DNA from: a virus
Taxonomy: Duplodnaviria; Heunggongvirae; Uroviricota; Caudoviricetes
Reading direction: 5' to 3' (one strand)
Length of the DNA: 35,013 nucleotides
Virus record (IMG/VR): IMGVR_UViG_2534681831_000020
Coordinates: 1-35,013 of that record
Shown: in pieces, positions 1 to 35,013 of the stretch
Position numbering within the stretch: position 1 is the first letter of the stretch
Layout: each line of letters starts with the position of its first letter
Translations under genes and position numbers: made by a program
Notes under the pieces: generated by a model
The model's input: the letters and a program-made list of their open reading frames with translations, nothing else
Databases searched by the model: none
What the model was told of the DNA's origin: nothing

Positions 1-2120
1 GTCATCATGGACAGCACCGAACGGGTGAATCCCCGCCAGTCTGCCTCTGCACCGGTCAGCATCGCCGCCATATTCTGTGCAATACCGTCAAAGGTCTGCG
101 TGGCAGCACTTTTAACCTGCGAAAAACTGTCCGTCGCACTTTCCGCCCACTCGCCCCAGCCGGACTTCAGCCCGGCCATCCAGCTTCCACGAAGCTGCTC
201 CTCCGCAGACCAGGTGTTCTTCAGTGCCGATGTGGCCTTCGCCAGCGCAGCCGGATTATCACCGTACACGTCCCGAAGACGCTGCGCTTCAGACTCCCGC
301 TGCGCCTGACGGTCAGTGAGACCGCGGGCTTTTGCGCTGATGGCGGCCTGCTTCGCGCTCTGCTGCTCTTCAAACCGCACCGCCTGCTGTGCCAGCTCAT
401 TCAGGCGTTTCTGGTATTCAACCTTGTCGCCCAGCTCAGCCAGCTGGCGTTTGTACTCCAGCGTCTCGTCTTTATGCGCCAGCAGGGATTTTTCCTGCTC
501 AGATAACTGTCGTTTCGTGGCAGCCTCTTTCAGGACCGCATACTGACTTTCCGCCTTCCATAAATCACGGCGCTGCCGGCTGATTTTCTCATTCGCACCG
601 CTGTGTTTTTTCCAGCGTCCTGAGCTCAGCTTCAAGGGCAAGCAGAGCCTCTCTTGCCTGCTCCTCTTCCCTCTCCCCGGCAGAGCGCGTTTTTCGGTGA
701 TGTATGCTTTTTTACCTGTCAGCTCTTCAGCCAGACGGCTGACGGCTTCCTGCTGCCCCGGACCTTTGCTGACGCCTGTTGCACGCGAACGGTTGATGTA
801 CCCCATTTCCCCCTGGCGTATACGCGCATCCCGTTCCGCAATGGATTTTCTCAGCGCCAGTTCATCACGTTTTGTTTTCTCAATAAATACGCGGTTCTCT
901 TCTGCCAGTTCACCAAACAACGCACCAACGCCGGGCACATTCTTTGTCGTTTCCCAGGCTGACTGAATAAATTCAGCCAGCGCCAGATCCCCCTGCACAA
1001 GCAGCAGCTTCACCTGTTCAACGGTTCCTGCCACCACGTCAGTGATCAGACTGAGTGCCCCCAGTGTATGATCACCTATCCATGCCCATGCGTCAGAAGT
1101 CCAGGTTTTAACATCGTCCCAGATTTTTTCCACCGGCGTGGCCGCTTTATCAAGTTGCTCCAGACGTGCATTCATGACATCCGCAAACAGGGACATCGCC
1201 TCCGTCACCGCAGCCTGTTTACCTTTCGTGCGCTCAAGCTCATCAATATGGCGTAACTGGGAAACGCTCAGGAAGTTATACTGCTGATTCAGGGAGGCCA
1301 GCGCCTTCACCGGATCTGCTGCAATCCCTTCAAAGGCTTTTTCCACCTTCCCGGCATCGTCCCCCACCGTCTGCAGCCATCTCTGAGAGGTTTCCCCCAT
1401 GATCCGTAGCTGCCCGGCGGTATATTTCCCGCTTTCTGCCAGACGGGCCAGATTTTCTGCCGCCTGTCTGATACCACCACCGGCTTCATCGCTGATCACC
1501 CCGGCCATTTTCCACAATTCTGCCGTTGTGGTGGCAGCCGCCCCTCCGGTCAGGATCAGTGAACGCAATAAGGCCCGATCAGCCTGCTCTGCCTGCCAGG
1601 CGGCGGCAGCAAGCGCGGCCAGTACGGCAACCCCGCCACCTGCCGCCACACGGGCCACCGACATAAATCGTCCCAGCTCACCGGCATTCCGGGCATTTTC
1701 AGCCAGTGCATTTGCCGTATCTGACAGCGACTCCTCTGATGATTCAGAGGCATCCCTGATCCCGAGAAGTTCCTCCTTCAGCAGGGTAAGCAGGCTGAGC
1801 GGTCCACCGAATGAATCGCTGATCTGCCCCCCCTGCTGCAGCATGATAAGGAAGGGATTCTGACCACCGGCAAGCTGAGTGACAATATCCGTGAACTGTG
1901 CGGGCAGTGTGCGCATGGCAGCCTTATACTGTCCGACTGATATCCCGGCTTTTTGTGCCGCCAGCGCCTGTCGGCTCAGCCCCTGTTCAACAGTACTGGC
2001 GGTTTTTCTGGCATCCGCCTCCAGACTGGAAAAATGACGGCGTACCCGGGCCATCTGTTCATCAAACCGGGCCGCATCCAGACTCAAATCAATAACCAGA
2101 TCACCCGCTGGCTGGGACAT
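1..2120 (-). CDS. H: tail tape measure protein (lambda H-like), partial; 3' end runs off the window start
   Basis: Minus-strand translation from ATG at 2120 gives MSQPAGDLVIDLSLDAARFDEQMARVRRHF...AQKAGISVGQYKAAMRTLPAQFTDIVTQLAGG, matching my recollection of the lambda H N-terminus; no in-frame stop before position 1; sits downstream of G/T as in lambda. Confidence 0.85.
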   Translation of the reverse strand, partial: MSQPAGDLVIDLSLDAARFDEQMARVRRHFSSLEADARKTASTVEQGLSRQALAAQKAGISVGQYKAAMRTLPAQFTDIVTQLAGGQNPFLIMLQQGGQISDSFGGPLSLLTLLKEELLGIRDASESSEESLSDTANALAENARNAGELGRFMSVARVAAGGGVAVLAALAAAAWQAEQADRALLRSLILTGGAAATTTAELWKMAGVISDEAGGGIRQAAENLARLAESGKYTAGQLRIMGETSQRWLQTVGDDAGKVEKAFEGIAADPVKALASLNQQYNFLSVSQLRHIDELERTKGKQAAVTEAMSLFADVMNARLEQLDKAATPVEKIWDDVKTWTSDAWAWIGDHTLGALSLITDVVAGTVEQVKLLLVQGDLALAEFIQSAWETTKNVPGVGALFGELAEENRVFIEKTKRDELALRKSIAERDARIRQGEMGYINRSRATGVSKGPGQQEAVSRLAEELTGKKAYITEKRALPGRGKRSRQERLCLPLKLSSGRWKKHSGANEKISRQRRDLWKAESQYAVLKEAATKRQLSEQEKSLLAHKDETLEYKRQLAELGDKVEYQKRLNELAQQAVRFEEQQSAKQAAISAKARGLTDRQAQRESEAQRLRDVYGDNPAALAKATSALKNTWSAEEQLRGSWMAGLKSGWGEWAESATDSFSQVKSAATQTFDGIAQNMAAMLTGAEADWRGFTRSVLSMM

Positions 2121-2963
2121 ATCTCACACCTCCGGAAATCCCCGCTGAAGCCATCATTAATGCAACATCATCCTCGCTGACATCCACCACATCCGCAGAA
2201 GGTGAAATATCGCGCCCTCCGTCCCCTCCGAACCGGACGCCTCCGGCAACTCCTGTCGCTTTCTGCATCAGCATTTCTTCCTCGTCCGGCATCTCCGTCT
2301 GCTCTTCCTCACACGCTGGAGCAAGCAGACTGAAATCCGCCGGATGCATATCCGGATCGCCAAAAAACAGGCTGAGTACGGCGTACATCAGCCCGGAAAA
2401 ATGAGCGTCCAGTTGGGTATCCTGAAAATAATGCGTGCAGTAAAAACGTCGCCAGTCGGCATATTCGGTGGATGTCATCCCGGCAAGCATGGCGCGCCAG
2501 TCGGGTCTCCCCATCTCTCGCGCCAGTTTCAGGACAAAGTTCAGCTCGCCTTCGAATGCTTTTTTGATGTTACCGGCTCAGTCGCTTCTGCTTTCCCGGT
2601 TTGTTCAGGATCGGCATCGTGCCGGTTATCCAGCATACCTGAAAGATAAAGCACCCGGTTCGTTGCCTGATTCAGTGCATCAGCAGGCCATCCCAGCATC
2701 ACTTCACGGCGGATCTGCTGCATCTCTGTCTCCGGAGAGGCCAGAGTGCCTTTGAGGGAATGGGAATGCCATAGCGACATCGCCACAAGCAGGGATGCCG
2801 TTTCCAGATATCGCTGGTTAATGTGCACGACATCATGCTTCGTTGTCTCCTGTTGTTCTGCGTCTGAAACAAACTTTATATAATCAAACCGCTGCAGCGC
2901 AGACAATTCGGAAAGCGTGACGGACACACCGTTATATTCAAATTGTTCTGTTTTCAGAAACAT
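2101..2963 (-). CDS. tail assembly chaperone G-T fusion made by programmed -1 ribosomal frameshift (G frame 2963..2559, T frame 2565..2101)
   Basis: T-frame ORF (2101..2514 in track) is open upstream to 2577 and reads ...KKAFEGELNFVLKLAREMGRPDW, overlapping the G 3' end; a slippery heptamer lies 6 codons before the G stop; same layout as lambda G/GT. Confidence 0.7.
2541..2963 (-). CDS. G: tail assembly chaperone G
   Basis: 140 aa, MFLKTEQFEYNGVSVTLSELSALQR..., lambda G-like in sequence, size and position between V and H. Confidence 0.85.
   Translation of the reverse strand: MFLKTEQFEYNGVSVTLSELSALQRFDYIKFVSDAEQQETTKHDVVHINQRYLETASLLVAMSLWHSHSLKGTLASPETEMQQIRREVMLGWPADALNQATNRVLYLSGMLDNRHDADPEQTGKAEATEPVTSKKHSKAS
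2559..2565 (-). other. slippery heptamer A-AAA-AAG for the G to G-T -1 frameshift
   Basis: Minus strand reads TCA AAA AAG in the G frame; shifting -1 gives AAA AAA GCA in the T frame, which is the only place between the T-frame stop at 2578..2580 and the G stop where the two frames can be joined. Confidence 0.6.
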
Positions 2964-2976
2964 GTATTACCTCCGT

Positions 2977-3727
2977 TTACCCTGCAGCGCCCGCTTCAGT
3001 AACGGTGACTTCAGCCACTGCGGCGAACTGACCATTTCCGCTCACCACAGGGATCTGCACCTTACCTGTCGCCACGCCGTTTACCGTAATTGTCATATCT
3101 TTCACACTAATGGTGGCTTTCGACGGATCGGCGGAAACCGCTCTGAACGTCTTGTCGGTTGCACTTTCCGGCTCAAAAGAAACCGTCAGGGTGGTTGTTT
3201 CCCTTTTGCCACCGTACCGGATGTCGGCGTCACCTTAATCGCAGTGACCGGCGTAATTTTGCTGCGTTCTTCCGCTACAGAAGGTTTGCCCACGTTGGTC
3301 ACTTTCACCGTGCGGGTGATCACTTCTTTCGCCGTCACGGCCTTACCGATACTGCTGACCCAGCCACGGAACACATCCACCGTGCCATTTGGGAAACGGA
3401 TTTTATAGGCCCGCACATCCCCGCTTTCAAACCAGCCTATAAGCCCTTTCTGACCTTCTTCTCCCGGTTTCCAGGCCAGCGTAAACTGGTATCTCCTGCA
3501 GACTTCTGCCCCTGCCCGGTCGCGGTCCAGTCCGCGTCTTCATCATCCAGGTAGTTATCATCGTAGGGTTCTGCCGTCATCTCGCCCGGCGTCAGATCCT
3601 TCACCTTAGCCAGTCGCTGCCAGTCATCGTCTGACAACGGGTTTGCATAAGCATCACCCTTGCCGTTGTAAACCCACAGAGTGGTACCGGCACCTTTTAC
3701 CGGCTCAAGGGGATTTGGTGTTGCCAT
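2977..3727 (-). CDS. V: major tail protein (lambda V-like), reading frame broken twice by single-base differences at homopolymers (near 3483..3485 and 3198..3207)
   Basis: Three consecutive minus-strand frames give [36 protein letters not shown]...SAGDTS / ...[42 protein letters not shown]...VAKG / ...[24 protein letters not shown]...[23 protein letters not shown], together collinear with lambda V. Confidence 0.8.
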
Positions 3728-3734
3728 ATCGTCC

Positions 3735-4130
3735 TCACATCTCGTATGTAATGGAATAAGTCAGATCTGCAGAACTCCATAACGCCATATCGTCATCACG
3801 ACGATACTCATAGCCCTGCGTAACCATCGTGGTAATCAGTCCTGCCAGTGCCGGGATCGCGGTCATCGCCGGGTAAATCCGGCTTTCCATCCACTGATCA
3901 AGCTCTGAATCCGGTACCTGTGCCGGTAAAAACACCTCAATATGCAGCGTGGCCCGCCAGGTATCTGCATCCAGCTCTTCACCGGTATACTCTGCATCCG
4001 TCAGATAAACCGCGATCGCAGGAAAATCCTCTTCGTCAAAAACAACGGGGCGACCATCAAACAGCGTCGCCCCGTGTTCATGCTGCTCGAGTGCATCCAG
4101 CACTGCGGCACGAATGTCAGTGTGTTTCAT
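3735..4130 (-). CDS. U: tail terminator / minor tail protein U
   Basis: 131 aa, [33 protein letters not shown]...[10 protein letters not shown], lambda U-like; position between Z and V. Confidence 0.85.
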
Positions 4131-4660
4131 CGTTTTATTGCAATCCTCAGTTGTTGTTTCAGCGCGTATGCCAGTTCTTTAGGCAGGCGTTCACGCCGGA
4201 TACGGTCAACATTCTCATCAAATGCCTGTTTCAGTGGGGCCGCCATCGGGATTTTCACCACATCAATGGGGTAACGGTTTTTCCCGGCCACACGCTGCAT
4301 GACATGCCAGCGACCATTTTTTAATCGCTGAATAAATGCCCGCTGATACCGATGCTGACCGGCTTTAAGTATGCTGTTCGGGCGACGCCCCAGCATCCTG
4401 ATCCCCAGCTTAATCACAGGGAGATCACCGCGGTTAACGATAATTCTGGCATTCGGATTTCTGACCGTCGCCCGTTTCAGTCTGGACCGTTCCTTAACCA
4501 GTTTCCGGCGAACCTTTGTCTCCCGGGCAACCTGTGATGAAGACTGATTAATCGCCGTTGTGGCCACGCGGTTAATGGCCATTGCTGAAGCCGCCGGAAT
4601 GGCGTTTTTACGAACCCGGCTCAGATTGTCAATCGCCTGATCAAGCCCTTTTATCGCCAT
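4127..4660 (-). CDS. Z: minor tail protein Z (tail completion)
   Basis: 177 aa, MAIKGLDQAIDNLSRVRKNAIPAASAMAINRVA...GKNRYPIDVVKIPMA, lambda Z-like; start overlaps U start region by 4 nt. Confidence 0.85.
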   Translation of the reverse strand: MAIKGLDQAIDNLSRVRKNAIPAASAMAINRVATTAINQSSSQVARETKVRRKLVKERSRLKRATVRNPNARIIVNRGDLPVIKLGIRMLGRRPNSILKAGQHRYQRAFIQRLKNGRWHVMQRVAGKNRYPIDVVKIPMAAPLKQAFDENVDRIRRERLPKELAYALKQQLRIAIKR

Positions 4661-4675
4661 AATTTCACCCTGCGT

Positions 4676-5029
4676 TTATCGTCGCCGGTTAACTGCGGGT
4701 GGTTGACCACGGTTGAGCCAGAGATAACAGCTGCCCCCGTCATCCGGAGAAACACGATCCACCCAGAATATCTCACCATTAATGGTCAGCGTGTCACCAC
4801 GCCGCACGGCACGAACCGTATCCGTCCGCACAAATAATGACGGGCTGCTTCCTTCAATACGGACCCCGCCACCGGCAAACCCCAGCGACTCCGGATCGTC
4901 AAAAACCCCCTGAACTTCGCTGCCACACTGTGCCCCCGAGGTGAACTGCGCACAGAGCCCCATCACTTCAACGATCGTACTGTCTACCCCGGCGAGGGCA
5001 GCATCAAAGGCATTCTGAAAATCACGCAT
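4676..5029 (-). CDS. FII: head-tail connector protein FII
   Basis: 117 aa, ends ...WVDRVSPDDGGSCYLWLNRGQPPAVNRRR like lambda FII; same length as lambda FII. Confidence 0.85.
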   Translation of the reverse strand: MRDFQNAFDAALAGVDSTIVEVMGLCAQFTSGAQCGSEVQGVFDDPESLGFAGGGVRIEGSSPSLFVRTDTVRAVRRGDTLTINGEIFWVDRVSPDDGGSCYLWLNRGQPPAVNRRR

Positions 5030-5405
5030 ATTCAGCCGTTCCGTGCTGTATCATGGCCGTTGCCAGTGATGATGGCACCAGAACACGCATACCCCGTAAC
5101 GCCAGCTCAACGGGACGACCTGTCTCCGGGCAATACCCCATTACTTGCAGGCACTTCCGTACCCGGACGGCTTTAACATCATCCGGAGCATCCGTGTTGT
5201 TCAACTGCTCACCATCGTCTGTGTGATTTTGATCAGCCCCGCTCTCATCAGAGTGCATAATGCCCTCCGGGGAAACAGCAAGCTCCTCTTCCCACTCAGA
5301 CACACGTTGAGCAATATCCGCAGCACTCCCCGACATATCCGCCTCGCGCCCCAGCAGGCCAGCCAGTTGACGAAGACGATTCAGATTTTCTTCTTTTGTT
5401 GCCAT
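5022..5405 (-). CDS. FI: DNA packaging / head assembly protein FI-like
   Basis: ORF in the FI position between E and FII; start chosen at the ATG at 5405 (MATKEENLNRLRQ...) because it has a perfect AGGAGG Shine-Dalgarno 5 nt upstream; acidic middle region as in lambda FI. Confidence 0.65.
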   Translation of the reverse strand: MATKEENLNRLRQLAGLLGREADMSGSAADIAQRVSEWEEELAVSPEGIMHSDESGADQNHTDDGEQLNNTDAPDDVKAVRVRKCLQVMGYCPETGRPVELALRGMRVLVPSSLATAMIQHGTAEYA

Positions 5406-5456
5406 CTCAGCCTCCTGTGAAAAAAGACACGGGGGCATTTCGCCCCCGCTCACGGA

Positions 5457-6485
5457 TTATTTCACCTGTACCACCACAAACTCATCCGGATCCGGCAGCA
5501 CCATCAGCGGAGCGGACTGCGTCATGGTGAATTCACAGGACGGATCGCCCACGGTCAGCCAGTGTTTCGGGTAACGGGAAGAAGCCACCACTCCTTCAGA
5601 CAACGCCTGTGCATCCTTAATGGCACCATAGCAACGAATCCCCTCTGCCGCCGTATTCCCCAGCACCAGCATGCCCTCCGGCAGATAACGTTTTTCGGTA
5701 CCGTCCTCTGCCACATAAGACGTTTTCGCCACCACAATGGCCAGATCGCCGTAATACCCCTTGAAGGACACCACTGCGCCCAGATCTTTCACTGCCGTTT
5801 CGAGTTGTGAATTTGAGCCGCGACGGGTATCCAGTTTTTCGCGGAACAGCTTAAAGCCATTCAGCAGACGCCAGACCGTACCGTCCATAATGGCGATATT
5901 CACAAGGCCGCTGGCCTGATCGCAGTAGAGGTCAATATCATGCGTCGGATCAAACGTATCACGGTCCTGCTCAGACCATTTTTTACCGTCAGCCTGCTCA
6001 ATGTTATTTCCTTCAGAGCGCCCGAAATCCACCTCGACAGTATCAAACTGATCCCCTTCCATGGTGTATTTGCCATACAGCACGGCATTCACCGCCTGCA
6101 TTTCTTCCACCTGGACAATGGCGTGCTCTTCCTGTTTGAGGTTATCGGTAATGATACGCAGACGACGGTAGGCCGGGTCGTTCAGCTGAGCCGGATCTTC
6201 ACCAGGAAGGCGCTCAACCGCCTGCTGGTAATTAAATTCGTGTTTCGGCTTGACGTAGCCCGGACGCAACACGCGGGTTTCACCACCACGATGGCGCAGC
6301 ACTTTTCCTTCAACGATCGGGGAGACATAGGCCGCCACCGGCGTTTTTCCGGTAATTTTGTCCAGCATCACCTCTTCGGTGTGGAAATTCACCGTACGGC
6401 GGAAAAACAGCTCCAGAAACAGCGCACGAAATTTCACTTTTTGTTCGGTATAACCGAGTAACTGGCGGGTCGTAAACAATCCCAT
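5457..6485 (-). CDS. E: major capsid protein E
   Basis: 342 aa, MGLFTTRQLLGYTEQKVKFRALFLELFFRR...SAPLMVLPDPDEFVVVQVK, collinear with lambda E along its length. Confidence 0.9.
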   Translation of the reverse strand: MGLFTTRQLLGYTEQKVKFRALFLELFFRRTVNFHTEEVMLDKITGKTPVAAYVSPIVEGKVLRHRGGETRVLRPGYVKPKHEFNYQQAVERLPGEDPAQLNDPAYRRLRIITDNLKQEEHAIVQVEEMQAVNAVLYGKYTMEGDQFDTVEVDFGRSEGNNIEQADGKKWSEQDRDTFDPTHDIDLYCDQASGLVNIAIMDGTVWRLLNGFKLFREKLDTRRGSNSQLETAVKDLGAVVSFKGYYGDLAIVVAKTSYVAEDGTEKRYLPEGMLVLGNTAAEGIRCYGAIKDAQALSEGVVASSRYPKHWLTVGDPSCEFTMTQSAPLMVLPDPDEFVVVQVK

Positions 6486-6542
6486 AAATCAGTTCCTTTC
6501 ATTCAGAAATCAGTCAGGCCACCATGGTGGCCTGATAACGTG

Positions 6543-6890
6543 TTACGGCAGAGCCGCGTGACTCAGGGCTGTGCCGGCAAAGGCATTTGCCTTTTTGTGT
6601 TCATCCACACTGTCAGGCCAGCGGATTGCCTCCGTCGCAAAGGTCCCCGACTTGTAATAGGTCAGCACCGTCTCTGTGCCTTCAAGCGGCAGTACCAGTA
6701 TGCCAACCGCACTACCGGCTTTCTGTCCATCCCAGACCACCAGTTTCCCGGTGGCTTCATCCAGCATCAGGGGCGTCAGAGCCGGTGTTGCAGAAGAAAT
6801 CCCGCTGCTGCCTGTGGCGGTATGAGCCGGATCATTACCAGCAAAAATACGTACTTCCGCACGCTGTTCAGTGATGGTTTTCGTCACCAT
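6543..6890 (-). CDS. D: head decoration protein D
   Basis: 115 aa with the conserved NDPAHTAT...TPLMLD...VGIL...YKSGTF motifs of lambda D; position between C and E. Confidence 0.8.
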   Translation of the reverse strand: MVTKTITEQRAEVRIFAGNDPAHTATGSSGISSATPALTPLMLDEATGKLVVWDGQKAGSAVGILVLPLEGTETVLTYYKSGTFATEAIRWPDSVDEHKKANAFAGTALSHAALP

Positions 6891-6926
6891 TTTGTTAAAA
6901 CCTCATATTGATGGTCAGCACTGACT

Positions 6927-8432
6927 TCATGGCATGGCCATGAGCATTTTCACGTCCGCATCACCGTCTGCTGACGTCTGTGACACGCCACCCCGCACCG
7001 CTGCCGGTGAATGATTCGCCATGAAATGTTCAAACAGGGCGGTTGTGGATGCAGAGACCGGTTCGGCCTTACCTGATCCCGCAGCCAGCACAGCCCGGGC
7101 GTTCTCCACGGTCATTCCCGGGCAGGCCGCCAGTTTTTCAGCCTGCGCTTCTGCCCCTTTTGCCTCATCCAGGGCCATGATCTGATCACGAAGTGAGGGC
7201 CCGGCATTCGCCTGCGGTGAGGCAGCCAGGATCGGGCGGGCTTTTTCCTCCGTCATCTCCGGCATCGCCGCCAGCGTTGCCGCCAGTTGTTCACGACCTT
7301 TCGCTTCTTCACACGCCATAATGCGATCGGCTTCACTCTGCGCGGATGCCACCGGCTGCTGCGGTGCCGCCGCGGCCAGAATAGCCCGGGCCTGTTCAAT
7401 GCTCATGCCCTGTTGTCCTGCCAGCATCGTGGCAAGCTGTTCACGTCCTTTCGCTTCCTGACACGTCAGGATCCCCATCACTCGCTGGTTCTCCTGCGCG
7501 GCAGCTTCCGTTGCAGTTAATTGCGGCATAGTGCCTCCTGTATCATGAGTGTTCAGCGCCGCAGCCATCACGCTGATGGCATCCGACGCATTGATTAATT
7601 CATCCGCCAGTCCGGCCTTAATAGCGGACTGACCTTCAAAAACGGCAGCCTCTGTCCCCGTGACAGCTTCCACAGACAGCCCCGTATACATCGCCACTTT
7701 TTCGGCAAACATCCGGTGCGCCGCATCAACCCGCTGCTGCATGTCCTGACGCACCTCTGCCGGTAAGGCTTCAAACTGATTGCCATCCACCTTGTGCGCC
7801 CCGGCATAAATCAGCGTGATATCCACCCCGGCCTGCGCCAGATGACCGGCATAGCTGACATGGCTCATCATCACGCCAATGGAGCCGATACGGGATGTCT
7901 GGGTAACCAGCCGTCGGGAGCAGGCCGACGCCAGCAGCATGGCTGCAGAACAGGCCGTGTCATTGCACAGTGCCCAGACCGGCTTCTGCTGACGGAGGCG
8001 GTAAATCATGTCAGCGCAGTCAAACGCGCCGGCGGCCTGCCCGCCCGGACTGTCAATGTCCAGCAGTACGCCCCGCACCTGGCTATCTGCCATTGCCTGC
8101 TGAAGACAGGCGACAATGCCGTCATAGCCTGTCATTCCGGAAAATGGCCGCATACCGCCCAGCCGGTGCACCAGCGTGCCGGTCACCGGCAGTACAGCAA
8201 TACCGTTCACCACCCGGTAAACACGGGCCGGTCGTTTACCTCCGGCCATGTACTCGTCCGTTTCAGCCAGCATTCCGGGAGCATCAAGCTGTACCTGTTG
8301 TTGTGGTACCGAAAGACTTGCTGCCCCCATCTCGCGCCCGAGCGCGCAAAAGAAAACCCGCGCATAGGCGGGCTCCAGAAGCAGCGGTTCATTGAATGCT
8401 GCGGCAATAATGTGTGAAAGATTACGTCTCAC
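6927..8432 (-). CDS. C: head maturation protease / scaffold (lambda C with in-frame Nu3-like region), S49 peptidase family, with triplicated C-terminal module
   Basis: 501 aa, MRRNLSHIIAAAFNEPLLLEPAYARVFFCAL...GIAVLPVTGTLV...TGYDGI matches lambda C; 62 aa longer than lambda C (439 aa) because of three tandem ~49-aa repeats. Confidence 0.85.
   Translation of the reverse strand: MRRNLSHIIAAAFNEPLLLEPAYARVFFCALGREMGAASLSVPQQQVQLDAPGMLAETDEYMAGGKRPARVYRVVNGIAVLPVTGTLVHRLGGMRPFSGMTGYDGIVACLQQAMADSQVRGVLLDIDSPGGQAAGAFDCADMIYRLRQQKPVWALCNDTACSAAMLLASACSRRLVTQTSRIGSIGVMMSHVSYAGHLAQAGVDITLIYAGAHKVDGNQFEALPAEVRQDMQQRVDAAHRMFAEKVAMYTGLSVEAVTGTEAAVFEGQSAIKAGLADELINASDAISVMAAALNTHDTGGTMPQLTATEAAAQENQRVMGILTCQEAKGREQLATMLAGQQGMSIEQARAILAAAAPQQPVASAQSEADRIMACEEAKGREQLAATLAAMPEMTEEKARPILAASPQANAGPSLRDQIMALDEAKGAEAQAEKLAACPGMTVENARAVLAAGSGKAEPVSASTTALFEHFMANHSPAAVRGGVSQTSADGDADVKMLMAMP
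7036..7480 (-). repeat. three tandem ~147-bp (49-codon) in-frame repeats inside gene C
   Basis: Protein repeats IMGILTCQEAKGREQLATMLAG..., IMACEEAKGREQLAATLAAM..., IMALDEAKGAEAQAEKLAAC...; matching DNA repeats around 7160, 7300 and 7450 (ttcacgNcctttcgcttcNtNacacg). Confidence 0.6.
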
Positions 8433-10014
8433 GTGGTGTTGTCTCCTCTTCCGGCCTGCGACTCTCCGCTATCTGCTGCTGATACGCCTGCGCTATCCAC
8501 ACCGGGCGTGAGAGTCCGGCTTTTTCCCGCTCTGCAGATTCCCTGACCTGCTGGCGGAAAATGTCCTGATAATCCTCGCCCATCAGCGCCAGCTCTTTCT
8601 CATACGTGCTCAGTCCGGCCTCAATGCGCATCACTGATTCCTGGACTTCCTTGAGCCCGTCAATGGCCATTCTTCCGGCACCAATCCACTCTGCCCGTGA
8701 CCAGGCTGATCGCGCCTGATAAAAATCAAAACGTGCCCGTGGCGGACGAATAATCCCCCGAAGAAGTGCCTCTTCCAGCCAGCAGGAAAACATCTGCGTG
8801 GCCAGTCGGGCCGCAATAAATTTTCGCCGCCCCATAAAATAGCGCCACGACTCATTGGCGGAGGCGCGGGCACTTGAGTAACTGACCTTCGAGTAATCAC
8901 GGGACAACTGTTCGTAGGAAACGCCAAGACCGGCGGCGATATACCGCAGCAGCGCCTGTTCAAGCGCCGAAAATCCATTGTCTGAATCCTGCGCTGTCTG
9001 CAGTTTCAGATCATCACCAGGGAAAAGGTGCGGAATTTTGACACCGCCCAGCGTCACGTGATTCGTGTCATACCAGCTGGAGAACTTCTCCAGAATATTA
9101 ATAAGCGGATTATCCTTCTGCTCCTGTGGCGCGCCGGCGATATATTCAAAGGCCTTTTCGGTATCAAGTTCACTTTCAATCGTCGCTGCATACATCGCCT
9201 TCACTATGGCCGACTGAAGCTGTGTTGCCTGCAGGGAATCGAGCATCTTCAGCCGTTCCATGACGCTGTAAAACTGATTAGCCCCACGGGTCTGCCCGTC
9301 CTCCACCGGCTCGAAAATATGCAGCATAGCCGGACGCCCGGTGGGAAGTTCACGCGGGATCCGTTCCCATCGTCCACTACCAGAGAACGGAAAATCATCC
9401 TCACAAATATGGTACGCGACGGCACGGCCATATCGATCGACCTCCACACCGGCCCGCAGAAAACGGTTCCCCATACCGTGTCCAGGCGTGTCCACCCGTT
9501 TCGGACTCACGGCTTTAAAACGCGTACGGAATAACTGCGTGGTTTCCGTATCCCAGACCGGCTGCACAAAGATTTCGCCGTTAAACGCATGAACGCCCAC
9601 ACCTTCACGGATAAATTCCGTGAACGTGCGTTTTCCTTCCACGTCGATCTCGCCAGACATCCCTTCGGCGTATTCCGACCAGGCCGCCTCCACCTCATCG
9701 ACAAAGCTTTTTGCTGCGGTCTCCCGCATCCCCAGCCAGCGCCAGTTCGGACGGTAGCTGATCAGAAACATATGCCCGACAATGTGATCCTTATGCAGAG
9801 CCACCGCATTAGCCGCTATTCCGTTATTGCGCACCAGATCATCTGCCCGGGCATTCCCCAGACGCAACGCGGGTAGCAGGGCCGCATCGGCACTCTGCGC
9901 CGGTGGCAACCACTCCGCCATTTGCCCGCCAAATCCTGCACCGCCCCCGTTGTAGCTGAGACTCTCACGAAGCGGAACGCCGTTCACATCAATCAGGACA
10001 GGCGTTCGTTTCAT
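8422..10014 (-). CDS. B: portal protein B
   Basis: 530 aa, lambda B-like along its length (lambda B is 533 aa); overlaps C start and W end as in lambda. Confidence 0.9.
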   Translation of the reverse strand: MKRTPVLIDVNGVPLRESLSYNGGGAGFGGQMAEWLPPAQSADAALLPALRLGNARADDLVRNNGIAANAVALHKDHIVGHMFLISYRPNWRWLGMRETAAKSFVDEVEAAWSEYAEGMSGEIDVEGKRTFTEFIREGVGVHAFNGEIFVQPVWDTETTQLFRTRFKAVSPKRVDTPGHGMGNRFLRAGVEVDRYGRAVAYHICEDDFPFSGSGRWERIPRELPTGRPAMLHIFEPVEDGQTRGANQFYSVMERLKMLDSLQATQLQSAIVKAMYAATIESELDTEKAFEYIAGAPQEQKDNPLINILEKFSSWYDTNHVTLGGVKIPHLFPGDDLKLQTAQDSDNGFSALEQALLRYIAAGLGVSYEQLSRDYSKVSYSSARASANESWRYFMGRRKFIAARLATQMFSCWLEEALLRGIIRPPRARFDFYQARSAWSRAEWIGAGRMAIDGLKEVQESVMRIEAGLSTYEKELALMGEDYQDIFRQQVRESAEREKAGLSRPVWIAQAYQQQIAESRRPEEETTPRET

Positions 10015-10217
10015 AACCTCACTCCCAGCGGACGACGGCGACGCCGGGTTGTCCCCAGTACCGACTCCGCATCATTGATCGCCCGGTTAAGCTCATCCAG
10101 AGAAGCCGCCGTATATTCAATTCTGCGACCATCTTTCTGGACAGACACCACCCGTTTACCGGTTAATAAATCAAGGCGCGCCTGACGCAGCGCCTGCAGT
10201 TCAGCGACTGTAACCAT
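10011..10217 (-). CDS. W: head-tail joining protein W
   Basis: 68 aa, ...LLTGKRVVSVQKDGRRIEYTAASLDEL...RRRR, lambda W-like (same length). Confidence 0.75.
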   Translation of the reverse strand: MVTVAELQALRQARLDLLTGKRVVSVQKDGRRIEYTAASLDELNRAINDAESVLGTTRRRRRPLGVRL

Positions 10218-12129
10218 TCACTCCTCCGGACAGCTTCGCTGCCAGTTCTTTAAGGGTTGGCCGGGTCGTCTCTTCTTCCCGGGATTTTGCCAGTACAGCC
10301 AGATCAAGCTGCCAGCGTTGCACGGACACACGTAATGCCGCGTAGGCATACACCAGGCAGTCCAGCGCTTCGTTACGCCGCTTTTTGTTATCCCACAGCA
10401 GACGCATCTTTCCTTTTTCCCACTTCTCCACAAGCTCTTCCGCGACCAGTTGCTGCGCCTCTGTCTGCGAAAAAATCTCCGGATCATCAGGAAAACGGAT
10501 GGCATACGACGTGGCTTCATCCGCAGGCGTGGGATCGGCTTTCATACGGGCATAGAGAATTTCTTTTGCGGTGTCCGTTCCCACTTCACACAGATACACG
10601 CCCCGCTGATTGCGGGTTTTTGGCATGGTGATCACCGGCTTGCCATAGACAGATGCGCCTTTTACCGGCAGCACCCGGAAAACACCGTGTTTTTTTGATC
10701 TCTGATAAACAATTTCACCATCGATCCCCCCGGTGTCCCAGCAGACACGGGAAATAGTCATTTCGGTGCCATCCGCATGGCGGTATTTTTTGTTGATCGC
10801 CGCATCCACACGTAACAGCGTCTCTTCCTCATCAGGACGCCCCATAATGATGATTTTATCCACCAGGAAGGCTTCCTCTCCCGGAGCCCATCCCCAGACA
10901 TACATCTCAAAACGGTTTCGCTGCGAGTCAATGCCCGCCGTCAGATAAACCACCCGGGCAGGCACCGCCGCCGTGTAACGCACCACCTTATCCATCAGTA
11001 CCTGGTGATCGAGTTTTTCGCCCACGGCCTCTTCCCAGGTCTCGCCCAGCGTGGTGTTCACAAAGGTTTTCAGGCCGTTGGGATCTTTCAGTGCATCCAG
11101 CCAGTCATAGACAATCTGTACCCAGGTGGTGAACGGACTGTACGCCGTCCAGATATGGAACGTGATGGAGCGCGGCGGCGGAATTTCATCACCCCGGGCG
11201 CTGAAAAACGTCAGACCGTCACGGGTCCACATGCCTGTGTTTTCACAGATCCACCGCCCGTTGCTCTGGTCCAGTTCAGACTGATGGATCACGCAGCCAT
11301 GATGTTCACAGAGGTAGAAAACACTTTCAGGGCTGTCCTTCTCCCATTTAAGCCCAAAAGGCGTGGACTCATCGCCAAATTTCAGATACTGCTCCTCCCC
11401 ACAGTGCGGGCAGGGCACATAAAAACGCATAAAATGCGCCGACTCGTTAGCGGCTTTTTCGATCTGGCAGGTGCCTTTGATTTTAGGCGTCGAGCCGCGA
11501 ATGGATTTTGGCCACACCGACCCCTCAATACGCTTATCCCCCAGCAGGGTTGGCGAGCCCTCTTTTTCGACATCCGGCTCGAACGAGGAAAGTTCGTCAT
11601 AGCAGACCACGTCCACGGATTTTTCACGGTAGTTTTTGGCGGCAGCGCCGCCCAGGCACCAGAAACCGACGCCCGATGAAAAGCGTTTCAGCGTGAGAGT
11701 ATTGTCACGATGTTTACGACCCAGCCATGGGGAAAGGTCTTTCAGGCATGGCACGTTCCGAATCGTCGCCTCCACGTGAGACTTCATAAAATCTTCAGCG
11801 GCAGAATCCGTGGGCTGAAAAAGCAGACTGTTTCGGGATTTATGCTCAATAAAATACCCGACCACCCCCAGCAACATCTTTGTATAGCCAACACGGGCAG
11901 ATTTAATCAGATTAACAGTGCGGATCTGATCATTCCCCATGCTGTTCATGATGGCGATCTGGAATGGCAGCGTTTTCCATTCGCCCTCACCATATGAAGA
12001 TTCTTTAGGCAGATAATAATTTTGATCAGCCCATTCAACTGGCGTCACCGGCAATGCCCTTATCAGGGGCTGTAATGCAGTTGTGACAGCGCTCATCATA
12101 TTATTCAGTTGTTGCTCTGATATATTCAT
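10201..12129 (-). CDS. A: terminase large subunit A
   Basis: Start set at the internal ATG giving MNISEQQLNN..., as lambda A begins MNISNSQ; collinear with lambda A including the WADQNYYLPKES, GDKRIEGSVWPKSIRGSTPK and CWDTGGIDGEIVYQRSKKHG regions; overlaps the Nu1 3' end as in lambda. Confidence 0.9.
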   Translation of the reverse strand: MNISEQQLNNMMSAVTTALQPLIRALPVTPVEWADQNYYLPKESSYGEGEWKTLPFQIAIMNSMGNDQIRTVNLIKSARVGYTKMLLGVVGYFIEHKSRNSLLFQPTDSAAEDFMKSHVEATIRNVPCLKDLSPWLGRKHRDNTLTLKRFSSGVGFWCLGGAAAKNYREKSVDVVCYDELSSFEPDVEKEGSPTLLGDKRIEGSVWPKSIRGSTPKIKGTCQIEKAANESAHFMRFYVPCPHCGEEQYLKFGDESTPFGLKWEKDSPESVFYLCEHHGCVIHQSELDQSNGRWICENTGMWTRDGLTFFSARGDEIPPPRSITFHIWTAYSPFTTWVQIVYDWLDALKDPNGLKTFVNTTLGETWEEAVGEKLDHQVLMDKVVRYTAAVPARVVYLTAGIDSQRNRFEMYVWGWAPGEEAFLVDKIIIMGRPDEEETLLRVDAAINKKYRHADGTEMTISRVCWDTGGIDGEIVYQRSKKHGVFRVLPVKGASVYGKPVITMPKTRNQRGVYLCEVGTDTAKEILYARMKADPTPADEATSYAIRFPDDPEIFSQTEAQQLVAEELVEKWEKGKMRLLWDNKKRRNEALDCLVYAYAALRVSVQRWQLDLAVLAKSREEETTRPTLKELAAKLSGGVNGYSR

Positions 12130-12607
12130 CAAGTAAATCCGGTAATTTATCCCCTGCCCGCGCACACTGATTTGCCCCCTTAGCAATAAGGGTTTTCAGA
12201 TGGTCAAGATGGCGCGGTGTTAAATCAGGAAACTGTCGCTGCATGGATAAAGGGATGGAATCAAGCGTACTGGATAACGCCATTGCCAGCTTACTGAGGG
12301 CAAAAATACAGAATCCGGCGTCAATAAGCTTACCTTCGGTTACCTGATTTTTAAGTTTTTGAGCTACGGCCTGTTCTTCTGTCAGTTCAGCTCTGGCCCG
12401 AAGCAGCCTTTCCTCCAGATCGCCCTCGTCATCAGGTATTCTCTGATTGTGTTGTCGCCGCTCGCGATCTATCTCCAGTACAGTTTTAACGTCATAAAAA
12501 ACTTCCCTCCCCCGACGCTCAACAGGAGGAACGCCCCATTTATCAAATGCCTGAACAGATATACCGATGGAGGAGGCCATATCACTTTTATTCAATAAAA
12601 AGGCCAT
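12101..12607 (-). CDS. Nu1: terminase small subunit Nu1
   Basis: C-terminal part ...IDAGFCIFALSKLAMALSSTLDSIPLSMQRQFPDLTPRHLDHLK resembles lambda Nu1; start chosen at ATG 12607 (MAFLLNKSDMASSIG, preceded by GGAGAGGAG); the track ORF extends to 12712. Confidence 0.75.
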   Translation of the reverse strand: MAFLLNKSDMASSIGISVQAFDKWGVPPVERRGREVFYDVKTVLEIDRERRQHNQRIPDDEGDLEERLLRARAELTEEQAVAQKLKNQVTEGKLIDAGFCIFALSKLAMALSSTLDSIPLSMQRQFPDLTPRHLDHLKTLIAKGANQCARAGDKLPDLLDEYIRATTE

Positions 12608-12822
12608 CTCCTCTCCATAAGCCATCGATAAAAAGCGATACAACAACCATGTGTTTTTACAAAACCATTTGATATCATTGACATTTTTCGCATTGACGAC
12701 ATCAAAACACATCGTAAGGTTGTTGTATTTATTTTATTTTCACCTTACTTATCAATTAGATATGCCAAACAATTAAACAACAACTCCCCCTCAAAAAATC
12801 TCATAAATAGCGAAAACCCGCG

Positions 12823-12834
12823 AGGTCGCCGCCC
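12823..12834. other. cosN cohesive-end site
   Basis: Plus strand reads tcataaatagcgaaaacccgcgAGGTCGCCGCCCcgtaacctgtcgg; the capitalised 12-mer is the reverse complement of the lambda cohesive end GGGCGGCGACCT and the flanks match lambda left-end and right-end sequence; lies about 200 bp upstream of Nu1. Confidence 0.8.
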
Positions 12835-13033
12835 CGTAACCTGTCGGATCGCCGGAAAGGACCCGTAAAATGATAATAATTATCATCTACATGTCACAAC
12901 GTGCATCTACGCCATCAAACCACGTCAAATAATCAATTATGACGCAGGTATCGTATTAATTGATCTGCATCAAATTAACGTAAAAGCAACTTCAGATAAT
13001 ACAAATCAGCAACACTGAATATGGGGCAACATT

Positions 13034-13258
13034 ATGTCATCAAAGAACAGAACCCGCAGAACAACAACCCGCAACATCCGATTTCCAAACCAGATGATTG
13101 AACAAATTAACATCGCTCTTGATCTGAAAGGTTCAGGAAATTTTTCAGCGTGGGTTATTGAAGCCTGCAGAAGAAGATTAATTAATGAAAAATATTCTCA
13201 ATTTGTACCCAACAAAGACAAACACGACCAGAGCACCTGTTCAGACAGGTTTACTTAA
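13034..13258 (+). CDS. DUF3950-family small protein (YlcI/YnfO-like)
   Basis: 74 aa, MSSKNRTRRTTTRNIRFPNQMIEQINIALDLKGSGNFSAWVIEACRRRL...; resembles the small protein found next to the Nu1 homologues in E. coli K-12 cryptic prophages (recalled, not searched). Confidence 0.55.
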   Translation: MSSKNRTRRTTTRNIRFPNQMIEQINIALDLKGSGNFSAWVIEACRRRLINEKYSQFVPNKDKHDQSTCSDRFT

Positions 13259-13282
13259 ACGACTTATATATGACACAAAAAG

Positions 13283-13305
13283 CGACCACTAAAGTCGCTT
13301 TTTCT
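13283..13305 (+). terminator. candidate intrinsic terminator downstream of the YlcI-like gene
   Basis: aaagcgac-cactaaa-gtcgcttttt: short GC stem followed by a T-run, about 25 nt after the stop codon. Confidence 0.4.
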
Positions 13306-13339
13306 TATGGTAACAGGCAATAACTCTCTCAGATATTTT

Positions 13340-13579
13340 TTAGCATTTTTTTGACCGCGCGTTTCCGGACGTATTCTGTTCTCCTGTCCCTTTATATCGT
13401 CGGAATACCCGCCGCTCTTCAAATCCCATTCCCAACTCAGAATGTAGTCTGTTGACCGCTTGTTTTATTTCGGTCAGGTTCACCGGTGAAACCGGAGTCC
13501 GGCGCGCCTTACGCAAACACTCTGCTCGTTTCTGTGCCGCCACTTTTCTTTTCTGGTCATCACTTAGCTGTACCATCAC
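13340..13579 (-). CDS. hypothetical small basic protein
   Basis: 79-aa ORF from the track only; no recognisable family; sits in an AT-rich spacer between Rz and cos. Confidence 0.2.
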   Translation of the reverse strand: MMVQLSDDQKRKVAAQKRAECLRKARRTPVSPVNLTEIKQAVNRLHSELGMGFEERRVFRRYKGTGEQNTSGNARSKKC

Positions 13580-14117
13580 TTTTGCCCATCGTTCAGCTGC
13601 TCTCCGGTACAGTCCTTTTTTCTCCTAGACATTCTGCCAGGTGATCATGTAGCATAAGTAACCTCCGTTTATCTACAGACTGCCATCCTGAATTAACCGT
13701 CCTTAATAAGACAACAATAAAAACTAATTATATAAAAACAATAAAAATAATATACAAAAAAACTAAACAACAAAGAAAAGCAAATCATATCTGGCATTTT
13801 AATTGAAAGAGCAATTACCGAACAAAAGACGCTGACTATATACTCAAAACCAAACAACAATTCTGCCAATCAGGTATCATGGCAACACACGGAATTACCA
13901 TGTTTTTGCCTTCTCTGCCCATACAATACGGGCATATACTTCATACTCTATTGTAATATTTCTATCCATGCGCCCCACTCCATTTACCTGTAAATAATAT
14001 TCAAAATATTTATCACAGAAATCGTTTTTGGCCATGAACTGAGCACACTATAAAGTCCGGAACTGACTCTTTGTTAAATTACCTTAACGTTACCAGTAAC
14101 ACCTTCGTAACAAAACA

Positions 14118-14585
14118 TCACGGTATACACTGGGTACGGATATATTCCTGTGCTCCTTCCAGTTGCTTCTGCATTGCCATCAGCCGTTCTCTGAGGATGA
14201 AATAATCCCGTTCAGCGGCTTCTGCCAGTCGGGGACCGGTTGCATTATCCACGCCGGAGGTGATGGGGGCTTTACGCAAGGAGCCTGGACAGTTGGCGTT
14301 GATCCGCAGGCGCTTACGACCAGCGGCAACATCAGCGCGCAGAGTTTCATTTTCAGCTCTCGCATCGGCTAATTCCCTCGAGTATCTGGCATCAAGTGCA
14401 GCAACATCACGCTGGCGCTGCTGCATATCAGTAATGGTTGCATTTGCCAGCTCCAGCTCACTGACTTTTTTATCGCGCTGCTCTTTGTAGGTTATGGCGT
14501 TATCACGGTAATGATTCAGCCCCAGACTAAGCGCACCACAGGCCACCAGCAGGGCAATGATGACCACGCACAGTACGCGGTTCAT
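14118..14585 (-). CDS. Rz: spanin, inner membrane subunit Rz (i-spanin)
   Basis: Start set at MNRVLCVVIIALLVACGALSLGLNHYRDNAITYKEQRDK...; lambda Rz-like with N-terminal TM helix and coiled-coil region; Rz1 embedded in the +1 frame. Confidence 0.85.
   Translation of the reverse strand: MNRVLCVVIIALLVACGALSLGLNHYRDNAITYKEQRDKKVSELELANATITDMQQRQRDVAALDARYSRELADARAENETLRADVAAGRKRLRINANCPGSLRKAPITSGVDNATGPRLAEAAERDYFILRERLMAMQKQLEGAQEYIRTQCIP
14180..14365 (-). CDS. Rz1: spanin, outer membrane lipoprotein Rz1 (o-spanin), embedded in Rz
   Basis: MRELKMKLCALMLPLVVSACGS... with lipobox LVVSAC and proline-rich CVKPPSPPAWIMQPVPDWQKPLNGII, lambda Rz1-like; entirely inside Rz. Confidence 0.75.
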   Translation of the reverse strand: MRELKMKLCALMLPLVVSACGSTPTVQAPCVKPPSPPAWIMQPVPDWQKPLNGIISSSENG

Positions 14586-14586
14586 T

Positions 14587-14805
14587 TCACCACCAGCGTA
14601 TCTGACCAATGAAATAACCGGAAGCCATAATCACAAACACCAGCCAGATAAGGATGAACTTCCAGGTGGATAATTTTTCAGCCATCATTCGAATCTCCCG
14701 AATCAGTTTGCTAAAATCAAACACACTTTCTCCTTTGACTTTTCCGGAGTCAGGAAACACAAAACCCCACTTGCGGCCAACAAACGGGGTTTTACTTTTA
14801 TTCAC
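14587..14805 (-). CDS. hypothetical small membrane protein between R and Rz
   Basis: 72-aa ORF (GTG start in track; internal MMAEKL start also possible) with one hydrophobic helix FILIWLVFVIMASGYFIG; its stop abuts the Rz start codon. Confidence 0.3.
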   Translation of the reverse strand: MNKSKTPFVGRKWGFVFPDSGKVKGESVFDFSKLIREIRMMAEKLSTWKFILIWLVFVIMASGYFIGQIRWW

Positions 14806-14881
14806 TTAGTTTTTGCCAGTTCGCAGGATTTCGTGTTATCCGCCCGTGTGAGCAAACCGCATTTTCAGCAAAATATTCTGC

Positions 14882-15415
14882 TTATCTGTCAATTCCCCAG
14901 CACGCCAGCGCGCTCTCCTGGTCACGCCGTGAGACCTGACCGTAGCAGTTGTTTGAGCGAATACGGCAGTCTCTGCCGCCGTCCTTAATCCACCAGCGAA
15001 TCGCTTCGCAGGCTCCCCTGCGGTCACCTGCATTAATCCGTCTGTAAAACGTCGACGGGAAACACTTACCGGGGCCAATGTTGTACGGACAGAATGACGC
15101 AATCCCCGCTTTCTGGGGTTCGGTCAGTGGCACTCTGATGTTTTTCTCCACCCATGCCAGCGCCTTATCACGTTCAATGGCGTTAACCTGGTCGCATTTT
15201 TCCTTCGACAGCTTCATGCCAGGAATCACAGGCTTACCATCCACCATGATGGCACCTCGGCAGATGGTCCAGATACCCGCACCATCACGGTATGCCGTGG
15301 TGTGGTTACCTTCCTTTTCATCCAGAAACTGGTCGAGAATGTCAGGCGCAGGCGCACCAGCGGCAATCAGCGCCAGAACGGCAGCCGACAGGCCGTATTT
15401 GATTTTGGTGTTCAT
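14882..15415 (-). CDS. R: endolysin (phage lysozyme) with N-terminal signal-anchor-release (SAR) segment
   Basis: 177 aa; N-terminal weakly hydrophobic, Ala/Gly-rich stretch LSAAVLALIAAGAPAP typical of SAR endolysins, followed by a lysozyme-like body; lies between holin and Rz. Confidence 0.8.
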   Translation of the reverse strand: MNTKIKYGLSAAVLALIAAGAPAPDILDQFLDEKEGNHTTAYRDGAGIWTICRGAIMVDGKPVIPGMKLSKEKCDQVNAIERDKALAWVEKNIRVPLTEPQKAGIASFCPYNIGPGKCFPSTFYRRINAGDRRGACEAIRWWIKDGGRDCRIRSNNCYGQVSRRDQESALACWGIDR

Positions 15416-15457
15416 GGATATTTATCAGGATTTATCGGCAACAGATAACGAGCCAGC

Positions 15458-15880
15458 TTATATACGTCCTTTAAGATAAGTCAGTCCTGGATGAAACCAG
15501 TAAGCCGGCACTTTTTTAAAGGGCGGGTTGTCAAACTCACGAAGAAGAGCCTCCCGCACAACTGCATCCTTGTCCGCACCACTGGCCAGCGCTTCAATCT
15601 CAGCAGCTATCTGCAGATATCCCATGCAACGACCAATGCACTTCATCAGCCCCTGCTTTTTATTGTTCTTCAGGTAATCAATGGCAAATTCAATGAGCAC
15701 CTCACTATGCTGGTGCGATGGCGGTGTTACTTTTCCATTTTCTGAGATGGTTATTTTCCCAGCATCACCGGATACAACAAAGGATGGCCGGTTACACTCC
15801 CATTCCAGCTCACTGAAATTATCATTATGAATACTGAAACACTCTGAGAGATTTCTGCTCATCGCGGCGTTTTTTTTCAT
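15458..15880 (-). CDS. hypothetical protein inserted between holin and endolysin
   Basis: 140-aa ORF in a locally AT-richer segment; no family recognised; weak Shine-Dalgarno; overlaps a 49-aa ORF that has a strong one. Confidence 0.4.
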   Translation of the reverse strand: MKKNAAMSRNLSECFSIHNDNFSELEWECNRPSFVVSGDAGKITISENGKVTPPSHQHSEVLIEFAIDYLKNNKKQGLMKCIGRCMGYLQIAAEIEALASGADKDAVVREALLREFDNPPFKKVPAYWFHPGLTYLKGRI

Positions 15881-15974
15881 CTTCAGAAGGCATCAGCGTC
15901 GACAGTTTTTTATTCAGTTCAGCAATTTCATTTTCCAGACGACTGAAGCGCTGATTCATTTCTTCATGGTTCAT
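15825..15974 (-). CDS. hypothetical 49-aa protein immediately downstream of the holin stop codon
   Basis: MNHEEMNQRFSRLENEIAELNKKLSTLMPSEDEKKRRDEQKSLRVFQYS; the ATG is 3 nt after the holin stop, with GGGGAG about 9 nt upstream; overlaps the 140-aa ORF in another frame across an A8 run. Confidence 0.25.
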   Translation of the reverse strand: MNHEEMNQRFSRLENEIAELNKKLSTLMPSEDEKKRRDEQKSLRVFQYS

Positions 15975-15977
15975 CAC

Positions 15978-16193
15978 CTAATCTCCCCGGGCAGCCTTGC
16001 GACGGTCCTCTTTAATTTTGAAATACAGGTTAGTCAGATACGTCAGCAGGCCAAACAGCAGACTCCCCAGCACACCTATCGCCACCCACTGGGACGGAGA
16101 GACTTTGTCCAGCAGCTGCAGTAACCAGTATCCCGTCCCCACCGCTGACGTGGTGTATGACACACCTGTTGTGATTTTTTCCATCTGGTACAT
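15978..16193 (-). CDS. S: holin, phage-21 S-like (pinholin class)
   Basis: 71 aa, [71 protein letters not shown], close to the 71-aa S21-type holins of lambdoid prophages as I recall them; paired with a SAR endolysin. Confidence 0.85.
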
Positions 16194-16269
16194 ACCCCGT
16201 CTCCCGTTATCCGGAAGCTCACAACATGAAAAAGGCCAGCAGCTGTTTACTGATGGCCCTGACTCCCCG

Positions 16270-16542
16270 TTACAGCATCATGACCGATTCGGGTTGAGGT
16301 TCAGTCGCATCGGCGACCGGTGATTCAGGCTGAACTTCACCGCTCTCTGCGGTGGTATCTCCCGCTTCAGTCGGTGGCTCTGCCTGTACACCAAGCAGCT
16401 CATCCAGAATGGCATCAACCTCTGCATCAAGACGCGCTTCCAGGTTATGGCGAAGTTTTTGTTTCAGTGCGCTCCGGACTTCTTCAGAGCGCAGGACTTC
16501 CTTCACTGCTTCAGCAGTGACCAGGGATGTAATTTCTGACAT
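16270..16542 (-). CDS. hypothetical acidic protein
   Basis: Start set at the internal ATG giving [28 protein letters not shown]...; the track ORF runs further upstream (to 16716) but overlaps the neighbouring small ORF. Confidence 0.35.
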
Positions 16543-16582
16543 GGGATTTTCTCGTCGAAAGATGTGATTAAGAAAGTTGCCG

Positions 16583-16762
16583 CTAAATGAGCGGCTCTTC
16601 GGGTTTGCTTCCGGCTGACTGACTGGCGCTGATTTTCTCAGCGGCCCTTTTGTCAATCTGTCTGCGCCAGAAGTCACGCATGGCCCTGTACCCACCCGAA
16701 AGGAGATACAGCACACAGACCACCGTACAGAAGTACAGCATTAACTGGTTCAGAAATGTCAT
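16583..16762 (-). CDS. hypothetical small membrane protein (59 aa)
   Basis: MTFLNQLMLYFCTVVCVLYLLSGGYRAMRDFWRRQIDKRAAEKISASQSAGSKPEEPLI; one predicted TM helix; GGAAAG upstream of the ATG; below the ORF-track size cut-off. Confidence 0.3.
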   Translation of the reverse strand: MTFLNQLMLYFCTVVCVLYLLSGGYRAMRDFWRRQIDKRAAEKISASQSAGSKPEEPLI

Positions 16763-16860
16763 AATTTCTTTCCGTTATTGTTGACAATAAGAACTGTTTT
16801 CATTTAAAAAACCAGAGCACGAAAGTATCGTTCCTTTATTTTTTCTCCATAGGTATTACC

Positions 16861-16897
16861 ACCGCCAGCGTCCATTCCTGTCGCTGGCGGTTTTTTT
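16861..16897 (+). terminator. GC-rich hairpin followed by T8 (intrinsic terminator in the + direction) abutting the nanS-like stop codon
   Basis: accgccagcg-tccattcctgt-cgctggcgg-tttttttt; the T-run is on the plus strand only. Confidence 0.4.
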
Positions 16898-16899
16898 TA

Positions 16900-25888: not shown

Positions 25889-26244
25889 TCACTTTCAATT
25901 TTGTAAATCTTCACGCCCAGCCGCCCACCAGAAACGAGCTGGCCGCGCACAATATTGATTTCATCAAACTGCTCGTCGTCTATGAGAAGTCCGGCATGCG
26001 TCAGCGCATCCAGTGGTGCTTTCAGGATATTGTCCAGGTCACGACGGCGCTTATCCGGTGGCTCTGCAATAATCTTTATCGCCAGCCTTCCGGACAGGTT
26101 TAATTTCAGCCGCTGCTGGCGAACAATAAGTGCCACATCCCGGCGATAACGCTCACCGGCTTTTGATACAAAATATGTGCTGCCACGACGTCGCCAGTAG
26201 GTGTTCACCGTCGGCGGGTAAGGCAAAACAAACTCTATACGCAT
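25885..26244 (-). CDS. rusA: Holliday junction resolvase RusA
   Basis: 119 aa, MRIEFVLPYPPTVNTYWRRRG...PPDKRRRDLDNILKAPLDALTHAGLLIDDEQ..., RusA motifs (catalytic DLDN). Confidence 0.8.
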   Translation of the reverse strand: MRIEFVLPYPPTVNTYWRRRGSTYFVSKAGERYRRDVALIVRQQRLKLNLSGRLAIKIIAEPPDKRRRDLDNILKAPLDALTHAGLLIDDEQFDEINIVRGQLVSGGRLGVKIYKIESE

Positions 26245-26256
26245 CAGTAACCTCTT

Positions 26257-27360
26257 TTACCCGAGCACGCCGGTTGCAAAGGCGTGATCAAGAAAACGAA
26301 AAATTAAATCAACCTGGGAACCATGCTTTTCTTCGAACGCCAGCGGATCCGCATGAAGCTCGTTGTGATGCTCCCGACACAGCGGTAGCGTGAAAATATC
26401 GTGGGATTTTGTTCCCATTCCGCCCTGACCATGACCAATCAGATGATGAGGATCGTCCGCTGGCTTACCACAACACGCACACGGCTGTGTCTTTACCCAG
26501 CGTGTGTATTTCTCATTTACCCAGCGGCGACGTTTAGGTCGTTTCATGAAGGATTCCGGAGACTCCGGATCAACGGCAATGCTGACCACCGTCTTTTCCT
26601 GTGGTGGGTTCTGTTGCTGGTGGGTGTGAGGCGGTAGCGCAATATTTTTTGTGCGCTGCTTCAGTATGCTGGTGGCGGTCTGTTCTCCCGGTATGATGTC
26701 GCTTTCACGGTATACGGAGCGGATTTTTTCCGCCGGTAATCCCAGAGAGCGACGCGATACTGCCTCAGGTAATGCGTCCACCACCTGATTGCAGACTGCC
26801 CACCAGGATAATTCAGCCAGCGATAATTCCCGCTCCTGCGTGCCATTCATTACATGGCGTATGACGTCAATCATCCAGGCTGTCAGATTTTGTTGAGTAA
26901 GTTGCTCAAGTGATTCGGAGGTCTGGTCGCGCAGCTGGTTGTCGCAGTGCCAGCACAACACCATTGCGCCAGCACCGTAACTGTGAATAACGGTTTCGCT
27001 GTGATGATAATCGCCGTGTGGCCACTGGCAGGATTTCACGTGACGTAATAACCAGTCAGACAGTGCACCAGCGCCGCCAGCTGCACGAATCACCCGCTCA
27101 TCGCTGAAAAATGGCAGCAGTGATTTATCTTCCGCCAGCGGCTGGCGAACAGCAGGAACCGCTCCAGATGGCAGCGCCCGCATGTTTTTCGGTTCCGGCT
27201 CCACCAGCACCCTGCCGCGATGAAAAACTGGCAATGATTCACGACCGGGCTTAAGGACCACCAGCCCGAGTTCCGGAACCAGAACAGGTCGAAGTAATAC
27301 CCGCACATTACCTCCAGACGCGCTGACGGTAGCAGGCATGTGTCCGTGGCAGATGTGCAC
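26257..27360 (-). CDS. DUF968-family protein with C-terminal Cys/His HNH-like motif; start uncertain (an internal start near 27183 would avoid overlap with the upstream ORF)
   Basis: C-terminus ...RWVKTQPCACCGKPADDPHHLIGHGQGGMGTKSHDIFTLPLCREHHNELH; this frame is closed upstream of 27390; positional equivalent of ydfU upstream of Q in the K-12 Qin prophage (recalled). Confidence 0.5.
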   Translation of the reverse strand: MHICHGHMPATVSASGGNVRVLLRPVLVPELGLVVLKPGRESLPVFHRGRVLVEPEPKNMRALPSGAVPAVRQPLAEDKSLLPFFSDERVIRAAGGAGALSDWLLRHVKSCQWPHGDYHHSETVIHSYGAGAMVLCWHCDNQLRDQTSESLEQLTQQNLTAWMIDVIRHVMNGTQERELSLAELSWWAVCNQVVDALPEAVSRRSLGLPAEKIRSVYRESDIIPGEQTATSILKQRTKNIALPPHTHQQQNPPQEKTVVSIAVDPESPESFMKRPKRRRWVNEKYTRWVKTQPCACCGKPADDPHHLIGHGQGGMGTKSHDIFTLPLCREHHNELHADPLAFEEKHGSQVDLIFRFLDHAFATGVLG

Positions 27361-27580
27361 GAACAGGAAGATATACAGAAACGGTCCAGGTCAGACGATC
27401 AGCGTTCAGACTCCGCTCCACACGGACACCGCGACGCAGATACGCCTCTTGAAGCATATCTGCCTCATCGATCGTACAGAACAGATAGTGAAACCAGCCA
27501 TACTGAGGCGCACGAAAACGCCTCCCCTGCTTAATTTCCGGGTCGGCTTCAGAATTGTGGGATTTTATGTGTTGTGTCAT
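27308..27580 (-). CDS. hypothetical small protein (Rem-like by position)
   Basis: 90-aa ORF between the hok-type toxin region and the DUF968 gene; overlaps the DUF968 ORF by 53 nt. Confidence 0.3.
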   Translation of the reverse strand: MTQHIKSHNSEADPEIKQGRRFRAPQYGWFHYLFCTIDEADMLQEAYLRRGVRVERSLNADRLTWTVSVYLPVRAHLPRTHACYRQRVWR

Positions 27581-27654
27581 CGGATTCTCCGGTGACAGCA
27601 GGTGTCAGTTGTTCAGGCTGACTGCGCGAATTGTAAGGCAATACGCCGGAATGT

Positions 27655-27686
27655 ACAAACAGAAAACCCGTCAGTAAGACGGGCTT
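27655..27686 (-). terminator. intrinsic terminator downstream of the YgiW-like gene
   Basis: Minus strand: aaGCCCGTCttactGACGGGCttttctgttt, a 7-bp stem with T-rich tail about 20 nt after the stop. Confidence 0.5.
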
Positions 27687-27701
27687 AACAAGCAGGGGCG
27701 G

Positions 27702-28046
27702 TTACTTTAATAATTTCAGTGCCTTTACATCAACTTCAACACTGCTCAGGTCTTTATCAATTTCACCCTCAATTCTTACTTTGTCTTTCGGAGAAACATT
27801 CTGCCCGGCCCATACGCTGTCATCAATATCCGTGACAATTGTCCCGCTATTGTCACGAAACTCATAACGTTCATCACCCACTTTTTTAACGATGCTCCCT
27901 TCAAGGATAACCCATGCATCATCCTTCAGTTCTTTTGCCTGCGCTACTGTTGAACGCTCTGCTTCTGGCCCCTGGAAACCACCCTGCTGTGCAAAAGCGC
28001 CAAAAGACACACCGGAAATAAGTGCTGCAATCAATACCTTTTTCAT
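27702..28046 (-). CDS. YgiW/YdeI (BOF) family periplasmic OB-fold protein (moron)
   Basis: 114 aa with signal peptide MKKVLIAALISGVSFGAFAQQ and GGFQGP...TVAQAKELKDDAWVILEGSIVKKVGDERYEFRDNSGTIVTDID...VRIEGEIDKD, resembling E. coli YgiW. Confidence 0.7.
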   Translation of the reverse strand: MKKVLIAALISGVSFGAFAQQGGFQGPEAERSTVAQAKELKDDAWVILEGSIVKKVGDERYEFRDNSGTIVTDIDDSVWAGQNVSPKDKVRIEGEIDKDLSSVEVDVKALKLLK

Positions 28047-28165
28047 TCATAGTCCTCTTTCAGAGATGAACATTCAAACAGCATTTTCAGTATGGTAAAG
28101 CGCGGGTGCGTTGAGGATGCCTGACACATCAGAGGTGGCGGGAGATTACTCCCCCGCCTGGTCTC

Positions 28166-28321
28166 TTACTTCTCAGATTCGTAGTCTACGAAGACAGCGA
28201 CCTCCGTCTGACCGGTTCGGATTCGCACCTCGCAGAGGTCTTTCCTCGTTACCAGTGCCGTCACTATGACGGTTAAACAGATGACGATCAGGGCGATTAA
28301 CATCGCCTTTTGCTGCTTCAT
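28166..28321 (-). CDS. hok: Hok/Gef-family type I toxin (51 aa)
   Basis: MKQQKAMLIALIVICLTVIVTALVTRKDLCEVRIRTGQTEVAVF..., near-identical over most of its length to HokD/RelF as I recall it; an upstream in-frame extension (track ORF start 28378) is Mok-like. Confidence 0.8.
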   Translation of the reverse strand: MKQQKAMLIALIVICLTVIVTALVTRKDLCEVRIRTGQTEVAVFVDYESEK

Positions 28322-28611
28322 AGCCTGCTTCTCCTTGCCTTTCGGCACGTAAGAGGCTAACCTACATGTGTTCAGCATGGATTGAGCCTCAGATTAATGT
28401 TAAGCGTCTTGCAGGACGCGTAATGTTAACTGGGGCTTTTCTCTATCTGCCGTTGGTGTTCATGCCCGAGGCAGATAGCCTCAAGCACCCGCTGCAATTC
28501 TACTTAACTATCCTTTTCCCGCAAACCGTTTTTATCCCCAGCGGCAAATCGAATACTCCACCAGCGCCACCGCCATCGCAATTCCTACCGTTGTGAATGC
28601 TTCAGGCCAGG

Positions 28612-29169
28612 TCATTGATTCACCTCCTGCGGCGGTTCTGGTAGCGACATCCAGTGGGTTGCTTGCCTAAGAGCATTACCCGGACTAACTGCTATACCTC
28701 CGCGCCGGAACGTGCCTCCGAGATAGCGTGCGGAATATATTAATGGCCCAGCCTCGCTATCGATATTCATCGAAATAAGCACGTTCTGGCTCTTTTCAGG
28801 CATTCGCTCAGTACAGCTTATCCAGCCATCCAGAGTTATCGGAGATCTGGTTGACGTTTCCGAGATTTCCCGAAAATTGTTGGTTGACGAATTCTTATTT
28901 TCCCGAAAGTTTCCGGCCTGAAGCATGGCGACGCGGCAGGCGTTCCAGCCATCAGCATATGTTTTAGTTACACCGTCGAGATGGCAGGTAAGCAAATCCA
29001 TTTCATCAGGCACTACCATTGCTATCGGCTCTGCTTCCAGTGATGCCAGCGCGATACGAAACACATTAGCCAGCAGGCTGTCTGAAGACTTGTTATCGTG
29101 CGCCGAGTCGCTCAGGAAGCCTGTGATGTATGATTTAATCTCCGCGCGTTCTCTGGTAATAGTGCTCAT
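28612..29169 (-). CDS. DUF551-family protein
   Basis: 185 aa; C-terminal ...WISCTERMPEKSQNVLI...THWMSLPEPPQ resembles the DUF551 signature of enterobacterial prophages (recalled). Confidence 0.45.
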   Translation of the reverse strand: MSTITRERAEIKSYITGFLSDSAHDNKSSDSLLANVFRIALASLEAEPIAMVVPDEMDLLTCHLDGVTKTYADGWNACRVAMLQAGNFRENKNSSTNNFREISETSTRSPITLDGWISCTERMPEKSQNVLISMNIDSEAGPLIYSARYLGGTFRRGGIAVSPGNALRQATHWMSLPEPPQEVNQ

Positions 29170-29170
29170 A

Positions 29171-29389
29171 TCAGTTTTCCTTATACGGATTAATTTTATT
29201 GTGCAGTGCGCTGAATGATTCCCATGTCACATCGGTATATAGCTCAATAACTGGTTCAAATGTCCTTCCAATTATCCAGACCAGTAATAGCGGGGATATC
29301 GGTATCATCAACACTATAAACAGAATGAAAAACAGAAACTCTGTTGTTCTGCTCTTTCGTGGGTAATTTTTTTCTAAATAATGTTTCAT
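29171..29389 (-). CDS. hypothetical small membrane protein
   Basis: 72 aa with one strongly hydrophobic helix FLFFILFIVLMIPISPLLLVWIIG; AT-rich. Confidence 0.3.
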   Translation of the reverse strand: MKHYLEKNYPRKSRTTEFLFFILFIVLMIPISPLLLVWIIGRTFEPVIELYTDVTWESFSALHNKINPYKEN

Positions 29390-29516
29390 TTCTTACCGCC
29401 CTTTCGGGCGGCCTCCTGATGTTCTGAGGGTGCAGGAATCCCTCCGGTTAAGGATTTAATAAAAATCGTTTCTGATTTAAATCTTCAGTATTTAGTTGTT
29501 AGTTGGTTTATCGCCT

Positions 29517-29828
29517 TTATGCTTCAGCCTTATTTCGCAACCAGACACAAACCGGGCCATCTTCCGTATCATGAATGGAACCAATAAACCAGCCATCGCC
29601 CTCTGGTCGTTCCGGTTCCCATGCAGAAATATCAGCATCACACGCATCAAGGTCAGCACATCCTTCATCTCTGAAGCAGAGGACGTATTGAAGATTATTT
29701 TCCTCCATCCAGGCGTTAAACTCTTCCGTTGAAATATATTCCCGACCATCACAGAATTTTTCATATTCAGGATGTGTCCAGTAGCCATATCCGTCACGAA
29801 CTACCGGCATTTCTTTAATTTTACTCAC
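29517..29828 (-). CDS. hypothetical acidic Cys-containing protein
   Basis: 103-aa ORF, MSKIKEMPVVRDGYGYWTHPEYEKFCDGREYI...; no family assigned. Confidence 0.35.
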   Translation of the reverse strand: MSKIKEMPVVRDGYGYWTHPEYEKFCDGREYISTEEFNAWMEENNLQYVLCFRDEGCADLDACDADISAWEPERPEGDGWFIGSIHDTEDGPVCVWLRNKAEA

Positions 29829-30048
29829 TGTTAACCTCCTGCAACGCTACACGATACGCCTTCTTTATCCACGCCTTACTGCCATATAATTTCGTCTTCA
29901 TAATAAACACACCTGCACGACTCGCCGATATCCCCGGACAGGTTAACAGCACAGCATCCACCACACGGTTATGCTTCCGAAACTCCATTACAGTACTGCT
30001 GATAACCACCTGCCCCACCGGGCCGTAATCCTGATACAGGATTTTCAC
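29821..30048 (-). CDS. hypothetical protein
   Basis: 75-aa ORF, translationally coupled to its neighbours. Confidence 0.3.
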   Translation of the reverse strand: MKILYQDYGPVGQVVISSTVMEFRKHNRVVDAVLLTCPGISASRAGVFIMKTKLYGSKAWIKKAYRVALQEVNSE

Positions 30049-30329
30049 GCAGACACCCTCCTGTCGAAATAAACGTAGTTATTCACTATGCGCAGCGGCA
30101 TGCCTAATTTTCTGGCAATTTCCCTTCTTTGCATGCCTCTCTGATGCAGTTGCCGCGCCAGCTCAATATCACGCTGAGAATATTTTGCCGACGGGTGAAA
30201 ATCACCACGTAACATCATGCTGATGCCCAGCTCCCGTGCCTTCGTTCTCACTGCCGCTTCAGTTCGTCCGATAAGTGCGCCAACGCTTTTTACCTTCATC
30301 GTTCCCGCACACTGCCGGAGTATCATGAT
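30045..30329 (-). CDS. hypothetical helix-turn-helix protein (start set at internal MILRQ; track ORF extends to 30449)
   Basis: Two HTH-like segments (GRTEAAVRTKARELGIS and QRGMQRREIARKLGMPLRIV). Confidence 0.35.
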   Translation of the reverse strand: MMILRQCAGTMKVKSVGALIGRTEAAVRTKARELGISMMLRGDFHPSAKYSQRDIELARQLHQRGMQRREIARKLGMPLRIVNNYVYFDRRVSA

Positions 30330-30358
30330 TTCCGCCCGGCACCACGTCTTCCACCCAC

Positions 30359-31093
30359 TCACCGCTGCTGTTCTCTGGTGGCGGTAATATCCCGGAGAAT
30401 ATCCCGGCACTTGTTCAGCTCCCGCAGCGCGGCGCAGACTCGCTCCCACTTCTGAACCTGACCTTTTGCCCGGCGCAGCTCGCGGTTAGCCACATGCAGC
30501 GATGGTAAAATCAGACCATCCGGATGCTTTCTGGTGAACGACGGCTGTGACTGCACTGTGACCGCCACACTTTCCGTTTTTATTTCTTCCTGTGTTTCCG
30601 CTTCCCCGACTGGTAACGCAACACCTGCTGGCTGAGGAAAGGCTTTACCATCCGTTTCCGCTATGGATGCGGCTTTCGGCTCTGCCGGTAAATCAGCGCC
30701 CGGTATGCAGTACCGAAATTTACCGCCCTGATTCACGCGAATCAGACGCCCTTTGCTGATTGCCATGGCCAGTGATGAATTCGCCCGGCGGGAGGTAATC
30801 CCGAACATCAGGGCCAGCTCATCCGCCGTTTGTGGGCCATGATGTTCAATCGCCTCAGTCAGCATTTGCGCTGTCACTTTCGGTACCGGTGACACTGGTT
30901 CACTTTCACCAGCCTGAATCAGCCACCACATCGAACCCTTGTTATCCGCTTCACCACGGCGCTTCAGTTTCCACAGTTCGTTGACAGCATCTTCGCGGCT
31001 GATTCCAAGGCGCGATGCCACTACCTGTGAAGAGGCTTTTTTCAGTGCTTTCAGTGCGTCAAATACAGTTTCCATTAAAACGTCCTCCAACAA
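30359..31093 (-). CDS. hypothetical protein with N-terminal winged-helix-like domain
   Basis: 244-aa ORF; N-terminal ...[26 protein letters not shown]...; located just downstream of the replication genes. Confidence 0.4.
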
Positions 31094-31096
31094 AAA

Positions 31097-31843
31097 TTAC
31101 TTCACAACCCTCTGATTGCTGACATTTGGACGCCAGCTATCCCAGTTAAACGTCACCCACCGACCACCGTTCATGGTCATGCGGTCCATAATCCTCTCAC
31201 CAAGAAGCGTGCTCATTGCGGCATGATTCAGGTTTGTTAACATCCCGACACTGCACAGTGATGCTGTCCGGCGATCAATTATCTGGTGTAATACCACCTG
31301 CTCGTTTTTCGTCTCCCGCTGAACGCCTATTTCATCCAGGACCAGCAAATCAACACTGCAAAGCTCCTGTAAAAATTTTTCCCCGGATTTGCCGTTGTCG
31401 TAGCTGTCATGCAACACGCTCATGACATCAGACACGGTGACGATAATCACGCTGCGCCCCTTCGCCATCAGCCGGTTACCCATCGCCGCTGCAAGGTGAT
31501 TTTTCCCGGTGCCGGTTTTACCGCTGAACACAAAATTCGTGCACCCGGTCATCAGTTCGTCAGCTATGGATTTGGCCTGGCTCAGCGCGTATTTTTGCCC
31601 GTCGTTCTGCACCTGATAATTCGCAAACGAGCATTTGCTGTGCAGAGGCTGGATGCCCGAACGATTCAGGATTTTTTCCACCCGCAACTGGTGATTCTGG
31701 CGGTTAATCTCCTCGCTGCGTTTTCGTCCTTCAACAAGTTGCCATTCCCGCCACTCCTCCACCGTCCGGTACGGTGGAACCGACGCCTGTGGTGCAAGTC
31801 TGCGAATACGTTCAAGAACCCCGGCTGCCGCAATGTTTTTCAT
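31097..31843 (-). CDS. replicative helicase loader, DnaC-like AAA+ ATPase (functional analogue of lambda P)
   Basis: 248 aa with Walker A FSGKTGTGKNHLAAA and Walker B LLVLDEIG; overall DnaC/IstB-like. Confidence 0.8.
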   Translation of the reverse strand: MKNIAAAGVLERIRRLAPQASVPPYRTVEEWREWQLVEGRKRSEEINRQNHQLRVEKILNRSGIQPLHSKCSFANYQVQNDGQKYALSQAKSIADELMTGCTNFVFSGKTGTGKNHLAAAMGNRLMAKGRSVIIVTVSDVMSVLHDSYDNGKSGEKFLQELCSVDLLVLDEIGVQRETKNEQVVLHQIIDRRTASLCSVGMLTNLNHAAMSTLLGERIMDRMTMNGGRWVTFNWDSWRPNVSNQRVVK

Positions 31844-31849
31844 GCCACA

Positions 31850-32926
31850 TCACCCCCTGAATCCCGGCGGAATTTCGGTATCCGGTTCAGAAATATGATT
31901 CACACAACGCTGGTTGTTCGTGCCGCTTACCGGGAGCAACCAGGGGTTCTCAAAATTCCGGTCCGGTCCAAAAAACGTCGTCGCTCGCTGAACAAATTCC
32001 GTTCCCGTTTTCCCGGTAGCCGCCAAGTATCTTGCGTAACGCCTCACGCCATCCAGCATGGCCTCTGGTGGCACCCCCTCGCGTAATCTGGCCTTCCAGG
32101 CACTGAAAGCGGATTTCTTCGGGTTTGCCCCAGCACGCAACGGGTATTCCCGCCAGACCTGTTCGAACACATCCGGATAATCCACTCGTCCCACAGGCTG
32201 CCCGGTGTTTTCCGGGACTACCCGATCGGCTTCCCGCTGAATGGCGGAATCGGCTTCAGGCTGCTGCAGTTGGTGTGATTGCTCCGGCCTTGCGGTCATC
32301 ACCTGCTGCACAGCGCCCGAATCGGCTTTCAGCGCATACGCTGAATCGGCTTCCGGTGTCGTGCCTGCTGGCTGACCAGGATTGACGGTCTGAACATCCC
32401 CTGCCTGGTTCGTGGCGTTTTTTACGCCATGGACCATAGTGTTTTGATCTTCTTGATCTGTATCTTTATCTGTATCTTTATCTGTCGTGACTCGTCGTGA
32501 CATGTGCGTGACATTTCGTGACGCGCCGTGACAATCGCCATTTTGTTCCCGCTTTCTTTCCCTCTCTCGCTGCGCCCTCTTGCGCTCTGCAGGAGATTTT
32601 GCGGTTTGCGAAATATTGCCGTTGTCCTCTTTAAGCACCTGGCGTTTTTCCCATCCAGTGATTAAATCACCATCAAGTACCCGCCCCTGCATCGTCTGCA
32701 AAATTGAATCAATTACCTCTTCTGTCACGTCGAGCGCACTTGCCAAATCTTCTGTCGTGACATCAATGTGACCTCGCGTGACATTTCGTGACGCGCTCAC
32801 CAGGAGGTGGATATACACTGCCATCACTGTTGCAATTGGCTGCCCTGACACCCTGGCAATTGTTCGCCACTTAGGGTCATTTGGCATGTCATGCCATAAT
32901 CTGAGCCAGGCGTTAGCCATACTCAC
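31850..32926 (-). CDS. replication initiator protein (functional analogue of lambda O) containing the origin iterons
   Basis: 358 aa; N-terminal DNA-binding-like domain, low-complexity DKDTDKDTD linker encoded by an AT-rich tract, and two clusters of CGTGAC iterons inside the gene; directly upstream of the DnaC-like gene. Confidence 0.6.
   Translation of the reverse strand: MSMANAWLRLWHDMPNDPKWRTIARVSGQPIATVMAVYIHLLVSASRNVTRGHIDVTTEDLASALDVTEEVIDSILQTMQGRVLDGDLITGWEKRQVLKEDNGNISQTAKSPAERKRAQRERERKREQNGDCHGASRNVTHMSRRVTTDKDTDKDTDQEDQNTMVHGVKNATNQAGDVQTVNPGQPAGTTPEADSAYALKADSGAVQQVMTARPEQSHQLQQPEADSAIQREADRVVPENTGQPVGRVDYPDVFEQVWREYPLRAGANPKKSAFSAWKARLREGVPPEAMLDGVRRYARYLAATGKTGTEFVQRATTFFGPDRNFENPWLLPVSGTNNQRCVNHISEPDTEIPPGFRG
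32440..32815. repeat. candidate origin of replication: AT-rich tract plus two clusters of (T/G/C)CGTGAC iterons
   Basis: Five CGTGAC copies at about 10-bp spacing (32485..32532), four more and one inverted copy (32744..32812), the 18-mer cgtgacatttcgtgacgcgc present in both clusters, and an adjacent tatctttatctgtatctttatctg AT-rich tract. Confidence 0.5.
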
Positions 32927-33032
32927 CTCTTCTGATACCGAATCTTTTTACTCACGAGTTGCCGGAAGCGATTCGATACGGCTATTGTCAGTCAATGTAC
33001 TGCCACAGCATTTCCTGCCGGGCCACCACGGT

Positions 33033-33416
33033 TCATCTGATTGAAACCGGCGATTGCCACTGCGCAAAATCATCAGCGTCTCTCACCAGTCGCTCCCGCG
33101 TCTCCACCAGCTCCCGAAAATAAGCTGAACTGTGGCTGCGCATTCTGGCCACCAGCAAAGGTGGCATTGCCTTTTCGATCGCTGGTAACAACGCCTGAAT
33201 TTTTTCAACTGCATCAGGGGTGTCTTTCTCTACCCAGCGGAAAATTTTCTGGGTATTGCGAGCCAGGGCTTCCGGATGGCTGTCGTCATACAGTTCAGGA
33301 AACGTCATACCCAACTCAAAATAAGCCTGGGTTATTCCAGCTGCTGGAACTTTTTCGCCATCAGGACGCGCCCAGGCATTCATCGCCATGCGGATGTGTT
33401 CATGCTTGATTTTCAT
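33033..33416 (-). CDS. YdaT-like protein (cII-position gene of Rac-type immunity regions)
   Basis: 127-aa ORF immediately downstream of and overlapping the Cro/YdaS-like gene; assigned by position and Rac-like context. Confidence 0.4.
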   Translation of the reverse strand: MKIKHEHIRMAMNAWARPDGEKVPAAGITQAYFELGMTFPELYDDSHPEALARNTQKIFRWVEKDTPDAVEKIQALLPAIEKAMPPLLVARMRSHSSAYFRELVETRERLVRDADDFAQWQSPVSIR

Positions 33417-33681
33417 GAATCAAGCTCCTAGTAAGTGGTTGTGTTAACGTTTTGGTATCTTCCAGCTCGGGCCAAATATTCATCCAATCAAAAGGCCTTA
33501 GTTGCTGACGTGTAACTTCACCATTACTGGCTCGCTCAATAAGGACACATAACGATGCCCCTAACATTTGACCTTTACTCAATGCCTTTCTTAGATAACC
33601 GATGCTAGTACCACACTCACATGCAAACATACGCTGTTCATCTGACGAAAGAGAATTGAGAAATATTCTTAATTCTTCCAT
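33400..33681 (-). CDS. Cro/YdaS-like transcriptional regulator
   Basis: 93 aa, ...CGTSIGYLRKALSKGQMLGASLCVLIERASNGEVTRQQLRPFDW...; AGGAG Shine-Dalgarno 6 nt upstream; divergent from the repressor gene. Confidence 0.6.
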   Translation of the reverse strand: MEELRIFLNSLSSDEQRMFACECGTSIGYLRKALSKGQMLGASLCVLIERASNGEVTRQQLRPFDWMNIWPELEDTKTLTQPLTRSLIHENQA

Positions 33682-33684
33682 AGC

Positions 33685-33780
33685 TACTCCTTAGTAAACA
33701 CAGCAAGAATACCCACAGGTAAACAAAAGTCAATACCCTTGGGTTGTTTACCTTGCGGTAATCGCATCTATTATTTACCT
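33685..33780. promoter_or_regulatory. divergent promoter/operator region between the cro-like and repressor genes
   Basis: Three GTAAACA half-sites (two direct, one inverted, forming GGTAAACAA-N18-TTGTTTACC) and a repeated AATACCC(A/T) motif in the 100-bp intergenic region. Confidence 0.4.
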
Positions 33781-34199
33781 ATGGACAAATATGAATTTAG
33801 ACGACAACAACTCATCAAAATTCGTGATGAGAAATGCGATGGTAAAGCGGTTAACGTGGCCAGAAAGATCGGTCGCGAGCCTTCTTATGTATCAAGAATG
33901 TTGTACCCAGAGGGGAAAAAAGGAAAAAACGGATCGCTGATGATATGGTGGAGATTATAGAAGAGTCCTTTGGGTTACCCCGGGGATGGATGGATGGTAT
34001 CGTTTCATCATCAACGAACACAGCCTCCAATTATGAAACAAGGGTTCTAACGCCACGACAACGTATTTTTTTAGATCTCTTAGACGAACTGCCAGAAAGT
34101 GAAGCGGATAACTTATTAAAAACTCTTGAAGAGAAAAAACAGTATTACAATATGATCTACGAAGAAATCCGTAAAAAGAAAGCACAAAACGCATCATAA
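33781..34199 (+). CDS. DicA/RacR-like prophage repressor; frame interrupted by a 1-nt difference in an A-run (33916..33929)
   Basis: N-terminal HTH (MDKYEFRRQQLIKIRDEKCDGKAVNVARKIGREPSYVSRM, track ORF 33739..33960) continues in the next frame (...KRIADDMVEIIEESFGLPRGWMD...LTPRQRIFLDLLDELPESEADNLLKTLEE, track ORF 33945..34199); the C-terminal LPESE motif resembles DicA. Confidence 0.55.
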
Positions 34200-34383
34200 C
34201 TCACCAAACAACCAGTCACCAGTTAAGACACATCAAAAAATTACCCATGGGTATTTACTTTTTAAATACCCATAGGTATCCTTCCTTTCATACCAACCCA
34301 CCCCGTCCCACAGAACGCAGGGCAATACTTCGAGTTACCAGGCAGTGGTCAGGGGGTAAGTAGCCAGCCCGAGGCGTAAGAAC

Positions 34384-34617
34384 ATGACGGCAGGGTTCAA
34401 CTTTAATAACTATGCAGCAGGTTTTTGTTCCGCTACCCCGGCGTTAAGGGGAAATGAGGTCAGCATGGATACTATCGATCTTGGCAACAGCGAATCTCTG
34501 GTATGCGGCGTGTTTCCCAACCAGGACGGTACGTTTACCGCGATGACGTATACCAAAAGTAAAACGTTTAAAACCGAAGCTGGCGCGCATCGCTGGTTAG
34601 CAAGAAACTCCGACTGA
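34384..34617 (+). CDS. hypothetical small protein (likely shorter; internal start MDTIDLG...)
   Basis: ORF downstream of the repressor on the same strand. Confidence 0.25.
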   Translation: MTAGFNFNNYAAGFCSATPALRGNEVSMDTIDLGNSESLVCGVFPNQDGTFTAMTYTKSKTFKTEAGAHRWLARNSD

Positions 34618-34628
34618 TGAGGTTGACG

Positions 34629-35013: not shown

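What the first reader, a model, noticed from the sequence alone, without database searches (positions are those of the whole stretch)
2541..2600. G to G-T frameshift uses an A-AAA-AAG slippery site, not the lambda G-GGA-AAG
Frame analysis places the only possible join between the G frame and the T frame at minus-strand TCA-AAA-AAG (2567..2559), six codons before the G stop. A GGGAAAG heptamer 30 nt upstream (2591..2597) is aligned GGG-AAA-G in the zero frame and lies upstream of a T-frame stop, so it cannot be the shift site. The site here is the dnaX-type heptamer in the conserved position.
Basis: partly seen in the sequence, partly recalled or inferred. Interest (0 to 1): 0.45.

Follow-up and report, generated by a model that had tools for sequence, protein, structure and literature searches.

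The report
Lambda-type tail chaperone G-T frameshift site
This is the well-known ribosomal frameshift that lambda-like phages use to make a small amount of a fused tail-assembly protein; this prophage lineage uses the slippery sequence A-AAA-AAG in place of lambda's G-GGA-AAG, at exactly the same spot, which is an ordinary variant.

Summary
On the minus strand, gene G (2963..2541, 140 aa, Pfam Phage_TAC_2) overlaps a -1 frame that is open only from 2577 and runs to 2101 (Pfam Phage_tail_T). The 34-nt overlap holds one in-phase X_XXY_YYZ heptamer, A_AAA_AAG at 2565..2559. The upstream GGGAAAG (2597..2591) is phased GGG_AAA_G and lies before the T-frame stop at 2580..2578.

In about 70 near-identical loci the heptamer is AAAAAAG, 15 nt before the G stop. 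In three lambda-type clades (44-49% G identity) GGGAAAG sits at the same distance. Both G parts are 135 residues up to the shift-site Lys. T-frame codons between the shift site and the annotated T ATG (2514) evolve as coding sequence, and that ATG has no Shine-Dalgarno.

The mechanism is therefore the lambda G/GT -1 frameshift with a different heptamer. Published E. coli reporter data give the two heptamers near-equal efficiency, so the swap looks functionally neutral. A_AAA_AAG tail-chaperone frameshifts are already catalogued and measured (6-7%) in the unrelated HK97-type family.

The locus matches EHEC prophages (Sakai Sp11, 99.8%). Databases annotate G and T separately and never as the 287-aa fusion. 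This is an annotation gap, not new biology. Interest is low.

The parts
2541..2963 (-). Gene G, tail assembly chaperone: 140 aa, zero frame. Start ATG 2963 with a strong SD (GGAGGT); stop TGA 2543..2541.
   Evidence: ORF and translation. Pfam PF06894 Phage_TAC_2, E = 6.5e-35. RefSeq annotates it as 'phage tail assembly chaperone G', WP_000479045.1 / ECs_2168. SD duplex -10.9 kcal/mol.
2559..2565 (-). Slippery heptamer A_AAA_AAG. Zero-frame codons are AAA (2564..2562) and AAG (2561..2559); the predicted site of tandem -1 slippage of two tRNA-Lys.
   Evidence: Phase checked. It is the only in-phase X_XXY_YYZ in the overlap, and it sits 15 nt before the G stop, as does GGGAAAG in lambda-type loci.
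2544..2577 (-). Overlap where both the G frame and the T (-1) frame are open: 34 nt, bounded by the T-frame stop TGA 2580..2578 and the G stop 2543..2541.
   Evidence: Stop-codon map of the three frames; overlap length 34 nt in all loci of the clade.
2101..2559 (-). T portion of the predicted G-T fusion. The first -1-frame codon is GCA, starting at 2559, and the stop is TGA 2103..2101: 152 aa after the shift. The predicted fusion is 135 + 152 = 287 aa.
   Evidence: Translation. Pfam PF06223 Phage_tail_T at fusion residues 164-236, E = 3.3e-11. The T part is 68% identical to lambda T. Coding-type substitution pattern upstream of the annotated ATG.
2512..2514 (-). ATG used by database annotations as the start of a separate 137-aa 'T' protein. 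It is probably an internal Met (LAREMGRPDW) and not a start codon.
   Evidence: Annotated start in RefSeq and GenBank records. No SD (at best -3.0 kcal/mol). Conserved T-frame residues continue upstream of it.
2591..2597 (-). Decoy GGGAAAG, phased GGG_AAA_G and lying 5' of the T-frame stop. Not a usable shift site.
   Evidence: Frame arithmetic and stop map. Sakai Sp11 has GGTAAAG here, so it is not conserved.
2482..2550 (-). Predicted two-helix RNA fold 3' of the heptamer. Helix A is GGCGAGC/GCUUGCC, starting 8 nt after the heptamer. Helix B is UGGCGCG/CGCGCCA. A possible stimulator, unproven.
   Evidence: MFE -34.4 kcal/mol, z = -2.6. The same architecture is predicted in lambda and in the L095-type clade, z = -2.7 and -3.5. 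Across 45 distinct sequences there are only wobble-compatible one-sided changes and no compensatory pairs.

Best explanation
This is the programmed -1 ribosomal frameshift of the lambda-type tail assembly chaperone genes G and T, in a lambdoid EHEC prophage close to Sakai Sp11.

Most ribosomes translate G (140 aa) to its TGA stop. A few percent slip back one base when tRNA-Lys occupies AAA in the P site and AAG in the A site of A_AAA_AAG (2565..2559). Both tRNAs re-pair on AAA AAA. Translation then continues in the T frame and yields a 287-aa G-T fusion that shares G's first 135 residues.

By analogy with lambda, abundant gpG coats the tape-measure protein H. The rare gpGT brings in the major tail protein V through its T domain. 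Neither protein ends up in the virion.

The heptamer differs from lambda's G_GGA_AAG in the first three bases only, so the junction dipeptide is Lys-Lys rather than Gly-Lys. The swap should leave the G:GT ratio about the same.

Shown here: the anatomy, the family membership, the positional homology and the coding signature of the T frame upstream of its ATG. Inferred: that the shift occurs, its rate, and the roles of the two proteins.
For: - Frames, stops and heptamer phase were read directly.
- G is Phage_TAC_2 and the T part is Phage_tail_T. Gene order is V-G-T-H.
- In 70 loci of this G clade the heptamer is AAAAAAG, 15 nt before the G stop. In all sampled lambda-type clades (44-49% G identity) GGGAAAG lies at the same distance.
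- An unbiased scan on the conserved 3' segment TTCGANGGNGAGCTGA gave 63 GGGAAAG, 8 AAAAAAG and 1 AGGAAAG.
- The G parts of the window and of lambda are both 135 aa up to the shift Lys, and both G proteins are 140 aa.
- In the 15 T-frame codons between the shift site and ATG 2514, 7 of 11 variable columns are at codon position 3 and none at position 1. Replacements are conservative: A/V, E/D, N/S, V/A, K/R.
- ATG 2514 has no SD, while G's start has a strong one.
- Published reporter values in E. coli (no stimulator / IS911 stimulators / IS3 pseudoknot): AAAAAAG 0.29 / 4.3 / 39%; GGGAAAG 0.28 / 3.8 / 43% (Sharma et al. 2014, PMC4066793, Table S3).
- A_AAA_AAG tail-chaperone frameshifts are accepted as true in E. 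coli prophages (ECs1801 cluster, Table S4). Two genes of the tail-chaperone cluster measured 6% and 7% (Antonov et al. 2013, PMC3711429).
- Lambda's shift runs at about 4% and depends on tRNA-Lys U34 modification (PMC3296357).
Against: - There is no direct evidence (protein, ribosome profiling or reporter) for this locus or this G clade.
- The ECs1801 cluster with published data belongs to a different chaperone family, HK97-type, with a 124-aa protein. Its measured rates transfer only by analogy.
- Bare heptamers give about 0.3% in a neutral context. A lambda-like few percent needs help from the surrounding sequence, and I could not establish that help. The predicted 3' fold has no covariation support.
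- In this particular window gene V is interrupted by two 1-nt deletions. If these are real, this copy makes no tail and the frameshift has no consequence here.
Confidence: 0.9

Rival explanations
1. T is made as a separate 137-aa protein. It would start at ATG 2514 either by independent initiation or by re-initiation of ribosomes that have just terminated at the G stop 27 nt upstream. This is how every database record annotates it.
For: All GenBank and RefSeq records seen annotate T as a stand-alone CDS from this ATG. The 137-aa protein is on record from about 1000 contigs, and the fusion is not on record at all. The G stop lies close upstream, so re-initiation is physically conceivable.
Against: There is no SD before ATG 2514: the best duplex is -3.0 kcal/mol and abuts the ATG, against -10.9 at normal spacing for G. 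The 15 codons upstream of the ATG are conserved as protein in the T frame, with third-position variation, across clades whose G tails are unrelated. The same Met is internal in lambda, whose record places the T frame's start at the shift site. From my own knowledge of Levin et al. 1993, lambda T is made only as the G-T fusion. The annotations are what automatic gene callers produce, since they cannot call a frameshift.
Confidence: 0.05
2. The frame change is made at the RNA or DNA level, not by the ribosome. RNA polymerase would stutter on the A6 run and add one A to a fraction of transcripts. Alternatively the A6 length in this assembly is simply a sequencing error, and G-T is one continuous gene.
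For: Homopolymer runs can cause transcriptional slippage (reviewed in PMC5009743 and PMC3711429). This window does show two 1-nt homopolymer discrepancies in the neighbouring V gene.
Against: A6 is found in every relative of the clade that retains the site (69 of 70 loci; L070 has lost it through a 31-nt deletion), and in the E. coli complete genomes fetched, so it is not an assembly error. Documented transcriptional slippage uses runs of 8 or more A or T (PMC3711429), and six is short of that. The lambda-type clades have GGGAAAG at the same place, with no long homopolymer, yet the same gene layout. That layout points to a ribosomal heptamer mechanism.
Confidence: 0.03
3. The locus is a decaying remnant. 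The heptamer is a fossil in a defective prophage, and no G-T product matters any more.
For: In the window, V is broken by two 1-nt deletions not seen in any of 5,426 complete E. coli genomes. The tape-measure gene of the 100%-identical G-T locus in strain E2865 is flagged as frameshifted. One relative, L070, has lost the shift site through a 31-nt deletion.
Against: G, the heptamer and T are intact and under purifying selection across hundreds of genomes and in Stx1a-converting phage genome records. The V lesions are private to this sequence and both sit in homopolymers, which suggests sequencing error. This rival concerns the state of one copy, not what the element is.
Confidence: 0.1

Closest known systems
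Bacteriophage lambda G / G-T programmed -1 frameshift (Levin, Hendrix and Casjens 1993; Xu, Hendrix and Duda 2004, 2013, 2014)
   Same: The protein families are the same (Phage_TAC_2 and Phage_tail_T). So are the gene order V-G-T-H, the G length (140 aa), the 135 residues before the shift and the 15 nt from the heptamer to the G stop. The 3' sequence and the T N-terminus (F-D/E-G-E-L...LAREMGRPDWRAMLAGM) are conserved, and the A-site codon AAG is read by tRNA-Lys.
   Different: The first three bases of the heptamer are AAA, not GGG. The P-site tRNA is therefore tRNA-Lys, not tRNA-Gly, and the junction dipeptide is Lys-Lys, not Gly-Lys. The G protein is only 44% identical and its C-terminal tail is unrelated in sequence.
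HK97-type tail assembly chaperone frameshift of E. coli prophages (ECs1801 cluster 'A_AAA_AAG_25' of Sharma et al. 2014; tail-chaperone cluster of Antonov et al. 2013)
   Same: The heptamer A_AAA_AAG, the biological role (chaperone gene between the major tail and tape-measure genes), the host and the prophage setting are the same. Its frameshift is accepted as true, and the cluster measured 6-7%.
   Different: It is an unrelated chaperone family: 124 aa, relatives in HK75, HK633 and mEp390. Its heptamer abuts the stop codon (AGA AAA AAG TAG), whereas here it lies five codons before the stop.
E. coli dnaX gamma/tau frameshift signal
   Same: The heptamer A_AAA_AAG is identical, with tandem slippage of tRNA-Lys (PMC4344849 and PMC3711429).
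   Different: dnaX has an SD-like stimulator upstream and a hairpin close downstream. It shifts at about 50% and yields a shorter product. Here there is no upstream SD-like element, only an unproven predicted fold downstream, and a longer fusion expected at a few percent.

Membership tests
Lambda-type G/G-T tail assembly chaperone frameshift | Upstream gene encodes a lambda gpG-family chaperone (Pfam PF06894) | tested here: met
   E = 6.5e-35, residues 1-123 of 140 match profile positions 1-123 of 126; 44% identical to lambda G over the full length.
Lambda-type G/G-T tail assembly chaperone frameshift | Downstream -1-frame ORF encodes the T domain (Pfam PF06223) | tested here: met
   E = 3.3e-11 on the fusion translation; the T part is 68% identical to lambda T.
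Lambda-type G/G-T tail assembly chaperone frameshift | The gene pair lies between the major tail gene and the tape-measure gene | tested here: met
   Order V-G-T-H in the matching annotated records: VT1-Sakai, PhiR12_2_star, E2865 and Sakai Sp11. The window is collinear with them.
Lambda-type G/G-T tail assembly chaperone frameshift | The T frame is -1 relative to G and overlaps G's 3' end, with an in-phase X_XXY_YYZ heptamer inside the overlap | tested here: met
   34-nt overlap at 2577..2544; A_AAA_AAG at 2565..2559 is the only such heptamer.
Lambda-type G/G-T tail assembly chaperone frameshift | The shift site is positionally homologous to lambda's | tested here: met
   The heptamer ends 15 nt before the G stop in every clade; there are 135 residues before the shift in both proteins.
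Lambda-type G/G-T tail assembly chaperone frameshift | T is not translated on its own: the T frame is coding upstream of its first ATG and has no ribosome-binding site | tested here: met
   Coding-type substitution pattern in the 15 codons upstream of the ATG; no SD. This is sequence evidence only.
Lambda-type G/G-T tail assembly chaperone frameshift | A G-T fusion protein is actually made, at a few percent of G, and both proteins are needed for tail assembly | not testable with these tools
   This needs a reporter assay, mass spectrometry or genetics. It is known for lambda (PMC5009743 and PMC3296357).
Lambda-type G/G-T tail assembly chaperone frameshift | The heptamer is G_GGA_AAG (a feature of lambda itself, not of the family) | tested here: not met
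   The heptamer is A_AAA_AAG here. In a sample chosen by the conserved 3' segment: 63 GGGAAAG, 8 AAAAAAG, 1 AGGAAAG.
dnaX-type frameshift signal | A_AAA_AAG heptamer in phase | tested here: met
dnaX-type frameshift signal | SD-like stimulator about 10 nt upstream of the heptamer | tested here: not met
   No AGGA, GGAG or GAGG in the 30 nt upstream; the best anti-SD duplex is -4.1 kcal/mol.
dnaX-type frameshift signal | Stable hairpin a few nucleotides downstream that stimulates the shift | tested here: inconclusive
   A two-helix fold is predicted to start 8 nt downstream, z = -2.6 to -3.5. It has no compensatory changes, and the region is constrained as protein-coding sequence.
dnaX-type frameshift signal | The shift produces a truncated product at high efficiency | tested here: not met
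   The -1 frame runs a further 152 codons, so the product is a longer fusion.

The most novel reading that the evidence does not exclude
The most novel reading has two parts.

First, the stretch 3' of the heptamer is 87-93% identical in nucleotides across G clades whose upstream 30 nt are only 33-53% identical. It may be conserved not only as the T N-terminus but also as a shared two-helix RNA stimulator. Helix A starts 7-8 nt after the heptamer. Such a stimulator would raise either heptamer from about 0.3% to the few percent needed.

Second, the shift site may double as a recombination joint. That would let diverged G modules, each with its own heptamer, be swapped onto a common T module.
Probability: 0.12. 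Interest if true: 0.35.

Novelty: new member of a known kind. Interest (0 to 1): 0.15.

Why it matters
The practical value is in annotation. This G-T pair occurs in hundreds of complete E. coli genomes, many of them EHEC, and in Stx1a-converting phages. Everywhere it is annotated as two separate genes with a probably false start for T, and the 287-aa fusion is absent from a 15-billion-protein collection.

It also offers a natural comparison of two slippery heptamers in otherwise homologous contexts. That comparison could be used to ask two questions: whether the G:GT ratio is held constant, and whether a shift site read by two tRNA-Lys is more sensitive to host tRNA-Lys thiolation than lambda's. 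Neither question would surprise a specialist.

Tried and rejected
- I looked for prior description of this exact clade. Xu et al. 2004 (Mol Cell) and Xu et al. 2013 (JMB) are not held, so I could not check whether their tables list an EHEC lambda-type G with A_AAA_AAG.
- I first took the 'A_AAA_AAG_25 / ECs1801 tail assembly chaperone' cluster of Sharma et al. 2014 to be this gene. Fetching ECs1801 showed a different, HK97-type chaperone. I dropped the claim that this exact site is catalogued.
- A genome-contig scan with G found only one distant locus, in E. albertii, and added nothing.
- I tested a dnaX-like upstream SD; none is present.
- I tested a downstream structure. A fold is predicted in three clades, but a longer 181-nt context gives z = -0.7. 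The 45 distinct sequences show no compensatory pairs. I do not claim a stimulator.
- I considered the GGGAAAG at 2597..2591 as the real site. It is rejected on phase, on the intervening T-frame stop, and because Sakai Sp11 has GGTAAAG there.
- The supplements of Antonov et al. 2013 held nothing on which tail-chaperone genes were assayed.

Full report
**What is in the sequence.** On the minus strand an ORF runs from ATG 2963 to TGA 2543..2541 and encodes 140 aa. It matches Pfam PF06894, the lambda tail assembly chaperone gpG, at E = 6.5e-35. The frame one base back (-1) has its last stop at 2580..2578 (TGA) and is then open to TGA 2103..2101. Translating G through the proposed shift into that frame gives a second Pfam match, PF06223 'Minor tail protein T'.

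The two frames are both open only over 2577..2544, a stretch of 34 nt. That stretch contains a single in-phase X_XXY_YYZ heptamer, A_AAA_AAG at 2565..2559. The GGGAAAG at 2597..2591 begins on codon position 1, so it reads GGG_AAA_G, and it lies upstream of the T-frame stop. AAAAAAG as a bare word is frequent in this window (18 against 7.3 expected). The evidence is the phase and position, not the word.

**Where the window comes from.** The G-T segment is 100% identical to E. coli E2865 and an O111:H8 strain. It is 99.8% identical to prophage Sp11 of O157:H7 Sakai (genes ECs_2168 and ECs_2167), and 99.8-99.9% identical to ten Stx1a-converting phage genomes. Gene order in the annotated relatives is Z-U-V-G-T-H.

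All records annotate T as a separate CDS starting at the ATG that corresponds to window 2514. None joins it to G. An exact look-up finds G and the 137-aa T on about 1000 contigs each. The 287-aa fusion is not present among about 15 billion proteins.

**Comparative test of the shift site.** I fetched 80 IMG/VR loci with G, plus annotated loci, and located in each the G stop, the -1-frame opening and any in-phase heptamers.
- In about 70 loci of this G clade (88-100% G identity) the only heptamer is AAAAAAG, ending 15 nt before the G stop.
- In the lambda-type clades (44-49% identity to this G), lambda itself included, it is GGGAAAG, also ending 15 nt before the stop.

To avoid choosing loci by G similarity, I also scanned IMG/VR for the conserved 3' segment TTCGANGGNGAGCTGA. 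Among the true G-T hits the heptamer two bases upstream was GGGAAAG 63 times, AAAAAAG 8 times and AGGAAAG once. The window's G and lambda's G both have 135 residues up to and including the shift-site Lys, and both total 140 aa. So the A6G heptamer is a base-for-base replacement of lambda's site in one G lineage.

**Is T translated from its own ATG?** Three lines of evidence argue against it.
- Across 45 distinct sequences, the 15 T-frame codons between the shift site and ATG 2514 vary as coding sequence does. Seven of 11 variable columns are third positions and none are first positions. Variation is synonymous at Gly, Leu and Arg, and the replacements are conservative.
- The residues (A/V)F(E/D)GEL(N/S)F(V/A)LKLARE precede the Met in every clade.
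- ATG 2514 has no Shine-Dalgarno: the best anti-SD duplex is -3.0 kcal/mol and abuts the ATG. G's ATG has GGAGGT at normal spacing, -10.9 kcal/mol.

Independent initiation or re-initiation is therefore unlikely, though only protein data can exclude it.

**Mechanism.** The best explanation is tandem -1 slippage. tRNA-Lys on AAA (P site) and tRNA-Lys on AAG (A site) re-pair on AAA AAA. Translation then continues with GCA TTC GAA GGC GAG CTG..., giving a 287-aa fusion. This step is inferred by homology with lambda. There the shift runs at about 4%, sets a G:GT ratio of about 30:1, and responds to tRNA-Lys U34 thiolation (PMC5009743; PMC3296357).

Published E. coli reporter values for the two heptamers are almost equal (Sharma et al. 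2014, Table S3):

| Heptamer | No stimulator | IS911 stimulators | IS3 pseudoknot |
|---|---|---|---|
| AAAAAAG | 0.29% | 4.3% | 39% |
| GGGAAAG | 0.28% | 3.8% | 43% |

The replacement is therefore expected to be nearly neutral for the ratio. The same paper notes that 3' context can raise such motifs about 12-fold, to about 3.7%.

**Stimulators.**
- Upstream there is no SD-like element, so 'dnaX-type' applies to the heptamer only.
- Downstream, the 89 nt after the heptamer fold into two helices. Helix A is GGCGAGC/GCUUGCC, starting 8 nt after the heptamer. Helix B is UGGCGCG/CGCGCCA. The z-score is -2.6.
- Lambda and a third clade give the same architecture, with z = -2.7 and -3.5.
- Across 45 distinct sequences the helices show only one-sided changes, all wobble-compatible apart from a single G-A mismatch in helix B in one sequence, and no compensatory pair.
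- The region is strongly constrained as protein, and a longer 181-nt context has z = -0.7.

I treat this fold as a candidate only.

**What is already known.**
- The G-T frameshift is a textbook case, conserved across long-tailed phages (PMC5009743).
- A_AAA_AAG tail-chaperone frameshifts in E. coli prophages are already catalogued. Cluster A_AAA_AAG_25 (ECs1801, 53 genes) is marked 'true', alongside G_GGA_AAG_4 (gpG) (Sharma et al. 2014, Table S4).
- That cluster is equated with a GeneTack programmed-frameshift cluster. Two genes of the tail-chaperone cluster were measured at 6% and 7% (Antonov et al. 2013).
- I checked ECs1801. It is a 124-aa HK97-type chaperone in prophage Sp9, with AGA AAA AAG TAG at its end. 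It is not a lambda-G homologue.

The specific statement 'a lambda-G-family lineage uses A_AAA_AAG' did not turn up in the literature I could reach. The key survey, Xu et al. 2004, is not held. I therefore class this as a new member of a known kind, and it may well be already known.

**State of this copy.** Relative to Sakai Sp11 and E2865, the window's V gene lacks one T (T3 at 3485..3483, not T4) and one A (A3 at 3200..3198, not A4). This splits V into ORFs of 96, 76 and 42 aa. The best match among 5,426 complete E. coli genomes differs from the window by exactly these two gaps. They are either private mutations or homopolymer sequencing errors. The A6 run, however, has the same length in every relative of the clade that retains the site (69 of 70 loci; L070 has lost it through a 31-nt deletion).

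**Verdict.** The element is an ordinary lambda-type G/G-T frameshift site with a known, equally efficient alternative heptamer. Its main value is in correcting annotation.

Noticed in passing
window 3483..3485 and 3198..3200 (minus-strand gene V, 3727..2977): Two 1-nt homopolymer deletions (T3 for T4, A3 for A4) relative to Sakai Sp11, E2865 and the best matches among 5,426 complete E. coli genomes. They break the major tail gene V into ORFs of 96, 76 and 42 aa. They are either private inactivating mutations or homopolymer sequencing errors.
   Followed up: partly
window 2566..2595 versus 2458..2558 (minus strand), compared with lambda (L086) and L095: There is a sharp conservation boundary exactly at the heptamer. 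The 30 nt upstream are 33-53% identical between G clades and the 100 nt downstream are 87-93% identical. The shift site coincides with a junction between a variable G module and a conserved T N-terminus, possibly a recombination joint.
   Followed up: partly
window 2482..2550 (minus strand); lambda L086:517-605: A two-helix RNA fold is predicted to start 7-8 nt 3' of the heptamer in all three clades tested (z = -2.6 to -3.5). It is preserved by wobble-compatible one-sided changes only and has no compensatory pairs.
   Followed up: partly
L070 (IMGVR_UViG_2869970738_000006), about 1893..1895: One relative has a 31-nt deletion that removes the heptamer and the G stop and fuses G to the wrong (+1) frame. 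It appears to be a defective copy.
   Followed up: partly
L141 (IMGVR_UViG_2703718809_000019), 2 nt upstream of 2139: A lambda-type locus has AGGAAAG, not GGGAAAG (GCA GGA AAG). P-site re-pairing is lost and only the A_AAG tetramer remains. It could be an intermediate form or a weakened site.
   Followed up: no
L003 (E. coli E2865, NZ_AP018808.1) 2051..3281: In the strain whose G-T segment is 100% identical to the window, RefSeq flags the tape-measure gene H as a frameshifted pseudogene. The window has one extra G there and matches Sakai instead.
   Followed up: no
window 23773..24024 (minus strand): A cluster of three tRNA genes: Arg (tct), Arg (tcg) and Met (cat anticodon).
   Followed up: no
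window 2101..2514 (minus strand), in all public annotations: T is annotated everywhere as a stand-alone 137-aa protein (WP_000533440.1, ECs_2167). The 287-aa G-T fusion is absent from a 15-billion-protein collection. This is a systematic annotation gap for the whole prophage lineage.
   Followed up: yes

What the first reader, a model, noticed from the sequence alone, without database searches (positions are those of the whole stretch)
3198..3485. Single-base frame breaks at homopolymer runs in otherwise intact genes suggest consensus errors rather than pseudogenes
V is split into three frames by changes at a T3 run (3483..3485) and at the aaaagggaaa tract (3198..3207). The IS66 transposase is broken at an A6 run (about 22478..22483) and the repressor at an A6 run (33916..33929). 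In each case adding one base to the run restores a full-length conserved protein. A structural tail gene with two independent lesions in an otherwise pristine morphogenesis operon is more likely a sequencing artefact than decay.
Basis: partly seen in the sequence, partly recalled or inferred. Interest (0 to 1): 0.55.

Follow-up and report, generated by a model that had tools for sequence, protein, structure and literature searches.

The report
Draft-assembly indel errors, not pseudogenes
The broken tail, transposase and repressor genes are almost certainly base-calling and consensus errors in an old draft contig of E. coli DEC8B, because the finished genome of what appears to be the same strain has every one of these genes intact at those positions.

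Summary
The frame breaks are real features of the sequence, at the stated coordinates. They are four of 18 single-base indels (9 insertions, 9 deletions) that occur only in this window. The window is the whole 35,013-bp contig AIGG01000042.1 of the draft assembly GCA_000249815.2, which is E. coli DEC8B (O111:H8, human, Idaho 1986).

A finished genome labelled "O111:H8 strain 8B, human, Idaho" (NZ_CP077473.1) carries the same prophage. It has the same nested IS1203-in-ISEc47 insertion and shares all the lineage SNPs. At all 18 indel sites it shows the intact allele, as do the other four O111 genomes wherever they cover the site (each site is covered by at least four of the five, always including Sanger-finished 11128). 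No complete E. coli genome out of 5,426 shares either V lesion.

Eleven of the 18 indels lie in runs of 4 or more bases, which make up 7.4% of the sequence (P = 7e-9). The indels are clustered and affect both coding and non-coding DNA.

The IS66 transposase cannot be restored by adding one base, because IS1203 genuinely interrupts it. The morphogenesis operon is not otherwise pristine, because the tape-measure gene has three extra bases.

The window also has 10 private substitutions that look like a consensus blended from paralogous prophages. Verdict: an artefact of low interest.

The parts
2977..3727 (-). Major tail tube gene V (lambda gpV type: Phage_TTP_12 plus a Big_2 domain). In the window it is split into three frames.
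   Evidence: Three-frame translation. Alignment to the intact 753-nt gene shows only two 1-base gaps. Pfam matches on the intact homologue: PF16461 at 1e-68 and PF02368 at 7e-19.
3483..3485 (-). V lesion 1. Plus-strand A3 (coding-strand T3) where all references have a run of 4.
   Evidence: No complete genome shares it, and IMG/VR has no exact match. The same deletion is seen once, in the indel-ridden assembly JAVRHC010000001.1.
3198..3200 (-). V lesion 2. Plus-strand T3 (the last A-run of coding-strand AAAAGGGAAA) where all references have a run of 4.
   Evidence: The same deletion is seen once elsewhere, about 30 to 60 nt from the end of a 6.6-kb IMG/VR contig that has a second 1-base deletion about 17 nt away.
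606..713 (-). Three 1-base T insertions in the tape-measure gene H (T5 to T6, T4 to T5, T5 to T6). The net change is +3, so the frame recovers after a garbled stretch.
   Evidence: tblastn of the 8B H protein gives 96.2% identity, with 26 mismatches and one gap. None of the three insertions occurs in any complete genome.
13626..13722 (-). A non-homopolymer T insertion at 13626 near the start of the PerC-family gene, and A6 to A5 at 13718..13722 in the intergenic region upstream.
   Evidence: The PerC protein aligns only from residue 11 onward.
14861..14864 (.). T5 to T4 in the intergenic region between the lysozyme and Rz-like lysis genes.
19181..19261 (-). Three 1-base insertions (T, C, T) in runs of 0 to 1 base inside the 55-codon DUF3927 gene.
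   Evidence: Protein identity falls to 55%. No complete genome has any of them.
22476..22481 (+). A7 to A6 in the 3' part of ISEc47 (IS66 family) tnpC.
   Evidence: tblastn switches from frame 1 to frame 3 at this run.
20860..22169 (+). IS1203 (IS3 family) inserted inside ISEc47 tnpC. This is a genuine disruption, independent of the frame break.
   Evidence: 100% match to other IS1203 copies. 11128 and 95NR1 have an uninterrupted tnpC, 8234 has IS1203 126 bp away, and only 8B matches this half of the window in one piece.
24771..24866 (.). Four indels in 90 bp of intergenic DNA upstream of the Q-like gene: T4 to T3, T2 to T3, +C, and C7 to C6.
   Evidence: The best complete-genome matches still differ at three positions.
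33064..33064 (-). Deletion of a single A (not in a run) near the 3' end of the YdaT-family gene. It replaces the last 24 or so residues.
33781..34199 (+). Regulator in the CI/RacR position, divergent from the YdaS/cro-like gene and YdaT. It is broken by A7 to A6 at 33924..33929.
   Evidence: PHROG 5736 'transcriptional regulator' at 4.7e-70, with a weak match to a repressor PHROG. No Pfam match.
14978..15029 (-). Four private substitutions in the lysozyme gene. All are third-codon positions and synonymous.
   Evidence: The protein is 100% identical. The combination is in no complete genome and absent from IMG/VR. Each state occurs in other natural lysozyme alleles.
31949..32057 (-). Five private substitutions in the replisome-organizer-like gene. 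Together they match an allele found in other prophages.
   Evidence: The 171-bp segment has 100% matches in many genomes at other loci.

Best explanation
The frame breaks are errors in the consensus sequence of a draft assembly, not mutations in the bacterium. The window is contig AIGG01000042.1 of the draft genome of E. coli DEC8B. It covers a lambdoid prophage that has several near-identical relatives in the same genome.

During base calling and consensus building, single bases were gained or lost, mostly in short homopolymer runs and in local clusters. At a few places the consensus also picked up bases from paralogous prophage copies. The real prophage, as read in the finished genome of strain 8B, has an intact V, H, PerC, DUF3927, YdaT and CI-position regulator.

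What is shown: the identity of the contig, that the variants are private to it, that the intact alleles are present in six independent genomes (the five aligned O111 genomes, plus E2863 for V), and that the indels are enriched in homopolymers. What is inferred: that 8B and DEC8B are the same strain, that the errors arose at the read or consensus stage, and that the substitution clusters come from blended paralogues. The sequencing platform was not verified.
For: Source of the window:
- An exact-protein look-up places the 96-aa V fragment on NCBI contig AIGG01000042.1 of GCA_000249815.2, whose length is 35,013 bp, the same as the window.
- GCF_000249815.1 is DEC8B (PMC7693793).
- DEC8B is O111:H8, human, Idaho, 1986 (PMC2211750).
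- NZ_CP077473.1 is 'O111:H8 strain 8B, Homo sapiens, USA: Idaho'.

Comparison with references:
- Against five genomes (8B, 8234, 95NR1, 95JB1 and Sanger-finished 11128), the window has 18 single-base indels and 10 substitutions at which every reference that covers the site agrees against it.
- 8B has no private difference. The window shares all of 8B's lineage-specific states (4985, 5814, 28673, 34274).
- Each other reference has at most one private indel.
- 8B is the only record of 20,395 that matches window 19000..35013, which holds the IS1203-in-tnpC arrangement, in a single piece.

Variants are private to the window:
- The best V matches in 5,426 complete genomes all have both gaps.
- The H and DUF3927 clusters are absent from all complete genomes.

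Error profile:
- There are 9 insertions and 9 deletions.
- Eleven of 18 lie in runs of 4 or more, which are 7.4% of the bases (P = 7e-9). Three of the 11 runs of length 7 are hit.
- The indels sit in tight clusters: three in about 110 bp, three in 80 bp, four in 90 bp.
- Six of them are intergenic.

Recurrence elsewhere: the two V lesions recur only in other visibly error-laden assemblies. One is next to a contig end beside another deletion.
Against: - No reads were inspected, so the errors are inferred from comparison only.
- That '8B' is the same strain as DEC8B rests on matching metadata, shared private markers and the shared IS arrangement. No explicit statement was found, and no paper citing CP077473 was found.
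- Seven of the 18 indels are in runs of 2 or fewer, or not in a run at all, so 'homopolymer error' does not describe them all.
- Only 12 of 18 indels fall in coding sequence, against a coding fraction of 88% (P = 0.017). This would fit weak selection, although the four-indel intergenic cluster accounts for it.
- The four lysozyme substitutions are all synonymous. Random base-calling error would not do that, so they need a second mechanism, a consensus blended from paralogues. That mechanism is inferred and was not shown in DEC8B itself.
Confidence: 0.95

Rival explanations
1. The lesions are genuine mutations. On this view the DEC8B stock that was sequenced carries a decaying, defective prophage with true pseudogenes of V, the regulator and others.
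For: - Prophages in EHEC genomes are often defective. This one has real lesions: IS1203 in tnpC, and a gene at 15458..15974 that is annotated as frameshifted in all four references whose annotation covers it.
- Coding sequence is mildly under-hit.
- Homopolymer slippage is also the natural route to frameshift mutations.
Against: - There are 18 private indels and 10 private substitutions in 35 kb. In contrast, 8B differs from 95NR1 by about four substitutions, and no reference has more than one private indel.
- None of the lesions is present in 8B, in four other O111 genomes, or, for the alleles tested, in 5,426 complete genomes.
- Several indels are not slippage-type, being insertions where there is no run.
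- Tight clusters of three or four indels within about 100 bp are not expected from independent mutations.
- That indel density, if applied genome-wide, would be incompatible with viability. It would therefore have to be specific to the prophage, yet occur without matching substitution decay.
Confidence: 0.03
2. The indels come from blending paralogous prophage copies in a collapsed-repeat consensus. On this view the odd alleles are real sequences that belong to other prophages of the same genome.
For: - The replisome-organizer substitution cluster matches alleles at other prophage loci at 100%.
- Each of the four synonymous lysozyme changes is a state seen in other natural lysozyme alleles.
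- O111 genomes carry several copies of these modules, with up to 7 to 11 places per genome.
Against: - The indel alleles themselves are found nowhere. The V, H and DUF3927 variants have no match in any complete genome.
- Frame-breaking alleles of V would not be expected in functional paralogues.
- So this mechanism fits the substitution clusters but not the frame breaks.
Confidence: 0.02
3. The frame changes are functional. On this view they are decoded by programmed ribosomal frameshifting or transcriptional slippage, or they are phase-variable tracts that switch the genes on and off.
For: - The window does hold real programmed frameshifts. One is the lambda-type G/GT site GGGAAAG at 2591..2597, about 50 nt before the G stop codon. 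The other is IS1203 orfA/orfB, annotated as a programmed frameshift.
- The regulator and tnpC lesions lie in A7 tracts, a length at which slippage becomes appreciable.
Against: - V is a single uninterrupted ORF in the roughly 2,800 genomes that carry a close homologue.
- The tracts have the same length in every reference that covers them, so there is no sign of length variation between strains.
- The two V sites are runs of only 3 to 4 bases with no conserved two-ORF architecture.
Confidence: 0.005

Closest known systems
Residual single-base indel errors in draft bacterial assemblies (the homopolymer miscalls typical of flow-based and uncorrected long-read sequencing)
   Same: Single-base gains and losses are enriched in homopolymer runs, in both directions. 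They hit coding and non-coding DNA, cluster locally and near contig ends, are private to one assembly, and are absent from finished genomes.
   Different: Seven of the 18 are outside runs of 3 or more. The platform used for DEC8B was not verified here: the genome announcement (Hazen et al. 2012, J Bacteriol 194:3026) is not held in the library. No reads were seen.
Bacteriophage lambda major tail protein gpV (tail tube, with a C-terminal Ig-like domain)
   Same: The restored 250-aa protein has Phage_TTP_12 plus Big_2 domains. It sits between U and G/T in a lambda-order tail operon.
   Different: Nothing unusual. The gene is identical to WP_000235098.1 once the two missing bases are added.
Lambda G/GT programmed -1 frameshift
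   Same: It is a true, conserved frame change at a slippery run in the same operon: GGGAAAG at 2591..2597, followed by the T ORF.
   Different: It is present in all references and has the two-ORF architecture. The V breaks have neither property. It is a reminder that automatic frameshift repair must not touch this site.
Genuine prophage pseudogenes in EHEC O111 lambdoid prophages
   Same: IS1203 inside ISEc47 tnpC, and the gene at 15458..15974 annotated as frameshifted in the references, are real reproducible lesions in this prophage.
   Different: The real lesions are shared with independently sequenced genomes.

Membership tests
Sequencing or assembly consensus error | The variant is private to one assembly and absent from closely related genomes. 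| tested here: met
   All 18 indels are window-only against every one of five O111 genomes that covers the site. The V, H and DUF3927 alleles are absent from 5,426 complete genomes.
Sequencing or assembly consensus error | An independent, higher-quality sequence of the same strain shows the intact allele. | tested here: met
   Strain 8B (NZ_CP077473.1) has the reference allele at all 18 sites, shares the window's lineage SNPs, and is the only record matching the IS1203-bearing half in one piece. That it is the same strain is inferred from matching serotype, host and state, not stated anywhere I could read.
Sequencing or assembly consensus error | The error spectrum consists of single-base indels in both directions, enriched in homopolymers, that do not spare coding sequence. 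| tested here: met
   9 insertions and 9 deletions. Eleven of 18 are in runs of 4 or more (P = 7e-9). Twelve are in coding sequence and six are intergenic.
Sequencing or assembly consensus error | The underlying reads show low coverage, low quality or disagreement at the sites. | not testable with these tools
   No read data are available here.
Genuine pseudogene or defective prophage | The lesion can be reproduced in independent sequences of the lineage, and is accompanied by proportionate substitution decay. | tested here: not met
   The lesions are absent from 8B and all other references. The ratio of indels to substitutions is 18 to 10, and the substitutions fall in three spots: two clusters and one single site. 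The feature is met only for the IS1203 insertion in tnpC and for the gene at 15458..15974.
Programmed ribosomal frameshift | A slippery motif together with a two-ORF arrangement that is conserved in homologues. | tested here: not met
   V is one ORF in all annotated homologues. The feature is met instead by G/T at 2591..2597.
Phase-variable (contingency) homopolymer tract | The tract length varies among strains or within a culture. | tested here: not met
   The A7 tracts in the regulator and tnpC, and the runs of 4 in V, have the same length in every reference that covers them. Variation within a culture could not be tested.

The most novel reading that the evidence does not exclude
A few of the 18 indels could be real minority or stock-specific variants rather than errors, in particular the A7 to A6 change in the CI-position regulator. 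If so, the A7 tract would act as a slippage-prone switch that inactivates prophage immunity in a subpopulation.
Probability: 0.02. Interest if true: 0.4.

Novelty: not a real feature. Interest (0 to 1): 0.05.

Why it matters
There is no biological novelty here. The value is practical.

- Anyone annotating or comparing this contig would wrongly call the prophage defective, with a split tail tube gene V, a broken immunity regulator and truncated PerC and YdaT. They would also see a garbled H and DUF3927. DEC8B has been used as an RNA-seq mapping reference (PMC7693793).
- The finished record NZ_CP077473.1 should be used instead.
- The case shows a cheap test for separating artefact from decay: check whether lesions are private to one assembly or shared across independent ones.
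- It also shows that blanket 'frameshift repair' would be wrong. The contig contains real frame changes (G/GT, IS1203 orfA/B, the gene at 15458..15974) and a real IS disruption.

Tried and rejected
- **Paralogue blending as the source of the indels.** I searched the H, DUF3927 and Q-upstream clusters against all complete E. coli genomes. The H and DUF3927 variants were not found at all. In the Q-upstream cluster the best matches differ at three positions rather than four, so one variant there may be shared. I rejected this explanation for the frame-breaking indels and kept it only for the substitution clusters.
- **Exact-match scans of IMG/VR for the two V lesions and the lysozyme allele.** There was one hit, for V lesion 2, on a short contig. 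The deletion lies next to the contig end beside another deletion. I read this as a recurrent error, not a natural allele.
- **The second assembly carrying the same 96-aa V fragment (JAVRHC010000001.1).** I examined it as a possible independent confirmation of a real allele. It has about seven indels within the V region alone, so I rejected it as evidence.
- **The sequencing platform.** I tried to read the DEC genome announcement to establish it. The paper is not held and a text search did not help. My recollection that flow-based (454) data were involved is therefore unverified and is not used as evidence.
- **A paper linking CP077473 to DEC8B.** I searched for one and found none.
- **A paralogous copy inside the 8B genome.** I did not locate one, because the search tool lists only the best place per record. 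The blended-consensus explanation for the substitutions therefore remains an inference.

Full report
**What the window is.** The window is a lambdoid prophage of an O111-type E. coli, with most genes on the minus strand.
- Tape-measure gene H (running off the left end), then T, G, V, U, Z, the head genes and terminase, up to about 12.7 kb.
- A lysis cassette.
- A SASA-family esterase gene (16900..18837).
- An ISEc47 (IS66-family) element.
- Three tRNA genes.
- A Q-like gene, replication genes, and a Rac-like immunity region.

An exact-sequence look-up of the 96-aa N-terminal V fragment returned NCBI contig AIGG01000042.1 of assembly GCA_000249815.2. That contig is 35,013 bp long, so the window is the whole contig. 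GCF_000249815.1 is named as strain DEC8B in PMC7693793. DEC8B is O111:H8, human, Idaho, 1986 (PMC2211750, Table 1).

**Checking the observation.** V (2977..3727, minus strand) translates in three frames. A megablast search of the V region against 5,426 complete E. coli genomes found 2,839 genomes with most of it. The best hits are all 903 bases against the window's 901, which means two gaps and no mismatch. No genome shares either gap.

The alignment places the gaps precisely. One is coding-strand T4 to T3, at plus-strand 3483..3485. The other is AAAAGGGAAAA to AAAAGGGAAA, at plus-strand 3198..3200. The intact protein is a lambda-type tail tube protein with a C-terminal Ig-like domain.

The other two breaks are also present. 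tnpC has A7 to A6 at 22476..22481. The 139-codon regulator in the CI/RacR position has A7 to A6 at 33924..33929. That regulator matches a PHROG family of transcriptional regulators.

**The wider picture.** I aligned the window with five O111 genomes:
- 8B (NZ_CP077473.1);
- 8234;
- 95NR1;
- 95JB1;
- the Sanger-finished 11128.

8234 and 95JB1 each cover only about half of the window. The window has 18 single-base indels and 10 substitutions at which every reference that covers the site agrees against it.

The private indels are:

| Window position | Change | Location |
|---|---|---|
| 606, 690, 708 | +T each | tape-measure gene H |
| 3197, 3482 | -1 each | V |
| 13626 | +T | PerC-family gene |
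| 13718 | -A | intergenic |
| 14861 | -T | intergenic |
| 19181, 19233, 19260 | +T, +C, +T | DUF3927 gene |
| 22475 | -A | tnpC |
| 24771, 24789, 24857, 24861 | -T, +T, +C, -C | upstream of the Q-like gene |
| 33064 | -A | YdaT-family gene |
| 33923 | -A | CI-position regulator |

Each other reference has at most one private indel, and 8B has none. The window matches 8B at every position where 8B differs from the other strains (4985, 5814, 28673, 34274).

The morphogenesis operon is not otherwise pristine. The three insertions in H garble the protein between them (26 mismatches in 705 aligned residues) before the frame recovers.

**The transposase.** The claim that one added base restores a full-length transposase is wrong. 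IS1203 (20860..22169) is inserted in ISEc47 tnpC.
- 11128 and 95NR1 have an uninterrupted 1,614-nt tnpC.
- 8234 has IS1203 at a site 126 bp away.
- 8B is the only record in the collection that matches window 19000..35013 in a single piece, so it appears to have the same insertion point.

This disruption is therefore real and reproducible. Only the A6 break within the 3' fragment is private to the window.

**Artefact or decay.** Five lines of evidence point to artefact.
1. A finished genome whose name, serotype, host and state match DEC8B carries the intact allele at all 18 sites. It also shares the window's private markers, including what reads as the same IS1203 insertion.
2. The variants are found nowhere else. 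The V, H and DUF3927 alleles are absent from all complete genomes. The Q-upstream cluster still differs at three positions from the nearest genome.
3. The spectrum is that of errors. There are 9 insertions and 9 deletions. Eleven of 18 lie in runs of 4 or more, which hold 7.4% of the bases (P = 7e-9). Three of the 11 runs of length 7 are hit.
4. The indels come in tight clusters (three in about 110 bp, three in 80 bp, four in 90 bp). Six lie in non-coding DNA.
5. Eighteen indels against ten substitutions over 35 kb is far from mutational expectation, given that independent O111 isolates differ by only a handful of substitutions over the same region.

One caution is that coding sequence is slightly under-hit: 12 of 18 indels against a coding fraction of 88% (P = 0.017). 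The intergenic four-indel cluster accounts for this, and clustered events are not independent.

**Recurrence of the V lesions elsewhere.**
- The first V deletion also occurs in JAVRHC010000001.1. That assembly has about seven indels in the V region alone.
- The second occurs in IMG/VR contig IMGVR_UViG_2534681940_000014, roughly 30 to 60 nt from the contig end, next to another 1-base deletion.

I read both as recurrent miscalls at the same short runs in low-quality sequence, not as evidence for a natural allele.

**The substitutions.** The ten private substitutions need a different explanation.
- The four in the lysozyme gene (14978, 15005, 15011, 15029) are all third-codon positions and synonymous. 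The combination is in no complete genome or IMG/VR contig. Each state is seen in other natural lysozyme alleles.
- The five in the replisome-organizer-like gene (31949..32057) together match alleles at other prophage loci at 100%.
- The tenth, at 13450 in the PerC-family gene, is also synonymous and was not examined further.

O111 genomes hold several copies of these modules. The most economical reading is therefore a consensus blended from reads of paralogous prophages. This is an inference. I could not locate the paralogues within the 8B genome.

**Alternatives.**
- Genuine decay is contradicted by the private status of every lesion and by the error spectrum.
- Programmed frameshifting does not apply to V, which is a single ORF in all annotated homologues.
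- Phase variation has no support, because the tracts have one length in all references.

The window does contain true frame changes that any polishing must leave alone:
- the lambda-type G/GT slippery site GGGAAAG at 2591..2597;
- IS1203 orfA/orfB;
- a gene at 15458..15974 that is annotated as frameshifted in all four references whose annotation covers it, and whose reading frames appear to switch near an A8 run.

**Verdict.** The feature is an artefact of a draft assembly. The sequencing platform was not verified, because the genome announcement is not in the library. The decisive test, inspection of reads, cannot be run here.

Noticed in passing
window 2591..2597 (minus strand), within G (2541..2963) and upstream of T (2101..2514): There is a lambda-type slippery heptamer GGGAAAG about 50 nt before the G stop codon, with the T ORF following. 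This is the expected G/GT programmed -1 frameshift, a real frame change that automated frameshift repair should not remove.
   Followed up: partly
window 15458..15974 (minus strand), between the holin and lysozyme genes: This gene is annotated as 'frameshifted' in 8B, 11128, 95NR1 and 95JB1 alike. Its reading frames appear to switch near an A8 run (about 15869..15876). The window is identical to the references here, so this lesion is reproducible. That makes it a useful contrast with the private ones. I did not check whether an intact version exists elsewhere.
   Followed up: partly
window 19838..23567: This is a nested insertion: ISEc47 (IS66 family: tnpA 19838..20263, tnpB 20260..20610, tnpC from 20641) is interrupted by IS1203 (20860..22169). 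Among the complete genomes, only strain 8B matched this half of the window in one piece. Strain 8234 has IS1203 in the same gene, 126 bp away.
   Followed up: yes
window 14978, 15005, 15011, 15029 (lysozyme gene 14882..15415, minus strand): Four private substitutions, all synonymous third positions. Each state is seen in other lysozyme alleles, but the combination is in no genome searched. I suggest a consensus blended from paralogous prophage copies rather than base-calling noise.
   Followed up: partly
window 31949..32057 (replisome-organizer-like gene 31850..32926, minus strand): A cluster of five private substitutions, causing one amino-acid change. As a block it is 100% identical to alleles at other prophage loci in many genomes. 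It is either a blended consensus or a gene conversion. I did not resolve which, because the paralogue in 8B was not located.
   Followed up: partly
L008 (JAVRHC010000001.1, GCA_046576165.1), locus 9987..10800: This is a 4.9-Mb contig of a recent assembly. Its V gene has about seven indels in 800 bp, including the same T4 to T3 deletion as the window. The assembly looks unpolished.
   Followed up: partly
window 23773..24024 (minus strand): Three phage-borne tRNA genes. ARAGORN calls them Arg (tct), Arg (tcg) and Met (cat). RefSeq annotates the CAT one as tRNA-Ile, presumably a lysidine-modified Ile2 type.
   Followed up: no
window 33033..34199: This is a Rac-like immunity region: a YdaT-family gene, a YdaS/cro-like regulator (33400..33681, minus strand), and a divergent 139-codon regulator with no Pfam domain. 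Calling the last one 'the repressor' rests on its position and a PHROG match only.
   Followed up: partly

Follow-up and report, generated by a model that had tools for sequence, protein, structure and literature searches.

The window (the whole 35,013-nucleotide stretch of viral DNA analysed here) encodes a lambda C-type head protease/scaffold protein whose C-terminal region contains three tandem, diverged copies of a single module. We consider it probable that these are ancient copies of the core module of Nu3-type scaffolds, that this module acts as a protein-contact unit in procapsid assembly, and that the additional copies raise the scaffold's valency and reach, with their number drifting between two and four. 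The triplication as such is already known: a phage 21 head operon record labels the repeats "Tri boxes", and roughly one in three complete E. coli genomes carries them, so that it matters little in itself. What this analysis adds is incremental: how old the triplication is, how selection acts on the individual units, how widely the module family extends, the absence of a curated model for it, and a natural series of copy numbers.

The gene occupies 6927..8432 on the minus strand (501 aa plus a stop codon in the ORF list); it is a homolog of phage 21 gene 5 and encodes a fusion of head protease and scaffold. Its product matches phrog_53 (head maturation protease) over its full length (E = 6e-227), and residues 146-293 (7554..7997, minus strand) are a predicted S49 serine peptidase domain (Pfam PF01343, Peptidase_S49; E = 4.4e-36, 124.6 bits against a cut-off of 24.9), with the NCBIfam model TIGR00706 (SppA_dom) spanning residues 78-290. 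It is flanked by a portal gene (Phage_portal_2; 8422-10014) and, downstream, by a gpD-type decoration gene (HDPD; 6543-6890) and a gpE-type major capsid gene (Phage_cap_E; 5457-6485), all on the minus strand, which gives the lambda-type order portal - C - D - E. The upstream genes also belong to this arrangement: lambda-family portal, gpW, terminase gpA and Nu1. Together, the S49 domain, the phrog_53 match and the lambda-type neighbours point to a lambda C homolog, as the original prediction had proposed, in a lambdoid E. coli prophage.

A "unit" in this context is one copy of the module, ~40-45 residues long. Unit 1 covers residues 314-358 (ENQRVMGILTCQEAKGREQLATMLAGQQGMSIEQARAILAAAAPQ; 7359..7493), unit 2 residues 366-408 (SEADRIMACEEAKGREQLAATLAAMPEMTEEKARPILAASPQA; 7209..7337) and unit 3 residues 413-455 (SLRDQIMALDEAKGAEAQAEKLAACPGMTVENARAVLAAGSGK; 7068..7196), all on the minus strand. 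The three tandem in-frame modules had been predicted for the interval 7036..7480 (residues 318-466 of the 501-aa protein), and their presence is well supported: unit pairs have local BLOSUM62 scores of 85-99, compared with 26 +/- 5 for shuffled sequences (z = 12-15, with 0 of 2000 shuffles reaching the observed scores), and when the protein is scanned with an HMM made from the units, three domains are recovered and no more (residues 320-358, 368-408 and 415-455). The EAKG anchors (residues 326, 376 and 423) follow one another at intervals of 50 and 47 aa (150 and 141 bp), and phrog_8399, a Nu3-type head scaffolding family, matches the protein in three stretches (E = 6e-33).

Sixteen columns are invariant across the three units, which otherwise have diverged to pairwise identities of 46-54% in protein and 53-59% in DNA. 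Because DNA identity is only this high, DNA repeat finders are blind to the ~147-bp period, and neither Tandem Repeats Finder nor a direct-repeat search detected it; the repeat is visible only at the protein level. The units had been described as diverged and genuine, and this stands, both from the identities above and from their recurrence elsewhere. E. coli strain 95NR1 matches the 603-bp C-terminal region with 100% identity, and of the 5426 complete E. coli genomes, 1865 contain at least 80% of its length. An assembly artefact was considered and rejected, since the same arrangement occurs in two independent phage 21 records as well as in many E. coli genomes.

In phage 21, genes 5 and 6 (gp5, the head-tail preconnector, and gp6, the scaffold) share 96% DNA identity with the window gene over all 1506 bp, and the protein is also 501 aa long; the two differ by only ~4% in nucleotides and ~5% in amino acids. 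The phage 21 genes likewise include a nested 200-aa scaffold gene with an RBS. One phage 21 record, M81255.1 ("Bacteriophage 21 head gene operon"), places three repeat_region features in gene 6, each labelled "function unknown; putative". When mapped to the minus strand of the window, the Tri1 box (7359-7462) is unit 1, the Tri box (7212-7322) is unit 2 and the Tri3 box (7068-7181) is unit 3. The complete phage 21 genome is a separate record, OL657228.1. We take M81255.1 to be the record of Smith & Feiss (Gene 1993). A literature search on the phage 21 Tri boxes, Nu3 domain structure and the C-termini of S49 scaffolds found nothing usable in the literature consulted.

A nested scaffold gene of 200 aa, homologous to gene 6 of phage 21 and to Nu3 of lambda, is predicted from the sequence at 6927..7529 (minus strand), in the same frame as the protease gene and with the same C-terminus, and its span is the same as that of CDS '6' in M81255.1 and of 'scaffolding protein' in OL657228.1. 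Its Shine-Dalgarno sequence, AGGAGG (7534..7539, minus strand), sits 4 nt upstream of the putative start ATG at 7529-7527, and both phage 21 records annotate an RBS at the equivalent position. Further internal translation starts at the Met residues of the units were considered and rejected, as only ATG 7529 has a well-spaced Shine-Dalgarno sequence; for example, the AGGAG ahead of Met319 is 12 nt distant. Lambda Met309 has the same AGGAGG context as the window start (cAGGAGGgcgaATG), and the homologous lambda scaffold would therefore be 131 aa, compared with 200 aa here. The lambda nu3 start given in RefSeq (codon 239) conflicts with this conserved, Shine-Dalgarno-preceded start.

Lambda C and Nu3 resemble the window in gene order, S49 domain, nested design, the AGGAGG before the internal Met, the module and the tail motif that follows it. 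They differ in copy number: lambda C (439 aa) has one module, at residues 363-400 (unit HMM, E = 1e-17), and unit 2 is the best match of the three to this single copy (tblastn, 60.5% identity), so the expected homology between the repeated segment and the single-copy lambda region was confirmed. The lambda module is preceded by ~47 aa of low-complexity sequence, whereas in the window protein only 12 aa separate the internal start from the first module. The C protein of Aeromonas phage phiARM81ld (440 aa) is of the lambda kind, with a single module after ~47 aa of low-complexity sequence.

These segments also bear on protein length, as the repeats had been said to lengthen the protein to 501 aa, against 439 aa in lambda C. 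This is right in that the added modules and linkers contribute ~97 aa, but the 62-aa difference is not simply two modules: it is a net gain, since the ~97 added residues are partly offset by the shorter low-complexity segment.

Among 1.84 billion representative proteins, a profile search with the three units matched 426 at E <= 1e-3. Among the best 150 of these matches, 133 have a single copy and 17 have two or three copies, nearly all of the latter being phage 21/Gifsy-type proteins or fragments thereof. A further profile search, of a larger collection, places the module of the single-copy forms at the C-terminus of S49 peptidases of ~420-450 aa. Positions that hardly vary across the family are an I, the residues E-A-K-G-R and a number of A/L sites, together with a tail Met. 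The resulting pattern (…I..EA.GRE..A..LA….M….A…LAA, then the tail motif) is present in the window protein according to the unit HMM, phrog_8399 and the alignment.

The tail motif is the second conserved element of the family, F-E-x-x-M...P-x-V-G, and lies ~10-30 residues past the module. In the window protein, sequence comparison places it at residues 462-479 (STTALFEHFMANHSPAAV; 6996..7049, minus strand), within a predicted helix; the motif is TALFEHFMANHSPAAV here, TALDRLMQGAPAPLA in lambda and NPFEAAMN..HPNVGADG in distant relatives. Phage 21-type proteins repeat the module only and keep a single tail motif. Neither Pfam nor NCBIfam contains a curated model for the module. Judged from these sequence comparisons, the module is a widespread conserved core of S49-protease-linked scaffolds and nearly always occurs as a single copy.

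Some minor observations belong to this search. Two proteins, P0173 and P0257, seem to have arrived at two copies independently, and one match was named by its source after Burkholderia phage BcepNazgul. A homolog search started from a distant single-copy C-terminus gave only 6 matches, so a profile search is needed to see the family.

Variation in copy number among relatives had been suggested as something to check, and the comparison found forms with 1, 2, 2.5, 3 and 4 units. The length classes described here were drawn from the 120 closest protein clusters, all of them E. coli or Shigella. Proteins of 451/452 aa (25 clusters, including an O157:H7 protein) have two units, a unit 1/unit 2 hybrid followed by unit 3. 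Two and a half units are found in proteins of 472 aa, in which unit 1 is fused, in register, to the latter half of unit 2 and followed by unit 3, and in those of 482 aa (66 clusters; for P0016 the index lists 3592 collection blocks). The form of this window is 501 aa with three units, and every isolated phage of the type that the phage collection contains likewise has three. At 551 aa (2 clusters) there are four units, the extra one being a unit 3/unit 2 hybrid.

The junctions in these length variants are all in register within the repeats. The 482-aa allele, for example, has lost 57 bp between two CTGGC(G/T)GC microhomologies, which encode "LAA" motifs. The 451-, 482- and 551-aa alleles sit in complete-looking head/tail gene clusters, and the E, D and B proteins beside them share 94-100% identity with their window counterparts. 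This suggests, at the level of sequence, that the exact copy number is tolerated within the range of two to four.

Two to four copies beside nearly identical capsid, decoration and portal proteins would also fit a different explanation, in which the extra units are inert filler or a flexible spacer like the Ser/Thr/Ala/Gln segment of lambda, and one unit or the tail motif alone does the work. That lambda has its ~47 aa of low-complexity sequence where the window protein has modules agrees with this, as does the loss of the nearly invariant Arg of the EAxGRE motif, which is missing from unit 3 of the window protein (KGAE) and from unit 1 of Gifsy-1. The signs of purifying selection on each unit weaken this explanation to the point where we consider it unlikely.

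These signs come from comparison with diverged relatives that have the same arrangement. The lambda gpC homolog of Salmonella phage Gifsy-1 (STM2605, 498 aa) has three units in the same order as the window; the two genes share ~73% DNA identity (58% of the gene aligned), with a diverged tail in Gifsy-1, and their units 1, 2 and 3 are 69%, 79% and 62% identical, respectively. Three units also occur in three diverged database lineages. The window's unit 1 shares 67-76% identity with the first unit of Gifsy-1 and of two diverged lineages, compared with 46-54% with its neighbours, units 2 and 3. Since identity unit for unit across lineages is higher than identity within the protein, the units are orthologous by position, and the triplication predates the divergence of the lineages. 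That positional orthology has been kept across diverged lineages tells against filler.

The rates of change tell against filler as well. Between the window and Gifsy-1, pN per unit is 0.16-0.26, with pS of 0.60-0.74 (synonymous sites saturated), whereas pN is 0.5-0.6 in linker 1 and the C-terminal tail. Where it can be computed (units 2 and 3, the dS of unit 1 being saturated), dN/dS is ~0.1-0.25, and the protease domain has 0.19. The units thus evolve as slowly as the protease domain, and the invariant positions of the family are kept in each of them. Low pN in every unit, similar to that of the protease domain, indicates that each is under purifying selection and that all three copies are maintained by selection on the protein. 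The three need not be interchangeable: without its Arg, unit 3 may not be functionally equivalent to the others.

We return to the explanation that we favour, in which the units are contact elements of the scaffold. The C-terminal region would be translated twice in the same frame, once as the C-terminus of the protease and once as a separate 200-aa scaffold starting at the internal, Shine-Dalgarno-preceded ATG. Each unit would form a small cluster of helices (helix, EAKGRE turn, helix, PGMT loop, helix ending in LAA), and the units would be strung like beads on flexible linkers rich in Pro, Ala and Gln, with the single FExxM..P tail motif after them.

This picture draws on predicted structures, for which whole-model confidence is low (mean pLDDT 61-64). 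The AlphaFold model of the 200-aa scaffold, made from a shallow alignment (pLDDT 60.8), was used for secondary structure only, and it contains a pattern of long helix, loop and short helix three times, with disordered linkers between. A model of unit 3 plus the tail, made from a 127-sequence alignment, gives the module a pLDDT of ~80 and short helices, located at RDQIM, EAQAEKLA and TVENARAVLAA, with one more over the tail motif; in the linkers and at the far C-terminal end, pLDDT stays under 50. A title cited in PMC9295703 calls lambda gpNu3 intrinsically disordered yet functional, and the partly disordered picture given by the models agrees with the wording of that title.

No solved structure was matched in a PDB sequence search (the best hit, E = 0.83, was at chance level and to the unrelated RNF31), and with the unit 3 plus tail model Foldseek found nothing significant in the PDB (best E = 4.3) or BFVD (best E = 1.0). 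Other S49 proteins lead the weak BFVD matches of this model. The module can also be compared with better-known scaffolds. In nested protease/scaffold pairs such as herpesvirus UL26/UL26.5 and phage Mu I/Z, a shared C-terminal region brings both proteins into the procapsid, although the protease families of these systems differ from S49, and in the P22 scaffolding protein gp8 a small helix-turn-helix element contacts the coat protein. We know of no description of tandem repetition of a binding element in any of these systems. The PDB sequence search and Foldseek detected no likeness of the module to UL26/UL26.5, Mu I/Z or P22 gp8 in sequence or fold. Membership of the gp8-type helix-turn-helix fold was accordingly rejected, with the proviso that, the model being of moderate confidence, a distant resemblance could escape detection.

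As to what the units contact, the curated list of lambda interactions in PMC3224144 includes Nu3-Nu3, Nu3-C and Nu3-B, and the two-hybrid screen of that study itself adds Nu3-E. The same curated list has Nu3 as needed for portal incorporation and C as possibly degrading Nu3. From these interactions and the anatomy of the repeats, we infer that the scaffold makes its contacts through the module, which would provide a surface for self-association of the scaffold, for binding to the inner face of the capsid protein and the portal, or for both. As the protease bears the same C-terminal sequence as the scaffold, it would enter the procapsid with the scaffold, co-assembling through that sequence, and would afterwards degrade it. 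Three copies in place of lambda's one would give more valency and more reach, and would partly replace the low-complexity spacer of lambda. As had been proposed, the repeats may alter scaffold stoichiometry or protease processing. The exact number of units would not be critical, and in E. coli prophages it may have drifted between two and four by unequal or microhomology-mediated recombination within the repeats.

Another explanation makes the units substrate cassettes, each with a cleavage site for the S49 prohead protease, and triplication would then lead to more cuts, smaller fragments and easier exit of the scaffold. In its favour, the predicted structure puts the most conserved motif of the module in an exposed turn. 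We think this improbable: some 40 conserved residues with a hydrophobic helical pattern are more than a cleavage site needs, and the literature consulted yielded no cleavage-site data for the family.

Even with the units as contact elements, there is the matter of whether their number is under selection. It is very doubtful that the copy series represents a valency-tunable binding unit, i.e., one that is adaptive and not the outcome of neutral slippage. If it were, changes in copy number might alter the kinetics, fidelity or size of procapsid assembly, and the selection might come from capsid-hijacking satellites or from defence systems that sense head proteins.

A DNA- or RNA-level origin of the periodicity, as regulatory (CII) sites or the antisense ORF 7287..7520, is effectively excluded by the sequence comparisons and has hardly any probability left: OL657228.1 does annotate two 'CII binding site' pattern matches (window 7277-7290 and 7511-7524), but the window has 7 occurrences of the pattern where chance alone predicts 7.9, so CII sites inside the repeats were rejected as chance-level, the units are too dissimilar in DNA for DNA repeat finders, and between the window and Gifsy-1 it is amino acids that are conserved while synonymous sites are saturated.

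The natural series of 1, 2, 2.5, 3 and 4 units beside near-identical capsid and portal proteins could be used to probe the roles of scaffold valency and length in procapsid assembly. The set of 120 clusters also contains some unusual proteins: one of 657 aa has a 156-aa tandem duplication, and two are fused to tail-fibre-like sequence.

The RefSeq lambda record (NC_001416.1) annotates nu3 from codon 239 of C, giving a 201-aa product (833-1438 in the lambda locus L003), and the context upstream of this codon is weak. In lambda C, the residue homologous to the initiator of phage 21 gene 6 is Met309, with AGGAGG ahead of it. Starting at Met309 produces a Nu3 of 131 aa, in agreement with the PHROG family phrog_8399, which is 131 positions long.

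The representative search with the module profile also matched two distant scaffold-like proteins, P0173 (198 aa) and P0257 (194 aa), each with two copies of the module. Because their sequences are unlike the phage 21 type, they suggest that the module was duplicated independently in other lineages. Among the E. coli homologs of the 501-aa protease/scaffold (window 6927-8432), P0001 (657 aa) has a tandem duplication of 156 aa that begins where the protease domain ends and reaches into unit 3; P0085 (577 aa) and P0088 (721 aa) have tail-fibre-like sequence fused after unit 3. These three probably come from rearranged or decayed prophages.

The complete phage 21 record (OL657228.1, L002) carries "CII binding site" annotations that fall within the scaffold repeats (1851-1864 and 2085-2098 in L002; pattern TTGYN6TTGY), with corresponding matches at 7277-7290 and 7511-7524 on the plus strand of the window. 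This pattern occurs seven times in the window vs 7.9 expected by chance, so its matches in the repeats are probably meaningless as CII sites.

For the terminase large subunit, the mechanical ORF (10201-12186, minus strand) uses a TTG start and encodes 661 aa. In close relatives (L006 and L009) its counterpart is annotated with a length of 642 aa, so the true start in the window is probably the ATG downstream.

Elsewhere in the prophage, the 645-aa ORF at 16900-18837 (minus strand) has DUF1737, a SASA sialate O-acetylesterase domain and DUF6645; it is a NanS-p-like esterase, typical of the late regions of lambdoid and Stx-type prophages. The 296-aa transposase ORF at 21237-22127 (plus strand; HTH_21 and rve integrase core) lies on the strand opposite to most of the large ORFs around it, and an IS element therefore appears to have inserted into the prophage here. 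An AraC-family regulator of 237 aa, encoded within the prophage at 24053-24766 (minus strand), is possibly a cargo or moron gene.

Follow-up and report, generated by a model that had tools for sequence, protein, structure and literature searches.

Organization of the holin-lysozyme interval

The window analyzed here is the whole 35,013-nt stretch of viral DNA in IMG/VR record IMGVR_UViG_2534681831_000020, within which we focused on the interval between a holin gene and a lysozyme gene. The features of this interval are as follows, the annotation of the broken gene and its fragments being the one argued for below.

15978..16193, minus strand: holin of the P21 S type (class II), 71 aa; Pfam PF04971 (Phage_holin_2_1), E 8.5e-33
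15983..15988, minus strand: GGGGAG Shine-Dalgarno sequence, 8 nt upstream of the ATG at 15974, read directly from the sequence
15458..15974, minus strand: probable frameshifted pseudogene in its entirety, a 185-codon PHROG 1085 gene minus 41 bp
15825..15974, minus strand: 5′ fragment of 49 codons, comprising 40 native codons and 9 out-of-frame codons (KSLRVFQYS) before a TAA
15458..15880, minus strand: 140-codon ORF (ORF140)
15461..15853, minus strand: 3′ fragment with the conserved C-terminal domain, corresponding to parent codons 55 to 185, now in the +1 frame
15870..15877, minus strand: A8 run (T8 on the plus strand), of wild-type, in-frame length
15855..15863, minus strand: deletion junction, with the single remaining copy of GATGAGCAG
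14882..15415, minus strand: lysozyme (endolysin), 177 aa; Pfam PF00959 (Phage_lysozyme), E 5.2e-24

The holin has a counterpart in Escherichia coli O111:H- str. 11128 that is annotated as "class II holin family protein," and the N-terminus of the lysozyme displays an Ala/Gly-rich hydrophobic stretch that looks SAR-like. As read from the sequence, the 3′ end of the holin gene contains the ribosome-binding site of the next gene, and the ATG of the 49-codon ORF at 15974 lies 3 nt past the holin TAG. The native part of this 5′ fragment encodes a coiled-coil helix (MNHEEMNQRF...RRDEQ). The 49-codon ORF and ORF140 overlap by 56 nt in different frames, with the overlap spanning the A8 run, and the lysozyme gene starts 42 nt beyond the stop codon of the pseudogene. 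An earlier reading made from the letters of the window alone (the sequence-only reading) had placed the ORFs, the GGGGAG site and the A8 run correctly; all of them are on the minus strand, in the interval from the P21-type holin to the lysozyme. Its view that cargo separates holin and endolysin is also borne out: the holin stop and the lysozyme ATG are 562 nt apart, and extra cargo occupies the gap between pinholin-type holin and endolysin in this prophage group.

Scanning for promoter- and terminator-like sites returned none within 15458..15977, and the Rfam scan had no match in the same range. Plus-strand ORFs in the region (for example, 15491..15745) were considered and dismissed as antisense, the homology on the minus strand accounting for the sequence. 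Elsewhere in the window, at 16822..16898 on the plus strand, Rfam reported a sub-threshold match to the enterohemorrhagic E. coli (EHEC) sRNA Esr41 (30.9 bits against a gathering threshold of 102; E 0.0033), located between an esterase gene and a DUF1378 gene and antisense to the late operon. On the other side of the lysozyme gene, a gap of ∼297 nt (14585..14881) precedes Rz, while these two genes overlap in E. coli O157:H7 493/89. This gap contains a 72-aa ORF (14587..14805, minus strand), with a match to PHROG 6632 over its C-terminal 45 residues (E 1.7e-29). The ORF may be what is left of ant-type cargo like that found downstream of R in phage 86.

Two ORFs, one protein family

Profile searches, proposed by the sequence-only reading together with structure prediction, matched both ORFs to PHROG 1085. 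They align to consecutive parts of this one profile, the 5′ ORF (ORF49/50) at positions 117 to 152 (E 4.3e-07) and ORF140 at positions 160 to 296 (E 1.8e-90). The earlier statement that ORF140 has no recognisable family thus holds for Pfam and NCBIfam but not for PHROG. The 5′ fragment additionally matches phrog_15975.

An intact allele of the gene is found in E. coli O157:H7 493/89, where WP_001015164.1, a protein of 185 aa, is encoded between the same holin and lysozyme and matches PHROG 1085 with an E value of 7.2e-112. Its gene agrees with the window in position, start codon, ribosome-binding site and A8 run, and differs by three substitutions outside the alignment gap and by possession of an additional 41 bp, by virtue of which it is a single ORF. 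A megablast search against phage records likewise returned one longer ORF in this slot, encoding 329 aa in Stx2_95, 213 aa in Stx2_12E129 and 268 aa in phage 86.

To see how general this arrangement is, we inspected 89 close-relative loci, in four of which the holin or the lysozyme gene was not located. In all of the remaining 85, the gene lies between the two. It is a single ORF of 185, 209, 213, 268, 296 or 329 aa in 69 of these loci; in the other 16, small indels or the 41-bp deletion have split it. Comparing this junction between holin and endolysin genes in relatives had been suggested as a check on the two ORFs. In these close relatives the parent gene keeps the slot, and its C-terminal part is under purifying selection (see below); the two-ORF form is not conserved.

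These data bear directly on the original proposal that the 49-aa coiled-coil ORF and the 140-aa ORF are two genuine small genes, translated separately and serving as lysis-time cargo or as a lysis regulator. Both ORFs do exist, the first has a strong ribosome-binding site, and the 49-aa ORF has been annotated as WP_001369338.1 in E. coli E2863 and has a PHROG of its own, phrog_15975. Against this stand the match of the two ORFs to consecutive parts of one profile and to one intact 185-aa ORF, and the single ORF in 69 of 85 relatives. Moreover, ORF140 is not preceded by a Shine-Dalgarno sequence, the 49-aa ORF ends in nine residues that stem from reading on in the shifted frame, and IS1203 additionally disrupts this allele in E2863. 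We therefore regard two separate genes as very improbable. Rather, the minus-strand sequence at 15458..15974 is in all likelihood a single inactivated gene that was broken by a 41-bp deletion, and what had been described as two overlapping pieces of cargo would be the two halves of one 185-codon gene.

A 41-bp deletion between 9-bp direct repeats

Aligned with the intact O157:H7 493/89 allele, the window differs by three substitutions and a single gap of 41 nt over ∼575 nt. In the intact allele, the sequence GATGAGCAG occurs twice, with the two copies 41 nt apart from start to start, and this pair is the sole direct repeat of at least 8 nt within 100 nt. The window has retained one copy, at 15855..15863. 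Lost with the deletion are codons 41 to 53 and two bases of codon 54, which shifts the frame by +1; the loss and the frame shift together account for the premature stop at 15825 and for the apparent second ORF. The deleted segment includes the invariant residues C48 and K50 as well as the nearly invariant A42, A43 and F44.

Deletions between short direct repeats, arising through slipped-strand mispairing or microhomology-mediated deletion, were classically described for lacI. The lesion in the window resembles these in that identical 9-bp repeats flank the lost sequence, one copy is kept, and the length of the loss equals the 41-nt spacing of the repeats. Judging from this repeat signature, one repeat and the intervening sequence would have been removed by either of the two routes, although here, unlike in the classical cases, the event is inferred from sequence rather than observed.

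A three-way DNA alignment indicated that the window changes partner at GATGAGCAG, with the sequence to the left being of the Stx2_12E129 type and that to the right of the Stx2_95 type. We also reconstructed the presumed undeleted sequence and searched for it in complete E. coli genomes, many of which match it with 99.3% identity.

In the reverse polarity, the short form would be ancestral and the 185-codon alleles considered intact would have arisen by duplication of 41 bp. We consider it unlikely because the longer members of the family, including those with as little as 30 to 38% identity, all read through the deleted region in a single frame.

The A8 run is shared with intact alleles

The A8 run had been suspected in the sequence-only reading, which noted that the two ORFs overlap across it and proposed to re-sequence it. 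However, the intact alleles have the same A8 run in frame, and the break in the window is the 41-bp deletion. As a lesion or a phase-variable site, the run could be ruled out on two grounds, namely its in-frame position in intact alleles and the lack of A7 in complete genomes: among 5,426 complete E. coli genomes, an A7 allele was absent in the deleted as well as in the intact context, the probes giving one-gap matches only. Separately, we noticed that five draft IMG/VR contigs (L024, L033, L034, L058 and L072) show an A7 or A9 run, each of which breaks the frame. Given that the complete genomes are free of such variants, these may be homopolymer sequencing errors or rare slippage.

A further scenario is that the split gene is recoded: the RNA polymerase would drop one A by slippage in the A8 run, or ribosomes would shift by +1 there, so that a fraction of transcripts would yield a 171-aa protein with the coiled coil and the C-terminal domain but devoid of the linker. 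In bacteria, transcriptional slippage is known to occur at homopolymeric A/T runs of about 8 to 9 or more. The run is situated 7 nt upstream of the deletion junction, and changing it to A7 or A10 in silico indeed gives the window allele one uninterrupted ORF of 171/172 codons. Yet, the relatives do not keep a two-frame arrangement but have a single frame; intact alleles read through the same A8 run in frame, so recoding is not what the run was selected for. The rescued product would also be missing the invariant C48 and K50 and the nearly invariant A42, A43 and F44. In addition, no A7 allele was seen among the 5,426 complete genomes, slippage at a run of eight residues is expected to be inefficient, and the gene has been independently destroyed in related strains by indels and IS1203. 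Taken together, we consider recoding quite improbable, and return to the gene inactivated by the 41-bp deletion.

The broken allele is inherited in O111 strains

As a whole, the window shares 99.8% identity with a prophage carried by E. coli O111:H- 11128. In that genome, RefSeq/PGAP annotates ECO111_RS13535 (NC_013364.1, 2561854..2562370) as "hypothetical protein; frameshifted." This locus is identical to the window over 15400..16000, with equivalent coordinates and the same neighbors, and thus without any difference in the gene itself; the RefSeq entry does not state the cause of the frameshift. Pseudogene status has therefore already been flagged publicly for the identical sequence, while what broke the gene, namely the loss of 41 bp between 9-bp repeats, is new here, as is the domain architecture of the parent gene. 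A degraded known gene was precisely what the sequence-only reading had named as speaking against two cargo genes, and a remnant of PHROG 1085, flagged as frameshifted in RefSeq, is what we found.

Elsewhere, the window contains an IS3-like insert of 1.3 kb at ∼20860..22170 that is absent from O111:H- 11128. It carries plus-strand ORFs of 108 and 296 aa in the layout of the IS3 family (IS629/IS1203-like) and sits within an IS66-family element, which itself occupies the usual position of stx, between tRNA genes and a SASA esterase gene. The annotation of the near-identical 11128 prophage lists no stx genes.

We next asked how widespread the deleted junction is, using an 82-nt probe across it against the 5,426 complete E. 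coli genomes and counting matches with full coverage only. By this measure, the junction occurs in 72 genomes. All seven junction matches listed for complete genomes were 100% identical, and the serotyped carriers among the matches listed were O111:H8 or O111:NM. The junction is also found in two IMG/VR contigs. Its occurrence in 72 complete genomes marks it as an inherited allele and not a read error. It is true that this gene is subject to errors or slippage in draft data, as the A7 and A9 homopolymer variants in five draft viral contigs show, which might make one think of a sequencing or assembly artefact of this record. But the lesion is a 41-bp deletion rather than a homopolymer miscount, and its junction is fully covered in 72 complete genomes and present in two IMG/VR contigs, making an artefact next to inconceivable.

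The O111-type strain E. coli E2863 (NZ_AP018802.1) possesses two copies of the gene in different prophages (L090, at 1.526 Mb, and L091, at 2.444 Mb), one with the 41-bp deletion and one without it. Both copies are also interrupted by IS1203.

The parent protein and its family

The 185-codon parent is a late gene that many lambdoid and Stx-type E. coli prophages carry between holin and endolysin. Its protein is soluble and acidic (∼21 kDa; pI 5.8). A coiled-coil helix at the N-terminus is followed by a conserved linker (KKRRDEQFAAF..C.K), and the C-terminal part is an alpha/beta domain with the motif GRCMGYLQ..AEIE...DNPPFKK. The family as a whole is modular: a DUF1327 domain or nothing at the N-terminus is followed by the coiled-coil helix, the conserved linker, a variable insert and the conserved C-terminal domain.

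AF2 modeled ORF140 with a mean pLDDT of 82 and with values of 87 to 97 per 10-residue block from about residue 31 onward, predicting a C-terminal domain with a three-stranded beta meander and four helices. For the intact 185-aa protein, the alignment was shallow and the mean pLDDT was 51.8; only the N-terminal helix was confident in this model (helix at residues 3 to 27 and 31 to 62; pLDDT of 77 to 92 over the first 40 residues), and it was not used for the fold search. The fold of the confident C-terminal domain has no match in PDB or BFVD. Profile searches of PDB sequences produced matches at chance level only (E of at least 0.057), and neither the C-terminal domain nor the intact allele had anything significant in Pfam, NCBIfam or PADLOC. 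No PADLOC-DB defence model was matched at E ≤ 0.1 by the intact allele, the long forms or the distant relatives.

Nor does the protein have the hallmarks of an envelope lysis protein. We looked for a transmembrane segment, a signal peptide and a lipobox and found none of these; the maximum Kyte-Doolittle mean over 19 residues is 0.95, and the AF2 model is that of a soluble helical/beta domain.

Over the C-terminal 115 codons, five alleles gave dN/dS ratios of 0.09 to 0.40, which indicates that the PHROG 1085 family is a functional gene. The family is also narrow, as an exhaustive HMM search of 1.84 billion representatives returned 43 matches only. Clusters drawn from 5.8 billion proteins number 169, with those named by source being from E. 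coli, and a scan of genome contigs recovered three loci only.

Long forms, DUF1327 and YdfR

Several family members are annotated as "YdfR family protein" or "DUF1327 domain-containing protein," among them gp05 of phage 86 (268 aa), BCI50300 of Stx2_95 (329 aa) and 296-aa forms. Like the window gene, these long forms are encoded after the holin and belong to PHROG 1085; their C-terminal domain is 75 to 98% identical, and some share the coiled coil and the linker. Unlike the window gene and the 185-aa form, they carry an N-terminal DUF1327 domain (PF07041; E ∼1e-45), for which a Pfam search found no match in the window ORFs or in the intact 185-aa protein.

An illustrative case is YdfR of E. 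coli K-12 (b1555), which is encoded in the Qin prophage between the holin gene essQ and the lysozyme gene rrrQ, that is, in the same slot as the window gene. However, YdfR shares homology with the long forms in their N-terminal domain only (47% identity over 74 aa). BLASTP gave no alignment between YdfR and the 185-aa form, and hence none to the remnant in the window. The RNase E interactome paper PMC13232886 reports that YdfR binds to the catalytic half of the enzyme and co-purifies with RNA. Given that YdfR has no similarity to the 185-aa form, this result cannot be transferred to the window sequence. In the literature on ydfR, DUF1327, essQ, rrrQ and pinholin, we found nothing relevant beyond this RNase E interactome (PMC13232886), which concerns a domain that is absent from the window.

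One could envisage PHROG 1085 as a late-phase effector module with a new fold that travels around the Q-lysis region of enterobacterial lambdoid phages, sometimes accompanied by PHROG 1853 and linked to RNA metabolism, with the O111 allele being rescued at a low level by slippage; the link to host RNA metabolism might then run via the RNase E-binding DUF1327 domain fused in the long forms. We rate this combined picture as rather far-fetched, on a par with recoding, and continue with the accessory gene that was inactivated by deletion in the window.

Genomic position in distant relatives and a partner gene

In distant relatives (30 to 38% identity), the gene is found downstream of Q and upstream of the holin, so that the slot within the holin-lysozyme pair is specific to the E. 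coli subgroup. The distant loci in question (L093, L094, L096 and L097) are on metagenome or genome contigs and have the gene between the Q antiterminator gene and the holin gene. In three of these four loci, a reverse-oriented hicAB pair adjoins the gene.

In five loci, a conserved PHROG 1853 gene of ∼105 aa comes next after the PHROG 1085 gene, on the reverse strand and in tail-to-tail orientation:

L003:1859-2173, L001:2180-2494, L096:3807-4124, L098:585-902 and L095:2378-2713, reverse strand: PHROG 1853 partners

These partners are 37 to 41% identical between E. coli phages and the distant relatives and share the motif ELSYLDCxWD. Neither Pfam nor PADLOC provided an assignment, with one chance-level match in PADLOC-DB. 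The Stx2-converting phage 86 and Stx2_12E129 have such a convergent partner of 104 aa, which is absent from the window. The pair of PHROG 1085 and PHROG 1853 looks like a two-gene module, of which the window has no partner gene.

As for function, the proposal of a lysis regulator finds no support: the protein has no membrane segment, 16 of 85 loci are broken, IS1203 cuts the gene in some copies, and in distant relatives the gene resides upstream of the holin. Such a distribution is what one would expect of an accessory late gene that is mobile and frequently lost; it does not match a core regulator of lysis. The alternative label given to the locus by the sequence-only reading, a moron or accessory late gene, is fair for the intact family, although the copy in the window is degraded.

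Expected products of the broken allele

On the basis of start signals, ribosomes would initiate at the ATG at 15974, guided by the GGGGAG in the 3′ end of the holin gene, and produce a 49-residue peptide ending at the stop at 15825. The 5′ fragment is thus probably still translated, and the peptide may itself be active to some degree. The C-terminal domain, in the other frame and without a ribosome-binding site of its own, would not be made in any meaningful amount; inspection of the sequence revealed no Shine-Dalgarno sequence before the in-frame ATGs of ORF140 at 15880 and 15862, and it is because of these missing start signals that we predict the C-terminal fragment to remain untranslated.

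In lambdoid phages, late transcription is carried out by Q-antiterminated polymerase, which should read through the untranslated stretch, so no polarity on the endolysin gene is expected. Holin, lysozyme and Rz are all intact in this prophage type. With these genes preserved and late transcription being Q-antiterminated, lysis itself should be unaffected by the deletion.

Implications

The PHROG 1085 copy in the window is very probably dead. As a dead accessory gene of a prophage, it would matter little in itself, and the interest resides in the parent family. Judging by its position, the parent gene would be transcribed with the lysis genes of Stx-type prophages, and it behaves as an accessory late gene, or moron, as opposed to a core lysis component. 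Neither prophage maintenance nor the basic lysis machinery requires it, as its frequent inactivation in lysogens shows. With purifying selection, a C-terminal domain unmatched among solved and viral predicted folds and a conserved convergent partner gene in part of its members, the family is of modest value as a target.

Follow-up and report, generated by a model that had tools for sequence, protein, structure and literature searches.

A mobile hok/sok cassette carrying a YgiW-like gene in the nin region of a lambda-like Escherichia coli prophage

Main finding

A 35,013-nt stretch of viral DNA (IMG/VR record IMGVR_UViG_2534681831_000020; hereafter the window) was analyzed around a gene of the BOF (YgiW/YdeI) family at 27702-28046. 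Sequence comparison indicated that BOF does not move alone but as part of a mobile hok/sok+BOF cassette of about 0.9 kb, at about 28537-27655 in the window. The explanation preferred here, which as a whole is considered probable, is that BOF is a second cistron of the hok transcript and encodes an exported YgiW-like stress protein on a mobile cassette. The initial annotation had described the gene as a self-contained moron. This description was not supported, as no promoter of its own was found and the gene was always joined to hok and lay inside the hok unit. The correction is useful: in this cassette, BOF appears to borrow both the hok promoter and the position of the hok terminator.

Source prophage and gene neighborhood

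A prophage of E. coli O111:H8 strain 8B (NZ_CP077473.1) matched the window region at 100% identity; its BOF protein is RefSeq WP_000756596.1. The element is a lambda-like, long-tailed prophage, and BOF lies in its nin region. The order there, on one strand, is replication genes, DUF551, hok/mok/sok, BOF, a 90-aa ORF, DUF968, RusA, DUF1133/Q-like, and tRNAs. The features from BOF onward were as follows:

27702-28046, - strand: BOF/YgiW-family gene, 114 aa (family and structure matches, dN/dS)
27655-27686, - strand: intrinsic terminator closing the cassette (scan, fold, boundary, conservation)
27308-27580, - strand: 90-aa ORF, with PHROG 1212 (unknown function) as its sole match; kept in nin regions
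26257-27360: DUF968

The coordinates and description of the gene and terminator in the initial annotation were correct. Of the flanks it had named, Hok/Mok (28166-28378) and DUF968 stood, while the label "Rem-like" for the 90-aa ORF was rejected: BLASTP against K-12 Rem gave E = 18, despite the same position. This ORF had no Pfam or NCBIfam match. The statement that the K-12 Qin prophage has no gene of this kind proved right; the order there is ydfU(DUF968)-rem-hokD, and the BOF gene is absent.

Identification of the BOF protein

The 114-aa protein matched Pfam BOF PF04076 (E = 1.9e-33; 115.1 bits, cut-off 25.8) and NCBIfam NF033674, "NirD/YgiW/YdeI family stress tolerance protein" (E = 3e-40; 136.8 bits, cut-off 35). 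TIGR00156 was barely passed (112.3 bits, cut-off 108.15). PDB 1NNX, the solved E. coli YgiW, was matched by sequence with E = 3.5e-29. The AF2 model, whose alignment was made without K-12 sequences, had a pLDDT of 94-98 over residues 31-114, where five strands were predicted to form an OB-fold barrel. Its top Foldseek match in the PDB was also 1NNX (E = 1.4e-11, target-normalised TM 0.91), followed by generic OB folds. Membership of the BOF family, as initially proposed, was therefore confirmed by profile, sequence, and structure matches.

Comparison with the two chromosomal genes, which the initial annotation had suggested, gave 47-52% identity to K-12 YgiW and 35-37% to YdeI, with YgiW the closest. 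The phage protein shares with E. coli YgiW and Salmonella VisP the BOF family, a Sec signal peptide, the OB fold, and QGGFQGP at the mature N-terminus. YgiW differs in having 130 aa and two QGGF repeats, whereas the phage protein has one. YdeI/OmdA of Salmonella and E. coli and SipA of V. cholerae are of the same family. Orthology was rejected in both cases. For YdeI, the equivalog model NF007471 scored 64.8 bits against a cut-off of 179, and identity was low. For YgiW, the location in a prophage nin region and not by qseBC, the length of 114 aa instead of ~130, and the single QGGF were decisive. The phage protein is best regarded, from its sequence, as a paralogue nearest to YgiW. Unlike ygiW, the phage gene travels with hok on a mobile cassette and is probably regulated differently. 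Chromosomal BOF genes of other genera, ~50% identical, were among the matches listed in the contig scan.

Against alleles 81-82% identical, the dN/dS of BOF was 0.17-0.23 at a dS of 0.37-0.55. These values indicate that the ORF is a real gene under purifying selection. The product, a single OB-fold domain of the BOF (YgiW/YdeI/VisP/SipA) family, is predicted to be exported to the periplasm by Sec.

Signal peptide and detection of the protein

A signal peptide was encoded by codons 1-19 (28046-27990). It had an MKK start (n-region charge +2), a 16-residue hydrophobic core (mean Kyte-Doolittle 2.74), and a predicted junction between AFA and QQ. The predicted mature end aligned with the start of the 1NNX chain, that is, with its mature N-terminus. 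The predicted mature protein had 95 aa, a mass of 10.5 kDa, and a pI of 4.6. The 99%-identical allele of phage 933W, whose first 77 residues are identical to those of the window protein, has been placed in SignalP class SPI (PMC12962677). The N-terminal features and this assignment agreed with the earlier claim that the protein is secreted with a signal peptide.

The 933W allele, UniRef identifier A0A4P8BAV1, appeared as "Z1498" in a 2026 secretome study of EDL933, in which supernatants of cultures grown with no inducer were analyzed by mass spectrometry (PMC12962677). Z1498 was equated with the 933W gene L0136 through this identifier. It was reduced in a type II secretion mutant (PMC12962677). 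The detection in uninduced cultures bears on expression from a repressed prophage, but the 933W structural proteins Z1480 and Z1483 were found in the same samples (PMC12962677), so spontaneously induced cells may have contributed Z1498. EDL933 may also carry more than one BOF allele.

The hok/mok/sok unit upstream of BOF

The following features were located upstream of BOF:

28497-28524, - strand: hok promoter-like site TTGCGG-16-TAGAAT (PWM score 9.2), with a start at ~28490, position 1 of the Rfam match
28094-28490, - strand: equivalent of the full-length hok mRNA, with 5' tac at 28490-28479 and 3' fbi at 28116-28104 (RF01794, fold)
28370-28440, + strand: Sok antisense RNA, position transferred from the sokW annotation of 933W (97% identical DNA)
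28335-28363, + strand: sok promoter-like site TTGCCT-17-TAACCT (score 8.3), with a start at ~28370 that fits the 933W sokW annotation
28166-28378, - strand: mok frame (70 aa), containing hok at 28166-28321 (51 aa; HOK_GEF PF01848, E = 1e-22)
28137-28158, - strand: hok 3' stem-loop GGCGGGGGAG-TAAT-CTCCCGCC (fold result), no T-run behind it
28047-28103, - strand: spacer of 57 nt from fbi to the BOF ATG, with the Shine-Dalgarno AGAGGA at 28058-28053, 6 nt before the ATG

RefSeq CDS WP_000813258.1 falls at the mok/hok position. The Rfam match to RF01794 covered 28316-28490 with 113.5 bits against a gathering score of 59. In the MFE fold of the 397-nt hok RNA (-162.6 kcal/mol, z = -6.2), the first 12 nt paired with the 3' end (fbi). 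The 3' stem-loop was kept in all cassettes and in K-12 hokD. Judged from sequence and predicted folding, the hok mRNA architecture is intact, with Hok within mok, the Sok antisense RNA, and tac-fbi end pairing. In the spacer, terminator and promoter scans detected neither a terminator nor a convincing promoter. Its Shine-Dalgarno was conserved, and the rest was less conserved than coding sequence.

The Rfam "sok" model RF01794 matched the hok-coding strand, namely the hok mRNA leader, and not the antisense strand. Rfam matches to ceN48 and sR2 were below their gathering scores and were treated as chance.

Synonymous divergence was uneven within the cassette. For the same allele pairs, dS was 0.06-0.07 in hok (28166-28321) versus 0.37-0.55 in BOF (27702-28046). 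Constraint by the RNA structure of the hok mRNA would fit this contrast, as would mosaic recombination at the boundary formed by fbi.

The terminator after BOF

The hairpin AAGCCCGTC-TTACT-GACGGGTTT with the run TCTGTTTGT lay at 27686-27664, 16 nt past the BOF stop, and its tail extended to ~27655. The hairpin folded at -14.3 kcal/mol (z = -2.4). The terminator scan found 1 site in 1.5 kb versus 1.2 expected from shuffles, which by itself is not above chance; the single terminator-like site on the - strand of 27200-28700 was the one after BOF. The hairpin was conserved across three contexts that are unrelated to one another, with one double change from G.U to C-G, and the homology to 933W ended at exactly 27655, the end of the terminator tail. 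The terminator is credible because of this position and conservation, and the clean intrinsic terminator that had been claimed was upheld on these grounds.

Limits and contexts of the cassette

The cassette is ordered as hok promoter, mok/hok with antisense Sok, 3' stem-loop and fbi, 57-nt spacer with Shine-Dalgarno, BOF, and terminator. A 976-bp block at 27655-28630 was 97% identical to 933W, where the flanks were unrelated. The 933W gene L0136 (ECs_1244 in Sakai Sp5, Z1498 in EDL933; WP_000756596.1 family) encodes a 99% identical protein differing in one residue (V78I), with the same hok/mok/sok neighbor, spacer, and terminator. In 933W, a short-tailed Stx2 phage, the cassette lies close to attR at the right end, after the tail gene L0134 and in opposite orientation, unlike the window copy in the nin region of the lambda-like O111:H8 prophage. 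L0136 was annotated in 933W (AF125520, deposited 1999) as "similar to hypothetical YgiW and YdeI proteins" and adjoins hokW/mokW/sokW. The BOF gene has therefore been known since 1999 and is not a new observation.

Three further sites showed hok followed by BOF. Another nin region (L011) encoded a protein 82% identical to that of the window. A non-phage chromosomal site (L007-L010) encoded a protein 81% identical within an 836-bp block of 87% identity, in which homology started at 28537; in L007, hok is at 3728-3883 and BOF at 4001-4345. In another lambdoid nin region (L045), a BOF gene ~60% identical again stood directly after hok. At >=80% coverage, the query with BOF alone and the query with hok+BOF gave identical sets among complete E. 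coli genomes, 553 records from 550 genomes. The linkage to hok was universal among complete genomes with the gene, and the pair recurred in four contexts.

The gene was found in 570 of 5426 complete E. coli genomes, and the match covered >=80% of the query in 550. It thus marks ~10% of these genomes, nearly all of them EHEC serotypes; carriers were overwhelmingly O157, O111, O145, O26, O103, and O121. It was also present in 45 Stx-phage records at >=98% identity.

The features of a moron were examined for BOF and for the cassette. K-12 Qin and the BOF-less nin region L039 run from hok to the next ORF and then to DUF968. In L039 the intervening segment is 37 nt including a terminator, against 457 nt including BOF and terminator in the window; the sequences on either side are again homologous. 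The GC content of BOF was 45%, against 52-57% in the flanks. The terminator at 27686-27655, a hairpin with a T-run, is conserved across contexts. A promoter was lacking for BOF alone and was present for the whole hok/sok+BOF cassette, namely that of hok. The classical lambdoid morons (lambda bor and lom; HK97/HK022) are similar in being extra genes absent in relatives, with lower GC, a terminator, and an exported envelope protein. They differ in that the promoter-to-terminator unit here is a two-gene hok/sok+BOF unit, in which BOF alone has no recognisable promoter.

The L007-L010 cassette, which is phage-free, is flanked by a cytochrome c peroxidase/cytochrome b562 pair on one side and by mrp-metG on the other. 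The mrp-metG of these hosts is only 87% identical to K-12, so they are not typical E. coli, as which the genomes are labelled. This allele was absent from all 5426 complete E. coli genomes. Further BOF paralogues were found in mobile or stress-linked surroundings. An E. coli plasmid (NZ_CP062843.1; L041, 2979-3329) carried one of ~70% identical DNA next to the zinc exporter zitB. Among chromosomal relatives without hok, the nearest (L043/L044, 3001-3384) was 56-61% identical and lay beside a YdgH/BhsA-like gene near rnr-rlmB.

Transcription of BOF

The initial annotation had proposed promoter prediction upstream of 28046. Consensus and PWM scans for sigma-70-type promoters, the latter with shuffles, found no site there above the shuffled background: the best usable candidate scored 5.8, against a mean best of 7.7 in shuffles. 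The PWM scan did recover neighboring promoters (hok 9.2, sok 8.3, and a site after the terminator 10.2). The top match, TTGAAT-17-GACTAT, was rejected, as its transcription start would fall inside the ORF. The L045 spacer contained no promoter match either, and inspection by eye upstream of BOF gave no convincing PhoP-, PmrA-, or RcsB-type box.

The 3' ends of related hok units were then compared. K-12 hokD (relF) of Qin and other hok/sok loci are homologous to the window in hok, the 3' stem-loop, and fbi (94% over 28094-28335), and hokD occupies the same nin position before DUF968. Unlike the window, K-12 hokD has no BOF and has relBE in place of the sok/mok part. The region homologous to K-12 hokD, and to hokD-type loci in more than 4000 genomes, ended at 28094, the fbi end. 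In K-12 the terminator ACCCGC-TTCG-GCGGGTTTTT (also given as ACCCGC-TTCG-GCGGGTTTTTGTTTTT) lies directly past fbi, and in the IncY plasmid hok the terminator lies within ~20 nt of fbi. Unlike these and L039, the window hok unit has no terminator until 27686, ~420 nt past fbi. In L045, the terminator AACCCGC-TTAG-GCGGGTTTTTT, almost identical to that of K-12 hokD, sits after BOF and not after fbi.

In the window and in the ~60%-identical L045, BOF thus lies between fbi and the terminator of the unit, as would most readily be expected of a second cistron on the hok transcript. Co-transcription of BOF with hok is accordingly the likely arrangement, as far as gene order and terminator position can indicate. 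The terminator argument draws solely on equivalent position and on the near-identical terminator of L045; no homology is claimed between the window terminator and that of K-12 hokD, such stems being common. A defined 3' terminus at fbi is required in the classical hok mechanism, and an extension of 440 nt would need to be removed or tolerated. Rho-dependent termination or processing may occur after fbi.

The main competing explanation is a true single-gene moron, in which a dedicated promoter within the spacer or the hok 3' UTR drives BOF, possibly under stress control of the RpoS-, Rcs-, PhoP/PmrA-, or QseB-type, and the two genes are neighbors only through joint capture. A -10-like hexamer at 28094-28089 (CATACT/CATGCT/TATGCT), with A2 and T6 conserved in three diverged alleles, could be a weak or activator-/RpoS-dependent promoter missed by the sigma-70 matrix. 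BOF has its own Shine-Dalgarno and terminator, its nearest hok-free relative (P0015) stands alone by a bhsA-like gene, and family members on the chromosome respond to stress through promoters of their own (PMC6370654). However, the -35 position of this hexamer falls inside the invariant fbi and matches in only 3/6 positions, and no candidate reached the shuffled level while three neighboring promoters were easily found. The hok linkage was also kept in the same layout from ~60% to 100% protein identity in four contexts, and a hok-type terminator follows BOF in L045. An independent promoter is thus considered unlikely, and read-through from hok is preferred.

Possible function of the cassette

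Under the preferred reading, BOF would be transcribed in the lysogen by read-through from the constitutive hok promoter. In the nin-region context, additional transcription from the early rightward operon would be expected during lytic growth. Translation would start from the ribosome-binding site of BOF itself, and the Sec pathway would export the protein. Like YgiW, YdeI, and SipA, it might then bind outer-membrane proteins or cationic peptides and so confer tolerance to envelope stress, while the hok/sok addiction module would retain the cassette. Within the family, YgiW, YdeI, VisP, and SipA are the members known to confer tolerance to peroxide, cadmium, or antimicrobial peptides (PMC6370654). 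YdeI/OmdA and SipA act in the periplasm, with porin or OmpA partners, and contribute to tolerance of polymyxin and other antimicrobial peptides, H2O2, and Cd (PMC6370654). YgiW and SipA cross-complement H2O2 and Cd sensitivity, and SipA binds antimicrobial peptides and OmpA (PMC6370654); YgiW-OmpF and YdeI-OmpD interactions are cited in the same paper. By analogy with these proteins, a role of the phage protein in stress tolerance is about evenly balanced between yes and no. A true increase in tolerance to antimicrobial peptides or oxidants would make the protein a lysogenic-conversion factor of EHEC prophages. Expression from the hok transcript, if it occurs, would provide an example of a toxin-antitoxin locus with a cargo gene.

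A closer coupling of the two genes can also be envisaged, in which hok/sok and BOF function together as a three-part system. The template for BOF translation would be a 3' extension of the stable, translationally silent hok mRNA, so that the 3' trimming that arms Hok must first remove BOF; alternatively, periplasmic BOF would buffer or modulate the membrane damage by Hok. This is regarded as rather improbable. If true, a type I toxin-antitoxin locus would serve both to express and to retain a cargo gene.

Phages use porins and other outer-membrane proteins as receptors. The BOF protein might serve the phage, either by binding outer-membrane proteins from the periplasmic side and blocking superinfection, or by acting mainly in lytic growth through early-operon read-through. 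Family members bind OmpF, OmpD, and OmpA (PMC6370654), the window gene is oriented with the early rightward operon, and among phage records the clade is confined to lambdoid and Stx phages. However, the 933W cassette opposes the late/tail genes near attR and is therefore in no lytic operon there, a phage-free chromosomal copy exists, and no exclusion phenotype was found in the literature searched. Service to the phage was therefore judged very doubtful.

A decaying or silent passenger without function, as might be supposed from the "unknown function" of its PHROGs family (1230) and from the lack of any published phenotype found, is hardly credible given the dN/dS of 0.17-0.23 across a dS of 0.37-0.55, the intact ORF in 550 genomes, and the detection of the 933W protein by mass spectrometry (PMC12962677).

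In the literature searched, which covered the gene in 933W and Sakai, the BOF family, and ygiW in prophages or O157, the phage allele was not the subject of any functional study. An "OB fold protein" is mentioned in PMC9731836, in detail too thin to tie it to the phage BOF gene.

Association with haemolytic uraemic syndrome

In an Irish STEC case-control study with GWAS, "ygiW_2" together with "group_5720" (mokC-like) was associated with haemolytic uraemic syndrome (HUS), with an adjusted odds ratio of 5.5 (PMC11950266). The same GWAS flagged stx2B, a Q antiterminator, and ydfU (PMC11950266). That paper treats ygiW_2 and group_5720 as an interacting gene pair, apparently with no remark on adjacency. 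The two genes are physically adjacent members of the hok/sok+BOF cassette. As the HUS-associated genes comprise the cassette and its nin neighbors, hitch-hiking with Stx2a-type prophages is the simplest reading, and the association likely reflects phage carriage.

Additional features of the window

A strong promoter-like site, TTGTAC-17-TACAAT, was found at 27630-27658 on the - strand with a score of 10.2. It overlaps the terminator tail and faces the 90-aa ORF, DUF968, RusA, and Q-like genes. Its TACAAT and the downstream sequence were conserved in the BOF-less L039, and K-12 Qin has a comparable site, TTGAAG-18-TAGAAT, after the hokD terminator.

The tRNA cluster at 23773-24024 (Arg-TCT, Arg-TCG, and a CAT-anticodon tRNA, Met per ARAGORN and Ile per RefSeq) was 92% identical to the cluster preceding stx2 in Stx2 phages. 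After the tRNAs, at about 19837-23567, came an IS66-family element with a nested IS1203, then TerB, DUF3927, and an SASA esterase. Since IS elements follow this stx2-type tRNA cluster, insertion sequences occupy the place that stx has in related phages.

What the first reader, a model, noticed from the sequence alone, without database searches (positions are those of the whole stretch)
28166..28420. hok-type type I toxin locus inside the prophage
The 51-aa ORF is a Hok/Gef-family membrane toxin with an in-frame upstream Mok-like extension. By analogy with hok/sok, a short antisense RNA should be encoded on the plus strand over the leader (roughly 28330..28420), and a GC-rich hairpin lies just after the stop (28135..28158). 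Unlike the Qin prophage, no relBE genes are adjacent.
Basis: partly seen in the sequence, partly recalled or inferred. Interest (0 to 1): 0.5.

Follow-up and report, generated by a model that had tools for sequence, protein, structure and literature searches.

The report
Known hokW-sokW toxin-antitoxin locus
This is a complete, textbook hok/mok/sok type I toxin-antitoxin cassette, almost base-for-base the same as the hokW-sokW locus of Shiga-toxin phage Sp5, which was annotated long ago and tested experimentally in 2021, so it is real but ordinary.

Summary
The 51-aa ORF (28166..28321, minus strand) is a Hok/Gef toxin (Pfam 4.3e-23) with an in-frame 70-aa Mok reading frame. The leader matches Rfam RF01794 at 113.5 bits.

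The locus is larger than the reported interval:
- The hok mRNA starts at 28490 and runs at least to 28104.
- The antisense Sok RNA is 28370..28440 (+), with its promoter at 28335..28363.

Over this 396-nt unit the window is 99.5% identical to hokW-sokW of phage VT2-Sakai/Sp5, and the Hok protein is identical. GenBank AP000422 already annotates mokW, hokW and sokW there. Takada et al. 2021 showed toxicity, antitoxin activity and a role in phage release; their primers and probes match the window.

All R1-type RNA elements are present: tac/fbi, ucb/mok-SD, dcb, the post-stop hairpin and the Sok hairpin. They are supported by folding (z = -7.1) and by compensatory changes in 72 homologs.

K-12 hokD keeps only the part from the hok Shine-Dalgarno onward. 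That explains the missing relBE link.

Two points are not covered in the hokW paper. This allele has no terminator after fbi and runs into a YgiW-like gene. It also sits co-oriented in the early-right operon.

Verdict: already known, low interest.

The parts
28497..28525 (-). hok/mok mRNA promoter: -35 TTTGCG (28520..28525), 17-nt spacer, -10 TAGAAT (28497..28502), 6 nt before the +1 G at 28490
   Evidence: Read from the sequence. A TAGAAT, TAAGAT, TACAAT or TAAAAT hexamer sits at the same distance before GGGTGC in most of the unrelated upstream contexts. The simple consensus scan did not report it because the -35 is weak. No transcription start was mapped here.
28104..28490 (-). hok mRNA unit, from tac to fbi. 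The true 3' end is undefined in this allele.
   Evidence: The Rfam model starts at 28490. Homology to more than 90 loci, down to 69% identity, begins at nt 1 and ends at nt 387-396. Other phages share only 28096..28503 or 28104..28492. The 396-nt fold has MFE -162.6 kcal/mol, z = -7.1.
28479..28490 (-). tac element, GGGUGCUUGAGG, at the 5' end of the mRNA
   Evidence: It pairs with fbi in the full-length MFE. This helix is paired in 98% of cells across 72 homologs, with one G-C to A-U double change and several G-U changes. It pairs with ucb in the Rfam consensus structure.
28432..28438 (-). ucb, the anti-Shine-Dalgarno box AAGCCCC
   Evidence: It pairs with the mok SD region in the full-length MFE. 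It pairs with tac in the Rfam consensus structure. Role as described for R1 in PMC9841398.
28370..28440 (+). Sok antisense RNA (sokW allele), 71 nt: a single-stranded 5' tail followed by a long hairpin and GGGGCUUUU
   Evidence: The misc_RNA sokW of AP000422.1 maps to these coordinates. Fold -30 to -31.5 kcal/mol, z = -5.2. Northern probe YO-592 of PMC8621323 matches 28370..28399 exactly.
28335..28363 (+). Sok promoter: -35 TTGCCT (28335..28340), 17-nt spacer, -10 TAACCT (28358..28363)
   Evidence: The promoter-killing primer YO-421 of PMC8621323 changes exactly 4 bases around this -10. Among 72 homologs the -35 is TTGCCT or TTGACC, and the -10 is mostly TAACCT or TAATCT.
28166..28378 (-). mok reading frame (70 aa, in frame with hok). 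Its SD GAGG is at 28387..28390.
   Evidence: ORF list. Annotated as mokW in AP000422. The ATG is kept in 70 of 72 homologs, while the frame relative to hok varies.
28353..28358 (-). dcb box AGCCUC, which pairs with the mok SD in the open (truncated) conformation
   Evidence: Constrained fold of the truncated RNA. Named by analogy with R1 (PMC9841398). Inferred.
28166..28321 (-). hok toxin gene (51 aa). Its SD GGAG is at 28331..28334.
   Evidence: Pfam HOK_GEF 4.3e-23. The coding sequence is identical to hokW of Sp5.
28137..28158 (-). GC-rich hairpin just after the stop codon; probable protective 3' stem-loop of the processed mRNA
   Evidence: MFE fold. 97.3% of cells paired, and 5 of 9 pairs with compensatory changes. 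The role is inferred from R1 (PMC9841398).
28104..28116 (-). fbi element CCUCAACGCACCC, complementary to tac with one bulged C
   Evidence: Retained in K-12 hokD.
27702..28046 (-). BOF (YgiW/YdeI-family) gene directly downstream, with no terminator between it and fbi. It belongs to the block shared with Sp5.
   Evidence: Pfam BOF 1.9e-33. No terminator found. The shared block is 27655..28630, 97.2% identical to Sp5. Co-transcription with hok is not shown.
27664..27686 (-). First terminator-like hairpin on the minus strand downstream of hok, located after the BOF gene
   Evidence: Consensus scan: 9 pairs, followed by TCTGTTTG. This is a pattern match only.

Best explanation
The locus is an intact hok/mok/sok type I toxin-antitoxin cassette, an allele of hokW-sokW, carried in a lambdoid prophage of an E. 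coli O111-like strain.

Proposed mechanism:
1. A weak promoter produces the hok mRNA starting at 28490.
2. In the full-length RNA the 5' tac pairs with the 3' fbi, and the ucb box covers the mok Shine-Dalgarno. Neither mok nor hok is then translated.
3. Removing the 3' end up to the post-stop hairpin frees tac. Tac pairs with ucb instead, which exposes the mok ribosome-binding site.
4. Translation of mok is needed for translation of hok.
5. The 71-nt Sok RNA comes from a promoter inside the leader. It is complementary to nt 51-121 of the mRNA, which covers ucb, the mok SD, the mok AUG and two more codons. It blocks mok translation and marks the duplex for cleavage.
6. When Sok is lost, Hok is made, enters the inner membrane and stops growth or lyses the cell.

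Basis of each step. Shown here by sequence and comparison: all the elements, their pairings and their conservation. Shown by others on the 99.5% identical allele: toxicity, Sok antitoxin activity, partial RNase III and Hfq dependence, loss of Sok and RecA-dependent HokW production after mitomycin C, and twofold more phage released. Inferred by analogy with R1: 3' processing, refolding and mok-hok coupling.
For: - Toxin family: Pfam 4.3e-23.
- Leader: full-length Rfam RF01794 match at 113.5 bits.
- Identity to hokW-sokW: 99.5% over 396 nt with identical coding sequence. GenBank features mokW, hokW and sokW map onto the window.
- Primers and probes of PMC8621323: of the 16 checked, 14 match the window exactly, one differs at 1 base, and the mutagenic one differs at its 4 designed bases.
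- Full-length fold: it pairs tac with fbi and ucb with the mok SD; z = -7.1.
- Comparative support in 72 homologs: 92.9% of cells are paired against 34-43% when partners are slid. 33 pairs show changes on both sides against 6-20 when slid.
- Conformational switch: the tac/ucb state lies 10 kcal/mol above the MFE in the full-length RNA, but only 2.1 kcal/mol above it in the truncated RNA.
- Conservation: both promoters, the mok ATG and the hok SD are conserved across homologs.
- Published function and mechanism: PMC8621323 and PMC9841398.
Against: - No transcript, toxicity or antitoxin data exist for this exact sequence.
- The simple promoter and terminator scan found nothing in 27900..28700.
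- Unlike most homologs, this allele has no intrinsic terminator after fbi. It is therefore unclear how a transcript with fbi near its 3' end arises.
- The unconstrained MFE of the truncated RNA gives a local 5' hairpin, not tac/ucb. This resembles the metastable structure described for R1.
- Two substitutions separate the window from the tested allele. One lies in a hairpin loop within Sok, the other just 5' of the post-stop hairpin.
Confidence: 0.93

Rival explanations
1. The cassette is a decayed, silent relic. Several chromosomal hok loci of E. coli K-12 are like this, having been reported unable to mediate post-segregational killing or to respond to rifampicin.
For: Chromosomal hokA, hokB and hokC loci were reported inactive in such tests (bioRxiv 10.1101/2025.08.07.668861). 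K-12 hokD has lost its whole leader. This allele lacks the usual terminator.
Against: Every element is intact and conserved. The coding sequence is identical to that of a locus shown to be toxic and Sok-regulated (PMC8621323). Copies with 99% identity or more occur in 505 records.
Confidence: 0.04
2. The molecular parts are the same, but the biological role is prophage addiction: killing cells that lose the prophage. It would not be help with lysis at induction.
For: The GenBank notes for mokW and hokW read 'prophage maintenance'. [quoted passage not shown]
Against: No test of prophage stabilisation was reported. The only experiments on this allele show a lysis and release phenotype at induction. 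The two roles are not mutually exclusive.
Confidence: 0.3
3. The role is abortive-infection defence against superinfecting lytic phages. Shut-off of host transcription would deplete Sok and release Hok.
For: R1 hok/sok on a high-copy plasmid reduced T4 plating by 42% (cited in PMC8621323).
Against: hok genes were reported as not enriched near defence systems (section title). There are no data for hokW-type loci, and the effect was seen only at high copy number.
Confidence: 0.15
4. In this prophage, hok is expressed mainly as part of a longer read-through transcript from the early-right operon, as hokD is with relBE. It would then not be a self-contained tac-to-fbi mRNA.
For: hok is co-oriented with all neighbouring genes from the replication genes to the Q-like gene. 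No terminator lies between DUF551 and hok, or between fbi and the BOF gene. HokW production in Sp5 needs RecA-dependent induction.
Against: A conserved -10 sits 6 nt before the conserved GGGUGC. hokW mRNA is present before induction and does not increase after mitomycin C. Orientation of hok relative to flanking ORFs across contexts was inconclusive: 8 same, 6 opposite, 23 unclear upstream.
Confidence: 0.2

Closest known systems
hokW-sokW (mokW/hokW/sokW) of Stx2 phage Sp5 / VT2-Sakai (933W L0137, L0138, L0144), E. coli O157:H7 Sakai
   Same: - 99.5% identity over the 396-nt mRNA unit, with an identical Hok protein.
- Same mok frame, Sok promoter and Sok RNA.
- Same flanking small ORF, BOF gene and terminator, within a 976-bp block that is 97.2% identical.
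- Same absence of a terminator after fbi.
   Different: - Two substitutions in the transcribed unit and two in the promoter region.
- Different position in the phage genome. Here the block lies between the replication genes and the Q-like gene, on the same strand as the early-right genes. In Sp5 it lies at the far right end of the prophage, on the strand opposite to the late genes.
- The host prophage carries no stx genes in the usual place.
hok/mok/sok (parB) of plasmid R1
   Same: Same parts list: tac, fbi, ucb, dcb, mok, hok, Sok antisense to the mok start, and a protective 3' stem-loop.
   Different: - The protein is only 44% identical to R1 Hok (PMC8621323).
- mok is in frame with hok here.
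- The hairpin shared by the mRNA and Sok carries a 16-nt insertion relative to the Rfam consensus.
- No terminator follows fbi.
- It is carried on a prophage, and the reported role is phage release rather than plasmid maintenance.
hokD (relF) of the Qin cryptic prophage, E. coli K-12
   Same: - Same toxin subfamily: 47 of 51 residues identical (sequences).
- 93.8% DNA identity from the hok SD to fbi.
- Similar downstream gene order ending in DUF968/YdfU and a Q-like gene.
   Different: - hokD lacks tac, ucb, the mok start, the Sok target and the Sok promoter. relE abuts the hok SD.
- hokD keeps the terminator after fbi that the window lacks.
hokC/mokC (gef) of E. coli
   Same: mok is in frame with hok. 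The Sakai annotation labels the Sp5 gene 'regulatory protein MokC for HokC'. hokC-like loci align over the full unit at about 73-75% identity.
   Different: Hok protein identity is about 78-80%. The Sok hairpin is shorter (gap in alignment A2). hokC-like loci have their own hairpin plus a T-run after fbi.

Membership tests
hok/mok/sok type I toxin-antitoxin family | Small Hok/Gef membrane toxin (PF01848) | tested here: met
   81.1 bits, E = 4.3e-23, full profile 1-42 matched.
hok/mok/sok type I toxin-antitoxin family | mok leader reading frame with its own SD, starting upstream of hok and running over the hok start | tested here: met
   ATG at 28378 and SD GAGG at 28387..28390. The ATG is kept in 70 of 72 homologs. 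The frame relative to hok varies (49 in frame), as expected if translation matters rather than the peptide.
hok/mok/sok type I toxin-antitoxin family | cis-encoded antisense Sok RNA covering the mok translation start, with its own promoter | tested here: met
   At sequence level: -35 TTGCCT, -10 TAACCT and a 71-nt RNA with a 5' tail plus hairpin. The sokW annotation maps to 28370..28440. The transcript was detected on the 99.5% identical allele with a probe identical to the window. It was not measured for this sequence.
hok/mok/sok type I toxin-antitoxin family | Long-range tac/fbi pairing that closes the full-length mRNA | tested here: met
   12 pairs with one bulge in the MFE. 98% of cells are paired in 72 homologs. 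These pairs vary little, so most of the support is conservation. One pair shows a double change and several show G-U.
hok/mok/sok type I toxin-antitoxin family | Leader able to switch between ucb/mok-SD pairing (closed) and tac/ucb pairing (open) | tested here: met
   The closed form is seen in the full-length MFE. The open form is the Rfam consensus, matched at 113.5 bits. The energy gap is 10 kcal/mol in the full-length RNA and 2.1 kcal/mol in the truncated RNA. These are thermodynamic predictions only.
hok/mok/sok type I toxin-antitoxin family | Intrinsic terminator shortly after fbi. This is typical of the family rather than strictly defining. | tested here: not met
   No terminator in 27900..28700. 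Most homologs carry AACCCGCTTCGGCGGGTTTTT or an equivalent after fbi, but the hokW-type alleles do not.
hok/mok/sok type I toxin-antitoxin family | Toxicity of Hok, neutralisation by Sok, and activation by 3' processing | not testable with these tools
   Toxicity and neutralisation were published for the identical protein and a near-identical locus (PMC8621323). Processing of hokW mRNA was left open by those authors.
hokW-sokW allele group of Stx and lambdoid phages | Near-identity of the whole unit and of its flanks to the Sp5 locus | tested here: met
   99.5% over 396 nt, and 97.2% over the 976-bp block 27655..28630.
relBE-hokD operon type (Qin) | hok without its own leader, fused downstream of relBE | tested here: not met
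   The full leader is present, and the upstream gene is DUF551, not relE.

The most novel reading that the evidence does not exclude
In hokW-type cassettes the family's own terminator has been replaced by a YgiW-like BOF gene that shares a downstream terminator. In this prophage the cassette lies co-oriented inside the antiterminated early-right operon.

The untested reading has two parts. First, hok and the BOF gene form one transcript. Second, prophage induction activates Hok through read-through sense transcription: it would run into the Sok promoter and titrate Sok. This differs from the classical route, in which Sok simply decays after its gene is lost. If true, it would explain the unexplained RecA-dependent disappearance of sokW RNA.
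Probability: 0.2. Interest if true: 0.4.

Novelty: already known. Interest (0 to 1): 0.1.

Why it matters
It adds little. The locus is a named, annotated and experimentally studied toxin-antitoxin system, and related sequence occurs in 4716 of 5426 complete E. coli genomes.

Three things are useful:
- Corrected coordinates for the whole unit.
- A warning that Rfam RF01794 'sok' reports the hok-sense strand. Automated annotation would therefore place Sok on the wrong strand.
- Two open points on hokW-type alleles: the missing terminator with linkage to the BOF gene, and co-orientation with early phage transcription. These bear on how prophage induction triggers Hok, a question the hokW authors left open.

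Tried and rejected
- Second hok copy. A first BLAST seemed to show a second, truncated hok copy in the same prophage. It was the K-12 hokD locus stored in the same file. A window self-comparison found only the one copy.
- Location of hokW in Sp5. I looked between the methylase and antirepressor genes and found nothing. It lies at the right end of the prophage.
- Consensus scan. The promoter and terminator scan found no sites in the locus. The promoters were placed instead from conservation and from the published mutagenesis primer.
- Truncated mRNA fold. The unconstrained fold did not give the tac/ucb state. A constrained fold was needed.
- Orientation rule. The test of whether hok is generally co-oriented with its neighbours was inconclusive. 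Upstream contexts gave 8 same, 6 opposite and 23 unclear. Downstream contexts gave 10 same, 2 opposite and 15 unclear.
- Hypervariable patches. The 5' hairpin loop (nt 31-39) and the mok codons 2-4 / Sok 5' end (nt 116-125) do not co-vary. Alleles combine them freely.
- Searches not run. Protein homology, protein structure and solved-structure searches were skipped because the family assignment was already unambiguous.

Full report
**Observation.**
- The minus strand of 28166..28321 encodes a 51-aa protein, MKQQKAMLIALIVICLTVIVTALVTRKDLCEVRIRTGQTEVAVFVDYESEK.
- It matches Pfam HOK_GEF at E = 4.3e-23 over the whole profile.
- An ATG at 28378 opens a 70-aa frame that runs in frame into hok.
- A gathering-threshold Rfam scan of the whole window found RF01794 ('sok') at 28490..28316 with 113.5 bits, E = 2.6e-25.
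- This match is on the minus strand, the same strand as hok. The model begins with GGGUGCUUGAGG and ends at the hok AUG, so as built it describes the hok mRNA leader, not the antisense RNA. The plus strand scores only 11.5 bits.

**Identity.**
- The 511-bp region is 100% identical to many E. coli O111 chromosomes, where the gene is annotated 'Hok/Gef family protein'. Related sequence occurs in 4716 of 5426 complete E. coli genomes, with a median of 2 and up to 10 places per genome.
- In the phage collection the 396-nt unit is 99.5% identical to phage VT2-Sakai (AP000422.1), which carries the features mokW, hokW and 'sokW: SokW antisense RNA'.
- Mapped onto the window, these features are mokW 28378..28166, hokW 28321..28166 and sokW 28370..28440 on the plus strand.
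- A direct alignment with the Sp5 prophage of O157:H7 Sakai shows two substitutions in the transcribed unit. One is in a hairpin loop and one is just 5' of the post-stop hairpin. Two more lie in the promoter region, and none is in the coding sequence.
- Takada et al. 2021 (PMC8621323) studied this locus experimentally. Of their 16 oligonucleotides checked, 14 match the window exactly, one has a single mismatch, and the Sok promoter-killing primer differs at its four designed bases. That places the Sok -10 at 28358..28363.

**Anatomy** (mRNA nucleotide n corresponds to window coordinate 28491 - n).
- hok promoter: -35 TTTGCG at 28520..28525 and -10 TAGAAT at 28497..28502, with +1 at 28490. A TAGAAT-like hexamer sits 6 nt before GGGTGC in most otherwise unrelated upstream contexts.
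- tac 28479..28490.
- ucb 28432..28438.
- mok SD 28387..28390 and mok AUG 28376..28378.
- dcb 28353..28358.
- hok SD 28331..28334 and hok AUG 28319..28321.
- Stop codon 28166..28168.
- Post-stop hairpin 28137..28158.
- fbi 28104..28116.
- On the plus strand: Sok -35 TTGCCT 28335..28340, a 17-nt spacer, -10 TAACCT 28358..28363, and the RNA at 28370..28440.
- Sok folds into a single-stranded 5' tail and a long hairpin followed by GGGGCUUUU (-30 to -31.5 kcal/mol, z = -5.2).
- Sok is complementary to mRNA nt 51-121. It covers ucb, the mok SD, the mok AUG and two further codons, but not the hok SD or AUG.

**Structure evidence.**
- The 396-nt RNA folds at -162.6 kcal/mol, against -121.4 ± 5.8 for shuffled sequences (z = -7.1). 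Its first 12 nt pair with fbi, and ucb pairs with the mok SD.
- I fetched 127 related loci from GTDB genomes and IMG/VR. Homology to the window starts at mRNA nt 1 and ends at nt 387-396, even at 69% identity in Photorhabdus and Erwinia.
- On 72 distinct full-length homologs (alignment A2) the window's MFE structure is paired in 92.9% of cells, against 34-43% when the partners are slid by 1-3 columns.
- 33 pairs and 200 cells show changes on both sides, against 6-20 pairs and 30-58 cells in the slid controls. No shuffle out of 500 reached the observed values.
- The structure was derived from one of the aligned sequences, which favours it somewhat.
- The tac/fbi helix is 98% paired but nearly invariant. 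The post-stop hairpin has 5 of 9 pairs with compensatory changes, and the Sok/target hairpin has 7 of 19.
- Enforcing tac/ucb pairing costs 10 kcal/mol in the full-length RNA but only 2.1 kcal/mol in an RNA cut after the hairpin.
- The unconstrained fold of the cut RNA gives a local 5' hairpin. This resembles the metastable structure described for R1 (PMC9841398).

**Mechanism.**
- The sequence encodes all the parts of the R1 model as summarised in PMC9841398: a closed full-length mRNA, activation by 3' trimming up to a protective stem-loop, refolding to tac/ucb, mok-dependent hok translation, and Sok binding followed by RNase III cleavage.
- For the Sp5 allele, published data show that HokW is toxic and that sokW from its own promoter neutralises it. 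Neutralisation depends partly on RNase III and Hfq.
- Mitomycin C makes sokW RNA disappear while hokW mRNA persists. HokW then appears in the inner membrane in a RecA-dependent way, about 1 h before the endolysin.
- Deleting the locus halves phage release.
- Processing, refolding and mok coupling are inferred for this locus. Those authors left them open.

**Context.**
- Window 22170..35013 is 99.9% identical to the E. coli O111:H- 11128 chromosome.
- The gene order on the minus strand is: regulators, replication genes, DUF4014, DUF551, hok, BOF, a 90-aa ORF, DUF968, RusA, DUF1133, three tRNAs, and then the lysis and structural genes. The cassette therefore lies in the early-right region of a lambdoid prophage and is co-oriented with it.
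- In Sp5 the same 976-bp block (27655..28630, 97.2% identical) lies at the far right end of the prophage, on the strand opposite to the late genes.
- Other phages share only 28096..28503 or 28104..28492, which is the tac-to-fbi cassette alone.
- K-12 hokD aligns only from the hok SD onward, with relE directly upstream. It has lost tac, ucb, the mok start and the Sok promoter.

**Differences from the family norm.**
- Most homologs carry an intrinsic terminator about 7 nt after fbi. The hokW-type alleles, including the window, do not. They run into the SD of a signal-peptide-bearing BOF (YgiW/YdeI-family) gene.
- The first terminator-like hairpin follows that gene, at 27664..27686. How a transcript with fbi near its 3' end arises is therefore open. 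The hokW paper does not mention a terminator, mokW or the downstream gene.
- Among alleles at least 90% identical to the window, variation is concentrated in two patches: the loop of the 5' hairpin (nt 31-39) and nt 116-125, which correspond to mok codons 2-4 and the 5' end of Sok.
- Three co-resident full-length copies in one E. coli genome, and three in one Shigella genome, differ in the second patch. This fits a role in Sok specificity but does not prove one.

**Verdict.** It is also already known. It is annotated as mokW/hokW/sokW in the VT2-Sakai GenBank record, it was characterised in 2021, and it belongs to a family recently catalogued as enriched in prophages. Interest is low. The only openings are the missing terminator with BOF linkage, and the possible link between early phage transcription and Hok activation.

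Noticed in passing
window 28532..28615 (-): Unannotated 27-aa hydrophobic ORF (MTWPEAFTTVGIAMAVALVEYSICRWG). It has a strong SD (AGGAGG, 28621..28626) and an ATGA overlap with the DUF551 stop codon, and it ends just before the hok -35. It lies inside the block shared with Sp5. Among 19 related loci that carry the same start motif, 18 have an intact 27-aa version and one is frameshifted. The Sp5 copy differs at 7 residues but keeps the same length.
   Followed up: partly
window 28178..28184 (-), Tyr47 codon 28181..28183: The hok Tyr47 codon UAC sits in a predicted 7-nt hairpin loop, CUACGAA. TACG is invariant in all 72 homologs. This is the TadA A-to-I editing motif (Tyr to Cys) reported for hok genes (bioRxiv 10.1101/2025.08.07.668861). 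From my own knowledge, not tested here, the loop also resembles the tRNA-Arg2 anticodon loop.
   Followed up: partly
window 28366..28375 and alignment A2 columns 121-130: The patch covering mok codons 2-4 and the 5' end of Sok is hypervariable among otherwise >=90% identical alleles (mean pairwise difference 0.38, against <0.05 in the hok coding sequence). The mok frame relative to hok also varies: in frame in 49 of 72 homologs, shifted in the rest. This suggests selection on the RNA (Sok specificity) rather than on the Mok peptide.
   Followed up: partly
window 28047..28103 (-) and 27664..27686 (-): There is no terminator between fbi and the BOF (YgiW-like) gene, unlike most hok homologs. The first terminator-like hairpin follows the BOF gene. 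The block shared with Sp5 ends just past it, at 27655.
   Followed up: partly
window 28316..28490: Rfam RF01794, named 'sok antitoxin', scores on the hok-sense strand and ends at the hok AUG. It therefore marks the hok leader. The true Sok gene is on the opposite strand, inside the hit.
   Followed up: yes
window 18837..23776: Stx phages carry stx between the ileZ-argN-argO tRNAs and the SASA-family esterase gene. In that position this prophage instead has an IS66-family element interrupted by an IS1203/IS629 copy (ALIL frameshift pseudoknot hit at 21195..21311), plus TerB and DUF3927 genes. No stx genes are annotated there.
   Followed up: no
window 18975..19147 (-): Rfam hit to the prophage sRNA family STnc100 (104.7 bits), just upstream of the SASA esterase gene. 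A 2026 preprint links STnc100 to the PasD sRNAs of Stx-type phages.
   Followed up: no

Follow-up and report, generated by a model that had tools for sequence, protein, structure and literature searches.

The window, i.e. the whole stretch of 35,013 nucleotides that was analysed (IMG/VR virus record IMGVR_UViG_2534681831_000020), derives from an integrated lambdoid prophage. On its minus strand lie a gene for a predicted replication initiator and, directly downstream, a gene for a DnaC-like helicase loader; YdaT-like and YdaS/Cro-like genes precede the initiator gene, and a DUF1627 gene is also found among the neighbours. The initiator gene itself contains two arrays of short direct repeats (iterons) and an AT-rich tract. 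The features are as follows, with gene nucleotides counted from the ATG:

31097–31843, minus strand: DnaC-like helicase loader gene, directly downstream of the initiator gene (NF009043, E = 5e-153)
31850–32920, minus strand: initiator gene, 356 aa, RefSeq ATG at 32920, N-terminus MANAW
32406–32436, minus strand: inverted repeat (13 bp, imperfect), GGTCCATGGCGT-AAAAA-ACGCCACGAACC, immediately following the AT-rich tract
32440–32485 (gene nt 436–481), minus strand: AT-rich, purine-rich tract, 46 bp, 28% GC, abutting array B
32486–32532 (gene nt 389–435), minus strand: array B (downstream array), (T)GTCACG five times in direct orientation, spaced 10/10/11/10 nt
32724–32729 (gene nt 192), plus strand: single iteron in inverted orientation (gene strand CGTGAC), read as codons D-V-T
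32756–32792 (gene nt 129–165), minus strand: array A (upstream array), three copies of GTCACG and one of GTCACA, direct, at 10/10/11-nt spacing

The ORF tool placed the start of the initiator at a GTG at 32926 (ORF 31850–32926). Over its full length, the protein matched phrog_3729 (PHROG 3729), a 'replication initiation protein' family, with E = 5e-258. A Pfam scan of the whole protein returned no family at E <= 0.01, PF17948 being likewise absent, and TIGR01714 (phage_rep_org_N) gave a weak match that spanned the whole model (E = 0.016; 15.4 bits for a cut-off of 49.8). A profile of the DnaT C-terminus was found with E = 0.0015: residues 335–358, which match the DnaT chains 6aep, 2ru8 and 9zbt of the PDB, form a DnaT-like tail, ISEPDTEIPPGFRG, corresponding to the last 24 residues of the initiator. 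The neighbouring loader scored E = 4.5e-89 against the DnaC equivalog NF005931, which is under the cut-off of that model; it contains the ATPase domains IstB_IS21 and Bac_DnaA (Pfam) and belongs to phrog_50.

An AlphaFold model of the initiator, built on 43 homologues, showed a confident helical domain with a beta-hairpin wing (aa 1–95) and disorder from about residue 130. The protein consists of a winged-helix-like N-terminal domain (aa 1–95), a basic helix (aa 110–126), a linker that is disordered, and a C-terminal part that finishes with the DnaT-like tail. In the modelled N-domain (pLDDT about 90), helices 29–45, 56–63 and 67–77 are followed by strands at about 78–88. Searching the PDB with this model by Foldseek gave a best E-value of 0.2, with winged-helix regulators of the MarR, CRP and ArsR types at the top of the list, and HTH_Crp_2 matched the N-domain with E = 0.01. 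Because Foldseek gave nothing below E = 0.2, we describe the fold rather than assign it, and the likeness is only suggestive of a winged helix. Comparison of the N-domain profile with PDB sequences gave no meaningful match. None of eight N-domains from the family matched Phage_rep_O at E <= 1, and PF09681 reached E = 0.11, below its cut-off, in one of the eight. As both TIGR01714 and PF09681 stay under their cut-offs, the N-domain does not fall into the replisome-organizer family by sequence. Altogether, the N-domain had no significant match to any characterised initiator by Pfam, TIGR01714, hhalign against G38P of phage SPP1, or Foldseek.

The hexamer GTCACG occurs on the gene strand in nine exact copies within 307 bp, for an expectation of 0.19 (Poisson P = 6e-13). 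An earlier note on this DNA had described five direct copies of (T/G/C)CGTGAC at about one helical turn from each other, and this was confirmed for array B: on the plus strand, CGTGAC starts at 32486, 32496, 32507, 32517 and 32527 (spacings 10, 11, 10 and 10), the preceding bases being T, T, G, T and C; the corresponding gene-strand starts are at gene nt 389, 399, 409, 420 and 430. In array A, CGTGAC is found on the plus strand at 32756, 32777 and 32787, with a one-mismatch TGTGAC at 32767, i.e. starts at gene nt 129, 139, 149 (GTCACA) and 160. The note had listed this second cluster as well, as the exact repetition of an 18-mer. An exact repeat does exist, but it is 21 nt long, not 18 (GCGTGACATTTCGTGACGCGC at 32506–32526 and again at 32776–32796, an offset of 270 nt), and both the 10–11-nt phasing of array A and the inverted copy at 32724–32729 had been left out. 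The iteron unit is accordingly a 6–7-bp core with a 10–11-bp period and no dyad within the unit, arranged in two separate arrays about 260 bp apart. When the window was cut into 660-nt tiles, no 6-mer had more than two phased copies outside the initiator gene. The opposite strand has a weak promoter-like match whose position overlaps that of array B.

The two arrays lie in different parts of the coding sequence. Array B codes for a piece of the disordered linker, CHGASRNVTHMSRRVTT, with a pLDDT below 50 in the AlphaFold model. Array A does not lie in a linker but in the part of the gene that codes for the DNA-binding domain, where it specifies the end of helix 29–45 and the loop of residues 46–55 (ASRNVTRGHIDVT), a place of lowered pLDDT. 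The inverted copy falls in the codons for the turn that links helices 56–63 and 67–77 (helix-turn-helix) and is present at the matching position in many homologues of the GTCACG type.

The adjacent AT-rich tract of the earlier note was also borne out: 32440–32485 is the GC minimum of the surrounding 1.3 kb. On the gene strand it consists of a 12-nt tandem, GATAAAGATACA, then GATCAAGAAGATC, with two GATC sites at its end, and it is translated into the disordered linker peptide TDKDTDKDTDQEDQ (also given as DKDTDKDTDQEDQ). We propose that this tract is a DNA unwinding element. The inverted repeat that follows it (32406–32436) folded as DNA with -8.7 kcal/mol (z = -3.1) and is kept, with a T/A pair swapped, in Shigella phage 75/02 Stx. 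The hairpin is not supported as a family-wide feature: it occurs in this lineage and in phage 75/02, and the inverted repeats found elsewhere are different. No DnaA box was found in 31800–33800 at <=1 mismatch, and a DnaA-dependent origin is thus unsupported.

Homologues were searched by tblastn with the N-terminal 165 residues of the initiator. They were found in Aeromonas, Pseudomonas, Ralstonia and uncultured phages, with 38–70% identity, and the layout was common to all. Four of them are described below (array positions in gene nt):

Aeromonas pAEv1818: core GTCACG; array A 211–232, array B 461–481; tract (GATAAA)3
Pseudomonas P7869: core GTCACG; array A 129–160, array B 388–418; tract GATAAAGATACAGAAGAAGAG
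Ralstonia Firinga: core GCAACG; array A 130–182, array B 401–431; tract AGAGAAGAG…
Uncultured MW202785: core CGAACGC; array A 296–318, array B 486–537; tract (AAG)n

When one genome per species was scanned, 80 loci were obtained from Gamma-, Beta- and Alphaproteobacteria and a few other MAGs. Each gene was given a phasing score, a count of those copies of its best 6-mer for which another copy lies 10–11 nt away, and was compared with two controls:

Gene, first 660 nt (n = 77, different bacterial species): score >=3 in 56, >=5 in 44, maximum 8
Flanking segments (control, n = 148): score >=3 in 0, >=5 in 0, maximum 2
Codon-shuffled genes (control, n = 385): score >=3 in 0, >=5 in 0, maximum 2

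Array B was recognised by an exact phased 6-mer in 48 of 79 related loci; those failing this exact-word test mostly have degenerate phased cores directly 5' of the tract, and a few homologues (L161, L162) showed no clear repeats. Among the 48 loci with a clear array B, the same core occurred at least twice in the region of array A in 37, and array A was missing in 11; in a few it is inverted. Among homologues, the array A peptide is an insert whose length varies. The core differs from clade to clade (GTCACG, CGAACG, GCAACG, GTAACG or GTGACG), with a common 3' part, ACG(C). These comparisons indicate that, across clades, the iteron sequence co-varies with the N-domain of the initiator. In the 45 nt that follow array B, the mean GC content in 50 homologues was 39%, vs 58% for the gene, and 71% of the bases were purines. 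The tract is made of hexamer repeats, (GATAAA)n, (GATACA)n, (GAGACA)n or (GAGAAG)n, and this low-GC GA-hexamer tract is present even where the gene has 60–70% GC. A scan of IMG/VR returned only 100%-identical copies and thus no added diversity, whereas a further search for relatives yielded 915 homologues.

The N-domain, the arrays and the tract were also found in different genetic combinations. In O157:H7 and ETEC prophages, the first ~490 nt of a 561-nt query are shared, the similarity ending inside the tract; the remainder of the gene encodes a C-terminus with a DnaT domain and is followed by a lambda-P-like gene. In Pseudomonas and Ralstonia phages, the N-domain is paired with primase-helicase or DnaB genes. 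Conversely, the similarity to Shigella phage 75/02 Stx (the 'Eru4' unit) is limited to residue 160 onward (65% identity), the N-terminal half being unrelated. This phage has repeats of its own, two AAGGGGCTTC and, 250 nt downstream of them, a pair of copies in inverted orientation with an A-rich tract behind it, which reproduces the two-cluster and A-rich layout of the window's gene. These three patterns of exchange indicate that the N-domain, both arrays and the tract act as one specificity module, which appears to be joined to interchangeable helicase-recruitment modules, a pattern known for lambda O and ori.

These findings suggested that the arrays and the tract are, in all likelihood, the vegetative replication origin of this lambdoid prophage, located inside its own initiator gene. 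An origin in this place and of lambda-like logic had been proposed in the earlier note, and the proposal is now supported by the match to phrog_3729, the loader gene next door, the DNA-level nature of the repeats (see below), the recurring architecture and the conserved tract. From the sequence comparisons we conclude that it is probably an iteron origin, following the logic of lambda or SPP1, and that its initiator belongs to a family for which there is no Pfam model.

We considered the possibility that the arrays are regulatory sites, bound by the initiator or by another factor and serving for autoregulation, for blocking transcription within the gene itself or for handcuffing, and that replication starts elsewhere. 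The iteron arrays of plasmids serve initiation and control alike, the dispensability of array A in some lineages and its inversion in others would suit an accessory control site, and the promoter-like match over array B could be read in the same way. Yet the arrays are located 130–440 nt into the coding region rather than at a promoter, array B always goes together with a purine tract of low GC, as is typical of unwinding elements, and N-domain, arrays and tract move as one unit across differing helicase-loading partners. Furthermore, the remaining 34.7 kb of the window contains, on both strands, 21 copies of CGTGAC/GTCACG, vs about 16 expected. Regulation in place of an origin function is therefore unlikely, and the origin reading is preferred.

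Another possibility was that the repeats have no function as DNA and are a by-product of repetition in the protein (SRNVT, DKDT) or of slipped-strand duplication in a low-complexity linker. The peptide ASRNVT does occur twice and DKDT is repeated, and the disordered linker encoded by array B and the tract would tolerate expansion. Moreover, a separate family of four GAAGCCGATT repeats further downstream (32224–32353; spacings of 24, 72 and 24 nt) is in frame, encodes PEADSA-like peptides and looks protein-level. The iterons provide an internal contrast to it. They start in codon phases 0, 1, 2 and 1 in array A and 2, 0, 1, 0 and 1 in array B, all three frames being used, so that one hexamer gives V-T, S-R or C-H in translation. 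To assess synonymous sites, we compared GTCACG-type genes (n = 23, from different species or phages) that give a gap-free alignment of residues 5–97. The entropy of third codon positions amounted to 0.29 bit inside the cores of array A vs 1.40 bit at other third positions (Mann-Whitney p = 9e-6), which means that synonymous positions in the cores are nearly invariant across genera. In addition, the 10–11-nt phasing and the two-array layout are kept although the cores vary by clade, and the reading frame of the tract cannot match across all loci. The mixed reading frames and the synonymous-site conservation led us to reject a reading as protein-level repeats and support the conclusion that the repeats are DNA elements. 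Further indications came from array A, which sits in another loop of the domain in a Xanthomonadales-type clade and is 21 nt longer, i.e. two iterons or seven codons, in the copies of E. albertii and O157:H7. Such relocation between loops and shifts in copy number by 21 nt suggest that it is the position of the iterons that is under selection, and not the peptide. A by-product of protein repetition or strand slippage thus appears very improbable.

Least probable of all, and hardly credible, is a role in centromere-like partition, in packaging or in recombination: two clusters of 4–5 short repeats at one-helical-turn spacing do resemble type II centromeres (parC of plasmid R1 has two sets of five 11-bp repeats), but there is no gene for a partition ATPase or adaptor nearby (the neighbours being Cro-like, YdaT-like, loader and DUF1627 genes), the element is an integrated lambdoid prophage, and the repeats co-vary with the N-domain of the initiator.

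Retaining the origin reading, and starting from what is observed (the sequence features, their conservation at the DNA level, the co-variation with the N-domain and the inheritance as one module), we propose a mechanism in which binding, bridging, melting and helicase loading are modelled on the lambda (PMC7466680) and SPP1 (PMC6316719) paradigms. The N-domain of the initiator would bind one 6–7-bp (T)GTCACG site per helical turn, so that the five sites of array B, and likewise the four of array A with the inverted one, would carry a protein array along a single face of the double helix. The bound initiator would then oligomerise, possibly bridging arrays A and B, and distort the DNA. This would open the adjacent purine-rich tract (32440–32485), and the initiator's C-terminal part, which includes the DnaT-like tail, would act with the DnaC-like loader to put the host DnaB on the opened strands. 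A site of 6–7 bp is short for a lone winged helix, and the real recognition unit may be the full 10–11-bp repeat or a pair of repeats. Because about one in four of the clear cases has no array A, we see the core origin in array B together with the tract and regard array A as accessory; the part of array A in initiation is uncertain. A stronger version, to which we give somewhat less than an even chance, is that a large uncharacterised family of Proteobacteria initiators uses a bipartite origin, in which the coding-embedded array A loops or bridges to array B to open the GA-hexamer tract. If this were true, the origin would dictate part of the amino-acid sequence of its own reader protein, and a switch of specificity would need a coordinated change in both arrays and in the N-domain.

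The iterons of lambda are about 18–19 bp long, and the earlier note had already remarked that a 6-bp core at 10-bp spacing is unlike them; we agree, the unit here being a core of 6–7 bp every 10–11 bp. The lambda origin is located inside O, with its four to six iterons in one block (PMC7466680). The likeness to lambda ori, alongside which the 6-iteron origins of Stx phages 933W and P27 were compared, is in several features: the origin lies between the coding parts for a DNA-binding N-terminus and a partner-binding C-terminus of the initiator gene, direct iterons are followed along the gene by an AT-rich tract, and the gene is part of the rightward early operon, behind cro- and cII-like genes. 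Another shared feature is the joint exchange of N-domain and origin (PMC7466680). The differences are that the small cores have no internal dyad and form two arrays about 260 bp apart, that one of these arrays is within the coding sequence of the DNA-binding domain, that the N-domain does not match Phage_rep_O, and that the partner is a DnaC-like ATPase, not lambda P.

In Bacillus phage SPP1, the replisome organizer G38P has two repeat regions as its targets, oriL and oriR, which lie far apart (PMC6316719). Like the present locus, oriL (gene 38) has direct repeats together with an AT-rich unwinding element inside the organizer gene, with the loader and helicase genes after it. The repeats of gene 38 are also situated in the middle of the gene, with a unit length and a spacing unlike those of the window's iterons, and the second binding region of SPP1 is about 13 kb away, vs 260 bp and within one gene here. 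We considered the possibility that the initiator is a homologue of G38P. This was rejected, since hhalign of the N-domain against SPP1 G38P gave a probability of 0.1, i.e. no relation; G38P itself has no match to PF09681.

In iteron plasmids (pPS10, F, R6K, RK2), a winged-helix Rep protein binds direct repeats beside an AT-rich unwinding element; these iterons, of about 17–22 bp, lie outside the rep gene, and their sequence co-evolves with the DNA-binding domain of Rep. The present locus resembles them by its direct repeats beside an AT-rich tract and by their co-variation with the DNA-binding domain of the initiator. It differs by its location inside the initiator gene and by having no DnaA box near, and the winged-helix match is only suggestive. 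The likeness to E. coli DnaT (primosomal protein I) is confined to the C-terminus, which matches the last 24 residues of the initiator. The full DNA-binding domain of DnaT, PF17948, is found in relatives that share the N-domain, whereas the window's protein has only the tail. DnaT acts in PriA-dependent restart and, to our knowledge, has no origin-binding domain.

An origin of this type was not described in the searchable literature (iterons with replisome organizers, GTCACG, Eru papers), nor did this literature yield a binding, unwinding or replication assay for the family; the terms iteron and origin of replication are absent from the papers defining the Eru types. The review of phage replication modules by Weigel and Seitz (2006) may list predicted origins of this type, so that an earlier prediction is possible. 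The principle is textbook; what goes beyond it are the two phased arrays of mini-iterons, the double coding function of the sequence for the DNA-binding domain, and a co-variation that holds cleanly over dozens of genera. With regard to overlapping codes, a cis-acting site would here constrain synonymous positions and shape a loop of its own proposed binder. At least four core variants (GTCACG, GCAACG, CGAACG, GTAACG), accompanied by diverging winged-helix-like domains, amount to a natural experiment on specificity. Phased 6-mers followed by a GA-hexamer tract may also provide a signature for the automatic annotation of origins in prophages of many genera.

The relatives of the module include the 'Eru4' replication unit of Stx phages. 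The place where replication of these prophages starts matters because the production of toxin by Stx phages depends on phage replication (PMC7466680). The module is carried by 2221 of 5426 complete E. coli genomes (about 40%). Among the matches listed, the copies of the gene are mostly annotated 'hypothetical protein', and some copies of the E. coli protein bear the NCBI name 'phage replisome organizer'.

The initiator, the 356-residue phage protein whose gene contains the proposed replication origin, ends in a tail that resembles a host replication protein, and further elements lie elsewhere in its gene.
31850-31921, minus strand: C-terminal tail of the initiator, ISEPDTEIPPGFRG, its last 24 codons, matching the C-terminus of E. 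coli DnaT
32224-32353, minus strand: second repeat family, four copies of GAAGCCGATT at spacings of 24, 72 and 24 nt
32406-32436: imperfect 13-bp inverted repeat, immediately past the AT tract (the proposed unwinding element)

The PDB chains matched by the tail are those of DnaT (6aep, 2ru8 and 9zbt). Because of its likeness to the DnaT C-terminus, the tail suggests that the phage initiator carries a copy of a host primosome contact, which would recruit DnaB or DnaC. In an Aeromonas homologue of the initiator, the C-terminal end reads …KPPGFN.

Near-consensus DnaA boxes (TTATCCACA, one mismatch) numbered 15 in the whole window versus 7.6 expected; 13 of these were on the plus strand, and none of the 15 lay near the origin. 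The 46-nt AT tract holds two GATC sites, where about 0.15 would be expected, at its far end (32446 and 32455, 9 nt apart). GATC also occurs within or adjoining the tract in several homologues, and together these sites suggest a possible input of Dam or SeqA.

The inverted repeat, folded as DNA, gave −8.7 kcal/mol (z = −3.1), and it scored as terminator-like on the plus strand, antisense to the initiator gene. It is retained in Shigella phage 75/02 with a T/A pair swapped (GGCGT/ACGCC to GGCGA/TCGCC). It also lies near the site of initiator-module recombination. The GAAGCCGATT repeats, a motif that phage 75/02 carries as well, are in frame and encode PEADSA-like linker peptides.

The locus of Shigella phage 75/02 Stx (L002) contains, in its own coordinates, a further pair of repeats.
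1801-1863 and 2556-2641: two repeats, an exact direct one of 29 nt and one of 49 nt (90% identity)

The copies, about 755-778 nt apart, flank the module formed by the N-domain and the origin, one inside the upstream small ORF and the other inside the initiator linker; they may be recombination joints for module exchange. In the Serratia MAG and Pantoea loci (L128 and L138), ACTACG(T) repeats in both orientations follow the N-domain, some 300-380 nt past the gene start, and the downstream sequence differs (…YYVYF…GISSNPWAR…). These two loci appear to carry the same N-domain in a different fusion.

The origin region was matched in 2221 of 5426 complete E. coli genomes, at up to 4 places per genome. 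Among the matches listed, 17 genomes had a full-length match of at least 99% identity, and in 16 of them PGAP names the gene 'hypothetical protein'.

What the first reader, a model, noticed from the sequence alone, without database searches (positions are those of the whole stretch)
33682..34199. Rac-type immunity region with a possibly leaderless repressor gene
The repressor start codon has no Shine-Dalgarno sequence (tattatttacctATG), while the divergent cro-like gene has a strong one. That fits leaderless translation from a maintenance promoter, as for lambda cI from pRM. The operator candidates are GTAAACA half-sites, including a 9-bp inverted repeat with an 18-bp spacer. The gene order repressor, YdaS-like, YdaT-like, initiator, DnaC-like resembles the Rac prophage, where YdaS/YdaT have been described as toxic.
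Basis: partly seen in the sequence, partly recalled or inferred. Interest (0 to 1): 0.45.

Follow-up and report, generated by a model that had tools for sequence, protein, structure and literature searches.

The report
Prophage immunity switch, leaderless repressor
This is the ordinary on/off switch of a lambda-like prophage in E. coli O111:H8, whose repressor gene very probably starts right at the first base of its mRNA, as in phage lambda and several known cryptic prophages; the apparent break in the gene is most likely a sequencing error.

Summary
The repressor ATG is at 33781, not 33782, and has no Shine-Dalgarno sequence. The divergent cro-like gene has AAGGAG 5 nt before its ATG. The GTAAACA repeats and the 10-bp inverted repeat exist.

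The leaderless reading is well supported. The only + strand promoter match, TTTACC-16-TATTAT, ends 6 nt before the ATG. That geometry is kept in 20-23 of 26 homologous loci from other species. It is also the geometry of paaR2 in CP-933P, where leaderless translation has been proven experimentally.

Two corrections:
- **Operators.** They are 12-bp palindromes TACC-N4-GGTA, not GTAAACA half-sites. All four perfect copies in the 35-kb window lie here: 33710 and 33749 in OR, 34242 and 34267 in an OL/PL-like site. A conserved variant lies at 33734.
- **Repressor.** It is unrelated to RacR. It joins a widespread CI-type DNA-binding domain to a DicA/PaaR2-type C-terminal domain and has no S24 peptidase domain.

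The frame break is a 1-nt loss, A7 to A6. It is absent from 821 of 821 RefSeq complete genomes that carry the segment. It is also absent from the closed genome of what appears to be the same strain. It is most likely a homopolymer error in the draft assembly.

Verdict: a new member of a known kind, of low interest.

The parts
32992..33416 (-). YdaT-family gene, the CII equivalent. The window ORF reads 33033..33416 (127 aa) because a 1-nt indel at 33064 changes the C-terminus. The intact relative is 141 aa.
   Evidence: Pfam PF06254 at 39.4 bits against a cut-off of 21, and phrog_163 'CII-like activator'. Very close to PDB 3c4r (E 8e-89) and to PDB 8bt1, the CP-933P YdaT (E 4e-79). The indel is listed.
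33406..33423 (.). Perfect TTGATT-N6-AATCAA inverted repeat spanning the ydaT start codon. Probable YdaT (OM) operator in a PRE-like region.
   Evidence: It is the only perfect match in the window. The identical 18-mer sits at the same position in Sakai Sp12/CP-933P. That motif is the site footprinted for YdaT (PMC9986795).
33400..33681 (-). Cro-like gene of the YdaS family, 93 aa.
   Evidence: phrog_35 at E 2e-23. Pfam YdaS_toxin scores 25.9 bits, below the cut-off of 30. 36% identical to CP-933P YdaS over 78 aa. PDB chains named 'antirepressor protein Cro' match at E 1.5e-10.
33687..33692 (-). Shine-Dalgarno AAGGAG of the cro-like gene, 5 nt before its ATG.
   Evidence: Read directly from the sequence.
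33706..33733 (-). PR-like promoter TTGACT-16-TATTCT. Predicted start near 33699, giving a leader of about 18 nt.
   Evidence: Promoter scan. The -35 TTGA (TCAA on the + strand) is invariant in 17 aligned loci.
33710..33721 (.). Operator O1, TACCCACAGGTA. It overlaps the PR -10 and is centred at -65.5 from the repressor ATG.
   Evidence: The arms are invariant in 17 loci while the centre varies.
33734..33745 (.). Operator O2, TACCCTTGGGTT, with one arm degenerate. It abuts the PR -35 and is centred at -41.5 from the repressor ATG.
   Evidence: The TACC...GG core is conserved at -47/-48 in most loci.
33749..33760 (.). Operator O3, TACCTTGCGGTA. Its left arm lies inside the PRM-like -35 (TTTACC).
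33747..33774 (+). PRM-like promoter TTTACC-16-TATTAT. The -10 ends 6 nt before the ATG, so the predicted start is A33781.
   Evidence: It is the only + strand promoter match in 33300-34500. The geometry is conserved.
33781..34199 (+). Repressor gene. The intact relative is 139 aa (WP_000362152.1). Here it is split into 33781-33960 and 33945-34199 by A7 to A6 at 33924-33929.
   Evidence: phrog_5736 at E 5e-70. The N-terminal domain is 70-85% identical to S24-type CI repressors. The C-terminal domain resembles DicA. The model has mean pLDDT 85.5.
33924..33929 (+). Homopolymer run carrying the 1-nt deletion that causes the frame break.
34242..34278 (.). OL-like operator pair: TACCCATGGGTA at 34242-34253 and TACCCATAGGTA at 34267-34278, 25 bp apart.
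   Evidence: Downstream pairs spaced 25-26 bp recur in 12 of 26 homologous loci. The arms are kept in E2348/69 and O157 while the centres vary.
34254..34282 (+). PL-like promoter TTTACT-17-TATCCT for the early-left genes (DUF1391 and others). Its layout relative to its operators matches that of PR.
   Evidence: Read from the sequence. It matches 8 of 12 consensus positions, so it fell below the scan threshold. Its -10 aligns with the Rac TTGACA-17-TATAGT promoter, just before the shared leader.

Best explanation
Window 33400-34290 is the lysis-lysogeny (immunity) switch of a lambda-like prophage of E. coli O111:H8 strain DEC8B.

Layout. The 99-bp region between the repressor gene and the divergent cro-like gene holds two back-to-back sigma-70 promoters.
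- The PR-like promoter (- strand) makes a leadered, SD-bearing mRNA for cro-like YdaS, YdaT (the CII equivalent) and the replication genes.
- The PRM-like promoter (+ strand) has its -10 (TATTAT) ending 6 nt before the repressor ATG. Transcription should therefore begin at the A of AUG, and the mRNA would be translated without a leader or SD.

Operators. The repressor recognises 12-bp palindromes TACC-N4-GGTA.
- O1 and O2 cover the PR -10 and -35, so binding there should shut off PR.
- O2 is centred at -41.5 from the PRM start and could activate PRM.
- O3 lies on the PRM -35 and should give negative autoregulation.
- A second operator pair, 43 bp after the repressor stop codon, overlaps a PL-like promoter for the early-left genes.

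The protein. It combines an XRE/CI-type helix-turn-helix domain with a DicA/PaaR2-type helical C-terminal domain, which is presumably for oligomerisation. It lacks the S24 self-cleavage domain, so induction cannot run through RecA-stimulated autocleavage.

Shown here: the sequence features, their statistics, their conservation and the homologies. Inferred: the transcription start, which site is occupied when, activation, looping and the route of induction.

The frame break in this window is most likely a homopolymer error in the draft assembly.
For: Promoters: the only two promoter matches in 33300-34500 are the divergent pair, and the + strand -10 ends 6 nt before the ATG.

Conservation of the leaderless layout: the GTDB species set gave 26 homologous loci. 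In 23 of them a -10-like hexamer lies 6-7 nt before the ATG. In 20 that hexamer comes with no SD-like tetramer, against 6 of 107 control ORFs in the same loci (Fisher p = 1e-13; the loci are not independent). More than 10 different hexamer sequences keep A2 and T6.

Precedents:
- PaaR2 of CP-933P is a distant homologue (23% identity over 90 aa, E 9e-9). It has GATAAT, then 6 nt, then ATG. It was shown to be leaderless by 5' RACE, N-terminal sequencing and mass spectrometry (PMC8630535).
- dicA, racR and ymfK mRNAs are leaderless in K-12 (PMC4681348; PMC9638921).

Operators:
- TACC-N4-GGTA has 4 perfect copies in 35 kb, all between 33710 and 34278, against 0.14 expected.
- The arms are invariant and the centres variable in 17 aligned loci.
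- The sites sit at fixed offsets of -72/-73, -47/-48 and -32/-33 from the ATG. Downstream pairs are spaced 25-26 bp.

Protein:
- The DNA-binding domain is shared with S24-type CI repressors.
- The C-terminal domain matches DicA.
- The best fold matches are the SPC32H Rep repressor and XRE-family HTH proteins.

Frame break:
- None of 821 RefSeq complete genomes carrying the segment has the A6 allele.
- The ORF is intact in strain 8B, in O111 strain 11128, in E2348/69 and in O157:H7.
- The window differs from the closed 8B genome by 18 single-base indels, mostly in homopolymers.
Against: - No transcript data were available, so the transcription start is a prediction.
- The number of promoter-like matches in the region (2) is no higher than in shuffled sequence (2.6). 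The argument rests on position and conservation, not on the count.
- The -35 is weak: TTTACC matches 4 of 6 consensus positions.
- One homologous locus (Orbus, L027) has an SD instead of the -10 layout.
- RacR uses three promoters, only one of them leaderless. Additional leadered transcripts, including one from a PRE-like promoter near 33406-33423, are therefore likely here too.
- The A6 allele recurs in other assemblies, some in diverged backgrounds. A real slippage mutation in DEC8B cannot be excluded.
- That strain '8B' is DEC8B is inferred from its name, its serotype and 99.92% identity over 35 kb.
Confidence: 0.8

Rival explanations
1. The repressor is made only from leadered transcripts that start upstream, for example from a YdaT-activated PRE-like promoter at the ydaS/ydaT junction or from a start inside the intergenic region. 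Translation would then use SD-independent internal initiation, and the -10-like hexamer next to the ATG would be incidental.
For: A YdaT site identical to the footprinted CP-933P OM site lies 360 nt upstream. A PRE933P promoter feeding paaR2 has been described. RacR has additional leadered promoters.
Against: The -10 / 6-7 nt / ATG geometry is conserved across genera while the hexamer sequence drifts, which indicates selection on a promoter at that spot. The homologous paaR2 layout yields a mapped leaderless transcript. Establishment and maintenance promoters coexist in lambda, so a PRE-like transcript does not exclude the leaderless one.
Confidence: 0.1
2. The frame break is real in strain DEC8B. 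On this view the repressor is a pseudogene, and the prophage is kept silent by other defects or by another repressor.
For: The window reads A6. A7 runs are slippage hot spots. A6 and other run-length variants occur in other assemblies, including diverged backgrounds and one 5.3-Mb GenBank genome. Other frameshifted products were seen in the protein search.
Against: None of 821 RefSeq complete genomes has the allele. The closed genome of O111:H8 strain 8B, 99.92% identical over the whole window, has A7. The window carries 17 further single-base indels relative to that genome, typical of homopolymer miscalls. Loss of this repressor should derepress YdaS/YdaT, which is reported to be lethal in Rac (PMC5700373, abstract).
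Confidence: 0.15
3. The operators are GTAAACA half-sites. They would be bound as a long-spaced inverted repeat (10 bp arms, 17-nt spacer) plus flanking direct repeats.
For: Three exact copies and one near copy lie within 86 bp, and the inverted repeat is perfect over 10 bp. In CP-933P both direct and inverted repeats were discussed.
Against: The AACA extension is not conserved in homologous loci, whereas TACC and GGTA are invariant. The OL-like sites carry TACC-N4-GGTA without GTAAACA. GTAAACA is only weakly enriched in the window. A 12-bp palindrome fits one HTH dimer, whereas half-sites 27 bp apart do not.
Confidence: 0.07
4. The A6 allele is expressed by -1 ribosomal frameshifting on the in-frame heptamer A_AAA_AAC (33924-33930), or by transcriptional slippage, giving full-length repressor at a low level.
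For: In the zero frame the heptamer reads GG[A AAA AAC]. A -1 shift there restores the C-terminal frame with a single K-to-N change.
Against: The intact allele is A7 in every good genome, so the heptamer is a by-product of the deletion. No stimulatory structure was looked for or seen. A_AAA_AAC is a weak shifter in E. coli (own knowledge).
Confidence: 0.02

Closest known systems
CP-933P / Sp12 immunity region of E. coli O157:H7 (PaaR2-YdaS-YdaT; PMC8630535, PMC9986795)
   Same: - The repressor and the cro-like gene diverge across a region of about 97-99 bp with PR- and PRM-like promoters.
- A -10 hexamer is followed by 6 nt and then the ATG, and the paaR2 mRNA is proven leaderless.
- An OL/PL-like site lies downstream of the repressor.
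- YdaT is very close to the CP-933P protein (PDB 8bt1, E 4e-79), and the TTGATTTTCATGAATCAA operator lies at the ydaT start in both.
- The repressor C-terminal domain is of the same type as in PaaR2.
   Different: - The repressor is only 23% identical to PaaR2 over 90 aa.
- The operators differ: TACC-N4-GGTA here, a GTTTAGTAA-type repeat there.
- No paaA2-parE2 toxin-antitoxin genes follow the repressor; a DUF1391 gene follows after the PL-like site.
- YdaS is only 36% identical.
Phage lambda cI / OR / PRM-PR / OL-PL
   Same: - Back-to-back promoters, with the repressor mRNA starting at the AUG.
- Three operators in OR. The first two are 24 bp apart, and the middle one is centred about -42 from the maintenance promoter start.
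- A second operator set lies at PL.
- The predicted start sites are 82 bp apart, as in lambda.
The lambda figures are from my own knowledge.
   Different: [quoted passage not shown]
- The operators are 12 bp rather than 17 bp.
- O3 lies 15 bp from O2 rather than 23 bp.
- There is no S24 autocleavage domain.
- OL has two sites, not three, and lies only about 525 bp from OR.
Rac prophage racR-ydaS-ydaT (E. coli K-12)
   Same: - Same gene order.
- Same YdaT and YdaS families: 35% identity over 111 aa and 39% over 44 aa.
- Rac also carries operator-like repeats on both sides of racR.
- racR has a leaderless promoter.
- The roughly 105-bp leader after PL is shared.
   Different: - The repressor is unrelated to RacR (E = 2.3).
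- The operators differ: ATTAGGC-type in Rac.
- The replication initiator belongs to a different family: phrog_3729 here, DUF1376 YdaU in Rac.
DicA of the Qin prophage
   Same: The C-terminal helical domain is shared (33% identity over 46 aa, E 1e-7; NCBIfam NF007257 matches the C-terminal part). The position next to DUF1391/ydfA-type genes is the same. The dicA mRNA is leaderless.
   Different: The N-terminal DNA-binding domain is not similar. The whole protein scores far below the DicA family cut-off, 24 bits against 101.
S24/LexA-family CI repressors with an MDKYE N-terminus (Salmonella, Edwardsiella, Pantoea, Klebsiella and others; phage mEp043 cI)
   Same: The DNA-binding domain is 65-85% identical. 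These loci have the same TACC-N4-GGTA operators at the same offsets, and the same -10-to-ATG geometry.
   Different: They carry an S24 peptidase domain (PF00717) and are 217-242 aa long. The protein here is 139 aa and has a DicA-type domain instead.
Rep repressor of Salmonella phage SPC32H (PDB 5d50, Rep-Ant complex)
   Same: It is the best structural match to the predicted model (Foldseek E 1e-3, probability 1.0). It has two domains and no peptidase domain. Its PDB entry is a repressor-antirepressor complex.
   Different: Only 17-22% identity and a low TM-score (0.44-0.48). No antirepressor gene is annotated in the corresponding stretch of the closed strain 8B genome.

Membership tests
Lambdoid CI/Cro immunity switch | Divergent repressor and cro-like genes separated by a short region holding back-to-back promoters | tested here: met
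   A 99-bp region with one promoter match on each strand.
Lambdoid CI/Cro immunity switch | Several related palindromic operators overlapping both promoters, and a second set at a PL-type promoter | tested here: met
   TACC-N4-GGTA at 33710, 33734 (variant), 33749, 34242 and 34267. Four perfect copies against 0.14 expected. Conserved positions in homologous loci. Binding itself was not tested.
Lambdoid CI/Cro immunity switch | The repressor carries an S24 (LexA-like) autocleavage domain | tested here: not met
   No Pfam hit. The alignment shows a DicA-type C-terminal domain in place of PF00717.
Leaderless mRNA (lambda cI type) | Transcription starts at, or within a few nt of, the A of the start codon | not testable with these tools
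   Only predicted: the -10 TATTAT ends 6 nt before the ATG. 5' RACE or dRNA-seq is needed.
Leaderless mRNA (lambda cI type) | No Shine-Dalgarno sequence, and a promoter -10 in the place where an SD would lie, conserved among homologues | tested here: met
   20 of 26 loci against 6 of 107 control ORFs.
Rac-type immunity region (RacR-YdaS-YdaT) | A repressor homologous to RacR | tested here: not met
   BLASTP E = 2.3.
Rac-type immunity region (RacR-YdaS-YdaT) | A YdaT-family protein (PF06254) after the cro-like gene | tested here: met
   39.4 bits against a cut-off of 21; 35% identical to K-12 YdaT.
Rac-type immunity region (RacR-YdaS-YdaT) | A YdaS-family protein (PF15943) | tested here: inconclusive
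   25.9 bits, below the cut-off of 30. 39% identical over 44 aa to K-12 YdaS. RefSeq names it a YdaS family HTH protein in some genomes.
CP-933P type (PaaR2-PaaA2-ParE2 / YdaS-YdaT) | A PaaR2-like repressor followed by the paaA2-parE2 toxin-antitoxin genes | tested here: not met
   The repressor is a distant homologue only. No toxin-antitoxin genes follow it.
CP-933P type (PaaR2-PaaA2-ParE2 / YdaS-YdaT) | YdaT with the TTGATT-N6-AATCAA operator at the ydaS/ydaT junction | tested here: met
DicA family (NCBIfam NF007257) | A full-length match above the curated cut-off | tested here: not met
   24.1 bits against 101. Only residues 84-136 match.
XRE/CI-type helix-turn-helix DNA-binding domain | A five-helix HTH fold in the N-terminal domain | tested here: met
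   In the AlphaFold model, pLDDT is above 90 for residues 1-70, with helices at 3-18, 23-30, 34-40 and 54-63. Foldseek matches C.Esp1396I, HigA, the lambda cI N-terminal domain and TP901-1 CI at probability 0.9-1.0 but with weak E-values. There is no Pfam HTH hit.

The most novel reading that the evidence does not exclude
The A-runs in the repressor gene (GGGGAAAAAAGGAAAAAAA) could be a genuinely slippage-prone tract. On this reading the recurrent A7-to-A6 and related run-length alleles, seen in several assemblies and sequence backgrounds, are real. They would give heritable, reversible loss of the repressor and hence stochastic derepression of the prophage. The loss might be partly buffered by -1 frameshifting on the A_AAA_AAC heptamer that the deletion creates.
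Probability: 0.05. Interest if true: 0.55.

Novelty: new member of a known kind. Interest (0 to 1): 0.2.

Why it matters
About 15% of complete E. coli genomes (821 of 5426) carry this immunity type, including O111, O157:H7, O145, EPEC E2348/69 and ST131 strains. As far as I could find, its repressor and operators have not been characterised. RefSeq calls the repressor a 'hypothetical protein', and Pfam has no model for it.

The analysis gives a concrete and testable operator (TACC-N4-GGTA), a promoter map and a predicted leaderless start. It adds one more case to the known rule that prophage repressors in E. coli are translated from leaderless mRNAs.

It also shows one DNA-binding domain and operator set paired with two different C-terminal modules, S24 peptidase or DicA-type. 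Phages of the same immunity could therefore differ in how they are induced.

None of this is surprising to a phage specialist. The value lies in annotation rather than in new concepts.

Tried and rejected
- Pfam and PDB sequence searches of the repressor gave nothing usable. The only PDB hits were weak matches to ADAR1 Z-alpha domains (E 0.08), which I take to be chance.
- Rfam found no RNA family in 33000-35013.
- The conserved leader after PL does not fold better than shuffled sequence (z = -0.45).
- No sequenced phage in the INPHARED set carries this immunity region. The only hits were partial matches to flanking DNA.
- I first took the single-contig record of the 59-aa truncated product as evidence that A6 is unique to this window. 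I withdrew that after look-up of encoding contigs showed A6 in other assemblies where the short ORF had simply not been called.
- Two further candidate operator sites, 33685 (TACTCCTTAGTA) and 33776 (TACCTATGGACA), each have two mismatches and are not conserved in the alignment. I dropped them.
- The count of promoter-like sites is not above chance, so I do not use it as evidence by itself.
- I did not scan the window ORFs for an antirepressor. The RefSeq annotation of the matching stretch of strain 8B names none.
Full report
**What is in the sequence.**
The window is the 35,013-bp contig of E. coli DEC8B. The exact 59-aa truncated product is GenBank EHW12123.1, recorded on a contig of exactly this length. 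The region of the finding contains the following.
- A + strand ORF starts at ATG 33781. The finding's start is one base off.
- A divergent 93-aa gene lies on the - strand at 33681..33400.
- Further genes follow on the - strand: a YdaT-family gene, a replication initiator (phrog_3729), a DnaC-like loader (IstB/phrog_50) and a DUF1627 gene.
- The repressor ATG is preceded by tattatttacct, with no SD-like tetramer.
- The cro-like gene has AAGGAG 5 nt before its ATG.
- The GTAAACA repeats are real, and so is the inverted repeat, which is 10 bp with a 17-nt spacer.

**The frame break.**
The repressor ORF is interrupted because the second A-run, 33924-33929, is A6.
- Near-identical relatives have A7 and an intact 139-aa ORF, WP_000362152.1. 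The 529-nt alignment has no other difference.
- 821 RefSeq complete E. coli genomes carry the 80-nt segment, and none is identical to the window allele.
- 95 of them are identical to the A7 allele. The rest differ from it by about two substitutions, and the ORF is intact in the two I examined, E2348/69 and O157:H7 Z1504.
- The closed genome of O111:H8 'strain 8B' matches the whole window at 99.92%. It differs at 28 positions, and 18 of these are single-base indels, mostly in homopolymer runs. They include this one and another at 33064 that truncates the YdaT-like ORF. I infer from name, serotype and identity that 8B is DEC8B.
- One complication remains. The same A6 allele, and other run-length variants, occur in other assemblies, some in diverged backgrounds. 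Either the run is a recurrent sequencing-error site or it is a real slippage hot spot.
- Given the 0 of 821 result and the closed genome of the apparently same strain, I put about 0.8 on an artefact for this window.

**The promoters and the leaderless start.**
In 33300-34500 the consensus scan finds exactly two promoter-like sites.
- On the + strand, TTTACC-16-TATTAT lies at 33747-33774.
- On the - strand, TTGACT-16-TATTCT lies at 33733-33706.

The count is not above chance, but the positions are telling. The + strand -10 ends 6 nt before the ATG, which puts the expected start at A33781.

To test this I collected 26 loci encoding homologues of the repressor from different species. They span Yersinia, Edwardsiella, Klebsiella, Pantoea, Brenneria, Aeromonas and others, and include two betaproteobacterial genomes (Ferrovum and a Hydrogenophilaceae MAG).
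- In 23 of 26 a -10-like hexamer (A at position 2, T at position 6) lies 6-7 nt before the ATG.
- In 20 of 26 that hexamer comes with no SD-like tetramer between -16 and -4. The figure for control ORFs in the same loci is 6 of 107 (Fisher p = 1e-13, inflated by relatedness).
- The hexamer sequence itself drifts: TATTAT, TAGAAT, TAGACT, TAAACT, TATGAT, TAAAAT, GATACT and more. That is the pattern expected for a promoter element under selection.

The closest characterised relative is PaaR2 of CP-933P/Sp12, at 23% identity over 90 aa (E 9e-9). It has GATAAT, then 6 nt, then ATG. Its mRNA was shown to be leaderless by 5' RACE, N-terminal sequencing and mass spectrometry (PMC8630535). Leaderless mRNAs are also documented for dicA, racR and ymfK in K-12 (PMC4681348) and for a racR promoter (PMC9638921).

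**The operators.**
The unit that stands out is the 12-bp palindrome TACC-N4-GGTA.
- It has four perfect copies in the whole 35-kb window, all at 33710, 33749, 34242 and 34267. The expectation is 0.14, and no shuffle out of 100 reached 4.
- A one-mismatch copy lies at 33734.
- In an alignment of 17 homologous upstream regions the TACC and GGTA arms are invariant and the four central bases vary. The AACA extension that makes up 'GTAAACA' is not conserved.
- The sites sit at fixed offsets from the ATG: -72/-73, -47/-48 and -32/-33.
- A pair spaced 25-26 bp recurs downstream of the repressor gene in 12 of the 26 loci. This holds whether the repressor is the short form or the S24 form.

In the window, O1 overlaps the PR -10 and O2 abuts the PR -35. 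O2 is centred at -41.5 from the predicted PRM start, and O3 carries the PRM -35.

The downstream pair at 34242-34278 overlaps TTTACT-17-TATCCT. This element has the same operator-promoter layout as PR. Its -10 aligns with that of the Rac promoter TTGACA-17-TATAGT, immediately before a leader shared by heteroimmune prophages. That makes it an OL/PL equivalent, about 525 bp from OR.

Site occupancy, activation of PRM through O2, autorepression through O3 and any OL-OR looping are inferences. They rest on analogy with lambda (own knowledge) and with CP-933P.

**The proteins.**
- The repressor has no Pfam hit and is not similar to RacR (E = 2.3).
- Residues 1-75 are 65-85% identical to the N-terminal domain of S24/LexA-family CI repressors of 217-242 aa from many Enterobacterales, and to the cI of phage mEp043.
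- Residues 84-136 match the C-terminal part of DicA (NCBIfam E 2.5e-5; BLASTP 33% over 46 aa) and of PaaR2.
- An AlphaFold model (mean pLDDT 85.5) shows a helical HTH domain, a disordered linker at 76-87 and a helical C-terminal hairpin.
- The best structural matches are the antirepressor-controlled Rep of phage SPC32H and XRE-family HTH proteins, all with weak E-values.
- The protein lacks the self-cleavage domain, so the route of induction is unknown. An antirepressor is a reasonable guess, not a result.
- YdaT here is very close to the CP-933P protein whose structure and operator are known (PDB 8bt1, E 4e-79). The identical operator, TTGATTTTCATGAATCAA, spans the ydaT start codon in both.
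- The cro-like protein is 36% identical to CP-933P YdaS and 39% identical, over 44 aa, to K-12 YdaS.

**Comparison and verdict.**
This is a lambdoid immunity switch built like those of lambda, Rac, Qin and, most closely, CP-933P. Its right arm is mosaic: YdaT is of the CP-933P type. Its repressor and operator specificity have not been described as far as I could find, yet they are present in about 15% of complete E. coli genomes.

'Rac-type' is acceptable for the gene order, but wrong for the repressor. The leaderless reading is probably right, but expected for this class of gene. The operator assignment is corrected. The frame break is most likely a draft-assembly error. The finding is a new member of a known kind and of low interest.

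Noticed in passing
window 33406-33423: A perfect TTGATT-N6-AATCAA palindrome spans the ydaT start codon. It is identical to the footprinted YdaT OM operator of CP-933P and lies at the same position as in Sakai Sp12. It suggests a PRE-like, YdaT-controlled promoter that reads towards the repressor.
   Followed up: partly
window 34296-34400: A stretch of about 105 bp just after the PL-like -10 is almost invariant between three heteroimmune prophages: this one, Rac of K-12 and Sakai Sp11. The immunity regions next to it are unrelated. It has no Rfam match and no significant fold. Its role is unknown; it could be the leader of the DUF1391 gene or a nut-like site.
   Followed up: partly
window 33064, and 17 other positions across the window: The window differs from the closed genome of strain 8B by 18 single-base indels, mostly in homopolymers. 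The indel at 33064 changes the C-terminus of the YdaT-like ORF (127 aa against 141 aa). ORF calls anywhere in this contig should be treated with caution.
   Followed up: yes
window 14978-15029 and 31949-32057: Two clusters of 4-5 substitutions within 50-110 bp separate the window from the closed 8B genome. One is in the lysozyme region and one in the replication initiator gene. This may reflect reads from paralogous lambdoid prophages being merged in the draft consensus.
   Followed up: no
window 33916-33929; loci L036-L045: Run-length variants of the GGGG-A6-GG-A7 tract in the repressor gene recur in other assemblies: A6/A6, A5-GGG-A6 and A5-GG-A6. One of them is a 5.3-Mb GenBank genome (CP042981.1). 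None appears in RefSeq complete genomes.
   Followed up: partly
window 34242-34278: The two OL-like palindromes together form a 16-bp hairpin. On the - strand it is followed by ATTTTTTGAT and scores as an intrinsic terminator. It might also stop read-through into or out of the repressor gene.
   Followed up: no
loci L004-L029 (homologous loci): The same DNA-binding domain and operator set is found with two different C-terminal modules: S24 peptidase in most genera, and the DicA-type helical domain in E. coli, Salmonella, Yersinia, Serratia and Arsenophonus. In several species the annotated start lies upstream, inside the predicted -10 (for example MMSDMDKYE in Pantoea), which is probably a mis-called start.
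   Followed up: partly
window 21195-21311, 28316-28490, 18975-19147, 23776-24024: Rfam matches elsewhere in the window: the ALIL pseudoknot (IS3-family frameshift signal), the sok antitoxin RNA next to a hok-type gene, the sRNA STnc100, and three tRNA genes upstream of the late region.
   Followed up: no
L033 3556-4937 (Sakai Sp11): Sakai Sp11 has the same flanking genes as this prophage (DUF1391-type gene, 639-nt ORF, DUF1627 gene). It has a third, different repressor/cro pair at the same position, which illustrates module exchange at this locus.
   Followed up: no
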